64,000 bases of DNA from positions 39,990,001-40,054,000 of the forward strand of contig NW_027266297.1 of assembly GCF_022045235.1 (NCBI RefSeq), in the 5' to 3' direction. Shown piece after piece: positions 1-64,000 of the stretch. The translations under genes were made by a program, and so were the position numbers. This DNA is from Haliotis cracherodii. Its lineage: Eukaryota. The notes beneath the pieces were generated by a model. It searched no databases and was not told the origin of the DNA. It saw only the letters and a list, made by a program, of their open reading frames with translations. Within the stretch, counting starts at the first letter, position 1. The number at the start of each line of letters is the position of its first letter.

Positions 1-350
1 GGAGAAACATGCACTGAAAAAGTGAAACATACACCAGTCACATATATCATTGGCTAACAGTATCTCTTCGACACCTTGATCATTTAATAAAAGGGATTAT
101 GTCAGCTATCGTCGAATTAGATGTTTGTTTGCATATTTACCCAACGTTGGGACGGTAAAATCAACATATCATTGGAATAAATACTCATATATTACGCAAG
201 AAGGAAATATTCTTACAAACAAAGAATGAAGGTTCACAACGCATCGGTATAGAATTTCATTGTAATTATTTACCAATGATTTATCAGTTGGACTAGGCAA
301 ATCGATGTTTTAACAACAAAAATGTGAATATGCATAACATTCTTAAGTAA

Positions 351-580
351 AGGGGTGGCCGTCTGAGGCGCCGCGATTCGCTGTGCAGAGGTGCGTCCCT
401 TGGGCACGCCAGAAACCTATGATTGTGGGTTTGAATCCCGGTTCGCCCCTATTATGTGTCTAGGTTTGTCAGCACCACACCCGTGTTTACAGAGAGAGGG
501 CGTATCAGTATCGCTTTATAATGGTAAAGTAGGCTATTTATATTGCGCATATTTCCACACCACTCAGGGGCATGCTTAAA
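351..580 (+). mobile_element. tRNA-headed SINE, family 2 (degenerate copy)
   Basis: Matches the copies at 49017 and 53000 (GGCGCCGCGATTCGCTGTGCAG...CGCCAGAAACCTATGATTG...GAATCCCGGTTCGCCCC); 3' part diverged. Confidence 0.7.
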
Positions 581-890
581 CCCCTATTATTACCCCGGTC
601 ACTGGATCAGTGTGCACTCAAGAGTCATTCTCAGCTCCCTTGGGAGTATACAACCAAAGATTCAAGTTAACAACCATATTGCTATCTTATCCTACCGGGT
701 ACCCATTCACTGCTGGGTGAACAGAGGCACATTTTCGAACACTTTCCCAAGTCACATGCCCAAGGAGACGCCACATGTGTTACATGTGCTTCAGTGTGAG
801 GCTTAACTTCACCTGATTGGTGACCTGTGCGCTGTGCACAGGACCATGTGCCACCACCAACCACCAGGGGTTTCTTGATAGCCACCCGCT
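580..890 (-). mobile_element. Old SINE-like remnant
   Basis: Minus strand contains CTGTTCACCCAGCAGTGAATGGGTACC, resembling a conserved central-domain motif of invertebrate SINEs; boundaries approximate. Confidence 0.4.
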
Positions 891-991
891 CTAACTTTAG
901 GTGTCTACATTTCAAAACTTCTAAAGTAAATCGAGTATGCTCTTTCTACGGAGATTTAAAAGATCGTCATATGACTCAAAAGTGGCGAACA

Positions 992-1273
992 GTGGCCCAT
1001 GGGCGAGAAATCTTCATTTTCTCAAAGCTCATGTTTTTTGTTTTGCAAATGCATAACGGTGTATCTACAAGTGACACACAATTCAACTCATTTAACTTAA
1101 TTCAACTACCTGTTAGCCTTATTAAAATAGTTCACCTATGGGCGAAAAATGTGGCCTGGCCCATGGGAGAGAATATCTTCATTTGCTCAAAACTCATGTT
1201 TTTTGTTTTGCAAATGAGTAACGGTGCATCTACAAGTGACACACAATTCAACTCATTTTCACTTAATTCAACC
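992..1273. repeat. Local direct duplication (~115 bp, two copies)
   Basis: GGCCCATGGG..AAATCTTCATT...GTGACACACAATTCAACTCATTT...ACTTAATTCAAC at ~992-1107 and ~1157-1273. Confidence 0.75.
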
Positions 1274-1614
1274 AATTAAAATATGAAATATTTTTAATGT
1301 CATGACTTCCCTGGAACTGTAATCGGAGTTCTCATTCAATTTGTCTACGATACATCAAATGGATTTGTGAAATCAACATAGAATTAATTCGTGTTACTAT
1401 TTGATCTTCAAAGCCTATCTAGAATATTGTTTTAATTCGTTGACAACCAGTTTCTAACAACATCCTTTATGCATGGCTAGTACTGCGCCTCTCGCGAAGA
1501 CAAAATTGTTTTGAGATGATGAATTGTTTACAATCCATGTGTATTGTGAAAATGAAAGCGACAAAACGCTTTCAATATTCATTGATTCTGACTAAATCAT
1601 AATAATATATTTAT

Positions 1615-4600
1615 GAATGGATCCATCTGTAAATATAGATTTATGAGTATCATACGTGCTTCGTACTTCATTATATTGCTGTTGATAAATTAGTTGATTT
1701 GTGTCGGATTTCTTGAGTTTACTTAATGTTAGGTCCACCTCTGGCTTCACTAACTGCCGTGTTGGAGAAGTGGACAGCCGAGTGGGGGCTATGGTTTCAA
1801 GATTGATTTAGGAGGCAGAAACATCAGATTGTATTCTTATTCCAAGTGGTGGAATAAGAGATGTCTTTTTATTGTAGAGATGTTTGTACAGAGGGTTAAA
1901 AACATAGTCATATGCTGGATTCGATTCAGTAGAACGTAATTTAGAGATATACTGTAAAGATAATTTAATGCGTCGTTGTTGAAGGGATGGCTCATCAGCC
2001 TCCACATACAAACTGTGAATAGGTGAAGTTCGGAAGGCTCCAAGACAAAGCCTCAGACCTTGGTGATGAATGGTGTCTAATGGTGTTTTAATTGTTCTTA
2101 CAAGCCCCAACATAGATGATGGAGCCGTAATCAAGTTAAGAGCGTATAGGAGCTCTGTATAGTTTTCTGATCCTCTCCCCACTTGGAATTAGAGACAACT
2201 TTTAACAAATCTAGAACTTTCAGACATTTATTCTTTAAGTATTTTATATGTGGTAAAAAGGTTAAATGATGAAAATTATACTAAAAAAATTCTCTTCTTT
2301 TACAACTTTAATGGGGGTGTTACCTAATGTTAGTTCTGGGTCATTGTGAGGTTTATATTTTCTGCAAAAGTGAATACAGTTAGTTTTAGATTTGGAAAAT
2401 TTAAAGCCACCACTTTTGGATTTTATTGGACACAATTGCATTTGCCTCTCAATCGTATGCATGTTCTTACCACGGCAAGAAACATTAAAGTCATCCAAAA
2501 ACAACGATCCATCAATTGAATCGTTTAAAACCTTTGCTAGACTGTTGATTTTAATGCTAAACAAAGTGACAGACAAAATACTGCCTTGTGGGATTATCCT
2601 GATTATAATGATCAGACAGGGTTGAACCCACGCGGACTTGAAATTGCCTGTCATTTAAAACTTGAATATAAATTGAGGCAGACGGCCTCGCAAACCAAAA
2701 TCATGTTAATCTTTTAAAATACCATACTTCCATGTAGTGTCATATGCTTTTTAAAGATCGAAAAAGATAGACACTGCATGTTGTTTGTTTATAATGGCAT
2801 TTTTAAGGAATGACTCCAATCGAACTAAATACTTTAAGGTACTTCGATTTTTACGAAAACCACATTGTATATTTGTGATTAAATTATTGGATTCTAAGTA
2901 CCAGGTTAATCTATTATTAACCATGCGTTCCATGGTTTTCCAAACGCAGCTAGTCAATGAAATGGGTCGATGATCACGTCCAGGCTTAGATATGGGAACA
3001 ATTATAGCTTCACGCCATGAAGAAGGAAATTCTCCTGACGTCCAGATTTTATCAAATATTATCAAAAGGGTTTCTAAACAGTATGGCGGTTAATGTTTTA
3101 AGAGTTGATAATGTATATTATCAGAACCCGCAGCAGTGTCATGAGCTTGTCCAAGTGCAGTTTGGAGCTCATGAATGGAAAAAACCTCATTGTAATCTTC
3201 CCCGTTATCTGTATTAGAATTTAAAGGTTTCTTTTCCTGAAATTGAGGGAAGAATGTTGAGCCAGAGTTTCACCAAGTTTATTTGTAATATCTAATTTAT
3301 CAGTTAACAATCGATCCCCATCTTTGAGATGGTGGCTGCTTGATTTAGTACCCTTACCTTTTATTTTCTGAATCATGCTCCATACCTTGGCCATAGGCAT
3401 CCGTGAATTTATCTTGGATACATAATTTTGCCAAGATTGGCGTTTGTTTTGTTTGAAAGTGCGCCGGGTTTTAGCATTTACATTTTGAATCTATTGAGAT
3501 TATGGACCATTGGATGGCGCCAAAGTTATTTTTCAGCTTTTTTCCGTGCCTTCCTAGCTAGTTTCGATCATTGTTGAACCATGGTTTACGTACATGTATG
3601 TGAGGATTTGAGGAGGACTTCGGAATACATTCATCAGCTAGTTTAGTAAGTTCATCAGAGAAAAGTTGTATAGGGTTGGGAACATCAATAAAAACTTCAG
3701 GTTTTAGTTTGTTAGAACAAGGACTTCAAATAACGCCCAGTTGGCTTTAGTAAAATTCCTTCGTGATGATGGAGGAACATCAGATGGTGTAACAGATTTT
3801 AAAATGGTAGGAAAATGGTAGGAAAATGGTAGGAGTGAGTGAGTGAGTATGGTCTTACGCCGCTTTTAGCAATATTCCAGCAATATCACGGCGGGGGACA
3901 CCAGAAATGGGCTTCACACATTGTACCCATGTCGGGAATCGAACCCGGGTCTTAGGCGTGACGAGCGAACGCTTTAACCACTAGGCTACCCGACCGCCCC
4001 GAAAATGGTAGAAAAATGGTCACTTCCACAGAGGTCATCGTGGACTGACCATTCAAATTCATGAAGTAAATCAGAATTTACAACTGACAAGTCCAGACAA
4101 GAGTATGTTCCAGTTGCAGGATGAAGATACGTGTGAGAACCATCATTAAAAGGCATAAATCGTTATTTAAGAAAAAATCCTCTAGTAATCTTCCTTTAGT
4201 GATGGTGACATTACTACCCCAAAGTGGGTTATGACCATTCAGATCTCCCATGATGACACAGGGCTAAGGGAGTTGGTCATACAGTGCCTGAAGATCAGAC
4301 TGTCGGGGAGAGTATGATGGTGGTACATACAAAGAACACAAAGTAAAAACAATATTTAATGTTACCCGCAATGCAACAGCCTGAAGAGGGGTATTGAGAG
4401 GAACAGGACTGTGAATGATGCCCTGCCTCACCAGAACAGAAGATCCTCCAGTTGCTTGATCACCCGGAGGGGAAAAGCTATGGTAAGAATCATACTGTCT
4501 TAAATCAAATTTATCAGTAGTTTTGAGGAAAGTTTCTTGTAAACAAAATGCAGATGGTTTGAAACCTTGAATAAAGGGCTGAAGATCAGTAAAATTGTTC

Positions 4601-6520
4601 CAAAGTCCTCTACAATTCCATTGTATTAATTTGGGAGAGGAACTCATGGGGGTTGAATTGGAGATCGTGAGCGGGGAGAAGGTCCTCTAGGCTGTAAAGG
4701 CAGCAATGGAGTGACCTCCATATCAAGAGGTTCAAAGGGTTTTGAACCTCCAGAGGGACTGTCAATGCTGAAGGCATCTTAATATGTGTAAGTACCTTGG
4801 ATCTTTTCTTTGTTGTTTCCTTTCCTTTCTGGAAAGTAGTGCATTGTTTTCTACCTCATTCACTGGCTCAGATTGAGTTTTAGGATCAGGGATAATGACT
4901 GAGGGAGCTTCAGGTTCTGGAAGAGGTTCAGTTTGTGATGTTGAAGAAGTTGATTTGGATGAAGTGCTGGTGTCGTCTACATCAATTTGATATAATGTTG
5001 TCTGCTCATTTGACACCCAGCTATGAGCTGTTTGGCATCCAGTGTCAACTTTGACAGACGAGGAGACTGCAGCAGAGTAGGTCAGAGAAGACGCAGGAGC
5101 TTTTGATTGACTTTCAAAAAGTGTCTTAGCTTCCGAGAACGAGATATCATTGGTATATTTGATTTTTAGGATTTAAGTCTGTGTCACAAAAGAGGGGCAT
5201 GATTTCGAGGAGGACATGTGGTCACCGCTGCAGTTTGCACATTTGATGTTAACTGTGCAGTCAGTGCCTTCATGCTGCTTACTGCAGCGGAACAAATTGC
5301 TGAATTACGACAGGACTAAGCCCCATGCCCGAACTGCTAACGGAGCGGATTTGGTATGTACACATTCACTCCGATGTTGAAATATCCAGCTTTGATGGAT
5401 GAAGGCAGTTTTGTTAAAGCAAATGTAAAAAGGTAGGTTTGGGTTTTAATAAGATTGTCACCATCTCCTCTCATAAATCGCTTCACAGATGGTACGCCTT
5501 GAGGCTTCAGCTCTGCTGCAATTTCCTCTTCTGACATGTCTGAAAGGCATTTGGCACGATCGCGTACAATGCTTCGACATGAATGTAGAGTTTTGTGCAC
5601 TGAGACAACAGTCTCAGTATTTGCAAAATGATGTGCTTTGAGAAGATTTAGAGATTGTTGTATTCTTGCACACTCCACAAGCCGTGAACCGGACCAGAGA
5701 CGAGTTACATTCTTGACAGAACCACATATTCCTTGAATAGATTTGGAAACGACGAAGGGGTTGATTTTGAGGGGTTCTCCATCAACGCCTTCAACTACCA
5801 GAAATCGTGGCCATGAGTCAACACTGAGAATAGATTCCTCATCAGAAGACACAACAGTGTCTGTATCAATATGCCTTCGCTTTGATTTCCCTTGAGAACC
5901 AGTGAACTGCCATAATGAAAGGAAATTTATTCAACAACCCTGCTCCCCAACAACGATGGAGTGTCAACAAGGACGGTGCCACAGTGGAAGCCAGGCTGCA
6001 ACACCAGGGCTACAGGGGTGTTATACTCCAGAAATAAAAACATCAATAGCTGTCGTTAATAAAAGGAAGAATGTCAGGCTGGTTCGGCCCATGGCACTTT
6101 CCTATAAAAACACAGAATTCAGCGATCCGTATCACCAGATTGGCCCATGAGCCACCGCCTTCTGGCATAGGACTCTAGGCAAAAAAATATTCAACACAAT
6201 CAAGGTCATCATATTTGGATCAAAACCTGTGTGATGAGATACGTCTAAATTATCAAGTATTCCATGCACAGGGCATGGCGTGACCAGCCGATTGATAGAA
6301 TCGGGCCCATTCTACCACCTGTCTAGATGAAGTTAGGGTCAAAGTGATGTGTTGGGCAAAAGGAACACTGTTCCTGGCTCCAGTGCCCTCAACCACCAGA
6401 ATACCTTCCTCCACCTACACAGGGGCGCAACCCACGGCAAACGGGTTGTCCAATTTGGTCGCCTTTTACGACCAGCAATGGGGTGCTGTGGACACATTCT
6501 ACCCCAGGTCCACGCCGGGG
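1615..6520 (-). mobile_element. Decayed non-LTR retrotransposon, I group (Nimb/I-like), 5' end present, 3' truncated
   Basis: ORF1 WPRFLVVE..INPFVVSKSI..PNPLR followed by CCHC knuckles (~4650-5930). ORF2 has an APE (LIQWNCRGL, CLQET), RT (RPISLTS, IPQGSILS, LFLDDF) and LRLCLGAFRTSP, and breaks off at the RNase H start IFTDGS (~1620). Many frameshifts; ~600 bp 5' UTR. Confidence 0.9.
3834..4000 (-). mobile_element. tRNA-headed SINE, family 1, nested in the LINE
   Basis: A box TAGCCTAGTGG, B box GGTTCGATTCC, (ACTC)n tail, TSD GAAAATGGTAG on both sides. Confidence 0.9.
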
Positions 6521-6789
6521 AAGGGCTATTAACGTTACCCAGCACTCAGCACCAGGAGGATGCTCTTCACGAGTGCCCGAAAGTTCAAGCTCACAGCTAA
6601 GATATAACAGACAAACGGGGGTGGAGGGTGGGTGTGTGTGTGGAGGGGAGGGGGGGAGGGGGGGGGGGGGGGGGGGGGGAGACAGCAAGGCGAGCATGTC
6701 AGATTAAACATTACAAACTCTCCTTGTGCCTTGCGTTGTCCTTACTTTTACAAGTATGGTAAATGTCTGTAAAAAAAAAATTAGGCTTG

Positions 6790-7610
6790 TAGGTCAATAT
6801 CTGGTCTGTTCACCATGTTGGGCGATACGAGCTCGATAGCTTCATGGCGTATGGTTGTACCTTCATGGCGTATTCCACCTGAAGAGCTACTCCAACCTGG
6901 GTCACGTTGTGCTTGGTCTCTGGTGTACCCTCTGTTACCGTAGAACATCTCACAGTTGCTCTTTTGGTGACATGCCATGGTACTTAGCGGGACCGTCCAA
7001 TGTCCGTATGCCTTCTCGTTGGAGATAATCGGTGATTACCTGTGCATTATGTTGTCTGGCATTGTCATCTTGCAGTTCAAAATGTCTGCCGATAATACCA
7101 CGACAATTCGCAAAGACTCGTCAACATATCGCTGGCTTGTCAAATGTCCATCCATAACAACCACATCAGTTCGCCTGTCATGTGTGATACTGCCCCACAC
7201 CACGGCACTACTGTCCATACCGATCATGGCAAAGAATTGTTCCCCGGGCATCCCGCTCGCCACTACGTCGCTGACAACATTTTCTGCCATCTGTTAATCT
7301 GAGAGGAAACCTTGTTTTCATTGGTGCACAACCCCTCCCTGGTGCTGTCTAATCCACTTAAATATATATATGGTAAATTGTTAGGTTCACACCCTTCACA
7401 GGACGCCTTGTATTCAGGCGGGCTGCATAGAGCCGCTTCAATGGTAGATTTTGACAGTTGCTATTGAACGGATATCTATATTGATAACAGGAGCAGATTT
7501 TAATCTATTGCGGAGTGCAATCAATGTAATGGGACAAGACGACCTTGTACCAGGTGTCATTGCAATCCCATCAATTTGCCGGTACTTGTCCCGCAGTCGC
7601 GAAATTTCTT
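6790..7610 (-). mobile_element. Tc1-like transposase relic
   Basis: Fragments RLYAARLNTRRP and AVVWGSITHDRRTDVVVMDGHLTSQRYVDE resemble Tc1 transposase; heavily mutated; partial paralog at ~28316-28710. Confidence 0.65.
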
Positions 7611-7639
7611 ATTTTGATTTTACACACGGGTAATGTACA

Positions 7640-7865
7640 CCTTTGCTTGCCGTAAAAGGCGACTGTGCTTGTCAAAAGAGGCGACTGACGTGATCTGGTG
7701 GTCAGGACCACTGACTTGGTTGATGCATGTCATCGTATCCCAACTGCTTAGATCGATGCTGAAGATGTCAATCATTGGATTGTCTTGTCCAGACTCGATT
7801 ATTTACAGACCGCCGTCATATAGCTGGAATAGTGCCGAGTGCGGCGTTAAACAACAAACAAACAA
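7640..7865 (+). mobile_element. SINE family 4 (non-tRNA head), 5' truncated
   Basis: TGCTTGCCGTAAAAGGCGACT tandem...GGATTGTCT.GTCCAGACTCGATTATTTACAGACCGCCGTCATATAGCTGGAAT...GGCGTTAAACAACAAAC. Confidence 0.85.
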
Positions 7866-9693
7866 TCAGTTGCTTACAACACCTGTTGTGCATGACTTAT
7901 AACATACGTTCAGAAGACGCTGTCTGTATTCTCTGGCCATCAAGACCTAATTTCCTTTTGGTTTATGGGCGTCATTTTCAAGATGTAGTACACAAAAGAA
8001 GTTAAAGATCACCCAGATTATTATATTATTAATATTGTTAATTAGCCATGCCATAAACATTTTTTGAGAAGCATATATTCAAAAATACTCATATATAAAC
8101 ACGAGTAAACACATTCTGCATGTTCTTCCTAATTCACTAATAGGTGCAGCTACGCACCATTAAATGAGATATATATGTCTGGAATGCACATTACATGCAA
8201 GAATATTGGAACTATTTAATATTATAAAACACATTTTTAACAAAACAAAGCAGGTGACTACATATATTTATACATGTTTACGTACGTTACTGGTACCGTG
8301 GCCTTGTTTAAGCGCATTGCAGAGGGTTTTGTATAGATTTCGATTTACTTTGTACACGGTTCGTACTTTCGTTTGAAATATTCAAAATTTCCTTTTAAAA
8401 CGGTATGTTCAGTTCTCTAACCCAATCTAAGTATCACATACCAATGTCAGTCGGAGAACCTATTATATTACAATACCATTAGAAAAATATATTGCAGCAT
8501 ACGTCATTTGAATTCATTACACGCTACAATAAATAAATAGATGGTCAGTGGGTCTGCCTGCATGCGAAAGTGGCTGCATAATATATGATATTATTGTAAA
8601 GGAGACAATTTGAGAAATGGAATTAGTCTTTGTTGTGCATTCAGTGCAGTCTTTTGTTCAGTTTCTTCTAAAGTTTCACATACAAATGACAACTGTCCCG
8701 TCGTTCGACAATCAGCAGAGAATATGTCACCATTGTATTTCATTTGAACTCATTACACTCAATACACAATATTTTGTTCAGTTTATTCAAACCTGTAACT
8801 GTACTACAATCTTCCATTAAGATTTGAAAGGTAGGTTGTTCTTTAAGAACTGAATGATTCAAAATAATTGGTTTGAAAATACCATTTTAATCAGGAACTA
8901 CAGTTTTAGGGGAAGCATGGCTTCAACAAGGTTGACGTGGTAACAATGGTACAAACTTACAGGCATTTGAGAAATATGTACTGCCTGTAATTTTCGGAAA
9001 TGTAGATATCAAAGGCTCTTCATAACGGTAAAGTACACAACTGGAAAGTTTAAGTCACTATCAAAGTAATGTATCGCGGGCTGCATTGTGCAGAACTATG
9101 TGATGCTAGGCGAGAATCTAATTTCATGCATAGCTTACTCCGACCAATTTCCTGAGACGTTACAGAGACAAGGTGCAGCCTTTCGTGTACATACTGTACA
9201 GTACATTGTGGAAGTGTATATTTCTAATATATAAGTGTTAAACACATGGATGCATAGCTCATATTTACAACTTTGAAAGCAATGTGGATGAACCATAAAA
9301 CGAAAATGGCTGCAAAAGTTATTAAAAGTTGAATACAAACAGATAAATACAAACAGTTAAAATTATTTCAATATTATTTCGAAGGATGGTGTGGATCTCC
9401 GGTAAGTCAAATTGTAGAATGTATTTCGAGTCACATTTGTATCAATGTGATCAGTCAAAATACAGTAGCAACGAATCAAATTGATTTGTGAAAGCAGCAC
9501 ACAATCCTTTGTTATTTATTCGCCAATATTCCTCCAATCTGGGTACGATGACACGACCCATCGCGTTACCGTGACTGAAAACTCGGGATCTCCTTGGGGT
9601 TATAATTAATTCATGATATAGACTCACACTGAACTGAAAAGACATACCTGTCAATTCAAACTGGATACTTATATGATGAACAAATGTATTACC

Positions 9694-9962
9694 TACAACA
9701 GTTGATTGATAAGTTCTGATCCTCACACACAAAGACTTGCCCTAAAGACATCAAAATCAATTATTTTTCAAAAGAATCCCCTTCTACATTGATACACTTT
9801 TGTCAACGATGTTGGAGGGATTTTATCCCAGTTTCATAGCTGCTAAGATGTCACAGCAAAACAGTTTGCTCAGTTGACTCAAGTATTTTTGACATCATGT
9901 AATGTCCGCAGCTAGAGATTGCCTTCTATATGAGGCTAAGAACTTATCAATCAACCCTCATA
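9694..9962 (-). mobile_element. Mariner-derived short deletion element
   Basis: Imperfect TIRs (GTTGATTGATAAGTTCTGA / AGAACTTATCAATCAAC) with TA flanks; interior encodes a mariner C-terminus (INVEGD.FEK); present in every array unit. Confidence 0.75.
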
Positions 9963-10407
9963 CAAGGAGACAACAACACGAATTCGGTCCAAATAAACCT
10001 TCACATACACTCCATTTAAAATGAAGTACAGTCAATCAAAGTCAGCAAAGTTACTTTCTAACAAATTCATCTGTAGTGTATATTCTACATATACAGTTGA
10101 TTAAACAGAAGAGTTTGAACACACCACGTCTGTGCACAAACACAGTTTCAAGCACTTGTGACCCATAAGTCCCATAAGATATTTATCCATCTTGGCGAAA
10201 TATCACTGGTGGTACGAATGAACGGTTCTCAACAGGCAAACCACAGTGACGTATTCTGCAAGAAATACAGTAAATATATCAACAACTGTAGACCTTTGCC
10301 AGGTGCTAGCAGTGCAATTGTGTCTGTGCTTCTGCCGTTTGGTGGAGCCAGGTGATAGCATTTAACAAACGTTTAGTCACTTGACACAGTGGGGACGAAG
10401 AAAACTA

Positions 10408-10670
10408 CCCGTGAAGATCCGGGGTAGAATAGGTCTTCAGCAACCTATGTTTTGCCGTAAAGGGCGACTGTGCTTGTTGTTAGAGGAGACGAACGGGATC
10501 GGGTGGTCAGGCTCGCGGACTTGGTTGTTGCATGTCATCGATCCCAATTGCGTAGATCGGTACTCATGATATCAGTCACTGGATTGTCTGGTCCAGACTC
10601 GATTATTTACAGACCGCCGTCATATAGCTGGAATATGGCTGAGTGCGGCGTTAAACCAACCAACCAACTA
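10408..10670 (+). mobile_element. SINE family 4, full length
   Basis: Starts CCCGTGAAGATCCGGGGTAGAATAGGTCTTCAGC and ends in (AACC)n; flanked by ACGAAGAAAAC direct repeats; same site in units B (31047) and C (39531). Confidence 0.9.
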
Positions 10671-10888
10671 ACGAAGAAAACATCTTCTCCCATGGGGACA
10701 CGAATTTGTTTTCCCTTTCTACACAGCTCATGGCACATATCAACAAAAATTTCAATTGACAATTAATAATGTACGATAACACCTGTACGCCGCAGTGACT
10801 AAGTTGACCGACAAAAAAGCTGACTCTTACCATCGTATGTAAATTACTTTAAACAGTCACAAATGAAGAAGAAGGTGAAATCTTTAGG

Positions 10889-13213
10889 TTAGACGTACCA
10901 TTGTAACAGCTTGAAGCCAAAGACCTGGACTTCACAAAACTGCAGAACATCATTACTGTCAATGGCTTTCTTCCCACTAAGCCTCAGGTAACGGCCAGTC
11001 AAGGGTGAAGTACACTGTATGGCAACTGTCTTGCCATGTTCTGTGACGGCTCCATTGTACATGTAACACAGTTGTGGACTGACACTAGGGTAGACAAGAG
11101 GGTCGTCTTGATACACGTCCAGAGCGAAGTCGTGAAGTCGTTCAGCTGAAAAACCAATGTTATGTCAAATGAACACTAGAAGCTTATAGAATATGTTCCC
11201 ACGATTATTTTCAAACTTTAGGCGGACCATTTGTTTTACTTCACACTTTAAATTCAGCCTATAAAATGAATGTTAAATTGTTCGATAGGCATTAGTTAGA
11301 AGGTGACGGATGACAAGGTAGACACAATTTTATGGATAACAACTTCTTTAATACTGTAAAAAGTGACGTTTCGGTATGGATCCTTATACCGTTGTCAAGC
11401 AAGAGTGAAAGAGGGACATTAGTACAGAATATATATAGTAGGTGGAGGATTAACAGTAGAGGATTAACAGTAACAACAATTGCATACATGAGTGGGATTA
11501 CATGGGTAGGTGTTGACAACAAAGGGATAATACTGTCACAACACAATTGACAGACAAATAAAAAACATGTTACAACTTCAATAAAAGGTGAATAGTATTT
11601 ATGAATATATGTTATATATTAGGTGTAAAACAAATATCGTGTCAAATGAACTGTTTATCTCACGACAACAGTCTTCTCTACTGGTGACACGGACTCCCAC
11701 AACGACGTATCTGTCCAGAAGGTCAACCTGCCACCAGGGTGAGAAATCACCATTGTCAACAGCAAAACAAGATCGAGATGACCATGTCGCTGTAACATCA
11801 CCGTCTACTGCAACACTAGGTTGGAACATGTCACGATGCCACACTGAACTTGCATTTGCTGGCTTATCTTTAGCAATATTAGGTAGAAGTTCCTCCACTA
11901 AAAGAAAAGTAACCCAGTTCTAATAACGTTGACATTTAATGGTTGGTAACATGTTTAGGAACGACATGGTTATGTGACATATGTTGAAAACATAAAACTA
12001 TTAGGCTTAAAAGTGTTGTAGTATCAAACAGAACTGAGATTATGTTGGCTTATTTGTAAGTAAAGAAACCAAACTAGATAACATGGGGCAGATTTCTATT
12101 TTAAGGAGCGGTAACAGACTACGGGAAGCATGAAAAGGTATGACTTCAACTTCAGCCAAAACCACAATTACTGTTTAAGTAAAACATTGTGCGGTCAGTA
12201 ACTACATGCACATTGCTTTAGCGGCGTGTCTATCATGTCTTTATGTGTCGGCGCATTCAGATTTTCACTAAAACTTTATTATGAATCATAACCCTATTTG
12301 TCACATGGAACAATGTTGGATAATATGGTTTTAGGTGTCTAGTTTCAGCCGAAGCAGATTACTGTTCTTATGTAATATGTACTCATCGTTATTTAACGTA
12401 CATACCGCACTGCACGATGCCATTTCTCATAGTACTGCATCTCTGCGTGTATCCACATAGGACGTTATGACAAGGACCAAGTGCTGTCTGTGGCATAGAA
12501 TAAAATATGACAAGTATAAGAATTATGCAGTCATATATGAAAATGTGACAATATGCCAGCTATAACGTCTAGTCATCTATATTTTTACACAAATATATTT
12601 CTGATATTTCTGAACCACAAAATGATTTTATCGTTATGATCATATCCATCAATATACCTATTATACCAGCATAGGTTTTTTTATTAAAAGTCTTTGAACA
12701 AAGTTAGTGCTATTAATTTCTTTATTCTGGCACATTATTTAAGTTACTCCCCAACAACTAAAACAGAGAAGCAGAACAAACTGACGACACTTCGTCATTG
12801 GAAAACATCTGCTTGTTTACCACCAGTTGAGCTAATATCATATCACCATTTAGACACAACATCGTAAGGAAGAAGTAGTTCCAGTGTAATCTTACCTTGT
12901 TCCAGCTCATAATTGAACTGTAAATGAAATCCTCTTCCCCCCCACCTTCCAGATATTGGAGGTCGTCAAATACATTTAGATGGCACGCTCTCCGGCCAAT
13001 CCCAAAATTGAAGGACTTGCATATTCCATATGAAACACATTCAGCGGCACAGGAGAACAGAGATGATTTCTCGATAATCTTAAACGTTGATCCCACTAGG
13101 TGTTTTCTATAATGAAGATCCGGCATACATGTATTTGTTACTGGTACCATACTCGAAAGTATCTGACAACAAATGTATATTATTTCCAATTGCCTAAAGT
13201 GATGAAAGAACAT
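10889..13213 (-). CDS. PAN/Apple + EGF-like + F-type lectin domain protein, copy A (~296 aa)
   Basis: Exons 13213-12896 (MFFHH..SCAAECVSYGICKSFNF..CHLN..WNK), 12487-12406 (TALGPCHNVLCGYTQRC..VQC), 11897-11664 (NIAKDKPANASS..AVDGD..PWWQVDL..SREDCC) and 11145-10889 (PERLHDF..GRYLRL..LQFCEVQVF). All introns GT-AG with compatible phases 0,1,1. Confidence 0.88.
11363..11400 (-). ncRNA. Minimal type I hammerhead ribozyme-like motif (Penelope-type, U3-A8 core)
   Basis: GC-UUGACAA-C-GGUAU-loop-AUACC-GAAACGUC; paralogs at 32862-32899 and 40487-40524. Confidence 0.55.
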
Positions 13214-13562
13214 GATTTCAATATAAACACGGTGACAGTGGTTGTCCAAAATGTGATGAAGGAATTAACATGAAAATATTCAACAACGCTGCACTTATGG
13301 TTCACCTCTGGCACTGCGTATACACAGGAATCATCAATGAAAATATATATAATGAGAATATATTGCATATAGATTAGACTATATCCAACACTTGAAAAAC
13401 AATCTTCATGAAATATACATCAAAGCTTCGACACAATGCATAAAGAAAGGTTCGCTGAGTCTTTAACTGGAGACGTCAATGGGTTGTTGTTTTTCCAAAT
13501 CATTGCATCGGTATTGTTTAGAGTCCACTTGATAGTTAGTTATTGATAATCAATACTTTGAA

Positions 13563-13747
13563 TGTTAACTCAAAACTCCTTGTGGCTTCAATAACATTTA
13601 ATCCACACCATTCAACATGACAGTACACAGCCATGTGCGCTTGTCTCGTCCGCGAGGGAGACACACAGACAGACTCCCTACGTCACATACAAAGTTAGTT
13701 TCCACAACTTGTGATATCGTTAGTTGCGTATCTGAGGGATATTGACA
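13563..13747 (-). repeat. LTR (185 bp), copy 1
   Basis: TGTTAA...TTGACA termini; adjacent polypurine tract (AAAAGAAAAGGGGA on the minus strand); outer boundary fixed by comparison with the empty site near 51145. Confidence 0.88.
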
Positions 13748-16700
13748 AATTCCCCTTTTCTTTTAAAATGACGAGCAAGCGCACTAATTAAAATATGGTT
13801 ATTTACACTGACATTGATTTAAAAATACTAAAATAAAGTCCACATTTTTTTTTCTTTTCCTTTTGTTGTTATTGTCACAAACATGATCAAAAATACAACT
13901 TTCACTAAATGTTCCATATTCACAAGTCTATGTTGTTGTGATCATGAGTTGTCCACTCTTGATGGTTTCAAGAAGCTTCATGTAAGGTGCGCCTTTCTTT
14001 GTTAGGCAATCTGACAACTGGTCACAGGATTGAACCCATACTACCTTAGAGATCTCACCTCTCTGTAGCATCTGTTTGATGCCTGCTATATCTATCCGGA
14101 GACGCTTCTCACTGACGGTCTTGGTGGAGTGCACATTTTCATAAAGTGACTTATTGTCAATATAACAGTCTATTGGCACAACATTTTTCTTAGATCCATT
14201 GTGCAGGATTTCACTCAAGAGATGGCCTAAATAACAAACAGAATCCAGACCATCCACCATGGCCAGGGCCTCGGCAGCAAGAGTACTCCTTACTACTCTT
14301 CGTATCTTTGTGGCTTTCCATGCAAGAGGACAGCATTTTCTGTCTTTTCCAATCAGAAAAATGATATATCCACCTGCACTGGACACTCCATCACTAAGAT
14401 TTCCATATGAGGCATCACTGAAAACGCCAAGTCTCAGATCACATGGCATACCCATGTTTTGGAAACGTATCTTGCAGTCATTAGACTTCAACTTTTTTAC
14501 AATTTTGTTGGCTTTTATCAGGTCTTCTACTGTTGGTTCTTTGATGCTTGTGCTCAGCTCCAGGGAATCAAACATGATGTCAGGCCTGGTTTGGTTAGCG
14601 ATCCAACTGATCTGGCCAATAATGCTTCGCATCTGTGTAATTTCCTTATCTGTCAGATGAGCACTTTTCTGAGAGGCTCGTGCTGTGCTTATAGGAATCT
14701 TTGTCAGATTCTCTACATAGGATAGCTGGTCCATGATAATGGTTCCTTCCTGTTGGTGAATCTCAAGTCCGATGTATCTAAATATTCCATGTGCTTGTTT
14801 GCTAATTTGAAACATCTGTCTCATTTCGTCAATCACTCTCTTCTCGAAGTATTCTGTTCCTGCCCAGATAAAGTCATCCACATGCATAAGAAATAGACCA
14901 GAAAGCTTGTCATTGTCATACCAGTAGAATAAGGCAAGGTCAATTTCTGATTATCTGCAATTCAGTTTCTTTAATTCTTCACAAACTCTAAAATACCAAG
15001 TTCTTGAAGCATCACACAGGCCATAAACACACTTTTCTAGTTTCCATAAGCACCCATCACCATCAGATTCTCTTGGAGGCTTCAGGAAGATTTCTCTGTC
15101 AATCTTTTTTCCTTGTAGGAAAGCAGCTTTAATGTCTATTGTTTTACACTGCCATGACATTAAGCATGCCATAGCCAAAACTGCCCTAAGTGTGTCTTTC
15201 CCAGCTGTTGGCGAATCACTCTGAATGTTTTGTTCTTCTTCAAACCCACGAGCTACCAGTCTTGCTTTCACTACTTTCTTGTTTCCATCCATCTTTTCTG
15301 TCACCACCCATCTAGTTGATATTGCTGACTGCCCTTGATCAGGTACTTCTTTATACACTTTGAATTGTTTCCAGTTTTCAAGCTCCAATGCCTTGGCGCG
15401 TGTGACATACTGATCATCATGTCGGGAGGATGCAATATTAACTTCTTCAATGTTGCTATCAGTTTCTGTTTCAAACTCCTGAACCTTTTGCCACTGACTG
15501 ACATCTTTTTCAAAATTCACTGATTTCATATCTGATTCACCTCTTTCACAGACATTAAACCGCCCACGGTATTTTCCAGTTGCTTTTCCTCCTCTACTAA
15601 TGACTTCCGCTTCCCTCCACATATGGTCTTCCTTGAGAAGATATTTCACCTTGTCTTTAGGCTTTGGTAGATTTGTTAAACCGTCACCTGTGTGATTTTC
15701 AACTACCTCAGGTGGGCTATTTCTCCTTGATGGACTCTGTTCATCCTCTGATAGCATGTCACTTTCCACCATCGCAGAACTAGTCCGACTACTCTTAGTC
15801 TTTTCAGTTTGAAGTGGCAATGCATCTGCAGAACTGCTGGTCTCTTTGTCAACACTGTCTTGGCTATCGGACTGTTCAAATTCTTGACCAATTTTTAACA
15901 GACGACATGTGGGGACTCTAACATAGGTACTTCCATGACGAATAAACACAGTTTTCCCATCTTGACCCAGCACCTTCCCGGGACCTTTCCATTGCTTTTC
16001 CTTCATGAAGTAAACTTTATCACCAGTTTGATAGACCGACTCTGATGGCCTGATGTTATGTCGTAAGGCCCGTCTGATTCTTTCAGATGATTCAGCTTCA
16101 ATGAAGGCTTTCCTTGCAGCATGTAGTGAGTTTAGGTGTTTTGCAAACATTTCACTTACAGTGGTACCTTCCAATGCAGGTGGTCTATCAACAAGAGTCG
16201 ATGGCAGGTTTGGGTTAGCTCCAAATACAAGCTGGTAAGGACTCCATCCATGCACCATCTGTAATGAGTTCTTCGCATTAATCGCCCACACCAGTGCAGT
16301 TTCTAGATCAAGTCGTGGGTTGTCAGTCATAAGTTTTGAGACACAGTCATCAACCACAGCATGGTTTCTTTCACAGAGCCCATTTTGCCAAGGGCTAAAG
16401 CTAGCTGTATTCATTACTTCCACATTCAGGTTTTCCGCCATGTCCCTATATTCTTCATTAGCGAATTCTCCACCATTGTCAGCTAGAAATTTCCTGGGTG
16501 TGCCTAGTCCACTCCCGACCCATAATTTCAAAATTTGATCAATGACGACCTCTGGGGTTTTCTTCCTTATGACAGCAGCCAGACTAAATCTTGTGGCCAT
16601 GTCTATGAGATGAAGGAAGTAGACACCGGTCTTCCAAAACTTCAGATCCATTGCCACCACTTCGTTAAACTTTGTCGCAAGAGGGAGAGAAACAACTGGT

Positions 16701-17512
16701 CGAGCTGGTGTCTTCTTGAATTTGAGACAAACATCACATTCCTGAGCTACCTCATCAACTAGTGCCTGATTAGTATCGTCCTTGATCCCAGCATCCTCCA
16801 GCAGCATCAAGAGTCGTCTACTTGATGGATGCGCAAACTGTCTATGCAATTTCAAAATCTTTTTTTTTTCTCTTGCCTTGACTGCATACTTTGGGAATAA
16901 AGGACCTCGAAGGTTTGATTCACGTGCATTGTAGAATGTAATATCGGGATACAATAGTGCCCTGACGACGTACATTGCAGGTTGATTTCCTTTCCAAAAA
17001 TCGAGGCTCTGTCATTTTCTAAATCCAGTACAACTTTGGCCGCTTTCATGGCTGGTTTTCCAAGTAGAAGAGGAATATCACTTTGTACCACATCAGTAGT
17101 GATTGTACAGTTGACACCTGCTATCTCACATGGGAAAGTTACTTTTGCAATAGATTTGAGGAGTCTTCCTCCCCCAAACTTGAAGATAGAGTCACTTTTG
17201 GTTCTATTTACTTGTCTCACTTTGTCATCCTCAAGTGTGTCTATATAGCAGTTCATCCAAGCTTCACCTGCAACTGTAGAACTGCATGCACTGTCCAAGA
17301 CTGCAGAGTTTAAAGATTCATTAACAAGAACCTGTAATTCCTCACCCTTATTACCAGTAAACAACACAAATTCTTCTTGTTTGTCTTGAAACTTTCTCTT
17401 TTCCATATTTTCATATGAGTCCGGGCAGTCCTTGATAAAGTGATAAACTGACTCACAAACCTTGCATCGAAGAGGACGTCCATCATGTCCAATTGGATTC
17501 TGTACTCGCTGG
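13563..17512 (-). mobile_element. Copia LTR retrotransposon, GalEa-like, copy 1 (3' LTR + pol, gag truncated)
   Basis: Order zinc knuckle, protease (VLDSACS), integrase (LHRQFAH..CDVC, AMDL, ADNGGEF, CERN), RT (KARLVARG, HVDDF), RNase H (FSDAS, KRLRID, SDCLTK). PPT next to the LTR; in-frame TAA at 14951 and a frameshift in the A-run near 16865. Confidence 0.95.
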
Positions 17513-17557
17513 CTGACACAACATCGTAAGGAAGAAGTAGTTCCAGTGTAATCTTAC

Positions 17558-17875
17558 CTTGTTCCAGCTCATAATTGAACTGTAAATGAAATCCTCTTCC
17601 CCCCCACCTTCCAGATATTGGAGGTCGTCAAATACATTTAGATGGCACGCTCTCCGGCCAATCCCAAAATTGAAGGACCTGCATATTCCATATGAAACAC
17701 ATTCAGCGGCACAGGAGAACAGAGATGATTTCTCGATAATCTTAAACGTTGATCCCACTAGGTGTTTTCTATAATGAAGATCCGGCATACATGTATTTGT
17801 TACTGGTACCATACTCGAAAGTATCTGACAACAAATGTATATTATTTCCAATTGCCTAAAGTGATGAAAGAACAT
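17558..17875 (-). pseudogene. Orphan duplicate of lectin gene exon 1 (PAN/Apple)
   Basis: Near-identical to 12896-13213 (one K>R change); donor GTAAG retained; intron joined to Copia sequence at 17512/17515. Confidence 0.85.
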
Positions 17876-18224
17876 GATTTCAATATAAACACGGTGACAG
17901 TGGTTGTCCAAAATGTGATGAAGGAATTAACATGAAAATATTCAACAACGCTGCACTTATGGTTCACCTCTGGCACTGCGTATACACAGGAATCATCAAT
18001 GAAAATATATATAATGAGAATATATTGCATATAGATTAGACTATATCCAACACTTGAAAAACAATCTTCATGAAATATACATCAAAGCTTCGACACAATG
18101 CATAAAGAAAGGTTTGCTGAGTCTTTAACTGGAGACGTCAATGGGTTGTTGTTTTTCCAAATCATTGCATCGGTATTGTTTAGAGTCCACTTGATAGTTA
18201 GTTATTGATAATCAATACTTTGAA

Positions 18225-18409
18225 TGTTAACTCAAAACTCCTTGTGGCTTCAATAACATTTAATCCACACCATTCAACATGACAGTACACAGCCATGTGC
18301 GCTTGTCTTGTCCGCGAGGGAGACACACAGACAGACTCCCTACGTCACATACAAAGTTAGTTTCCACAACTTGTGATATCGTTAGTTGCGTATCTGAGGG
18401 ATATTGACA
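18225..18409 (-). repeat. LTR (185 bp), copy 2
   Basis: Near-identical to 13563-13747. Confidence 0.88.
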
Positions 18410-21400
18410 AATTCCCCTTTTCTTTTAAAATGACGAGCAAGCGCACTAATTAAAATATGGTTATTTACACTGACATTGATTTAAAAATACTAAAATAAAG
18501 TCCACATTTTTTTTCTTTTCCTTTTGTTGTTATTGTCACAAACATGATCAAAAATACAACTTTCACTAAATGTTCCATATTCACAAGTCTATGTTGTTGT
18601 GATCATGAGTTGTCCACTCTTGATGGTTTCAAGAAGCTTCATGTAAGGTGCGCCTTTCTTTGTTAGGCAATCTGACAACTGGTCACAGGATTGAACCCAT
18701 ACTACCTTAGAGATCTCACCTCTCTGTAGCATCTGTTTGATGCCTGCTATATCTATCCGGAGACGCTTCTCACTGACGGTCTTGGTGGAGTGCACATTTT
18801 CATAAAGTGACTTATTGTCAATATAACAGTCTATTGGCACAACATTTTTCTTAGATCCATTGTGCAGGATTTCACTCAAGAGATGGCCTAAATAACAAAC
18901 AGAATCCAGACCATCCACCATGGCCAGGGCCTCGGCAGCAAGAGTACTCCTTACTACTCTTCGTATCTTTGTGGCTTTCCATGCAAGAGGACAGCATTTT
19001 CTGTCTTTTCCAATCAGAAAAATGATATATCCACCTGCACTGGACACTCCATCACTAAGATTTCCATATGAGGCATCACTGAAAACGCCAAGTCTCAGAT
19101 CACATGGCATACCCATGTTTTGGAAACGTATCTTGCAGTCATCAGACTTCAACTTTTTTACAATTTTGTTGGCTTTTATCAGGTCTTCTACTGTTGGTTC
19201 TTTGATGCTTGTGCTCAGCTCCAGGGAATCAAACATGATGTCAGGCCTGGTTTGGTTAGCGATCCAACTGATCTGGCCAATAATGCTTCGCATCTGTGTA
19301 ATTTCCTTATCTGTCAGATGAGCACTTTTCTGAGAGGCTCGTGCTGTGCTTATAGGAATCTTTGTCAGATTCTCTACATAGGATAGCTGGTCCATGATAA
19401 TGGTTCCTTCCTGTTGGTGAATCTCAAGTCCGATGTATCTAAATATTCCATGTGCTTGTTTGCTAATTTGAAACATCTGTCTCATTTCGTCAATCACTCT
19501 CTTCTCGAAGTATTCTGTTCCTGCCCAGATAAAGTCATCCACATGCATAAGAAATAGACCAGAAAGCTTGTCATTGTCATACCAGTAGAATAAGGCAAGG
19601 TCAATTTCTGATTATCTGCAATTCAGTTTCTTTAATTCTTCACAAACTCTAAAATACCAAGTTCTTGAAGCATCACACAGGCCATAAACACACTTTTCTA
19701 GTTTCCATAAGCACCCATCACCATCAGATTCTCTTGGAGGCTTCAGGAAGATTTCTCTGTCAATCTTTTTTCCTTGTAGGAAAGCAGCTTTAATGTCTAT
19801 TGTTTTACACTGCCATGACATTAAGCATGCCATAGCCAAAACTGCCCTAAGTGTGTCTTTCCCAGCTGTTGGCGAATCACTCTGAATGTTTTGTTCTTCT
19901 TCAAACCCACGAGCTACCAGTCTTGCTTTCACTACTTTCTTGTTTCCATCCATCTTTTCTGTCACCACCCATCTAGTTGATATTGCTGACTGCCCTTGAT
20001 CAGGTACTTCTTTATACACTTTGAATTGTTTCCAGTTTTCAAGCTCCAATGCCGCTTGACATACTGATCATCATGTCGGGAGGATGCAATATTAACTTCT
20101 TCAATGTTGCTATCAGTTTCTGTTTCAAACTCCTGAACCTTTTGCCACTGACTGACATCTTTTTCAAAATTCACTGATTTCATATCTGATTCACCTCTTT
20201 CACAGACATTAAACCGCCCACGGTATTTTCCAGTTGCTTTTCCTCCTCTACTAATGACTTCCGCTTCCCTCCACATATGGTCTTCCTTGAGAAGATATTT
20301 CACCTTGTCTTTAGGCTTTGGTAGATTTGTTAAACCGTCACCTGTGTGATTTTCAACTACCTCAGGTGGGCTATTTCTCCTTGATGGACTCTGTTCATCC
20401 TCTGATAGCATGTCACTTTCCACCATCGCAGAACTAGTCCGACTACTCTTAGTCTTTTCAGTTTGAAGTGGCAATGCATCTGCAGAACTGCTGGTCTCTT
20501 TGTCAACACTGTCTTGGCTATCGGACTGTTCAAATTCTTGACCAATTTTTAACAGACGACATGTGGGGACTCTAACATAGGTACTTCCATGACGAATAAA
20601 CACAGTTTTCCCATCTTGACCCAGCACCTTCCCGGGACCTTTCCATTGCTTTTCCTTCATGAAGTAAACTTTATCACCAGTTTGATAGACCGACTCTGAT
20701 GGCCTGATGTTATGTCGTAAGGCCCGTCTGATTCTTTCAGATGATTCAGCTTCAATGAAGGCTTTCCTTGCAGCATGTAGTGAGTTTAGGTGTTTTGCAA
20801 ACATTTCACTTACAGTGGTACCTTCCAATGCAGGTGGTCTATCAACAAGAGTCGATGGCAGGTTTGGGTTAGCTCCAAATACAAGCTGGTAAGGACTCCA
20901 TCCATGCACCATCTGTAATGAGTTCTTCGCATTAATCGCCCACACCAGTGCAGTTTCTAGATCAAGTCGTGGGTTGTCAGTCATAAGTTTTGAGACACAG
21001 TCATCAACCACAGCATGGTTTCTTTCACAGAGCCCATTTTGCCAAGGGCTAAAGCTAGCTGTATTCATTACTTCCACATTCAGGTTTTCCGCCATGTCCC
21101 TATATTCTTCATTAGCGAATTCTCCACCATTGTCAGCTAGAAATTTCCTGGGTGTGCCTAGTCCACTCCCGACCCATAATTTCAAAATTTGATCAATGAC
21201 GACCTCTGGGGTTTTCTTCCTTATGACAGCAGCCAGACTAAATCTTGTGGCCATGTCTATGAGATGAAGGAAGTAGACACCGGTCTTCCAAAACTTCAGA
21301 TCCATTGCCACCACTTCGTTAAACTTTGTCGCAAGAGGGAGAGAAACAACTGGTCGAGCTGGTGTCTTCTTGAATTTGAGACAAACATCACATTCCTGAG

Positions 21401-22875
21401 CTACCTCATCAACTAGTGCCTGATTAGTATCGTCCTTGATCCCAGCATCCTCCAGCAGCATCAAGAGTCGTCTACTTGATGGATGCGCAAACTGTCTATG
21501 CAATTTCAAAATCTTTTTTTTTTTCTCTTGCCTTGACTGCATACTTTGGGAATAAAGGACCTCGAAGGTTTGATTCACGTGCATTGTAGAATGTAATATC
21601 GGGATACAATAGTGCCCTGACGACGTACATTGCAGGTTGATTTCCTTTCCAAAAATCGAGGCTCTGTCATTTTCTAAATCCAGTACAACTTTGGCCGCTT
21701 TCATGGCTGGTTTTCCAAGTAGAAGAGGAATATCACTTTGTACCACATCAGTAGTGATTGTACAGTTGACACCTGCTATCTCACATGGGAAAGTTACTTT
21801 TGCAATAGATTTGAGGAGTCTTCCTCCCCCAAACTTGAAGATAGAGTCACTTTTGGTTCTATTTACTTGTCTCACTTTGTCATCCTCAAGTGTGTCTATA
21901 TAGCAGTTCATCCAAGCTTCACCTGCAACTGTAGAACTGCATGCACTGTCCAAGACTGCAGAGTTTAAAGATTCATTAACAAGAACCTGTAATTCCTCAC
22001 CCTTATTACCAGTAAACAACACAAATTCTTCTTGTTTGTCTTGAAACTTTCTCTTTTCCATATTTTCATATGAGTCCGGGCAGTCCTTGATAAAGTGATA
22101 AACTGACTCACAAACCTTGCATCGAAGAGGACGTCCATCATGTCCAATTGGATTCTGTACTCGCTGGTTGTCATATGGTTCACTTCGGAATCTGCGTCCG
22201 TGATTGTTTCTTGCCTGTGATCTGCTGGAATGGTTGTTGTTTCCTCTGCCAAAAAAACCATATCCACGTCTACCTCTTCTACTTCGAGTAAAGTAGGCAG
22301 TTTCCTCTTCCTCAACATTGGTTGTGTTGGTTGCGACATAAGTTGGTTCTGTCTTTATCTTAATTGCACCACTAACCTCAGATGGCGGCATCGCTTGCTT
22401 GCCAAAGAATTTCTTTAAGGACATGGCTGTTTGTTTAAACAATGTTGTATGATTTTCATAGTTGACACCAGTGAGAACAAATTGTCTGTCCTTATATTCA
22501 AGGCAAGCGTTTTCAAGTAACTTGAAAGCAAGCACTGATTCTGGAAGGCTCATGTTAAATTTTTTTGTTTTAATGTATAGCTTTTCAAATTCAGTGACAT
22601 ATAAGTCCATAGACTGATCTCTTGATCTTTTGTACCTGTCAAACTCTGTGTACACATCATATGCTTCTGAAAGTTCATCTTTCTTGTAAATATCATCCAT
22701 AAAAGATATCAGTGTATTGACACCTTCCTTTTTGTTCAACATTCCAACACCCAGTTCATTGAATACCTTGTCACGTATCGAAATGACACCTTCATTCTCC
22801 GGTAATGATAGCGCTATAGCTGGCCCTTGTTTATCTTCAGGCAAGTCTGTCACTGTCTGCCACACTCTGACTTCT
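18225..22875 (-). mobile_element. Copia LTR retrotransposon, GalEa-like, copy 2 (near-complete gag-pol, no 5' LTR)
   Basis: 967-aa ORF with gag (WQTVTDL..QGPAIALSL), CKVCESVYHFIKDC knuckle, PR and IN; 7-bp net deletion near 20052; same TAA at 19612; RT/RNase H 18589-19548. Confidence 0.95.
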
Positions 22876-23024
22876 TACATCAAAGCTTCGACACAATGCA
22901 TAAAGAAAGGTTTGCTGAGTCTTTAACTGGAGACGTCAATGGGTTGTTGTTTTTCCAAATCATTGCATCGGTATTGTTTAGAGTCCACTTGATAGTTAGT
23001 TATTGATAATCAATACTTTGAATG

Positions 23025-25460
23025 GTCTGCTTTTTCGTTGCCAAAAATACCTTCATGGGCAGGGATCCAAAGAAATTGTATGTTTTTCCCGATTTAGTTA
23101 GGTCGCTTGTCCTTTTAAGTAGTTTGTTGATTAATTTTGGGCGGTTTTTAATGTTTTTATTTTGGAGTGCCTGGAGGCCACTGGGGGAGTCTGTTAGGAT
23201 GAGGATGTTTTGATGGTTTTTAGTTTGTTGGCCATGGAGGGCTGTGGCCATGCCCATAAGTTCGGCTGTAAATATGGATTGGTTGTTTGGGAGTCAGTAT
23301 GATTTGGTTTGTTTGTTCGGTTGTGAGGCGTGTACTCCGAAACCTGTGTGTTTGGACATCGGAGCTGAAATTCCGTCTGTGTAGATGTGGTACCAATTTG
23401 GCCAAGTCTCGTCTATGTATGCGAGTGGGGTGGTTTTGGCTATGTTGGGATCTGTTTGCGTGTTTAGTATCTTGGATAGTGATGTATCTATCTTTGGTAT
23501 TTGGAGTTTAGGGGTGAAGGCGTTTGAGGGTTTGGTGTTTTGTTTATGATTATTGAGTTTGTGCTCTTTTAGATAATGAGTAATTCTTTGTGAGATTGGG
23601 GTGAGGAGGGGGTATTTTTTTCTAATGCTTGGCTTTTAGGGCTGATGTTGCTTTTTAGGGTGTTTTCGATTGGAGGGTTTTATTGGGATGCTGCCCAGAA
23701 GTTTAGGGTAAGTTGCTCCCTACGTAATTCAAGTGGGGTTTCTCCTGTTAGAGTCTGGAGTGATGTGAGAGAGATACCTTGTTGAGTTCGGGTGATGATG
23801 AGTTTAAGGGCCTGATATTGGATGGAGTTTAGTTATTTAATAAGTGAACTGTTTGGGGTGTTGTAAATGGCGCAGCCGTAGTCTTTTTTTGATCGAATTA
23901 GCGATATATATAGTGATAGCAGAGTTGGTTTAGCGGCTCCCCAGTTGGAGCCCGTGAGACATCTCAGAGTATTTAGGTGTTTACTGCACTTAGTTACGAG
24001 TTCTTTGATGTGAGCATCCCAGGTGAGATGCCCATCAAAGATTAATCCTAGGAATTTGATTTGCTTTTGAAATTTGATTGGGTTGTTGTTTAGGTGGAGT
24101 TAAGGGAAGGCAGGTTTCATATTTTTATGTTTAAAAGTTTTTTTCCGGGTTTAGAGGGAAGCCCCATTTGTCAGACCATAGTTGGACTTTATTTAGGGAT
24201 TTTGTAGTAAGTCTTGGGTGATTTTTATACTTTTGGTGCGGGTCGAAAGGGCTCCGTCATCCGCGAATTTAGATGTGTTAACTTTGGGGGATAGGCCCTC
24301 GAATTGATCATTTGTCATTATATTGAAGAGTGTGGGGCTGAGGATACTGCCCTGGGGAGTGCCATTTTCTAGGGGACATTGGTCCGATAGCGTTTGGTCT
24401 ATATACCCACGGTTATTTTACGATTGGTTAGGAAGCCCTGGATGTAATTAATTATTTGACCTTTGAGTCCTATTTTTTGTAATTTTTGTATTAGCCCGTT
24501 GTGCCATACCATGTCGAATGCTTTGGAGAAGTCTAAAAAGATGCCTGTTGTATATTGTTTGTTGAGTCGGCCTGTTTTATTGTCCTGCTCAAATCGGGCG
24601 AGGTTATCTAAGGTTGAGCGGCCAGGAGTGATCTGGGTTTATTATGCCATTTTGAGTTAGGTAATGGAATTTTGGTTCCTGATTTTGTTTTGGGATTTGT
24701 ACGTTTGTATCTCCTATAGTGATATTAGTGGGGAAGTGATCACTACATAGTGGGACATCGTGTACTTCCCATTGAGTACTTTGAGCTATTTTTTTTTTTT
24801 ACATTTTTTGGTTTATTTTATCGTATCTCGTGGGTTCGTTGTTATTTAGAAGTACTAAGTCGTTTTTTTTCTATCCATTCGGAAATTAGTTTGCCATGAT
24901 TGTCTATTTTGACATCTATGCTCCAGGTAGGGTGGTGGACTTTGAAGTCTCCTAGAAATATCGTGGATTTGTTGCTTATTTGGAGTAGCTTATTTAGATC
25001 CTCAGGTTCGACTTTTTGTCCTACCCAGTGGTATATATTTATGATGTTTATCTTTTTCTTGTTTATTGTGATTTGAATGCAGTTAGCTTCTAGGTTTGGC
25101 GTGTTAATCTTGATTTCATCGTAATTTATATATTCCCTGATATATATTATTAGGCTTCCTGTGGCCCTACCTGTTTTGGTTTGGGCTCGGTCTGTTCTGA
25201 GTTGAAGTGTGGTAGTGTGAATTTGGATTTTTTGGAGAATTTAGTTTCCTGGATGCAAGCAATATGTGGGCCTTTATCTTGCTTAAATTTAGTTTTTAGT
25301 TCATGGCCGTGGGAGGTTAGTCCGTTGGTGTTCCACTGAAAAATATTTAGACCTTCCATTATTGAGGGCTTTGTGGTTGGTGGTTTAGTTTTAGGTTTTG
25401 GGGTTTAGTTTGTTGGGGTTGCTCTTAGGCTAAGGCTGAAGGCTTCGTATGTGTGTGTGG
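23025..25460 (-). mobile_element. Decayed I-group LINE ORF2 (APE-RT-RNase H), truncated at both ends
   Basis: IFQWNTNGL..CIQET; GTPQGSILSPTLF and FADD; RNase H IYTDG, SIFTAEL, ILTDS, FLWIPAHEGIFGNEKAD; internal deletions and frameshifts. Confidence 0.88.
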
Positions 25461-25872
25461 TTAGTAACCGTCTGAGGGACCGTCCATTTTATATTCTGGG
25501 GAGGTGTCTCTCGGGTATGCAGAAGAGATGACGTGACTGGATGAGTTTTCTTTAAATTTTCAGAACTTGCAGTTCTATATTTGAAAAAGGCTGGATCCCT
25601 GGGTCACTTGTAAATTAAATTTCATAGTGGTGTCATTAATCTGATGGTTGAAATTCTCCGTGACGTGACTTAGCTATACCAGGATCCGCTTATCAAGGGT
25701 TCGAATCGGAGATTAGCCCCAATTAACACCCGTTCCGTCAGCATTACACCGTGGGATTCAAGGTCATTTTTGAGACACACGTCTGCAACATGCTATTAAA
25801 ACTATTCGACTGTATATCGTGAAAATGACATATATGGCTTCAGCGATTGCTGGGAAGGATAAGTTTACTAAC

Positions 25873-25873
<1 letters not shown>

Positions 25874-25950
<77 letters not shown>
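25874..25950. repeat. (TA)n microsatellite
   Basis: Uninterrupted TA run. Confidence 0.97.
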
Positions 25951-25953
<3 letters not shown>

Positions 25954-26301
25954 AAGCACAGTAAAGTTCTAACTCTCAGGCACAATATAGTAATATAGTT
26001 CAATCTTACTCCACTTATTCAATTATATATATATGTCTTATATAACCCTCATCCTGTTTTAGCATATTACAAAGATTTTCCTTTTGCACTGTACATTTTT
26101 TGTCTGTAATTTTCAGAATTTCCCAAATATAATTTATGCCTGTTTTTTTAAGGTTCGGGAAAAAATACCTACTTCCGAATTTATGCAGCGTGTACATATC
26201 ACAACCACCCATCAAATGGACGCTGTATTAAATTACATTCAGGTTAATCGATTCTTCCAATACCATTAGAAAATCACCATAATACTTCAGGATATGTCAG
26301 G

Positions 26302-26535
26302 GAGGGGTGGACCAGTCGTCTAAGGAACCGCAATTCGCTGTGGAGAATTGCACGCCTGGAACCTATGGTCGTACGTGGGTTCGAATCCCGGTTTGCCCAG
26401 ATTATGTTTCTAGGTTTGTTAGCACCATACCCTTGCCACTGGGTTTCACCGAAGCGGTAAACGTCTGCATCACTTCGGGCTTCCCTCCCACCCTGAGCTG
26501 ACAGTCTATGATATAACGGGAACGCTTTTCAAAGC
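26302..26535 (+). mobile_element. SINE family 2 (diverged)
   Basis: GTGGACCAGTCGTCTAAGG...GGTTCGAATCCCGG...GGGTTTCACCGAAG..CATCACTTCGGGC. Confidence 0.75.
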
Positions 26536-26695
26536 AGCGGTCTGTAAATAATCGAGTCTGGACCAGACAATTCAGTGATTAATATCATGAGCATCGATCC
26601 ACGCAATTGGGATCGATTGGCATCAACCAAGTCAGCGAGTCTGACCACCCGATCCCGTTAGTCGCCTCTTACGACAAGCATAGTCGCCTTTTACG
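26536..26695 (-). mobile_element. SINE family 4 fragment
   Basis: Reverse complement of CGTAAAAGGCGACTATGCTTGTCGTAAGAGGCGACTAACGGGATCGG... Confidence 0.8.
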
Positions 26696-28004
26696 GAATG
26701 CATCACTACATGAAAAAAAAATTAATAACAGTGGTTATGTATGGTGGATCTGTTCTGCATCCATACACGCGTGGGTAGCAAAATGCAGGAACTGTTGTTA
26801 AGGAGACAATATTGGTAATGCGAATATTGATTTTATTCCCTAAATAGTATTAAACTAACATTTAGAGTTGCAAGGTAGGCTGTTATGAAAGAACAAAATG
26901 ATACGAACGATCCTAATTTAATCAGGAAATTTTGCACAAACGTCGAGACAGTTGTGAAGTGAATTGGAGAGTGGAGTGAGTGATGTAAGATGTGACTTAT
27001 TTCATGCATAGCGTACTCCAACCTTTTTGAAATTCGGAGACACTGCAGCCTTGTGTGTGGAGATTGGGTAGTTCTGCACTCATGCCTCACTGCTGAAGTG
27101 TACATTTGTAAGCAATGACTGTTAAACACGAGGGTACACGAATCGGATGTGCAACCGTGAAAGCAATACGGATGAAATGTAAACGCAATATAGATGTGCA
27201 ACGCAGGGAAAGTCGAATGCAAACAGAAACAGTGTAACAACATGTACAATATCTACAGTATCAACTAATTATATGTCAATGTGATCACTCACAAAACAGA
27301 AACGATACATCAAATGGATTTGTAAAAATCAACATAGAATTAATTCGTTTTTCTATTTGATCTTCAAAGCCTATCTAGAATATCCCAGCTATATGGTGGA
27401 TCAGAGATTGATTGAATCATTTCAACTGACACACTATTGTTTTCATTCGTTGACAACCAGTTTCTAACAACATCCTTTATGCAAGGCTAGTACTGCTCCT
27501 CTCGTGAAGACAAAATTGTTTTGAGATGATGAATTGTTGACAATCCGAGCTTGTAAATGTGAATATGTGTATTGTGAAAATAATAGCCACAAAACGCTTT
27601 TAATATGCATTGATTCCGACTATAACATAAGAATACATTTATGAATCAATAACTAAACTACCAGGTGTTGATCCTAGTGATATTATGTAGCGACACAAAT
27701 GTCATTGTACATCATTGTGTTCATACGTGTACATAATCATAAATATAAGATAGCCACGCGTTAAAACGCAAACAGCAACGAAGAACATATCATTGCTTTA
27801 TCATGACGTCATTTCGGGAGATTCGAACATACGGTCGCAACTTGATGACGTCGTATATATGACGACGTTATTTTTTAGTGGGAAGTGTCAAGTGAGTTGT
27901 TCCCCTCCGATGTAACAAGGTAACGCAGGTGAACGCAGTGGCCGAACGATTGCATCCAATAGTAAGATAGATACGACAGTCGGTAATGATAGAAAAGGTA
28001 CAGA

Positions 28005-28184
28005 TAATCATACCAAAGACGTAAAAGACGTTGTACTTGTTGTTACGCTATTTGGCGCTCGTAATTAACCGGCTAAAACAAGGACTGGTCGGCTCAGAGT
28101 CAGTATACTGTGGCTGAGTGGGGGATTCGGAGTGGTATCTCAGTGTACTGGCACCATGAATCAGCATTAGTCCGGACTAGTACA

Positions 28185-28254
<70 letters not shown>

Positions 28255-28305
28255 CTCTCTCACACATTCTCTCACTCACACACACAAACTCACTCACACA
28301 CACAC
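28005..28305 (+). mobile_element. SINE family 3 fragment with expanded (CA)n tail
   Basis: CATACCAAAGACG..AAACAAGGACTGGTCGGCTCAGAGTCAGTATACTG..CCGGACTAGTACAAGCA followed by (CA)n at 28187-28250. Confidence 0.8.
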
Positions 28306-30344
28306 TCTCCATACCGATCCATACCGATCATGGCAAAGAATTGTTGCCCTGGCATCCCGCTCGCCACTACATCGCTAACAACATTTTCCGCCATCTGTTC
28401 ATCTTAGAGAAAACCTTGTTTCCATTGGTGCACAACCCGTCCCTGGTGTTGTCTAGTCCACCTAAATATACATGTATATATGGTAAATTGTTAGGTTCAC
28501 ACCCTTCACAGGACGCCTTGTATTCAGGCGGGCTGCATAGAGCCGCTTCTATGGTAGATTTTGACAGTTGCTATTGAACGGATATCTCTATTGATAACAG
28601 GAGCAGATTTTATTCTATTGCGGAGTGCAATCAATGTAATGGGACGAGACGACCTTGTACCAGGTGTCATTGCAATCCCATCAATTTGCCGGTACTTGTC
28701 CCGCAGGCGCGAAATTTCTTATTTTGATTTTACACACGGGTAATGTACACCTTTGCTTGCCGTAAAAGGCGACTGTGCTTGTCAAAAGAGGCGACTAACG
28801 TGATTTGGTGGTCAGGCCCACTTGGTTGATGCATGTCATCGTATCCCAATTGCAATATCCCAATATTTACAGCTGGAATAGTGCCGAGTGTAGCGTTAAA
28901 CAACAAACAACGATCAAACAGTTGCTTACAACACCTGTTGTGCATGACTTATAACACACGTTCAGAAGACGCTGTCTGTATTTTCTGGCCATCAAGAATG
29001 CAAGAATATTGCAACTATTTAATATCATGAAACACATTTATTACAAAACAAAGCAAGTAACTACATATATTTTGATACAATGTTACGTACATTACAGGCA
29101 CCATGACATTGTATAGATTTCGATTTACCATGTACACCGTTCGTACTTTTGTTTGAAATATTCAAAATTTCCTTTTAAAACGTTATGTTCAGTTCTGTAA
29201 CCCAATCTAAGTATCACATACCAATGTCAGTCGGAGAACCTATTATATTACAATGCCATTTGAAAAATATATTGCAGCATACGCCATTTGAATTCATTAC
29301 ACGCGTCATTAAATAGATGGTCAGTTGGTCTGCCTGCATACGCAAGTGGCTGCGTAATATATGATATTGTTGAGGAGACAATTTCAGAAATGGAATTAGT
29401 CTTTGTTGTGCTTTCAGTACAGGCAGTTGAGAAATATATACTGCCTGTAGTTTTCTGAAATGTAGATATCAAAGGATCTTCATAACGGTAAAGTAGAATA
29501 TTGGAAAGTTGAAGTCACTATCAAAGTAACGTACATTGTACAGGGGGCTGCATTGGGCAGAACTATGTGATGCTAGGTGAGAATCTAATTTCATGTAAAG
29601 CTTACTCCGACCCATTTCCTGTCACATGTTATCGATCCCAATTGCGTGGACCGATGTTCATGATATTATTCACTGGACTGTCTGGTCCAGACTTGATTAT
29701 TTACAGACCGCCGTCATATGGCTGGAATATTGCTGAGTGCGGCGTTAAACAACAAACCAACCAACCAACCAACCAATTTCCTGCCAGACGTTACAGAGAC
29801 AAGGTGCAGCCTTTTGTGTAGATACTGTACAGTACACTGTGGAAGTGTATATTTTAATAAATAAGTGTTAAACACGTGGATGAACAGCTCAGATTTGCAA
29901 CTTGGAAAGCAATGTGGATAAACCGTAAGAGGAAAATGGCTGCAAAAGTTATATAATAAAAAGTTGAATACAAACAGATAAATACAAACAGTTAAAATTA
30001 TTTCAATATTATTTCGAAGGATGGTGTGGATCTCCGGTAAGTCAAATTGTAGAATATATTTCGAGTCACATTTGCATCAAAGTGATCAGTCAAAATACAG
30101 AAGCAACGAATCAAATTGATTTGTGAGAGCAGCATACAATCTTTGTTTATTTGTAGTTAATGGCCGCAATCGCCAATATTCCACCAATCCGGGTACGATG
30201 ACACGACCCATCACGTTACCGGGGCTGAAAAGTCGGGATCTCCTTGGGGTTATAATTAATTCATGATATAGACTCACACTGAACTGAAGAGACATACGTG
30301 TCAATTCAAACATATGTGATGAACACACTCAATAATGTATTACA

Positions 30345-30624
30345 TACAACGGTTGATTGATAAGTTCTGATCCTCACACAGAAAGACTTGACCTAAAGAC
30401 ATTAAAATCAATAATTTTTCAAAATAATCCCCTTCCACATTGATACGCTTTTGTCGACAATGTTGGAGGGATTTTCTCCTCGTTTCGTAGAGGTCCTTCA
30501 CAGCTGCTACGATGTCACAGCGAAACAGTTTGCTCAGTTGACTCACCTCTTTGACTTCATGTAATGTCCGTAGCTAGAGATTGTCTTCTAAATGAAGCTC
30601 AGAACTTATCAATCAACCCTCGTA
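30345..30624 (-). mobile_element. Mariner-derived short element (unit B)
   Basis: TIRs as at 9694; ORF fragment KRINVEGDYFEK. Confidence 0.75.
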
Positions 30625-31535
30625 CAAGGAGACAACAACACGCATTTGGTCCAACTAAACCTTCACATACACTCCATTTACATGAAATACAAAGTACAGT
30701 CAATCAAAGTCAGCAAAGTTAATTTCTAACAAATTCATATGTAGTGTATATTCTACATTTACAGTTGATTAAAGTCTTATGACTCAGATTGCACAAACAC
30801 AGTATCAAGCATTTTAGACTCATAAGTTCCCATATATCCATCTTGGCGCAATATCACTGGTGGTACGAATGAACGGTTCTCAACAGGCAAACCACAGTGA
30901 CGTATTCTGCAAGAAATACAGTAAATATATCAACAACTGTAGACCTTTACCAGGTGCAAGCTGTGCCCCTATTTCTGTGCTTCGAGCCAGGTGATAGCAT
31001 TTAACAAACGTTTAGTCATTTGACACAGTGGGGACGAAGAAAACAACCCGTGAAGATCCGGGGTAGAATAGGTCTTCAGCAACCAGTGCTTGCCATAAAA
31101 GGCGACTATGCTTGTCGTAAGAGGCGACTGACTGGATCGGATGGTCAGGCTCGCTGTCTTGGTTTGATGCATGTCATCATAGATCGATGCCCATGATATC
31201 AGTCACTGGATTATCTGGTCCAGACTCGATTTTTTACACAAACCGCCGTCATGTAGCTGGAATAATGCTGAGTGCGGCGTTAAACAACAAACCAACAAAC
31301 CAAGCAACGAAGAAAACATCTTCTCTCATGTGGACACGAATTTGTTTACCCTTTCTACATACACTCATTTCAGATTCAATAACAATTTCAATTGACAATT
31401 AATAATGTACGATAACACTTCTACGTCGAAGTGAGTAAGTTCCGAATGGTTGACCGACAAAAATGCTGACTCTTACCATCTTATGTCAAATTACTTTAAA
31501 CAGTCACAAATGAAGTAGAATATGAAATCTTTAGG

Positions 31536-34500
31536 TTAGACGTACCATTGTAACAGCTTGAAGCCAAAGACCTGGACTTCACAAAACTGCAGAATATCAC
31601 GACTGTTAATCGTTTTGTGTCCACTAAGTCTCAGGTAACGGCCAGTCACGGGTGAAGTACACTGTATGGCAACTGTCTTGCCGTGCTCTGTGACGGTTCC
31701 AATGTACATGTAACACAGTTGTGGACTGACACTAGGGTAGACAAGAGGGTCGTCTTGATACACGTCCAGAGCAAAGTCGTGAAGTCGTTCAGCTGAAACA
31801 CCAATAGTATGTCAAATGAACACTAGAAGCTTATAGAATATGTTCCCACGATTATTTTCAGGGGCGGACCATTTGTTTTTACGTCAAAACAAGATCTTGC
31901 CTTGACCAGCACAATCACCACATCTAACACCAATAGAGTACTTGTGGATCACCTTGACCTTCGATTTAGCCCTTATAACAACGATCAGTTATCAAAGGCC
32001 CTCCCGAGACAAATGGCCTCGAATCCAACATCATCTGTCCGTCGTCGAGTTGGGGCGTTCATTGATGCCCGTGGTGGGCATGCACGATATTTAATGACAA
32101 TACAAATATCTTTCTTGACATCGGTCCTGTACTGTTGTTATCTTGTAATCGTTTTCAAGGGCATCAGGGTATTTCTCATCACAGGCAACATCTGTTTGAG
32201 TCGTAGCACAGCAGTACAAGTGGAGTCAATAACCTTGTCCAAGGATACAACACAGTGACCTACATGATATTGCCTCTTGGAATGAAAGATTTAAAATAAT
32301 CATTTATAAATAAGTGTTATAAGCATGCCGTCTCTCATATTCATGTCTTTACGTCAAAGATTATGGCTTTGCTCTCAAAAACGAGGGTCGAGACATTATA
32401 TTGACACTAAAAAACAAATTACAAGTTTCCTAAAGAAATCAAATGGTCCGACCCATAATATTTTATGGACATATGATTTGTTGTTGATTGAAGGGAGGTA
32501 ACTGTCTTTTGTTTTCTGTTCAACAGCAGCTGATGTATGGTTACAGGTGCATAACAAAAGATCACACATGATGTTACTGTATCTAACAATCCAAATAATA
32601 AACATGTTACAACTTCAGTAAAAGATTAATAGTTTTTTATGAATATATTCAAGTGTTATATGTAATGTGTTTTATGCGTCCAAAGAATTTTTTTAAACAA
32701 ATATATTATTTTTAAACTTAGGGGCGGACCATTTGTTTTACTTCACACTTTAAATTCAGCCTATAAAATGAAATCAATGTTAAATTGTTTGATAGGCATT
32801 ACTGAGAAGTTGACGGATGACAAGGTAGACACAATTTGATGGATAACAAAAAAATTAAAAAGCGACGTTTCCGTATAGATCCTTATACCGTTGTCAAGCA
32901 AGACTGAAAGAGGGACATGGGACAGAATATATATAGTAGGTGGGGGATTAACAGTACCAACAATTGCATACATGAGTGGGATTACATAGGTAGGTGTTGA
33001 CAACAAAGGGATAATACTGTCACAACACAATGGACAGACAAATAATAAACATGTTACAACTTCAATAAAAGGTGAATAGTTTATATGAATATATGTTAAT
33101 ACATAATGTGTTTTGGACATCAAAGGAAACTGAAACTAAAACAAATATCGTGTCAAATGAACTGTTTATCTCACGACAACAGTCTTCTCTACTGGTGACA
33201 CGGACTCCCACAACGACGTATCTGTCCAGAAGGTCAACCTGCCACCAGGGTGAGAAATCACCACTGTCAACAGCAAAACATGATCCAGATGACCATGTCG
33301 CTGTAACATCACCGTCTACTGCAACACTGGGATGGAACATGTCATGTCGCCACACTGAACTTGCATTTGCTGGCTTATCTTTCGCCAAATTTTGCAGAAT
33401 TTCCTCCCCTTAAAGAAAAGAAACGCAGTTCTCATAACATTGGCATGTAATAGTTGGTAACATCTTTAGGACCGACATGGTTATGTGACATATGTGGAAA
33501 ACAAAACATAAAACCATTAGGTTAATAAGTGTTGTAGTATCAAACAGAACTGAGATTATGTTGGCTTATTTGTAAGTAAAGAAACCAAACGAGATAACAT
33601 GGGGCAGATTTCTGCATTAAAGAGCGGTAACAGACTACGGGAAGCATGAAACGATATGACTTTAACACAATTACTGTTTAATAAAGACGTTGTGCGGTCA
33701 GTTACTGCATGCACGTTGCTTTGCCGGCGTGTCTATCATGTCTTTATGTGTCGGCGGATTTAGATTTTCACTAAAACTATTTTATGAATCATAACCCTAT
33801 TTTTCATATGATACAATGTACGATAATATGGTCTTAAGTGTCTAGTTTCAGCCGAAACAGATTACTGTTCTTATGTAATATGTACATACCGCACTGTGCG
33901 ATGCCATTTCTCTTAGTACTGCATCTCTGCGTGTATCCACACAGGATGTTATGACATGGACCAAGTGCTGTCTGTGGCATAGAATAAAATATGACAAGTA
34001 TAAGAATTATGCAGTCATATATGAAATTATGAAAATATGCATATGCTAGCTATAATGTCAAGTCATCTACATTTTCACACAAATATATTTCTGATATAGA
34101 TTTCCGAACCACAAAATGATTTTATCGCTATGATCAGATTCATCAATATACCTATTGGACCAGCATAAGTCTTTTTATTTAAAAAACACTCTTTAAACAA
34201 AGTGCTATTAATTTCTTTATACCGGTACATTTTGCAGGAAATCTATTTAAGTTACTCCCCAACAACTAAAACAGAAAAGCAGAACAAACTGACGACAATT
34301 CATCATTGGAAAACATCTGCTTGTTTACCACCAGTTGAGCTAATATCATACCACCACTTAGACACAACATCGTAAGGAAGAAGTAGTTCCAGTGTAATCT
34401 TACCTTGTTCCAACTCATAATTGAACTGTAAATGAAATCCTCTTTCCCCCCACCTTCCAGATATTTGAGGTCATCAAATACATTCAGCTGGCACGCTCTC

Positions 34501-34733
34501 CGCCCAAATCCAAAATTGAAGGACCTGCATATTCCATATGAAACACATTCAGCGGCACAGGAGAAAAGAGATGATTTCTCGATAATCTTAAACGTTGATC
34601 CCACTAGGTGTTTTCTATAATGAAGACCCGGCATACATGTATTTGTTACTGGTACCATACTCGAAAGTATCTGACAACAAATGTATATTATTTCCAATTG
34701 ACCAAAGTGATGAAAGGTTTTGTTGGTCATCAT
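31536..34733 (-). CDS. PAN/Apple + EGF-like + F-type lectin domain protein, copy B (~300 aa)
   Basis: Exons 34733-34404, 33971-33890, 33408-33175, 31792-31536; open frame, GT-AG introns. Confidence 0.88.
31880..32110 (+). mobile_element. Tc1-like transposase C-terminal relic in a copy-B-specific intronic insertion
   Basis: SSVRRRVGAFIDARGGHARY resembles the Tc1 C-terminus; insertion bounded by repeated GGGGCGGACCATTTGTTTT (31861 and 32721). Confidence 0.55.
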
Positions 34734-35284
34734 ATCAGCACGATGATAGCAATTGTCCAAACTAAAACGTGACTGAAGGAATCCACATGGAAGTAATACA
34801 CAGAATAACCAAAGTTTCGACACACTACACCAAGTTCGCTGAGTCTCTGAGGAATGCAGAACTGAGGTCGTGAACCGGAGGTTTTGTTCAGAGTTAAATG
34901 TGATGTTTGAATATATTTAAAATATAAATATTACATATCAATATTTCTTTGTGACAGGTTTATGACAACAGTGGTAAACATTGGGAGTATTCAAGATAAA
35001 GCAAGCGCCTGCTGTTGCCATGGTTATAGCTAAACAATACGATTCATGTTTTAAGATTCCTGCTATGGCAGAATTATTTGAACAGACCGATTGTTGTCCG
35101 GTCACATTAATTGTTAACTGGCTTCTCAATAGTTACTGTACAAGTAAATATGAACCTCAGTTTCATCACAAACATAACAACATCCAGAGGGTGATTGATT
35201 ACTGATTTGCACACTTGCGTATTGAAGAGCACACAATTTCTTAGCTTTCCATGTCTCTTTGTCTTTAACCCATCACGTCTTCAC

Positions 35285-35410
35285 CTGAAAAGCGCAGCAT
35301 AATATGTTCTCCTTATTGTCTGGCCTTTTGGAAGAAAGTCCACCACGATGGCACCCCAGAACAGTCTTTGCCTTCTTTGGTGGTGACATCAAATTCTTCC
35401 AATGTCCACA
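35285..35410 (-). mobile_element. Mariner transposase relic (also ~42895-43020)
   Basis: HWKNLMSPPKKAKTV..IVVDFLPKGQTIRRTYYAAL resembles the mariner catalytic domain. Confidence 0.6.
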
Positions 35411-38400
35411 ACAATATATTTTACTATTGCCTAATTCCTTCTGCGTGAGGCTGGAAACTTATCGATTTAGTATCGAACTTTTAAATATTGTAAAAGGATC
35501 TTCATTTGAAGATACTGATATTCCCAAGAAAGCAACTTTCGACAAGCCTTTGAAGGTGGGCATGTGGGTACAAAAATCTGACATGTATATAACTTGTTTT
35601 TTTAACAACGAGTATACGTTTCAGTCAAACTAAAATGATTAGGAGAATTTCAACACAAAGCATCCAATGATCGTCCAATGGTCTTTTGTTTTGTTTTTTT
35701 ACATGTACGTTGAAGTAATTGACGGCCCTTTGTTATATAGAAACACATATGTCGTTCTGAAATGTGTATTGACATTGCCCAAACCACCATCTAGTACTCA
35801 AGCATTAGCAAAATTGACTATGCTATATCATGAACACCCGTTGTGTGCACCACTTAACCGAAAACAGTCAAAAAGACTATGAACTGTCACACAAAGGAGG
35901 AACCACTCAACCTAACCGATTACAGCCTATTGATCTTTGCATAGTCAAAGATGCAGGCACAGCTACTGAGAGCAAGTACTTGTATGTAAGTGCACGTTCT
36001 GTTATAACAAAAAAGATGTTTCTTTGATTTTTGGTTGCATTCACCCATACTCTCAGCAGACAACATCATTAATGCAAAGCTTATTCTTGATTCAAATTCG
36101 ATTTCCATGTTAATCAATGCTGCATTGCAACTGATATTGTAGTACGATGCATTGTGGAATTTAATTGTGGATTAATAAGCTGACCATGACAAATGTGTTT
36201 CATATGAAATTTCCCAATGGTATTGCGTCTGTTTTCGGCATCCGATAGACGCCGTCACAGCCATGGTCACAAGAGAGGACGAAGGCCAAATAATACCATT
36301 GATTTGGAAGATTTGTTCCCCACATTTAGGTACCAAAGAACGAGATTATATTCTGTGTTGTTATATTTTGTGTCCGGCTGCCTTTTGCAAATGGATGGAT
36401 ATACAAACAGTCGCAGCCCACAGTATAGACAAGAGAGTATAAATTCAACTTTATTTGTAATAATTTATAAAAACGTTTTTAATTTTAATCCGTTTACAGT
36501 CAGTTGCTAACAACCCGGGCAGAGTTAAAATAGGTCTTCAGAAACCTTTGCTTGCCGTAAAAGGCGACTTTGCTTGTCGTAAGAGGCGACTAACGGGATC
36601 GGGTGGTCAGGCCCACTTACTTGGTTGATGCATGTCATCGTATCCCAATTGCGTAGATCGATGTTCATGATGTCAGTCATTGGATTGTCTGGTCAACACT
36701 CGATTATTTACAGCTGGAATAGTGCTGAGTGTAGCGTTAAACAACAAACAACGATCAAACAGTTGCTTACAACACCTGTTGTGCATGACTTAAAACACAC
36801 GTTCAGAGGACACTGTCTGTATTTTCTGGCCATCAAGAACTAATTTCTTTTGGTTGATGGGCGTCACTTTCAAGATATAGTACACAAAAGAAGTTAAAGA
36901 TCACCCAGATTATTATATTATTAACATTGTTGATTAGCCATGCCTAAAACATTTTTTGAGAAGCATATATTCAAAAATACTCATATGTAAACACGAGTAA
37001 ACACATTCTGCTTGTACTTCCTAATTCACTTATATGTTCCTGCATACAAATCCAAAGGATAAGATATGTGCAGCTACGCACCATTAAATTTGATATGTCT
37101 GGAATGCGCATAACATGCAAGAACATTGGAACTATCTAATATTATAAAACACACTTTTAACAAAACAAAGCAGGTCACTACATATACTTATACAATTTTA
37201 CGTACATTACAGGTACCGTGGCCTTGTTTAAGCGTATTGCAGAGGGTTATGTATAGATTTCGAATTACCATGTACACCGTTCGTACTTTCGTTTGAAATA
37301 TTCAAAATTTCCTTTTAAAACGTTATGTTCAGTTCTCTAACCCAATCTAAGTATCACATACCAATGTCAGTCGGAAGAACCTATTATATTACAATGCCAT
37401 TTGAAAAATATATTGCAGCATACGTCATTTGAATTCATTACACGCGTCATTAAATAAATAGATAGTCAGTAAGTCTGTCCTGAATACACAGGTGGCTGCA
37501 TAATATATGAAGTTATTGTTGAGGAGACAACTGAAGAAATGGAATTATTCCTTGTTGTGCATTCAGTGCAGTCTTTTTTTCAGTTTCTTCTAAAGTTTCA
37601 CATACCAATGTCAACTGTCCCGTCGTTCGACCATCAGCAGAGAATATGGCACCATTGTATTTCATTTGAACTCAATACACTCAATACACAGTCTTTTGTT
37701 CAGTTTATTCAAACCTTTAGTTGTACTACAATCTTCCATTATGATTTGAAAGGTAGGTTGTTCTTAAAGAGCTAAATGATTCAAAAGAACTGGTTTTGAA
37801 AATACCATTTTATTCGGGAACTACAGTTATAGGGGAAGCATGGCGTGGATATATATGAAACAAGGTGGAGGTGGTAACAATGGTACAGACTTACAGGCAG
37901 TTGAGAAATATGTACTGCCTGTATTTTTCTGAAATGTAGACATCAAAGGCTCTTCATAACGGTAAAGTAGACTATTGGAAAGTTGAAGTCACTAGAAACG
38001 TCAAAGAAACGTACAGGGGCCTGCATTGGGCAGAATTATGTGATGCTAGGCGAGAATCTAATTTCATGCATAGCTTACTCCGACCCATTTCCTGTCGCAT
38101 GTTATCGATCCCAATTGCGTGGATCGATGCTCATGATATCAATCACTGGATTGTCTGGTCCAGACTCGATTTATTTACAGACCGCCGTCATATAGCTGGG
38201 ATATTGCTGAGTGCAGCGTTAAACAACAAACCAACCAACCAATTTCCTGTCAGACGTTACAGAGACAAGGTACAGACTCTTGTGTAGATACTGCACAGTG
38301 CACTTTGGAAGTGTACATTTCTAATAAATAAGTGTTAAACACGTGGATGAACACCTCAGATTTACAACTTTGAAAGCAATGTGGATAAACCGTAAGAGGA

Positions 38401-38810
38401 AAATGGCTGCAAAAGTTATTAAAAGTTGAATACAAACAGATAAATACAAACAGTTAAAATTATTTCAAATATTATTCCGAAGGATGGTGTGGATCTCCGG
38501 TAAGTCAAATTGTAGAATGTATTTCGAGTCACATTTGTATCAATGTGATCAAAATACAGAAGCAACGAACCAAATCGATTTGTGAAAGCAGCACACAATC
38601 CTTGTTTATTTGTAGTTAATGGCCGCACTCGCTAAAATTCCACCAATCTGGTTACAATGACACGACCCATCACGTTACCGGGACTGAAAACTCGAGATCT
38701 CCTTGGGGTTATAATTAATTCATGATATAGACTCACACTGAACTGAAGAGACATACGTGTCAATTCAAACTGGATACATATATGATGAACACACTCAATA
38801 ATGTATTACA

Positions 38811-39089
38811 TACGACGGTTGATTGATAAGTTCTGATCCTCACACAGAAAGATTTGACCTAAAGACATCAAAATCAATTATTTTTCAAAATAACCCCCTT
38901 CCACATTGATACACTTTTGTCAACGATGTTTGAGCGATTTTATCCCAGTTTCATTGCTGCTAAGATGTCACAGCGAAACAGTTTGCTCAGTTGGCTCAAG
39001 TATTTCTGGATACACCTCTTTGACATCATGTAATGTCCGCAGCTAGAGATTGCCTTCTATATGTGGCTCAGAATCAATCAACCCTCGTA
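38811..39089 (-). mobile_element. Mariner-derived short element (unit C)
   Basis: TIRs TACGACGGTTGATTGAT / ATCAATCAACCCTCGTA. Confidence 0.72.
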
Positions 39090-40019
39090 CAAGGAGATAA
39101 CAACACGAATTCGGTCCAACTAAACCTTCTCATCATTCCATTTTAAATGAAATACAAAGTACAGTCAATCAAAGTCAGCAAAGTTACTTTCAAACAAATT
39201 CATCTGTCGTGTATATTCTACATATACAGTTGATTAAACAGAAGAGTTTGAACACACCACGTCTGATTGCACAAACACAGTATCAAGCACTTGTGACCCA
39301 TAAGTCCCATAAGATATTTATCCATCTTGGCGGAATATCACTGGTGGTATGAATGAACGGTTCTCAACAGGCAAACCACAGAGACGTATTCTGCAAGAAA
39401 TACAGTAAATATATGAACAACTGTAGACCTTTACCAGGTGCAAGCAGTGTCCCTAATTCTGTGCTTCGAGTCAGGTGAAAGCATTTAACAAACGTTTAGT
39501 CATTTGACACAGTGGGGACGAAGAAAACAACCCGTGAAGATCCGGGGTAGAATAGGTCTTCAGCGACCTATACTTGCCGTAAAGGGCGACTGTGATTGTC
39601 GTTAGAGGCGACTAAGGGATCGGGTGGTCAGGCTCGCTGACTTGGTTGTTTCATGTCATCGATCCCAATTGCGTAGATCGGTACTCATGCTATCAGTCAC
39701 TGGATTGTCTGGTCCAGACTCGATTATTTACAGACCACCGTCATGTAGCTGGAATATTGCTGAGTGTGGCGTTAAACAACAAACCCACCAACCCACCAAC
39801 GAAGAAAACATCTTCTCCCATGTGGACACGAATTTGTTTACCCTTTCTACATACACTCAAAGCACACATCGACAACAATTTCAATTTACAATTAATAATG
39901 TACGATAACACTTGTACGTTGCAGTGAGTAAGTTCCGATTGGTTAACCGATAAAAAACTAAATCTTATGGTAAATTACATTAGACAGTCACTAATGAAGA
40001 AAAATATGAAATCTTTAGG

Positions 40020-42378
40020 TTAGACGTACCATTGTAACAGCTTGAAGCCAAAGACCTGGACTTCACAAAACTGCAGAATATCACGACTGTTAATCGTTTT
40101 GTGTCCACTAAGTCTCAGGTAACGGCCAGTCACGGGTGAAGTACACTGTATGGCAACTGTCTTGCCACGCTCTGTGACGGCTCCATTGTACATGTAACAC
40201 AGTTGTGGACTGTCACTAGGGTAGACAAGAGGGTCGTCTTGATACACGTCCAGAGCGAAGTCGTGAAGGCGTTCAGCTGAAAAACCAATGTTATGTTAAA
40301 TGAACACCAGCAGCTTATAGAATATGTTCCCACGATTATTTTCAAACTTAAAGGCGGACCATTTGTTTCACTTCACACTTTAAATTCAGACTATAAAATG
40401 AATGTTAAATTGTTTGATAGGCATTACTGAGAAGTTGACGGATGACAAGGTAGACACAATTTTATGGATAACAAAAAAAGTAAAAAGCGACGTTTCAGTA
40501 TAGATCCTTATACCGTTGTCAAGCAAGACTGAAAGATGGACATAGGACAGAATATATATAGTAGGTGGGGGATTAACAGAAGAGGATTAACAGTACCACC
40601 AATTGCATACATGAGTGGGATTACATAGGTAGGTGTTGACAACAAAGGGATAATACTGTCACAACACAATGGACAGGCAAATAATAAATATGTTACAACT
40701 TCAATAAAAGGTGAATAGTTTATATGAATATATGTTAATTCATAATGTGTTTTGTGCAAAGGAAACTGAAACTAAAACAAATATCGTGTGAAATGAAACG
40801 TTTATCTCACGACAACAGTCTTCTCTACTGGTGACACGGACTTCCACAACGACGAATGTGTCCAGAAGGTCCACCTGCCACCAGGGTGAGAAATCACCAT
40901 TGTCAACAGTAAAACATGATCGAGATGACCATGTCGCTGTAACATCACCGTCTACTGCAACACTAGGCTGGAGTATGTCACGACCCCACACTGAACTTGC
41001 ATTTGCTGGCTTATCTTTGGCAATATTAGGTAGAAGTTCCTCCACTAAAAGAGAAGTAACCCAGTTTTAATAACGTTGACATTTAATGGTTGGTAACATC
41101 TTTAGGAACGACATGGTTATGTGACATATGTTGAAAACATAAAACTATTAGGCTTAAAAGTGTTGTAGTATCAAACTGAGATTATGTTGGCTTATTTGTA
41201 AGTAAAGAAACCAAACGAGATAACATGGGGCAGATTTCTATTTTAAGGAGAGGCAACAGACTATGGGGAGCATGAAAAGGTATGACTTCAACCAAAGCGA
41301 AAAGCACAATTACTGTTTAATAAAGACGTTGTACGGCCAGTAACTGCAGGGACATTGCTTTGCCGGCGTGTCTATCATGTCTTTATGTGTCGGCGGATTT
41401 AGATTTTCACTAAAACTATATTATGAATCATAACCCTATTTGTCATATGATACAATGTTCGATGATATGGTCTTAAGTGTCTAGTTTCAGCCGAAGCAGA
41501 TTACTGTTCTTATGTAATATATACTCATCGTTATTTAACGTACATACCGCACTGCGCGGTGCCATTTCTCTTAGTACTGCATCTTTGCGTGTATCCACAT
41601 AGGACGTTATGACAAGGACCAAGTGCTGTCTGTGGCATAGAATAAAATATGACACGTATAAGAATTATGCAGTCATATATGAAATTATGAAAATATGCAT
41701 ATGCCAGCTATAATGTCAAGTCATCTACATTTTCACACAAATATATATCTGATATAGATTTCCGAGCCACAAAATGTTTTAACGTTATGATCATATCCAT
41801 CAATATACCTATTATACCAGCATCATTTTTTTATTCAAAACACACTCTTTTAACAAAGTTTGTGCTTTTAATTTCTTTGCAGGAAATTTATTTAAGTTAC
41901 TCCCAAACAACTAAAACAGAGAAGCAGAACAAACTGACGACACTTCGTCATTGGAAAACATCTGCTTGTTTACCACCAGTTGAGCTAATATCATATCACC
42001 ACTTAGACACAACATCGTAAGGAAGAAGTAGTTCCAGTGTAATCTTACCTTGTTCCAACTCATAATTGAACCGTAAATGAAATCCTCTTCCCCTCCACCT
42101 TCCAGATATTGGAGGTCGTCAAATACATTCAGCTGGCACGTTCTCCGCCCAAATCCAAAATGGAAGGACTTGCATATTCCATATGAAACACATTCAGCGG
42201 CACAGGAGAACAGAGATGATTTCTCGATAATCTTAAACGTTGATCCCACTAGGTGTTTTCTATAATGAAGATCCGGCATACATGTATTTGTTACTGGTAC
42301 CATACTCGAAAGTATCTGACAACAAATGTATATTATTTCCAATTGACCAAAGTGATGAAAGGTTTTTTTGGTCATCAT
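40020..42378 (-). CDS. PAN/Apple + EGF-like + F-type lectin domain protein, copy C (~300 aa)
   Basis: Exons 42378-42049, 41629-41548, 41044-40811, 40276-40020; open frame, GT-AG introns. Confidence 0.88.
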
Positions 42379-44168
42379 ATCAGCACGATGATAGCAGTTG
42401 TCCAGACTAAAATGTGACTGAAGGAATCCACATGGAAGTAATACACAGAATAATCAAAGTTTCCACACAATACACCAGGTTCGCTGAGTCTCTGGGGGAT
42501 GCAAAACTCGGGGTCGTGAATAGGAGGGTTTGTTCAGAGTTAACTGTGATGTTTGAATATTTTTTTATATATGATTAATAATCAACATAGTAAATCAATA
42601 TTGCTTATTATATATAATTAAAACATCAACATAGTAAATCAATATTACTTTGTGACAAGTCTATCACAACAGTGGTAAACATTGGGAGTATTCAAGATAA
42701 AGTAAGCACCTGCTTTTGCCATGCTTATAGCTAAACAATACGATTCATGTTTTAGATATGAATCTCAGTTTCATCACAAACATAACAACATCCAGAGGGT
42801 GATTGATTACTGATTTGCACACTTGCGTACTGAAGAGCACACAATTTCTTAGCTTTCCATGTCTCTTTGTCTTTAATCCTTCACGCCATTACCTGAAAAG
42901 CGCAGCGTGATATGTTCTCCTTATTGTCTGGCCTTTTGGAAGAAAGTCCACCACGATGGCACCCCAGAACAGTCTTTGCCTTCTTTGGTGGTGACATCAA
43001 ATTCTTCCAATGTCCACAACAATATATTTCACTATTACCCAATTCCTTCTGCGTGAGGCTGGAAACTTATCGATTCAGTATCGATCTTTGAAATATTGTA
43101 AAAGGATCTTCATTTGAAGATACTGATATTCCCAAGAAAGCAACTTTCGACAAGCCTTTGAAGGTGGGCATGTTGGTACAAGAATCTGACATGTATATTT
43201 CAACACAAAGCATCCAATGAGCGTCCAATGGTATTTTGTTTTGTTTGTTTACATGTACGTCGGAGTAATTGTCGGCCCATTGTTATATAGAAACACATAT
43301 GTCGTTCTGAAATGTGTCTAGACATTGCCCAAACCACCATCTAGTACTCAAGCATTAGCAAAATTGACTATGCTATATCATGAACAACACCCGTGGTGCG
43401 CACCACTTAACCGAAAAAACAGTCAAAAAGACTATGAACTGTCACACAAAGGAGGAACCACTCAACCTAACTGATTGCAGCCTATTGATCTTTGCATAGT
43501 CAAAGATGCAGGCACAGCTACTGAGAGCAAGTACTTGTATGTAAGTGCACGTTTTGTTATACCAAAAAAGATGTTTCTTTTATTTTTGGTTGCATTCACC
43601 CATACTCTCAGCAGACAACATCATTAATGCAATGCTTATTCTTGCTTCAAATTCATTTTTTATGTTAATCAATGCTGCATTGCAACTGATATTGTAGTAC
43701 CATGCATTGTGGAATTTAATTGTGGATTAATAAGGTAACCATGACGAAGGAAATTTCCCAATTGTATTGCATCTGTTTTGGTGATCCGAAAGACGCCGTC
43801 ATAGCCATGGTCACCAGAAAGGACGAAGGCCAAATAATACCATTGATCTGTTTCCCCTCATTCAGGAACCTATCTATGGGAATGCACAAAATAAGAAGAA
43901 AAGGATGCATCTACAAACAGTAACACCCGACAGTTTTAGACTGGCGAGTATTATTCACACAATTCAACTTTATTTGTAACAAATTTTTGTGAAGATTTAT
44001 TTCAACTTTAATCCATTGACAGTCAGTTGCTTACAACATCTGCTGTGCATGACTTGTACCTTACGTTCAGAACACATTGTCTATATTTTCTGGCCATCCA
44101 GAACTTATTTGTTTTGGTTGATGAAATGCGCGTCATTTTGAATATACACTACTCAAAAGAAGTTAAAA

Positions 44169-44333
44169 TGAGTGAGTGAGTATTGTTTTACGCCTCTTTT
44201 AGCAATATTCCAGCAATACCACTGCGGGGAACACCAGAAATGGGCTTCACACAATGTATCCATGTCGGGAATCGAACCCGGGTCTTCGGCGTGACGAGCC
44301 AACGCTTTAACCACTAGGCTACCCTACCGCCCC
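44169..44333 (-). mobile_element. SINE family 1
   Basis: Full copy; TSD CAAAAGAAGTTAAA at 44154-44167 and 44334-44347. Confidence 0.9.
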
Positions 44334-45731
44334 CAAAAGAAGTTAAAGAACCCCCGATTATCATATTATTAATATTGTCAATCTGTCATGTCATGAACCT
44401 TTTTGGAGTAGTATATATTAACATATGTAAACGTGGACATGCAACACATTCTTGATTCTTGATGAGAAGACATTTTGAGAAATGGAATCTTTCCTTGTTG
44501 TGCACTCAATACACAGTATTGTGTTCAGTAACAATTTGTTGATCTATTTCAATTTTCCATTGACAGTCAGTTGCTAACAACATCTGCTGTGCGTGACTTG
44601 TACTGTACGTTCAGAAGACATCGTCTTTTTTCTCTGGCCATCCAGAACTAATGTCTTTTGGGTTGATCAAATGCACAACCATTTTCCATTAAGACTTGAA
44701 AGGTAGGTTCTTATCAAAGATCTCAAAGATACAAAGGAACTGGTTTTAAAGATATCATTTTTATCAGGAACTACAGTTATCGGGAAACATGGCGAGGGTG
44801 TATATGAATCAACAAGGTGACCATGGTAACTAATGAACAAACTTACAGTCAGTTGTGAAATATATACATGTAGAAAATATAGCCGTCACAAATACATGCA
44901 AATGTCAGTCAATTATTCACCCGAACACACGAACAGACGTTACAAGTTAAAATAAGGAATTGCATCAGTTTTACATCAGTTTGTCACTGAAGTGTCCAAT
45001 TTGGAAATGTTCTCCACGTGTCTACCATAAATCATTTGAAAGCTTTGATAAGGCCTTGAATGGTGTAACCTTCACCAAACAGCTGTACCTCAAATGTTCT
45101 GAAATGTAGACACCTAATGCTCTACATAGAGGGATGGTGTGGAACTCACCCTACAGTCGAATTGTTGGATACAGTTCAAGCCACATTTGATTCAAATTGA
45201 TTTGTGAAACCAACATTCAATTTTGGTGTTTATTTGTTGTTTATAGACGCACTCGCAAATACAGTAAACTACGGTTATAACGAACACGCTTATAACGAAC
45301 TGACGGATATAACGAACTATTTTTGTGACAATCATCTTTGTGACTGAATACCCGATACCATCGATTCTATCCTGGAATCACCATGGGGTTATGAATAATT
45401 CAATATATAGAATCACACTGAACTGCAGAGACGCGTGAATTGAAACTGAATTACGAACACTCTAATTGATGTATTATATACGAGGCTTGTTTGATAAGTT
45501 CCGAGCCTATATTCTTTTTTCTCTTACTTTTACATGGTTTGCAGTGCTTATACCATACATGTTTTGTTGGGGACTTGAACATAAAGATAGTATATTGTGA
45601 GCTCCTGCTGCACGCTATCAAATTCAAGTGTTTTTTCTGAATGTTAATATTGTGTCTGAATATTAATGTTACACATAATTATCAGAAGTTGGTAATGTGT
45701 GAGTACACTCTTTTAATCTAGTTCGACTGTA

Positions 45732-46085
45732 GACCGCCTCCGTGGTCTAATGGTAGAGCGTCCGCCCGGAGAGCGGAAGGTCCGGGGTTCGATCCCCAGC
45801 CGCGTCATACCAAAAGACGCTGAAAGATGGTGCTTGTTGTTACCCTGTCTGGCGCTCGGCATTAAGGGGCTAAAACAAGGACTGGTCGGCTCAGAGTCAG
45901 TATACTGTGTCTGAGTGGGGTATTCATGTTAAACTGCGGCATGGTATCTCAGTGTGCTAGCACTATAAATCGGCACCAGTCCGGACTAGTACAAGCAGCC
46001 ACACACACACACATACACGTGCATTGCATGCACGTCGTTATATAAGTGCAATCATATAATCTTTGACGCGACGTTACCGTTTAAC
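45732..46085 (+). mobile_element. tRNA-headed SINE, family 3 (central domain resembling Meta/MESC type)
   Basis: A box TGGTCTAATGG, B box GGTTCGATCCC, then CATACCAAAAGAC...GGCATTAAGGG...GACTGGTCGGCTC. Confidence 0.85.
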
Positions 46086-46440
46086 CAATTTTTCGAATCG
46101 GGTCAAGGGGGACCTCAAATTGTAAAATTACTAGAATAAATGTTTAACAGTTTCAATTTGGTCATTGTAGCAGCTACATAAATTGGTAATACCCTTTTGC
46201 CAACGATGTTGAAGTGATTTTATCCCGCTTTCGTAGAGGTCTTTTGTCTTTTGTCTGCCCATAACGTTCTCCACAACTGCTGGGACTTTATTGTTCGAGT
46301 TAAAATAGTTTCCGGCTAGAGCCTTTTGTCCTGACATGTCACCGCAATGCAGTTTGTCCAGTTGACTCGAGTCTGTGGCATCGTGTACTGTCCACAACTG
46401 ACGATTTCCTTCCAAATGAGACTCAGAACTTTTCAATCAA

Positions 46441-48616
46441 GATTCAAGATTCAAGATTCTTTATTCAGTTTTTTGGGCCATGTGGCCTAGAGTACAATTA
46501 CAATTACAATAATTGCTGCGTCACGTGATGTCTGGAAAATAAATAGAAGTAGTCGTATTTCACATTAAATACATGATTTAAGTATAAGGCCAAAGCCTTT
46601 ACAATGTTGATATTTTTGGAGTTGAGTAGATTACATAAACTGTGATTATCATGATGGACATTGGATAACCAAAGCAAATAGTGGTTTCTGACAGAAGAAT
46701 ATTTTGAACATATAAACAAAACATGAAATTCATCCTCTAATTGCCTCCCTTCACAGTGAGGTACATAGATATAGACTCAAGTATTCATTTGTATGTTTTG
46801 ACTTTCGTAGCATGTTAATCTTAAAACCGTGTAGCGATATTCTGAATTTACAATATGCTCTCCTGAGTGATTTATTTGTGAGATTATCGATGTAAGATTC
46901 TGGCTGTAAAAGTGATTTCAAATTTGCATACTGTGACAGATATTTTGATGAAGAAATAGAGTCATGCCACTCTTGAGAATACATATCACTCAGCCTTTGT
47001 TTTATTTTTAGTAAAAATAGATTTTTTATCGCTAATATGTTGAGAGATCCATACAAATGAAAAGCCTGAAGAAAACAAAATATATCTTACATCAGACACC
47101 CAGGTGTGTTTATCATTATCATCTAACTGTTTAAGTAGATTGTAACATTGTTTTGGATATCAGCCCCATACAATTATTTTCCGAAACAAACACACCTTGA
47201 CAGCACGTTTTATAAATGTCAGTTACAAGCTCATTAATAAAGAAGATAAACAGAAGTGGGCTTAAGATACAGCCTTGTCTTACACCAGAGCTAGTTGTAA
47301 ATAAATCTGTTCTACCTTTGTCTGTTTTTACACAAGCCTTAACAGCAGAATACATTCTAGCTAAGACATTATACAACTTGCCATGGCAACCTTTTTGTTA
47401 GAGCATATATAATAGTTTTTTCCTTTCCACAAAGTCAAAGGCTTTCTTGAAATCAAAGAAAGCACAATAAAATATTGCTTTGTTAAATTTTTAGTACAAA
47501 GGGCCTGGAGTGTGAAAATGTTGTCTGTTACTAAATAGTTGGATCTGAATCCAGCTTGTGCTTCATGTATTAAATCGTTTATATCCATCTATGATCGTAG
47601 TCTTTTTTCAAGTATTGACGAGAATAATTTCCCAGTTGCATTTAGCAGGGATATTCCTCTATAATTGTTGGGCTCAGAGGTAACACCAGATTTATGTATA
47701 GGTATTGTAAGTCCAATGTTCCATGCTTCAGGAAATATACCGGTATCTAAAATTTTATTAAATAAAGGTCTCAAGTATTTAATAAGAATTGTTTCTGAAA
47801 GTTTAAAAAATTCTGGAGGGATTCCATCTTCCCGTGTTTTAATCTTTTTAACGCTTCAGCTACTTCTTCATCAGTAATAATGTCTGATCACAACTCATCT
47901 GTAGTGGGTAAGCTATCACAATTATCACAAGAGTGACTGTCAATGAATTCATTTACAAGTACATTAAAACCTTCATTCACTTCTGTTTTGTTAGAGTTTA
48001 ACAAATCTTTAGAATATAACTGAAGAGCATCAGGAGATATGGCACATTTAGAGTGTTTGCTACATAAAACCCGTTTAAGGGTGTTCCAAAATGGTTTACA
48101 ATTACCATGTTTTGCAGCATCTTTCAAATCTTCAACTATTTTACCATCAAATTGTTTATTTTTCTGACCACAGCATATTTTGAATTTTCTTTTGGCTGTA
48201 ACATATTTATGCAAATTATCATTACATTTGAACTGCTTAAATAAATTAATTTTCAGTTGAGTACATTCATGATCAAACCAAATTGGTTGACTTCTGGATT
48301 CATTGTTAAATAATGTACAAAAACCTCCAGAAGAACAAGCAATGTGGATCAGTATATCTCCCAATGTCTTGACTGCAGTATTTACATCTGTTTGTAAAGC
48401 TGTGTATAATTCTTCAAATATATCAGTAGACTGTAGTAATTGTTTATATTTCAAAGCATGTTGATCGATTAATTTGTATCTAGGAATAGGTGATACTGTT
48501 GTTATATGGTCAGTATTAGTAATCACAGTATCAAACATGTGAGATATAGTACAGATCAGAGGCATGTCGTCTGAATCTGTTCTTGAACACACTTTGAAAT
48601 CTACTAGTTTTTTCAA
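46441..48616 (-). mobile_element. 5'-truncated CR1/L2-group LINE
   Basis: PNNYRGISLL, QAGFR, GVRQGCILSPLLF, CKFRISLH; AATAAA plus (ATCTTGA)n tail; 14-bp TSD AACTTTTCAATCAA at 46427-46440 and 48617-48630. Confidence 0.9.
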
Positions 48617-49016
48617 AACTTTTCAATCAACCCATTTACGAGGAGACAACAGCTAGAATTTAGTCCAACTAAACCTTCAGGTAAACTCGATTCAAAGCCA
48701 GAAAAAATTACTTTCCAACTAACGCATGTGTTGTTTATATTCTTCAAATACAACACATTACACAGAACAGTGCGAACACTCAACGTTTAATGACTCAGAT
48801 TGCACAAACGCAACGCCAGTTACCAGACAGTTAAAATCTTTCATGTTTACAGCATGGTTTTCCATAACGTATTTATCGATCTTGGCTGAATATAACTGGT
48901 GGTAGTAAGGAAACGGCTCTCAACAGGCAAACCGCAGTGGAGTATTCTGCAAGAAATACAATACAAATGTCAACAACTGTACACCCTATCGACACCACTC
49001 TAACATATGTTTAGTT

Positions 49017-49256
49017 GGGGCACGGGTGGCCCAGTCCTCTCAGGCGCCGCGATTCGCTGTGCAGGGTTGCGTCCCTTGGGCACGCCAGAAACCTATGATT
49101 GCGGGTTCGAATCCCGTCTCGCCCCGATGTTTCTAGGTTTGTCAGCACCATACCCGTGCTCGTGGGTTTCACCGAAGTGGTAAACGTCTGAGACCTGCAT
49201 CACTTCGGGCTTTCCTCCCACATTAAGCTGAGACTCCGTAATATAACTCACTCACT
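49017..49256 (+). mobile_element. SINE family 2
   Basis: Near full-length; B box GGTTCGAATCCC; ACTC tail. Confidence 0.85.
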
Positions 49257-49632
49257 TGTTGTTGTGTAGATTCAGCCGAAGCATACCACTGTTCCTAGGC
49301 AATATGGAATCAGTTATATTACGCACACTGAACGGTGCCATTTCTCTTGGTACTGCATCTCTGCGTGTATCGACATAGGATGTTATGACAATGACCAAGT
49401 GTTGTCTGTGGCATAGAATAAATATGACACATGTGAGGAGTATGCAATCGTTTATAAAATTATGACATGGAACAATATGCATATGCATGCTAAAATGACA
49501 AGTAATATATAATTTCACACAAATAATGACATTTTCATTTTTCACCTGAATCTTTTACATAATACTCTTGGCATAGATTTACGAAACTCATAACTACTGT
49601 TATGATCAAACCCATCCATGTACCCTATGGGA

Positions 49633-49882
49633 CCGGGGTAGAATAGATCTTCAGCAACCCATGCTTGCTGTAAAAGGCGACTATGCTTGTCGTAAAAGGC
49701 GACTAACGGGATCGGGTGGTCAGGCTCACTGACTTGGTTGTTTCATGTCATCAATCCCAATTGCGTGGATCAATGCTCATGATATCAACCACTGGATTGT
49801 CTGGTCCAGACTCGATTATTTACACAGACCGCTGTCATATAGCTGGAATATTGCTGAGTGCGGCGTTAACAAACAAACAAAC
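49633..49882 (+). mobile_element. SINE family 4
   Basis: Family consensus from CCGGGGTAGAATAG to (AAAC)n. Confidence 0.88.
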
Positions 49883-50521
49883 ATATACCCGATGTAACAG
49901 CAAACTTAATTTATTCGGAAAACACTCTTACAATCTAATCAAAGTTTGTGCTGGTAATTCTTTCATAATGGGTGGTTTTGCAGGCTAAAGACCTTGACCA
50001 ATCGACATGACTACATGTATTTGTACATCTAATGTAGTGATACTTCAATAACATTTGTTTGGGTTTCATTCCAAAATCCAAACCAGAGAACCAGAACTAA
50101 CCGACGACACTTCATCATTGGATAAAGTATGATCGTGCACCACCAGTTGAGCTAATATCACATCACAACTTAGACACCTCATCGTAAGGAGGAAGTAGTG
50201 TAATCCTACCTTGCTCCAACTCATAACTGAACTGTAAATGAAATCCGCCTCACTCACCCCACCTTCCAGATATTGGAGGTCGTCAAATACATTTAGATGG
50301 CACGTTCTCCGCCCAAATCCAAAATTGAAGGACCTGCATATTCCATATGAAACACATTCAGCGGCACAGGAGAACAGAGATGATTTCTCGATAATCTTAA
50401 ACGTTGATCCCACTAGGTGTTTTCTATAATGAAGATCCGGCATACATGTATTTGTTACTGGTACCATACTCGAAAGTATCTGACAACAAATGTATATTAT
50501 TTCCAATTGCCTAAAGTGATG

Positions 50522-50790
50522 GACCCGTGAAGATTCCGGGTTAGAATAGGTCTTCAGCAACCCATGCATGCCGTAAAAGGCGACTATGCTTGTCGTAAAA
50601 GGCGACTAACGGGATCGGGTGGTCAGGCTCGCTGACTTGGTTGATACATGTCATCGGTCCCAATTGCGTGGATCGATGCTCATGATATTAATCACTGGAT
50701 TGTCTGGTCCAGACTCGATTATTTACAGACCGCCGTCATATAGCTGGAATATTGCTGAGTGCGGCGTCAATCAACAAACCAACCAACCAT
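50522..50790 (+). mobile_element. SINE family 4, young insertion in a coding exon
   Basis: Perfect 12-bp TSD CCTAAAGTGATG (50510-50521, 50791-50802); empty site visible in copy A. Confidence 0.95.
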
Positions 50791-51334
50791 CCTAAAGTGA
50801 TGAAAGAACATGATTTCAACATAAACACGGTGACAGTGGTTGTCCAAAATGTGATGAAGGAATTAACATGAAAATATTCAACAACGCTGCACTTATGTTT
50901 CACCTCTGGCACTGCGCATACACAGGAATCATCAATGAGAATATATATAATGAGAATATATTGCATATAGATTAGACTATATCCAACACTTGAAAAACAA
51001 TCTTCAAAACAATCGACACAATGCATAAAGAAAGGTTCGCTGAGTCTTTAACTGGAGACGTCAGTGGGTTGTTTTTTTAAAATCATTGCATCGATATTGT
51101 TTAGAGTCCACTTGATAGTTAGTTATTGATAATCAATACTTTGAATGTCAATATAGTAAATCAATAATGCATTGTGACAGGTCCATCACAATAGTGGTAA
51201 ACATTGGGAGAATTCAAGACAAAGCCTGCAACTGTAGTTGCCTTGCCATTGTTATAGCTAAACAGTCAGATCCATCTTTCAGAAAAAAGGAAACCTGTTA
51301 GGCAAGATTATCTGAACAGAGGGTGAGGTGAAAC

Positions 51335-51663
51335 GGGGTTTAACGACGGTTGAAGATTATGACACTTATATGGCGACACGAGTGTGTATGTGTGGCTGCT
51401 TGTGCTAGTCCGGACTGATGCCGATTTATAGTGCTAGCCCACTGAGATACAATACCGCAGTTTAACATGAATACCCCACTCAGACACAGTATACTGTGTC
51501 CGAACCGACCAGTCCTTGTTTTAGCGCCTTAATGCCGAGCGCCAGACAGGGTAACAACAAGTGCCATGTTTTAACGTCATTTGGTATGACGCGGCCGGAG
51601 ATCGAACCCCCGGACCTTTCGCTCTCGGGGCGGACGCTCTACCACTAGACCACGGAGGCGGTC
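51335..51663 (-). mobile_element. SINE family 3
   Basis: Reverse complement of 45732-46085; CTGAACA on both flanks. Confidence 0.85.
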
Positions 51664-52999
51664 CTGAACATCTAATCAATTAGTTTGGATTGACAAAAAA
51701 ATGCAACATGTACAAGGTAAACATCGGGCGGACAGACCGATGTATTTTATCTTGATACCTCAGGTTCAAAATAGTCACGAAATGCACCTATGTAGACATG
51801 TCTTCCACCGGATGAACTCTATTAACTTTGTGATATCGATTTCTTTCAATCGTAAATATTTGACAGCCAGATGCTGATAACACGATAAGGCATGCTGCGT
51901 TCTGTTTTGTTCTTGTAATGATGTTGTTTTTCATAAAACATGGATATGTATGTAATCATTAACAGTTTACAGTTTGGCCATCATGTGTACAAGAATTCTA
52001 GATTCCTATGGTAACCGTCTGAGGGACCGTCCATTTTATATTCTGGGGGGTGGCGGAGATATTTGTTTCCGCTACACCTGCAAAACCAGATAAATGTTTT
52101 AAATACAACTATGGGCATAAATTTTCTTTAAACCCAACTCACTCACTCACTCACTCACATTCACTCACTCACTCACAAAGGAATCAGAGACATGTAATAT
52201 GTTATGATGTATGTGGTGTTCGTTGTCAACACTGCCATCAGCGTAATTCGTTAATTATTTTTTTCAAAACCTAACATGAAGTTGTCATCTTTTGTAAATT
52301 CAAAATGAAATCGGCTATTAACTAAAGATGTCACACACAGAGGATGAAGCGAAGATATTAGCGATTAGAGTGTTAGTTTTATGATCTATGTCGATGAGGA
52401 GACACATACATGCTATATGTTATCATTATAAGGACCAGTGGACTAAAAATGTTAGGTTCTACCGCTGATTTGAAGAGGTGGCCGTGCTGGTTCTTTCACG
52501 ATGGTGACAACGTAGACGTATGAATCTGTCCTGTGCTCAAGTAGAGATACGTGTTATCCCGTGTGTCTCAAAACGGTTCCGCGGTCTTCTAATGGTGTTT
52601 GGGGCTACTTGGAAAAACCTGGCTACAGCCGAAAGATGATTCTCCTGTTTGCAGTCGGCCGATGGCGTTGTTGCGTTGGGCTTTCGTCATTCGTGGCCTG
52701 TTTTCGCATCGATCCCAATCTCTGCAGAGATGACCAATTCATTTTTGGTTTAAATTGTGTATGGATGTCGGCAACAGTCTGTCAGATATTTACAGTTTTA
52801 TTACTTTTGCGTTTCCTTTTTGCAGAATATATGAGCCTGTCTACATGAAAATACCATGCTCACATTCCATCCCGTCCCATACCCCTGGGGATCAGTGAGT
52901 GAGTGTTTAAGAAGTCTGGAATATTCCAGCTGTAATACATAGATTTTCCTATTGACAAGTCAAGACTTGCCCAGACAGTCCAGTGTCTAAAAAAAATGA

Positions 53000-53276
53000 G
53001 GGGGCGCGGGTGGCCCAGTCGTCTAAGGCGCCGCGATTCGCTGTGCAGAGTTGCGTCCCTTGGACACGCCAGAAACCTATGATTGTGGGTTCGAATCTCG
53101 GTTCGCCCCGATTATGTTTCTAGGTTTGTCAGCACCATACCCGTGCCTGTGGGTTTCACCGAAGTGGTAAACGTCTGAGACCTGCATCACTTCGGGCTTT
53201 CCTCCCACATTAAGCTGACACGCCGTGATATAACTGGAATAATGTTAAAAGCGGCGTTAAACCCAACTCACTCACT
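53000..53276 (+). mobile_element. SINE family 2, full length
   Basis: tRNA-Leu-like head GGTGGCCCAGTCGTCTAAGGCG..GGTTCGAATC; shared 3' tail; ACTC repeats. Confidence 0.88.
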
Positions 53277-53469
53277 TAAACATGAGCATTGACCCACGCT
53301 GTCGATACGATGACACGCTCAGCGAGATCAGACAGAGCCATCATAGTCGATATTAGGTAATTTCCTAGAATCCCTACAGGTGCTTACAGCATCATTTCAT
53401 TTGTCAACTAGCAGTCTTGTACTTACTGATATTAGGTAAAATGGGGTCTAATGTTCGAGTTTATTTCAC

Positions 53470-53712
53470 TTATATAGCGACGTGATTGCACGTTGTGGCT
53501 GCTTGTACTAGTCCAAACTTACGCCGGTTTTACAGTCCTAACCCATTGAGATACCATGCCGCAGTTTAACATGAATACCCCTCTCAGACACAGTATACTG
53601 AACCCGAGACGACTAGTCCGTGTTTTATCCTCTAATGCCGAGCAACAAGAACCATTTTAACGTCTTTGGCATGACGCGACCAGGAGATCGAACCGCCGAC
53701 CTCTAAGCGGAT
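53470..53712 (-). mobile_element. SINE family 3 (diverged)
   Basis: GTGGCTGCTTGTACTAGTCC...CAGACACAGTATACTG...GATCGAACC. Confidence 0.75.
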
Positions 53713-54150
53713 TGGACACAATCTGCACCATTCGTCACCACTCGCCCCTTTCCGTAACCTTCAAGAAGATCTTCGGCTTGTCCCGGAATAACACGAGTTG
53801 GACACGAATGAATCTGCACTAGGCTTTATCACATGCACGTATTTACTCCTCAGTTAGAGTGACTCGTTTTTGATGACTTCTGAACTTCTGAAATATAGAC
53901 GCTGTATAATGTCCTTTCTATTTTTAGATGTCATTTTTCAATAAATCGTGAATGAAAACAGAAGTAATTTAAATGGGTGTTCTGTTATTTTCACTGAAAA
54001 TAGTTATTTAACTTGATGTATATGAGATGAGACTATCAAAGTAAGCGTACAACTGAAACAAATGAATGTTACTTCGTGACCCACGAAGGCGTTTCTTTCT
54101 AGAGGTCTGCATATTGATGAGCTTGTTGGGAGTTACGTACCTTTGAACAC

Positions 54151-54158
54151 TGACGTCA
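54151..54158. promoter_or_regulatory. Palindromic CRE-like site in a possible syntaxin promoter
   Basis: TGACGTCA ~3.2 kb upstream of the first coding exon; candidate non-coding exon donor near 54392; no transcript evidence. Confidence 0.25.
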
Positions 54159-55809
54159 CGTAATGGAGGAAAGTGGGAAGTAGGTGGGTTTGGTCGCAAA
54201 ATGTGTTTATGTTGTGATTTAAAAAGGGTTATGTTCCTTGAGATTTATGGAATAGAAAATTGAGAAAGATAACATGTTGGCTAAAAGGGCAGGAACATGC
54301 AGTTTACTTCATCGTTGAAAATACGGAAAATCAGAGATTGACAGATGATAATTTTGTAAAATAACTTGCCTAATCACAACGGTTCCAGAAAGGTGTGAGT
54401 TTTGTTATAATTATAGTTTCTTACTCACCATCACATGTTGTCTCGTATATATTTAGTAATCATCATGGGATTTCACACAAACTTATAATAATAAAATTGC
54501 AATTAATGGACAGAGCTTTGTATTTATTTAACATGTAGATCCAGTAATCCTGTTGATCCCCAATCCACTGTGCAGGCCCATTGGTGATTGACTGTTCATC
54601 TTCAGCCAAATGAATCTGTTCTCTGAGAAGACTGTCTGTCCTTGCACTTGTTGTTTACCTAAAATAATTGTTGTTCCTTGTGGATGAACAAGGGATATAC
54701 AACTTAGTACAATGAATGCAACGTTTCGGTTTTGATACTAACACCGTAATGAAGTAAGTTATGAACAGCAATGTGAGCACATCACTAAATTGTTCATTAT
54801 ATATTATGATATATTCCCATTAACACATATATAGTAATCCTTCTCATCTTAATTCTGGTTTCCAATCAAATTGTCCATACCAATCACTGTATCGTTTTTC
54901 TATCATGCCTTCCTAATACTATTCATTCTATATGTAGAACTACATCAATCAGGCATTATACTTTAACCTTATCTGTTGTGTAAACATCAATCTATCATCA
55001 TTAAATCTTGAACAAACATCACTTATCCACATGAATATAAACTTCCAGGGCTTGCAATACGAAGTGCCACCGTGACCATGACACACATAAAATAGGAAAT
55101 GGTATGCTTGAATTTTGTGGCCAGTGCCTCGTGTCTTGTCAAAATTAACTGTAATGAAAGAGTTTTGGTTATTAGTTGCATGTTCCACAATCGCTAAACA
55201 ACTTCCTGCATTATTAGGCGATTTCGGTTGACTGTATCTACATGATCTAAGATACGTTTGACAAAATCTTCAATATTGGTCAAAGTTTTAATGGAAGATC
55301 ATGAATATTACGTAGGCCTTGGGTTTAAATGTATCGCGTCTTTTCGTATTTTGACGGAATATTATGTAGGTCTTGTAGTTCAAACAGAAGTGTTTATTCA
55401 CTGATTCGCGATCTGATACATCATGTACATGTCACGATATTTTATCTGTGGTGCGTAAGCCATCCTTTTCATAGGATGGCCAAATACCCGGCACATTAAT
55501 GATTTACAACTGGCAGTGGCAAGTATGGCACAATGGAGGAAAATATTTACGTTTTCACTCCTCATTTTCACTTTTAGTTAGTGTTTGGTGTAACATTTAC
55601 TGAAGCATACATTTAACATTTATAGGTAAGAATCGATACTTTTTAATTAGTATGTGATTGTGATCATTACTTGTAACGAGAAGTGAAAACTTGCAATCTA
55701 CGGATGCATACTCGTGCGTATCATCCCACTACTATGTTGAACACAGTTGGTCTTTGTACACATTGTGATGCTTTAGCTATTGGGCAGTTTGGCAAGGACT
55801 ATAGTTCTG

Positions 55810-55916
55810 GGTGCCGTTGTACAAAGCGATCTTAGCGCTAAGGTGATCGTAACTCCCATACCTTAACATACACTTACAACAGTCATAGCGCTAAGGTTGT
55901 TTTGTACAACGGCACC
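55810..55916. mobile_element. MITE, PIF/Harbinger-like
   Basis: TIR GGTGCCGTTGTACAAA / TTTGTACAACGGCACC with 3-bp CTG flanks. Confidence 0.7.
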
Positions 55917-56260
55917 CTGGTGCCAATTTGTATCACTGTTGTTTAAGAATGAGCTTGCCATATCCACCCAGTGGGAAGCTCTCCTTCTGATATTGCTTGT
56001 GCTGAGCACTGTCAGGCTTATTTCGTGTTACGAGGTTATGAAATGTTGGTTACTTGTGGTCCTGATTTATTTCTTAGACTTAACTTAGATAATTTGAGAT
56101 CGCAAGAATCACAGGAATGGATCCAGGGGTTTGTGTTGGTTTACCGAAATGGAGATACAGAGGATGCAACAAAACTGGCCCTCCAAAACCCACAATAGCC
56201 CACAGGGTGAATGGTTTATCATGTTTATTGGTCCAGGAATGATACCAATATTAATAAAAG

Positions 56261-56425
56261 GTGGCGCTGTGGGGTAGCCTAGTGTTCAAAGCGTTCGCTC
56301 GTCACACTGTAAGCCCGGGTTCGATTTCCCACATGGGTACAATGTGTGAGGCCCATTTCTGGTGTCCCCAGCCGTGATATTGCTGGAATATTGCTAAAAG
56401 CGGCATGAAACCCAACTCACTCACT
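56261..56425 (+). mobile_element. SINE family 1
   Basis: Family consensus; further copies at ~56875-57040, 62331-62496 and 63475-63635. Confidence 0.85.
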
Positions 56426-56505
56426 ATGAACATGATGAACAGGATGAATAAATGGTACTACTACCTGCAATGGCAAGTAGATGTGTGAAGAGGCTATCAG
56501 CTTAA

Positions 56506-56678
56506 TACAGTAAACTACGGTTATACCGAACCCAAAGGGAACACTGATGTTAGTTCGTTATGAACATAGTTTCTTACATGTATAAGCATATGTACAGCAA
56601 GTGGCCAGGGCCAAAAAATAATTTGTTATATTGGTCAGTTCGTTATAAGCGTGTTCGTTATAAATGTAGTTTAGTGTA
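56506..56678. mobile_element. MITE, pogo/Tigger-like
   Basis: TA-CAGTAAACTACGGTTATA.CGAAC ... GTTCGTTATAAATGTAGTTTAGTG-TA; one end also present at 45260-45320. Confidence 0.7.
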
Positions 56679-57324
56679 TTGGGTAGTCACTTACTGTGCC
56701 CACTTCAAATAATATCGGGCTTCTTGCCAATACATCTGACCATAGGCCAAATGACCGGAGAGTGTAAGTCAATTGTACACTGACATCCCTCACAACAAAT
56801 ATCTCATTTTATTCTTTTTAATTTTCACGTGATCAGACAATGTTGTGGTCCTTACTTTTGTCTTCCAAAGTTTGGTCCGTGGGATAACGGTAGAGTAGTT
56901 AAGGGTTCGTTCGTCAAGCCAAAGATCAGAATTCTATTCCCTACATGGATACAATGTGTGAAGCCATTTCTTGTGTCCCCTGCCATGATATTGTTGAATA
57001 TTGCAAAAAGCAGCGTAAAACCGTACTCACTCACTCACTCTTTGAAAGTGTGTACCATATTGACTGTGATCATGGTGAGATATGCAGAATTTGCTGAAAA
57101 ATTAACTGGAGAATATGTGATGTAGCCTGTTTTTGGCATTGTGTTGTTTTAGCTGGCAGTCAAATGACACTGACAAGAAAGTACAGGAGAGGAGATTAAT
57201 TCCAGTTAAGTATAATTTTATATTCATGTTCACAGCAACGTTTCATCAATTTGTTTTCAGATTGAACACTACCCAATAAGAATTACATTTGTGACACACC
57301 GGAAACAATTTAGCAGCTGGAATC

Positions 57325-60300
57325 ATGGCATCATATGGCAGAGGATCGTTTGATGGGTTCTCCGGTTACCAAGGCGGAAGCTCTGGAGGGTACCAGGGAA
57401 GGGGAGGTAACTTTGTCAGGATTGATTTTTGTTGTTGTTTAATGCCACACTGAGCAATATGTCAGCTATACAATCATAACATTACTAAAAACCAATTCCA
57501 GGTTTAAGGCCAAAGTTGATGTGTGTTTGTTTGCTGGTTAATGCTAATGCTCAGCAATATTCCAGTTATAGGATGGCAGCCTTTAAATAATCGAATATGG
57601 ATGAGACAATCCAGTGATTGACATCATACACATCACTCCACACAGTGTATTTGCATAGAATGATATGCCATCAACCATGTCACCATTTTGTCGGCTATTA
57701 TGACAAGCATAGGTTGCAAGAAGTGTCCAAATAACTGCCTGCCCGCTGCTGGCGACTTTTCTGTTGGGCTGGATTAAATTTGCCTCCACCTGCCAGACTG
57801 TCTGGCAGATAATTTTTAAGACTACTTACGTAATAGCACAGATTTAATTGGTTCCCATTATTAGGTTTGCATTGAGCTGATTGTCGGATAAATGAGTGTC
57901 AGAATTATCAAGACTTGATTGTATATTCTTATCTTATGATACACCGGAAGTTTCAGGACAAACAACAACTTTTGACACCTGATAATGTCTTGAACCTTTC
58001 ATGGTATCAGATCGGTTCATTTTCTAGGACATTGACTGATTGTCATCCAAAACAACGTGAAGATCGTTTTCAAATTTGGTAATCAAAGGGAAGATTGTAC
58101 GCTCAAGAGTTGGTACAATCTTTGAAATGTCCTATTGCCATTTGTATCCATCCAAATCACTGTGGATTTGAGCTTAAACAGTACACCAACAGGGGTTTAT
58201 CCAGACCTGCTCAGTGGCCGATATTAGGTCCCAAGTTCTGAATAAATAAACTTGGTTTAACAAATATCCTATTCATGTAATCATAGTTATAACTGATGTT
58301 ATGGCTTTGTGAATGTAACTGTATAGCACTGGTTACAAGACCAATAAAGAGGAAAAGGCTTCAATGCTTAGTTTTACATGTATATTACAATTAGGGCTGG
58401 CAATGAAGATCGATAATAGGAAATATCAAAGATGGGAAAAAATATTAAAGATTATCGATATGAAAATTGTGTATCGATAATATCTTACATAAACTATTGT
58501 GATGTAATAAAGTTTAGTTTTACCAAAACAAATCTGTTATTGTCAAGAATGTCAATTTCTCAAAATGGAAAGTAACTGTTTTTCTTATGTCTCAAATGTC
58601 CACAAAGTAATCCATGCATAAACATGATAAATGTGCCAGTGGAGTGAAATATGTTGATTCCTTTCAGAATTTCATTTGCATATTTTCTCAAAGTTACTTC
58701 TCCGATATTTATTGATAATTGATCAATATTTGGTTAACGATTATCAATCTCTATGATCTGTATCGATAACCAGCCATAATAATACCTCAGAATTTAGGTA
58801 GAGAAGAACTTTTAAGAAATCCCAATTTGCCTGCCAAGATGCAGTATTTGCCTGCCAAGATGCAGCATGTGCCTGCCAAGATGCAGTATGTGCCTGCCAA
58901 GATGCAGTATGTGCCTGCCAAGATGCAGCATGTGCCTGCCAAGATGCAGCATGTGCCTGCCAAGATGCAGCATGTGCCTGCCAAGATGCAGCATGTGCCT
59001 GCCAGGATGCAGTATGTGCCTGCCAAGATGCAGTATGTGCCTGTCAAGATGCAGCATGTGCATGCCAAGATGCAGTATGTGCATGCCAAGATGCAGTATG
59101 TGCCATGATCCTTTCTTCAACAGCTGGAATATTGCTGACAGAGGAAACAACATTCAGTCACTCATTCACATTCGGATTAATCACGAGACCCTTTTTATTG
59201 TAAATTGTCCAATTTCAGGATAAGAGCTGATATTTACAATGATTTAAGGTCTGTTTGTCATGGGCTCACCTAACTCACTCATGCTTTATTCTTCTCTCTT
59301 TGTACAGCTGATGGAGCCAGTGACCATACTAGACTTGCTCAGAGTGTTGGTAACAATATTCAGAAAATTACACAAAATGGTAAGTAAAGAGTTGTGAACA
59401 TGATGTAATACAACAAGCCATAACCTAAATAACTCATTTACCGTATATCCCTGTGTATAACATGGTATAAGGCGAGTGTTTCGTACCAAGAATAAAGAGG
59501 TATGTACTAAAACATTCTGAAAATGCATATTCAAATTTTTGAAATATTATAGCTGAGGTTGGTAGATTGGTAATGCCACAATATTTTTGCAGATCATTTA
59601 TCTGTAACAATTATCATCTTTTCTTGTTAAAATTCAGTTGCCCAGATTCAGAGGTTTGTTGCCCAGATTGGAACAAGGGACGACTCAGATGACATCAGGA
59701 ACAGAGTGTGAGTGTCACCAACCAGTAAGGCCCCCATAAAAGTATTATGCGTCTTTTGGTTGGCCTAAAATGTTGAGAAGAAGTGACTTTTCAACCATTT
59801 GTTTTACAAACCTTTTACATGATACACTACCCCGAACGGTACAATCTTTTATATCTGGGGGGGGAAACTAAGTTTTCTATGGTATTGAATCCTTTTCACA
59901 GCATTTCTTAAAAGTTCAGTCGAATGATGTCTGAACTCCACTCGACAATCCCAAAAGGTCTTATGTCACGTATATAATCTTCCCCCTCAACATACACACG
60001 ATATGCATCAGTTTGAACTTTCGTTTTGGAGAATGGAGGTTAGAGTTACTTGTTCTTGATTAAAATTGGGGACCAGAAACGAAATACTTAGTTGAGGGGC
60101 CTAACGCTCAGTTCTGATCATTGGATTTATCCAGCTCACATCCCTTTCTTCACTATAACTGATCAGTACCTATACTACTGAATGTGAAGACAAGCTAGGC
60201 CATGTTCATTTTTCTTTATTGCTGGTATTCAGTTTAAATGAAGTTGTTATGTGATTTGTTAGAATTGTTGCTGACTTGGTTGATTCATGTCATCGTATCC

Positions 60301-63176
60301 CAAGTGCGTGGATCGATGCTCATGATGTCAGTCACTAGATTGTCTGGTCCAGACAATTGTGCTACAAGTCATTGTGACTGAAGCCATGTACCATAACCAA
60401 TGGTAAGTGTTGTTCCTGGCTGTTTGCAGGCATCAGACGACCCACTACACCAACCAGCTGGCCAAGGAGACCAACACCCATCTGCAGGAACTGGCTCATC
60501 TACCTGCCCCAAGCAACCCATCAGAACAGGTCAGCTCCTAGTGTACCAAGTCTATGCTCTTGTAATCAGAGAGCGTCCATCGCTCTGTCATCCAATACTG
60601 TAAGCAGTAGGTTAATGTAGTAATGGGTGGGGACAGGGTCAGAACAGGTCAGCTCCTAGTGTACCGTGAAGATCCGGGTTCGAATAGGTCTTCAGCCACC
60701 CATCTTGCTATAAAAGGCGACTATGTTTGTCATAAGAGGCGACTAACGGGATCGGCTGGTCGTGCTCGCAGACTTGGTGGATGCATGTCATTGTATCCCA
60801 ATTGCGTCCAGGCTCGATTATTAACAGATTGTCATCATATGGCAGGAATATTTCTGAATGGCATTAAACAAAGAAACAAACATCAACCAAGGCTTTTAAC
60901 CAAATGCCTTGAATTGGCGTTTTGAAATTATTTTTGCCATATTGATGCTTTATTTCTGAATGTGGCATTAAACAACATACAAACAAATTTCAGAGACAGT
61001 TTAAGATGCAAAAGGAGCGTCTGACGGAGGAGTTCAGCAATGCACTGAAGAACTTCCAGACTGCCCAGCGCACGGCCGCGGAGAAGGAAAAGGCCAGCAT
61101 GGCACGGGCGCGTGCACATTCCGGAACAGCAGCCATGAAGGTGGGTGCATCTATGAAGGCTTCGGCTGCATGATGAGGCACAGTGACTGGTTAATGATGT
61201 GTGCTTCTCACGCACTTGCTAGAAATAATACAACTTTGATCAGTGTGTTTTAATGGAGAAAATATTTAATTTGATTTGCATTTAGGGGTGGATGATATTT
61301 CATATTTCTTAATTTTCAGTCTCCATTTGATGACTTCCCATCACCAACAGAGGATCAGAGTATGGCCCCCGGGTAGGTGACTATATCTCAGATGAAAGAC
61401 ACTCGTAAACTCTGTTGACAAAAGGAGCTGTAAGCTTGCTGATGCAGCATTAAGTAGTTACATCACTCACTCAAGTATTGTGTCTCTTGCATTGGTATCT
61501 ATGGTGAGGGATCAAACACTGATATCTGCAGTGAGGGATCAAACACTGATATCTTTGGTGAGGGATCAAACATTGGTATCTTTGGTGAGGGATCAAACAC
61601 TGGTATCTTTGGTGAGGGATCAAACACTGGTATCTTTGGTGAGGGATCAAACACTGGTATCTTTGGTGAGGGATCAAACACTGGTATCTTTGGTGAGGGA
61701 TCAAACACTGGTATCTTTGAGAAGGGATCAAACACTAGTATCTTTGTTGAGGGACCAAACAGTGGTATCAGCAGTGAGGGATCAAACACTGGTATCTTTG
61801 CTGAGGGATCAAACACTGGTATCTGCGGTGAGGGATCAAACACTGGTATCTGTAGTGAGGGATCAAACTTTGGTATCTGCGGTGATGGATCAAACACTGG
61901 TATCTTTGGTGAGGGATCAAACACTGGTATCTTTGGTGAGGGATCAAATACTTGTATCTTTGACCAAGGATCAAACACTGGTATCTGTGGTGAGGGATCA
62001 AGTACTGGTATCTTTGGTGAGGGATCAAACACTGGTATCTTTGGTGAGGGATCAAACACTGGTATCTTTGGTGAGGGATCAAACACTGGTATCTTTGGTG
62101 AGGGATCAAATACTGGTATCTTTGGTCCAGGATCAAACACATGCTTATGTTTGAGTCACATTTAATGTTCATGACCTGACTGACTGTAATGTGTTGATTT
62201 CCAGCTTCTCTCAAACCAAAGCTGTGCTGCAGATGGAGCAGGATGTGGATCTGGATCTGCTTAGGGAGAGGGAGGATGCCATCAAGAAACTAGAGGTCAG
62301 CAACAATTTTTGATACTTAATGAATAAGGTAGGGGTGGTCAGGTAGCCTAGTGGTTAAAGCGCACGATTGTCACGCAGAAGACCCGGGTTCGATTCCCGA
62401 CATGGGTACAATGTGTGAAGCCCATTTCTGGTGTCCCCCGCAGTGATATTGCTGGAAAATTGCTAAAAGTGACGTAAAACCACACTCACTCACTCATGAA
62501 TAAAGGTAGGAAGTGCCTGGCGCTATAGTTTAAGTCACCGCCATCCGTTGTGCAGAGTTACGTCCCTTAATGAACCAGGAATACAAACCCCAGATTCAAC
62601 ATGATTTTATTTCTAGGTTGTCGGCAATATACACTTGCTGATGGGTATCACGAAAGTGGAAATTCTCTAAAATCTGTTTTCTTCCTTCATCAAGCTCAGC
62701 TATTACTAAGATACTGGTCAAAGTGGCATTACATCAAATCCACTGTTCAGGCACTATAACCTGAGACCTGACTAGATTCCGTGCCTTTGCCATGGAAGTT
62801 ACACGTCTATGACCGTCTGTACTTAGGGCTCACTTCCCACATTATGTTGAAATGGCGAAATATACCTGAAATGTAGAAAATACTGACAAGAGCATAAAAT
62901 AACATTCACTTACACATGCCTTTGATAAATAGTAAGTTGAAGCCCATGTCTTGGTCATTGCTCATGTGTACACTGATGTCACTAAGCAGGGGCTTGGTTG
63001 TAATCATAATAAGAACATTTCTACATCAACTGAAATGAAATCCCTGCTACAATCTTTGTGACTGCTCATGTTACTTTCTGACTCCAACCTTTGTACTTTC
63101 CAGCACGACATCATGGATGTAAATCAGATCTTCAAAGACCTGGGCATGTTGGTACACGAACAAGGAGAGGTTCTGG
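57325..63176 (+). CDS. STX7: Syntaxin-7/12-like endosomal Qa-SNARE (partial; continues beyond the window)
   Basis: Exons 57325-57406, 59308-59379 (RLAQSVGNNIQKITQN), 59638-59707, 60430-60529 (YTNQLAKET), 60994-61140 (QKERLTEEFSNALKNFQ), 61320-61372, 62205-62295 (LLREREDAIKKLE) and 63104-63176 (DIMDVNQIFKDLGMLVHEQG). GT-AG introns, phases consistent; STX7 vs STX12 orthology not resolvable by eye. Confidence 0.92.
58828..59105. repeat. 21-bp minisatellite (~13 units), intronic
   Basis: GCCTGCCAAGATGCAG(C/T)ATGT repeated head to tail. Confidence 0.95.
60665..60890 (+). mobile_element. SINE family 4 (diverged)
   Basis: CGTGAAGATCCGGGTT.GAATAGGTCTTCAGC...AAAAGGCGACTATG. Confidence 0.8.
61485..62140. 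repeat. 27-bp minisatellite (~24 units), intronic
   Basis: GGTGAGGGATCAAACACTGGTATCTTT repeated head to tail. Confidence 0.95.
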
Positions 63177-63189
63177 GTAGGTACCTGTC

Positions 63190-63470
63190 CGGAGATTCAA
63201 TCCCTGGCTGCATGGTATAAAAAGATGTTAAAATATGGTACTTCTTGTTACCCTTCTTGGCACGTAGCATTAAGGGGTTTAAACAAGGACTGGTCAGCTC
63301 AGTCAGTATACTGTGTCCGAGTGGGGTAATCTTCTCAAACATGGCATGGTATCTCAGTGGGCTAGCACTATGAGACCCTCTAGCCCGGACTAGAACAAGC
63401 AGCCACACACACAGTTTCATGCACGTCAGTATGTAAGTGCAATCATCTTGAACGTGACGTTAAACCCCAT
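63190..63470 (+). mobile_element. SINE family 3 (diverged)
   Basis: AAACAAGGACTGGTCAGCTCAGTCAGTATACTGTGTCCGAGTGGGG..CCGGACTAG.ACAAGCAGCCACAC. Confidence 0.78.
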
Positions 63471-64000
63471 TTCAGGCAGTGGGGTTGCCTAGTGGTTAAA
63501 ATGTTTGCTCGTCACGTCGAAGGCCCGGGATCGATTCCCTACGTGGTTACAATGTGTGAATCCCATATCTGGTGCCCCCATCCATGGTATTTCTGAAATA
63601 TTGCTAACAGAGGCATAAAACCGTACTCACTCACTAAACCCCATTTCACGTCACCAGTTTGGGTCTGCTGGAGCAGGGCTATGGAACACAACCTTCCGTC
63701 TCCAACATGCAGTCCATTCACATGAAAAACTACTTTGAAGTTTAAAACCTCTTCCCACTGTTTCAAGGTCAAGCTGTTGCAGTTAAATTAAATACGATCT
63801 TTTACTCTGATACGATATCTCTCTAGATGAATATCTGAAGTCTCCTCCATAGAAAATGGTGTCACATCCACCCTAAGCAAGCTTTACAACCCATTCTACA
63901 TGAAGGTTATGTTGGTTCTTGAGCCAATCAGTCAAAAACGGCTTCATTTACTTATAATCTAACACAGGACACAAATATTCCTTCAATATTACTCCCAGAA

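What the first reader, a model, noticed from the sequence alone, without database searches (positions are those of the whole stretch)
6445..6520. LINE 5' end and the non-tRNA SINE head share a covarying structured RNA motif
Seen: the LINE starts (minus strand) CCCCGGC-GTGGAC-CTGGGGTAGAATGT-GTCCAC-AGCACCCCATTGCT-GGTCG-TAAAAGG-CGACC-AA. SINE family 4 (more than 10 copies, e.g. 10408, 39531, 50522) starts CCCGT-GAAGAT-CCGGGGTAGAATAG-GTCTTC-AGCAACCCATGCTT-GTCG-TAARAGG-CGAC-TA. The first stem changes sequence but keeps its pairing, while the loop core GGGGTAGAAT is conserved and can pair with the downstream ACCC (possible pseudoknot). The SINE carries the second hairpin as a 22-nt tandem duplication and has no pol III A/B boxes. 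Established: some SINEs are bipartite LINE 5'+3' derivatives, and some LINE 5' ends carry ribozymes. Inference: family 4 is a bipartite derivative of this LINE group and the motif is a functional RNA (5' processing, promoter or RT recognition). I could not fit it to the HDV, hammerhead or twister consensus.
Basis: partly seen in the sequence, partly recalled or inferred. Interest (0 to 1): 0.7.

Follow-up and report, generated by a model that had tools for sequence, protein, structure and literature searches.

The report
Ribozyme stacked on folded retrotransposon head
The stretch matches a published 'LINE-promoter' head shared by this jumping gene and a very abundant short repeat; its stems change in matched pairs across distant families, so it is predicted to fold as RNA and likely sets and shields the RNA's front end, and in this family it lies just behind a predicted self-cutting HDV-like ribozyme that marks the element's real start.

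Summary
The shared motif is real, but the LINE does not start there. It starts 58 nt upstream (window 6577) with a minimal HDV-like ribozyme fold whose G+1 abuts the target-site duplications; 54 of 57 young-stem copies sampled through the motif alone begin there, 2 begin exactly at the motif. The window's own ribozyme copy is broken. The SINE has a related I-group tail but an unrelated middle, so it is not a simple bipartite copy of this family. Best mechanism (0.4): a non-catalytic RNA module that sets and protects the 5' end; promoter-plus-fold is close behind (0.33). The scan noted ribozyme-headed retroposons before on other DNA.

The parts
6520..6577 (-). Minimal HDV-like ribozyme fold, true 5' end of the LINE (G+1 = 6577): P1 GGCACTC/GAGTGCT, P2 GAAGAGC/GCTCTTC, P3 ACC/GGT, P1.1 CC/GG, no P4, J4/2 GCTAAT. 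This copy is broken: catalytic-C position 6532 reads T, P3 1 of 3 pairs, P2 6 of 7.
6449..6519 (-).
   Evidence: model hit 80.8 bits at 6449-6518
6488..6513 (-). H1: stem GTGGAC/GTCCAC with loop holding GGGGTAGAAT; stem covaries across families
6474..6487 (-).
   Evidence: cols 73/87: UA 24, CG 7, AU 4, UG 1, other 4 of 40
6457..6473 (-). H3: GGTCG-TAAAAGG-CGACC, nearly invariant (also fixed by my search patterns)
5914..6448 (-). Rest of the LINE 5' UTR
4650..5913 (-). ORF1 (gag-like; CCHC knuckles in intact copy L037), broken by frameshifts and stops here
1618..4647 (-). ORF2 (AP endonuclease, RT, start of RNase H), broken and 3'-truncated here; interrupted by a tRNA-headed SINE at about 3829-4000
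10406..10669 (+). LP-headed SINE, full length, TSD ACGAAGAAAAC; same insertion repeated at 31047 and 39531
31045..31310 (+). Duplicate of the 10406 SINE insertion (end approximate)
39529..39795 (+). Duplicate of the 10406 SINE insertion (end approximate)
50522..50790 (+). LP-headed SINE, full length, independent insertion, starts GACCCGTG, 12-nt TSD
60661..60900 (+). LP-headed SINE with whole head (end approximate)

Best explanation
The motif is the LP head shared by I-group LINEs, RTE-like LINEs and SINEs; it is predicted to fold on the transcript into three hairpins and likely works, without cutting, as a module that sets and shields the RNA's 5' end, while in this LINE family a predicted HDV-like ribozyme 58 nt upstream makes the actual 5' end. 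Inferred steps: elements are read through from outside promoters; in LP-first elements (the SINE, the older subfamily, the RTE-like families) 5'-to-3' decay would stop a few bases before H1 and give the sharp start; in the young subfamilies self-cleavage would leave a 5'-OH end that such decay does not attack, so the ribozyme is inherited and the LP start is only a minor end. Shown: the boundaries, the copy counts, the covariation of H1 and of the H2 outer pair. Predicted, not shown: folding, cleavage, kissing loops, the exonuclease stop.
For: 5' ends: TSD found in 13 of 20 full-length loci; it ends exactly before G+1 in 9, overlaps the element's own G's in 3, and is 2 nt off in 1 (two of the 9 are one duplicated insertion). 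In two samples drawn by motif-only patterns (first 30 of 242; first 30 of 85), 54 of 57 young-stem copies start at G+1, 2 exactly at the LP start, 1 inside the ribozyme; the other 3 of 60 have the older GGGAC/GTCCC-type stem and no ribozyme. None of 11 non-array old-stem hits has a ribozyme (17 hits, 6 in tandem arrays). The SINE starts 2 nt before CCCGTG in 9 of 12 copies with a TSD (33 examined). Covariation: own arms of H1 pair better than swapped arms, best of 720 permutations for 6 lineages (-8.9 vs -5.6 +/- 1.0 kcal/mol); on 41 distinct sequences 94.7% of cells pair, 6 of 14 pairs change on both sides, 0 of 500 shuffles reach the score, slid controls 23-59%. Family-fixed G-U pairs (SINE H1 U-G; H2 col 75/85 CG 27, UG 12) point to the sense strand. 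A model built on 10 own-genome sequences scores 37 of 46 metagenome loci at 29-68 bits and the other 9, plus 2 prokaryote hits, at 18 or less or not at all. The head occurs on elements with different proteins and on a non-coding SINE, which favours an intrinsic or host-directed role. PMC11331408 (abstract, section 6): a stable 5' fold raises R2 template use, with 5' degradation proposed as the limit. PMC6765202 (passages): RTE and baggins elements with ribozymes are described as promoterless.
Against: No experiment and no read evidence on RNA ends. De novo RNAalifold on the same 42 sequences finds only H3, not H1 or H2, and single-sequence minimum-energy folds often prefer other pairings. The alignment counted was fitted to my structure; cells count sequences, not events; one lineage (L085) lacks H2 and paired poorly in the swap test. 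The loop G-run is missing in 9 of 42 copies and the 3' G-run in 18 of 42. My one paper search for an exonuclease-blocking RNA in a retrotransposon listed a single general review, so I have no precedent. Sharp starts at a purine and a SINE with at least 38,990 copies and no pol III boxes are what an internal promoter would also give. In PMC11331408 section 6 the catalytic mutant lost function too, so fold alone was not enough there.
Confidence: 0.4

Rival explanations
1. Dual module like trypanosome Pr77: the LP DNA is an internal promoter (invariant AGAAT, CCCA and H3 letters as factor sites) that starts at its own +1, and the RNA fold is a second, protective role.
For: Proposed from position by PMC4758252 (section 10); precedent Pr77/L1TcRz (PMC3383444 abstract); SINE without A/B boxes at 38,990+ copies starting GA; 2 of 57 young-stem copies start exactly at the LP +1.
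Against: If LP fired at its own +1 in ribozyme-bearing copies, progeny should mostly lose the ribozyme, yet 54 of 57 keep it; this needs the cleaved RNA to be far more productive. A promoter alone does not explain paired changes in H1 and H2.
Confidence: 0.33
2. The fold is a binding or translation element (ORF1p/ORF2p or host protein, second-strand or 5'-junction formation, IRES-like), and 5' ends are set by something else.
For: R2 precedent of protein binding and IRES-like use of the 5' region (PMC6765202 passages); invariant H3 loop.
Against: The head is shared by elements with different proteins and by a non-coding SINE; it does not explain why LP-first elements start sharply at it.
Confidence: 0.14
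3. The motif is itself a new, slow self-cleaving ribozyme cutting at its 5' boundary.
For: Sharp starts without upstream conservation; minor LP +1 class; likeness to the HDV-like 3' part.
Against: The upstream ribozyme is kept in 54 of 57 copies; the base aligned with the catalytic C is A or G in 11 of the alignments that span it or the gap closes over it (read by eye); no Rfam ribozyme match at E up to 10 over the motif in 11 loci.
Confidence: 0.08
4. The pairing is incidental: shared ancestry plus G/C-rich runs, no selected structure.
For: RNAalifold recovers only H3; few independent lineages.
Against: Swap test best of 720; three Watson-Crick pair types at the H2 outer pair in an ungapped region.
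Confidence: 0.05

Closest known systems
LP domain / LP-SINEs (Hdi_LP, Hmi_LP, Lsa_2, pectinoid MESC heads; Nimb-17_LMi, I-3_DR, RTE-9_CPB 5' ends), Matetovici et al. 2016, PMC4758252 (read: passages, section 10, supplement file 4 parts 1 and 3, rows of files 2 and 3; Fig. 3 itself not held)
   Same: ~70-bp LINE-derived head at the 5' end of non-tRNA SINEs and of Nimb and RTE LINEs; TSDs; short tandem-repeat tail; published length 255 bp against about 265-270 here with a 22-nt duplication. The scallop 'Nimb-17 homology' segment in Fig. S2 has the same order of C-run, GGG...AAGAAT, CCCCATTGC and TCGTAAGAGGCGAC (compared by eye).
   Different: The paper proposes a promoter and gives no structure for LP, calls the partner LINE unidentified, and has LP as the extreme 5' end. 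Here LP covaries as RNA, an I-group LINE in the same genome has a homologous tail, and in young subfamilies LP sits behind an HDV-like ribozyme.
HDV-like ribozymes at LINE 5' ends (R1, R2, R4, RTE, Ingi/L1Tc, LOA/baggins as listed in PMC5786205 passages and PMC6765202 passages; Rfam RF02682)
   Same: Double-pseudoknot order P1-P2-P3-P1.1, G1-U wobble, C in J4/2, cleavage G at the element's first base.
   Different: 58 nt with no P4; heads an I-group element with ORF1 and RNase H, a group (I/Nimb) not in those lists; activity untested; below the Rfam gathering score.
Pr77/L1TcRz of L1Tc and NARTc (PMC3383444, abstract and opening only)
   Same: Short conserved 5' module shared by autonomous and non-autonomous elements.
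   Different: Pr77 is promoter and ribozyme in one 77-mer; here ribozyme and shared head are two stacked modules and the SINE carries only the second.
Bipartite non-autonomous LINEs (Kojima 2018, PMC5786205; abstract, passages, one supplement search)
   Same: 5' part and 3' tail both traceable to LINEs.
   Different: Middle ~130 nt not from this LINE; tail stem letters differ; the LP core was not found in that paper's supplement, so its RTE-derived SINE bodies seem to be another segment.

Membership tests
LP domain / LP-SINE | Head homologous to the first ~70 bp of Nimb-17_LMi | tested here: met
   By-eye match to the 'Nimb-17 homology' segment of Fig. S2; the Repbase entry and the Hdi_LP consensus (Fig. 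3) were not available
LP domain / LP-SINE | No tRNA head or pol III boxes | tested here: met
LP domain / LP-SINE | TSDs and short tandem-repeat 3' end | tested here: met
   TSD in 12 of 33 full-length copies, (CAAA/CCAA)n ends
LP domain / LP-SINE | Promoter activity (proposed, not shown in the paper) | not testable with these tools
   needs reporter or CAGE data
HDV-like ribozyme (6577-6520 segment) | Nested double pseudoknot P1, P1.1, P2, P3 | tested here: met
   My descriptor fits L037, 0 of 20,000 dinucleotide shuffles, 1 chance hit in 128,000 window starts; 41 of 67 gapless copies keep all elements; window copy fails
HDV-like ribozyme (6577-6520 segment) | Catalytic C in J4/2 | tested here: met
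   66 of 67 copies; the exception is the window copy, C to T, the change described as inactivating in PMC10879173 passages
HDV-like ribozyme (6577-6520 segment) | Cleavage G at the element's first base | tested here: met
   TSD ends at G+1 in 9 of 13, compatible in 12 of 13; contig loose ends pile at 304-306 of L037 in run X19 (table cut)
HDV-like ribozyme (6577-6520 segment) | Rfam gathering score | tested here: not met
   RF02682 full-length 26-29 bits against 44, E 0.04-0.2, in 3 of 4 loci
HDV-like ribozyme (6577-6520 segment) | Covariation of P1/P2 | tested here: inconclusive
   One sequence family only; 8 variant hits were point mutants
HDV-like ribozyme (6577-6520 segment) | Self-cleavage in vitro | not testable with these tools
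   bench assay needed
   No hit over the motif at gathering or at E up to 10 in 4 + 7 loci
Bipartite non-autonomous LINE (for the SINE) | 3' tail from a LINE 3' end | tested here: met
   47-nt alignment, 6 of 2000 shuffles; same stem-bulge-stem-9-nt-loop fold with other stem letters
Bipartite non-autonomous LINE (for the SINE) | Only 5' and 3' parts of one LINE family | tested here: not met
   Middle unrelated (32 of 200 shuffles); no blastn hit of the SINE tail to the LINE ends
I group LINE (Nimb clade) | ORF1 with CCHC knuckles; ORF2 with AP endonuclease, RT, RNase H | tested here: met
   (that this layout marks the I group is recalled)
I group LINE (Nimb clade) | RT tree placement in Nimb | not tested
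   Homolog names give no clade; no labelled references held

The most novel reading that the evidence does not exclude
LP is a new class of retrotransposon RNA: the 3' two-thirds of an HDV-like ribozyme that lost its 5' strands and catalytic C, refolded with two added hairpins into a kissing-loop structure, and now works as an exonuclease roadblock that gives promoterless LINEs and SINEs of several animal phyla their exact 5' ends; this LINE family later regained a working ribozyme in front of it.
Probability: 0.2. Interest if true: 0.82.

Novelty: new variant of a known kind. Interest (0 to 1): 0.52.

Why it matters
How LINEs and SINEs without a small-RNA head get a precise, stable 5' end is open, and the 2016 paper left LP's function untested. 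A 70-nt structure with defined compensatory pairs, next to a 58-nt ribozyme in the same family with and without it, makes promoter, cleavage and exonuclease-stop models directly testable. It would also extend HDV-like ribozymes to I/Nimb-type LINEs and offer compact 5' modules of the kind shown to matter for R2-based gene insertion.

Tried and rejected
Rfam: nothing over the motif. Viral contigs: 0 hits with two patterns. Prokaryote genomes: 2 chance hits. Metagenome scan: 58 loci, of which 11 look like chance hits in bacterial DNA; 12 near-duplicates were left out of the model search (46 of 58 given). A SINE variant with a weakened stem proved to be a dead copy carried in a larger repeat and was dropped; L056, L182, L187, L216, L217 were left out of alignment A1. 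MAFFT alignment A1 misplaced the H1 5' arm and was not counted. Tree of the 5' UTR: unresolved, so gain versus loss of the ribozyme is not shown by it; one row (L153) was probably mis-extracted. Sequencing runs: no RNA holder listed; small-RNA reads gave 0, 26 and 4 mostly antisense reads, nothing on 5' ends; contigs from guessed-RNA runs of other coded organisms cover ribozyme and LP but cannot show starts. Cap-derived extra G at the SINE start: not separable from a templated GA. Likeness of the SINE head to the tRNA-SINE T-arm: not significant (462 of 2000 shuffles). Pfam gave no family for three ORF pieces behind the metagenome motifs or for ORF1. Ruminski et al. 2011 is not held, so its element list is known to me only through PMC5786205 and PMC6765202.

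Full report
Setting. The window lies at G000:C34:39,990,001-40,054,000 of a 1.18-Gb genome, likely an abalone-like gastropod (inference from the match to the published Haliotis LP-SINE description). The finding is in the 5' region of a decayed LINE on the minus strand. An intact relative (L037) has ORF1 with CCHC knuckles and a 1231-aa ORF2 with AP endonuclease, RT and RNase H, the layout I recall for the I group; the Nimb label is inferred from the head and was not tested by a tree (one search gives no clade names).

Observation. The letters and both stems are as described. The SINE head is colinear with the LINE motif. Two corrections matter. First, there is a middle hairpin (H2, AGCA/TGCT) that puts the C-run in a loop, so any pairing with the GGGG loop would be a kissing interaction. 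Second, the LINE does not begin at the motif. The 30 best genomic matches extend about 58 nt further 5' and then diverge sharply.

The real 5' end. Those 58 nt (6577-6520) fit a minimal HDV-like ribozyme: P1 with a G-U first pair, P2, P3, P1.1, no P4, and GCUAAU in J4/2. Rfam RF02682 aligns end to end from the first base in 3 of 4 loci, below its gathering score. My descriptor fits L037 and 0 of 20,000 shuffles. Of 67 gapless copies 41 keep all five elements and 66 keep the catalytic C; the exception is the window copy. The core pattern occurs 662 times in the genome, control 0. Target-site duplications were found in 13 of 20 full-length loci and end exactly before G+1 in 9, overlap the element's G's in 3 and are 2 nt off in 1. 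In two samples chosen by motif-only patterns, 54 of 57 young-stem copies start at G+1, 2 start exactly at the motif and 1 inside the ribozyme. An older, more decayed subfamily with a GGGAC/GTCCC stem starts at the motif and has no ribozyme (0 of 11 non-array hits). The tree did not resolve the order of events; gain is favoured only because the published Nimb and RTE relatives, the SINE and the metagenome elements all start at the motif.

What the motif is. Matetovici et al. 2016 (PMC4758252; read: passages, section 10, parts of the supplement) describe LP-SINEs in Haliotis, Littorina and oysters with a ~70-bp head shared with Nimb-17_LMi, I-3_DR and RTE-9_CPB, guess a promoter, compare it to Pr77 and leave the partner LINE unidentified. 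Their Fig. S2 scallop head has the same landmarks in the same order (by eye). The Haliotis consensus is in Fig. 3, which is not held, so identity with Hdi_LP is inferred from landmarks, length and ends. The sequence sharing is therefore known.

Structure. A metagenome scan gave 58 loci, 47 with the motif in eukaryote-like DNA. Many continue after about 200 nt into an endonuclease-like frame with no ORF1 (Atlas lead PF03372 on 22% of the nearest named cluster; Pfam itself silent); 'RTE-like' is my recalled label. L054 continues into a 5' UTR like this LINE's. H1 reads TGGAC/GTCCA, TGGAA/TTCCA and GGGAC/GTCCC in three LINE subfamilies, AAGAT/GTCTT in the SINE, GCAGGC/GCCTGC in L054 and GTGGGT/ATCCAC in L105. 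Own arms pair better than swapped arms (best of 720 permutations for 6 lineages; p 1e-5 for 15 related families). On the ungapped own-genome alignment 3 of 6 H1 pairs change on both sides; on the 42-sequence model-fitted alignment 5 of 6 H1 pairs and the H2 outer pair do. Against this, RNAalifold unaided finds only H3, L085 lacks H2, and H3, CCCA and TGC were fixed by my pattern. From the paper's supplement, read by eye: the scallop head keeps H1 as GCAGGTA/TACCTGC, and the snail family Pan_3 has loops GGGCC and GGACC, which would keep 4 of 5 loop-loop pairs with two double changes. That single case is the only covariation hint for the pseudoknot. The loop G-run is present in 33 of 42 copies and the 3' G-run in 24 of 42.

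A post hoc observation. The first hairpin region of all 15 family consensuses aligns in one register to the ribozyme's 3' two-thirds, from L3 to P2b. The summed score is reached by 1 of 5000 shuffles, also when only the 11 non-own-genome families are used, and by 0 of 602 real 58-mers of the LINE. The families are related, so this is one observation, not fifteen. It fits descent of LP from a 5'-truncated HDV-like ribozyme, or growth of this ribozyme from a tandem LP copy. An earlier unchecked scan note (e1-8598283) raised a decayed HDV-like head for an LP-like repeat in another genome.

The SINE. It starts GA-CCCGTG, has at least 38,990 copies, and ends in a ~45-nt tail homologous to the LINE's 3' end with the same fold but other stem letters. 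A tRNA-headed SINE in the window shares that tail. The middle is unrelated. So an I-group LINE is its likely partner, but it is a three-part element, not a bipartite copy of this family.

Mechanism. Shown: boundaries, counts, covariation. Inferred: function. The ribozyme likely releases the young LINE RNAs from read-through transcripts, as described for other clades (PMC6765202, passages). LP cannot be an efficient 5'-cutting ribozyme or a dominant fixed-start promoter in those subfamilies, because the upstream 58 nt are inherited in 54 of 57 copies; yet it marks a precise end in 2 of 57 and in all LP-first families. A folded module that stops 5'-to-3' decay accounts for both without further assumptions, since a 5'-OH cleavage product would escape such decay (established knowledge, recalled). 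I give it 0.4, against 0.33 for promoter plus fold, which has precedent but needs a strong advantage of cleaved RNA.

Novelty. Paper searches that found no structure for LP, no HDV-like ribozyme on a Nimb element and no exonuclease-blocking RNA in a retrotransposon: (0 papers with all four terms). The library lacks most subscription journals, Repbase Reports and Ruminski 2011, and file 1 of the 2016 supplement could not be searched; any of these may hold part of this. PMC11481361, PMC10085705 and PMC10879173 were seen as passages only; PMC11331408 as abstract and section 6; PMC3185411 and PMC8501958 as search listings only. Verdict: new variant of a known kind, interest 0.52.

Noticed in passing
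L140 (= L113), G000:C1:81350548 onward, +: A short element made of the old-stem LP head, about 70 nt, and the LINE's own 3' tail: a truer bipartite derivative than the abundant SINE.
   Followed up: no
L240, G000:C3:30908087 region: A LINE 3' tail with (TCAC)n runs directly into an LP +1 start with no ribozyme: head-to-tail junction or insertion into a tail.
   Followed up: no
L143/L144, L148-L151, L161-L172: The LP head forms tandem arrays with units of about 48-69 nt, from both LINE and SINE heads.
   Followed up: no
G000:C2:20.8-21.75 Mb, C3:30.3-31.1 Mb, C6:4.2-4.9 Mb: Dense clusters of this LINE, many copies nested in each other; could be piRNA-cluster-like or reflect a target preference.
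   Followed up: no
window 3829-4000 (-): tRNA-headed SINE inserted in the LINE's endonuclease region; shares the I-group tail (7 of 2000 shuffles).
   Followed up: partly
window about 10200-10800, 30800-31430, 39300-39930: Segmental or tandem duplication carrying the same SINE insertion three times; similar small ORFs recur at 12758-13264, 34266-34916, 41911-42453 and 50066-50605.
   Followed up: partly
window 13928-22874 (-): Two partly overlapping LTR-retrotransposon-like coding blocks in integrase-RT-RNase H order (copia-like by recall), broken by frameshifts.
   Followed up: no
L037 3' UTR (about 5900-6500): The LINE 3' UTR holds conserved blocks between AT-rich variable stretches across subfamilies, suggesting further structured elements.
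   Followed up: no
window 6440-6270 (-): The 5' UTR behind LP has further conserved blocks, also present in metagenome locus L054 from another organism.
   Followed up: no
runs X1, X2, X7, X9 laid on L037:311-397: A high-depth contig in guessed-RNA runs of other coded organisms holds the ribozyme and half of LP, then continues into unrelated sequence.
   Followed up: no
window 61396-62289: 27-nt tandem repeat open in several frames.
   Followed up: no
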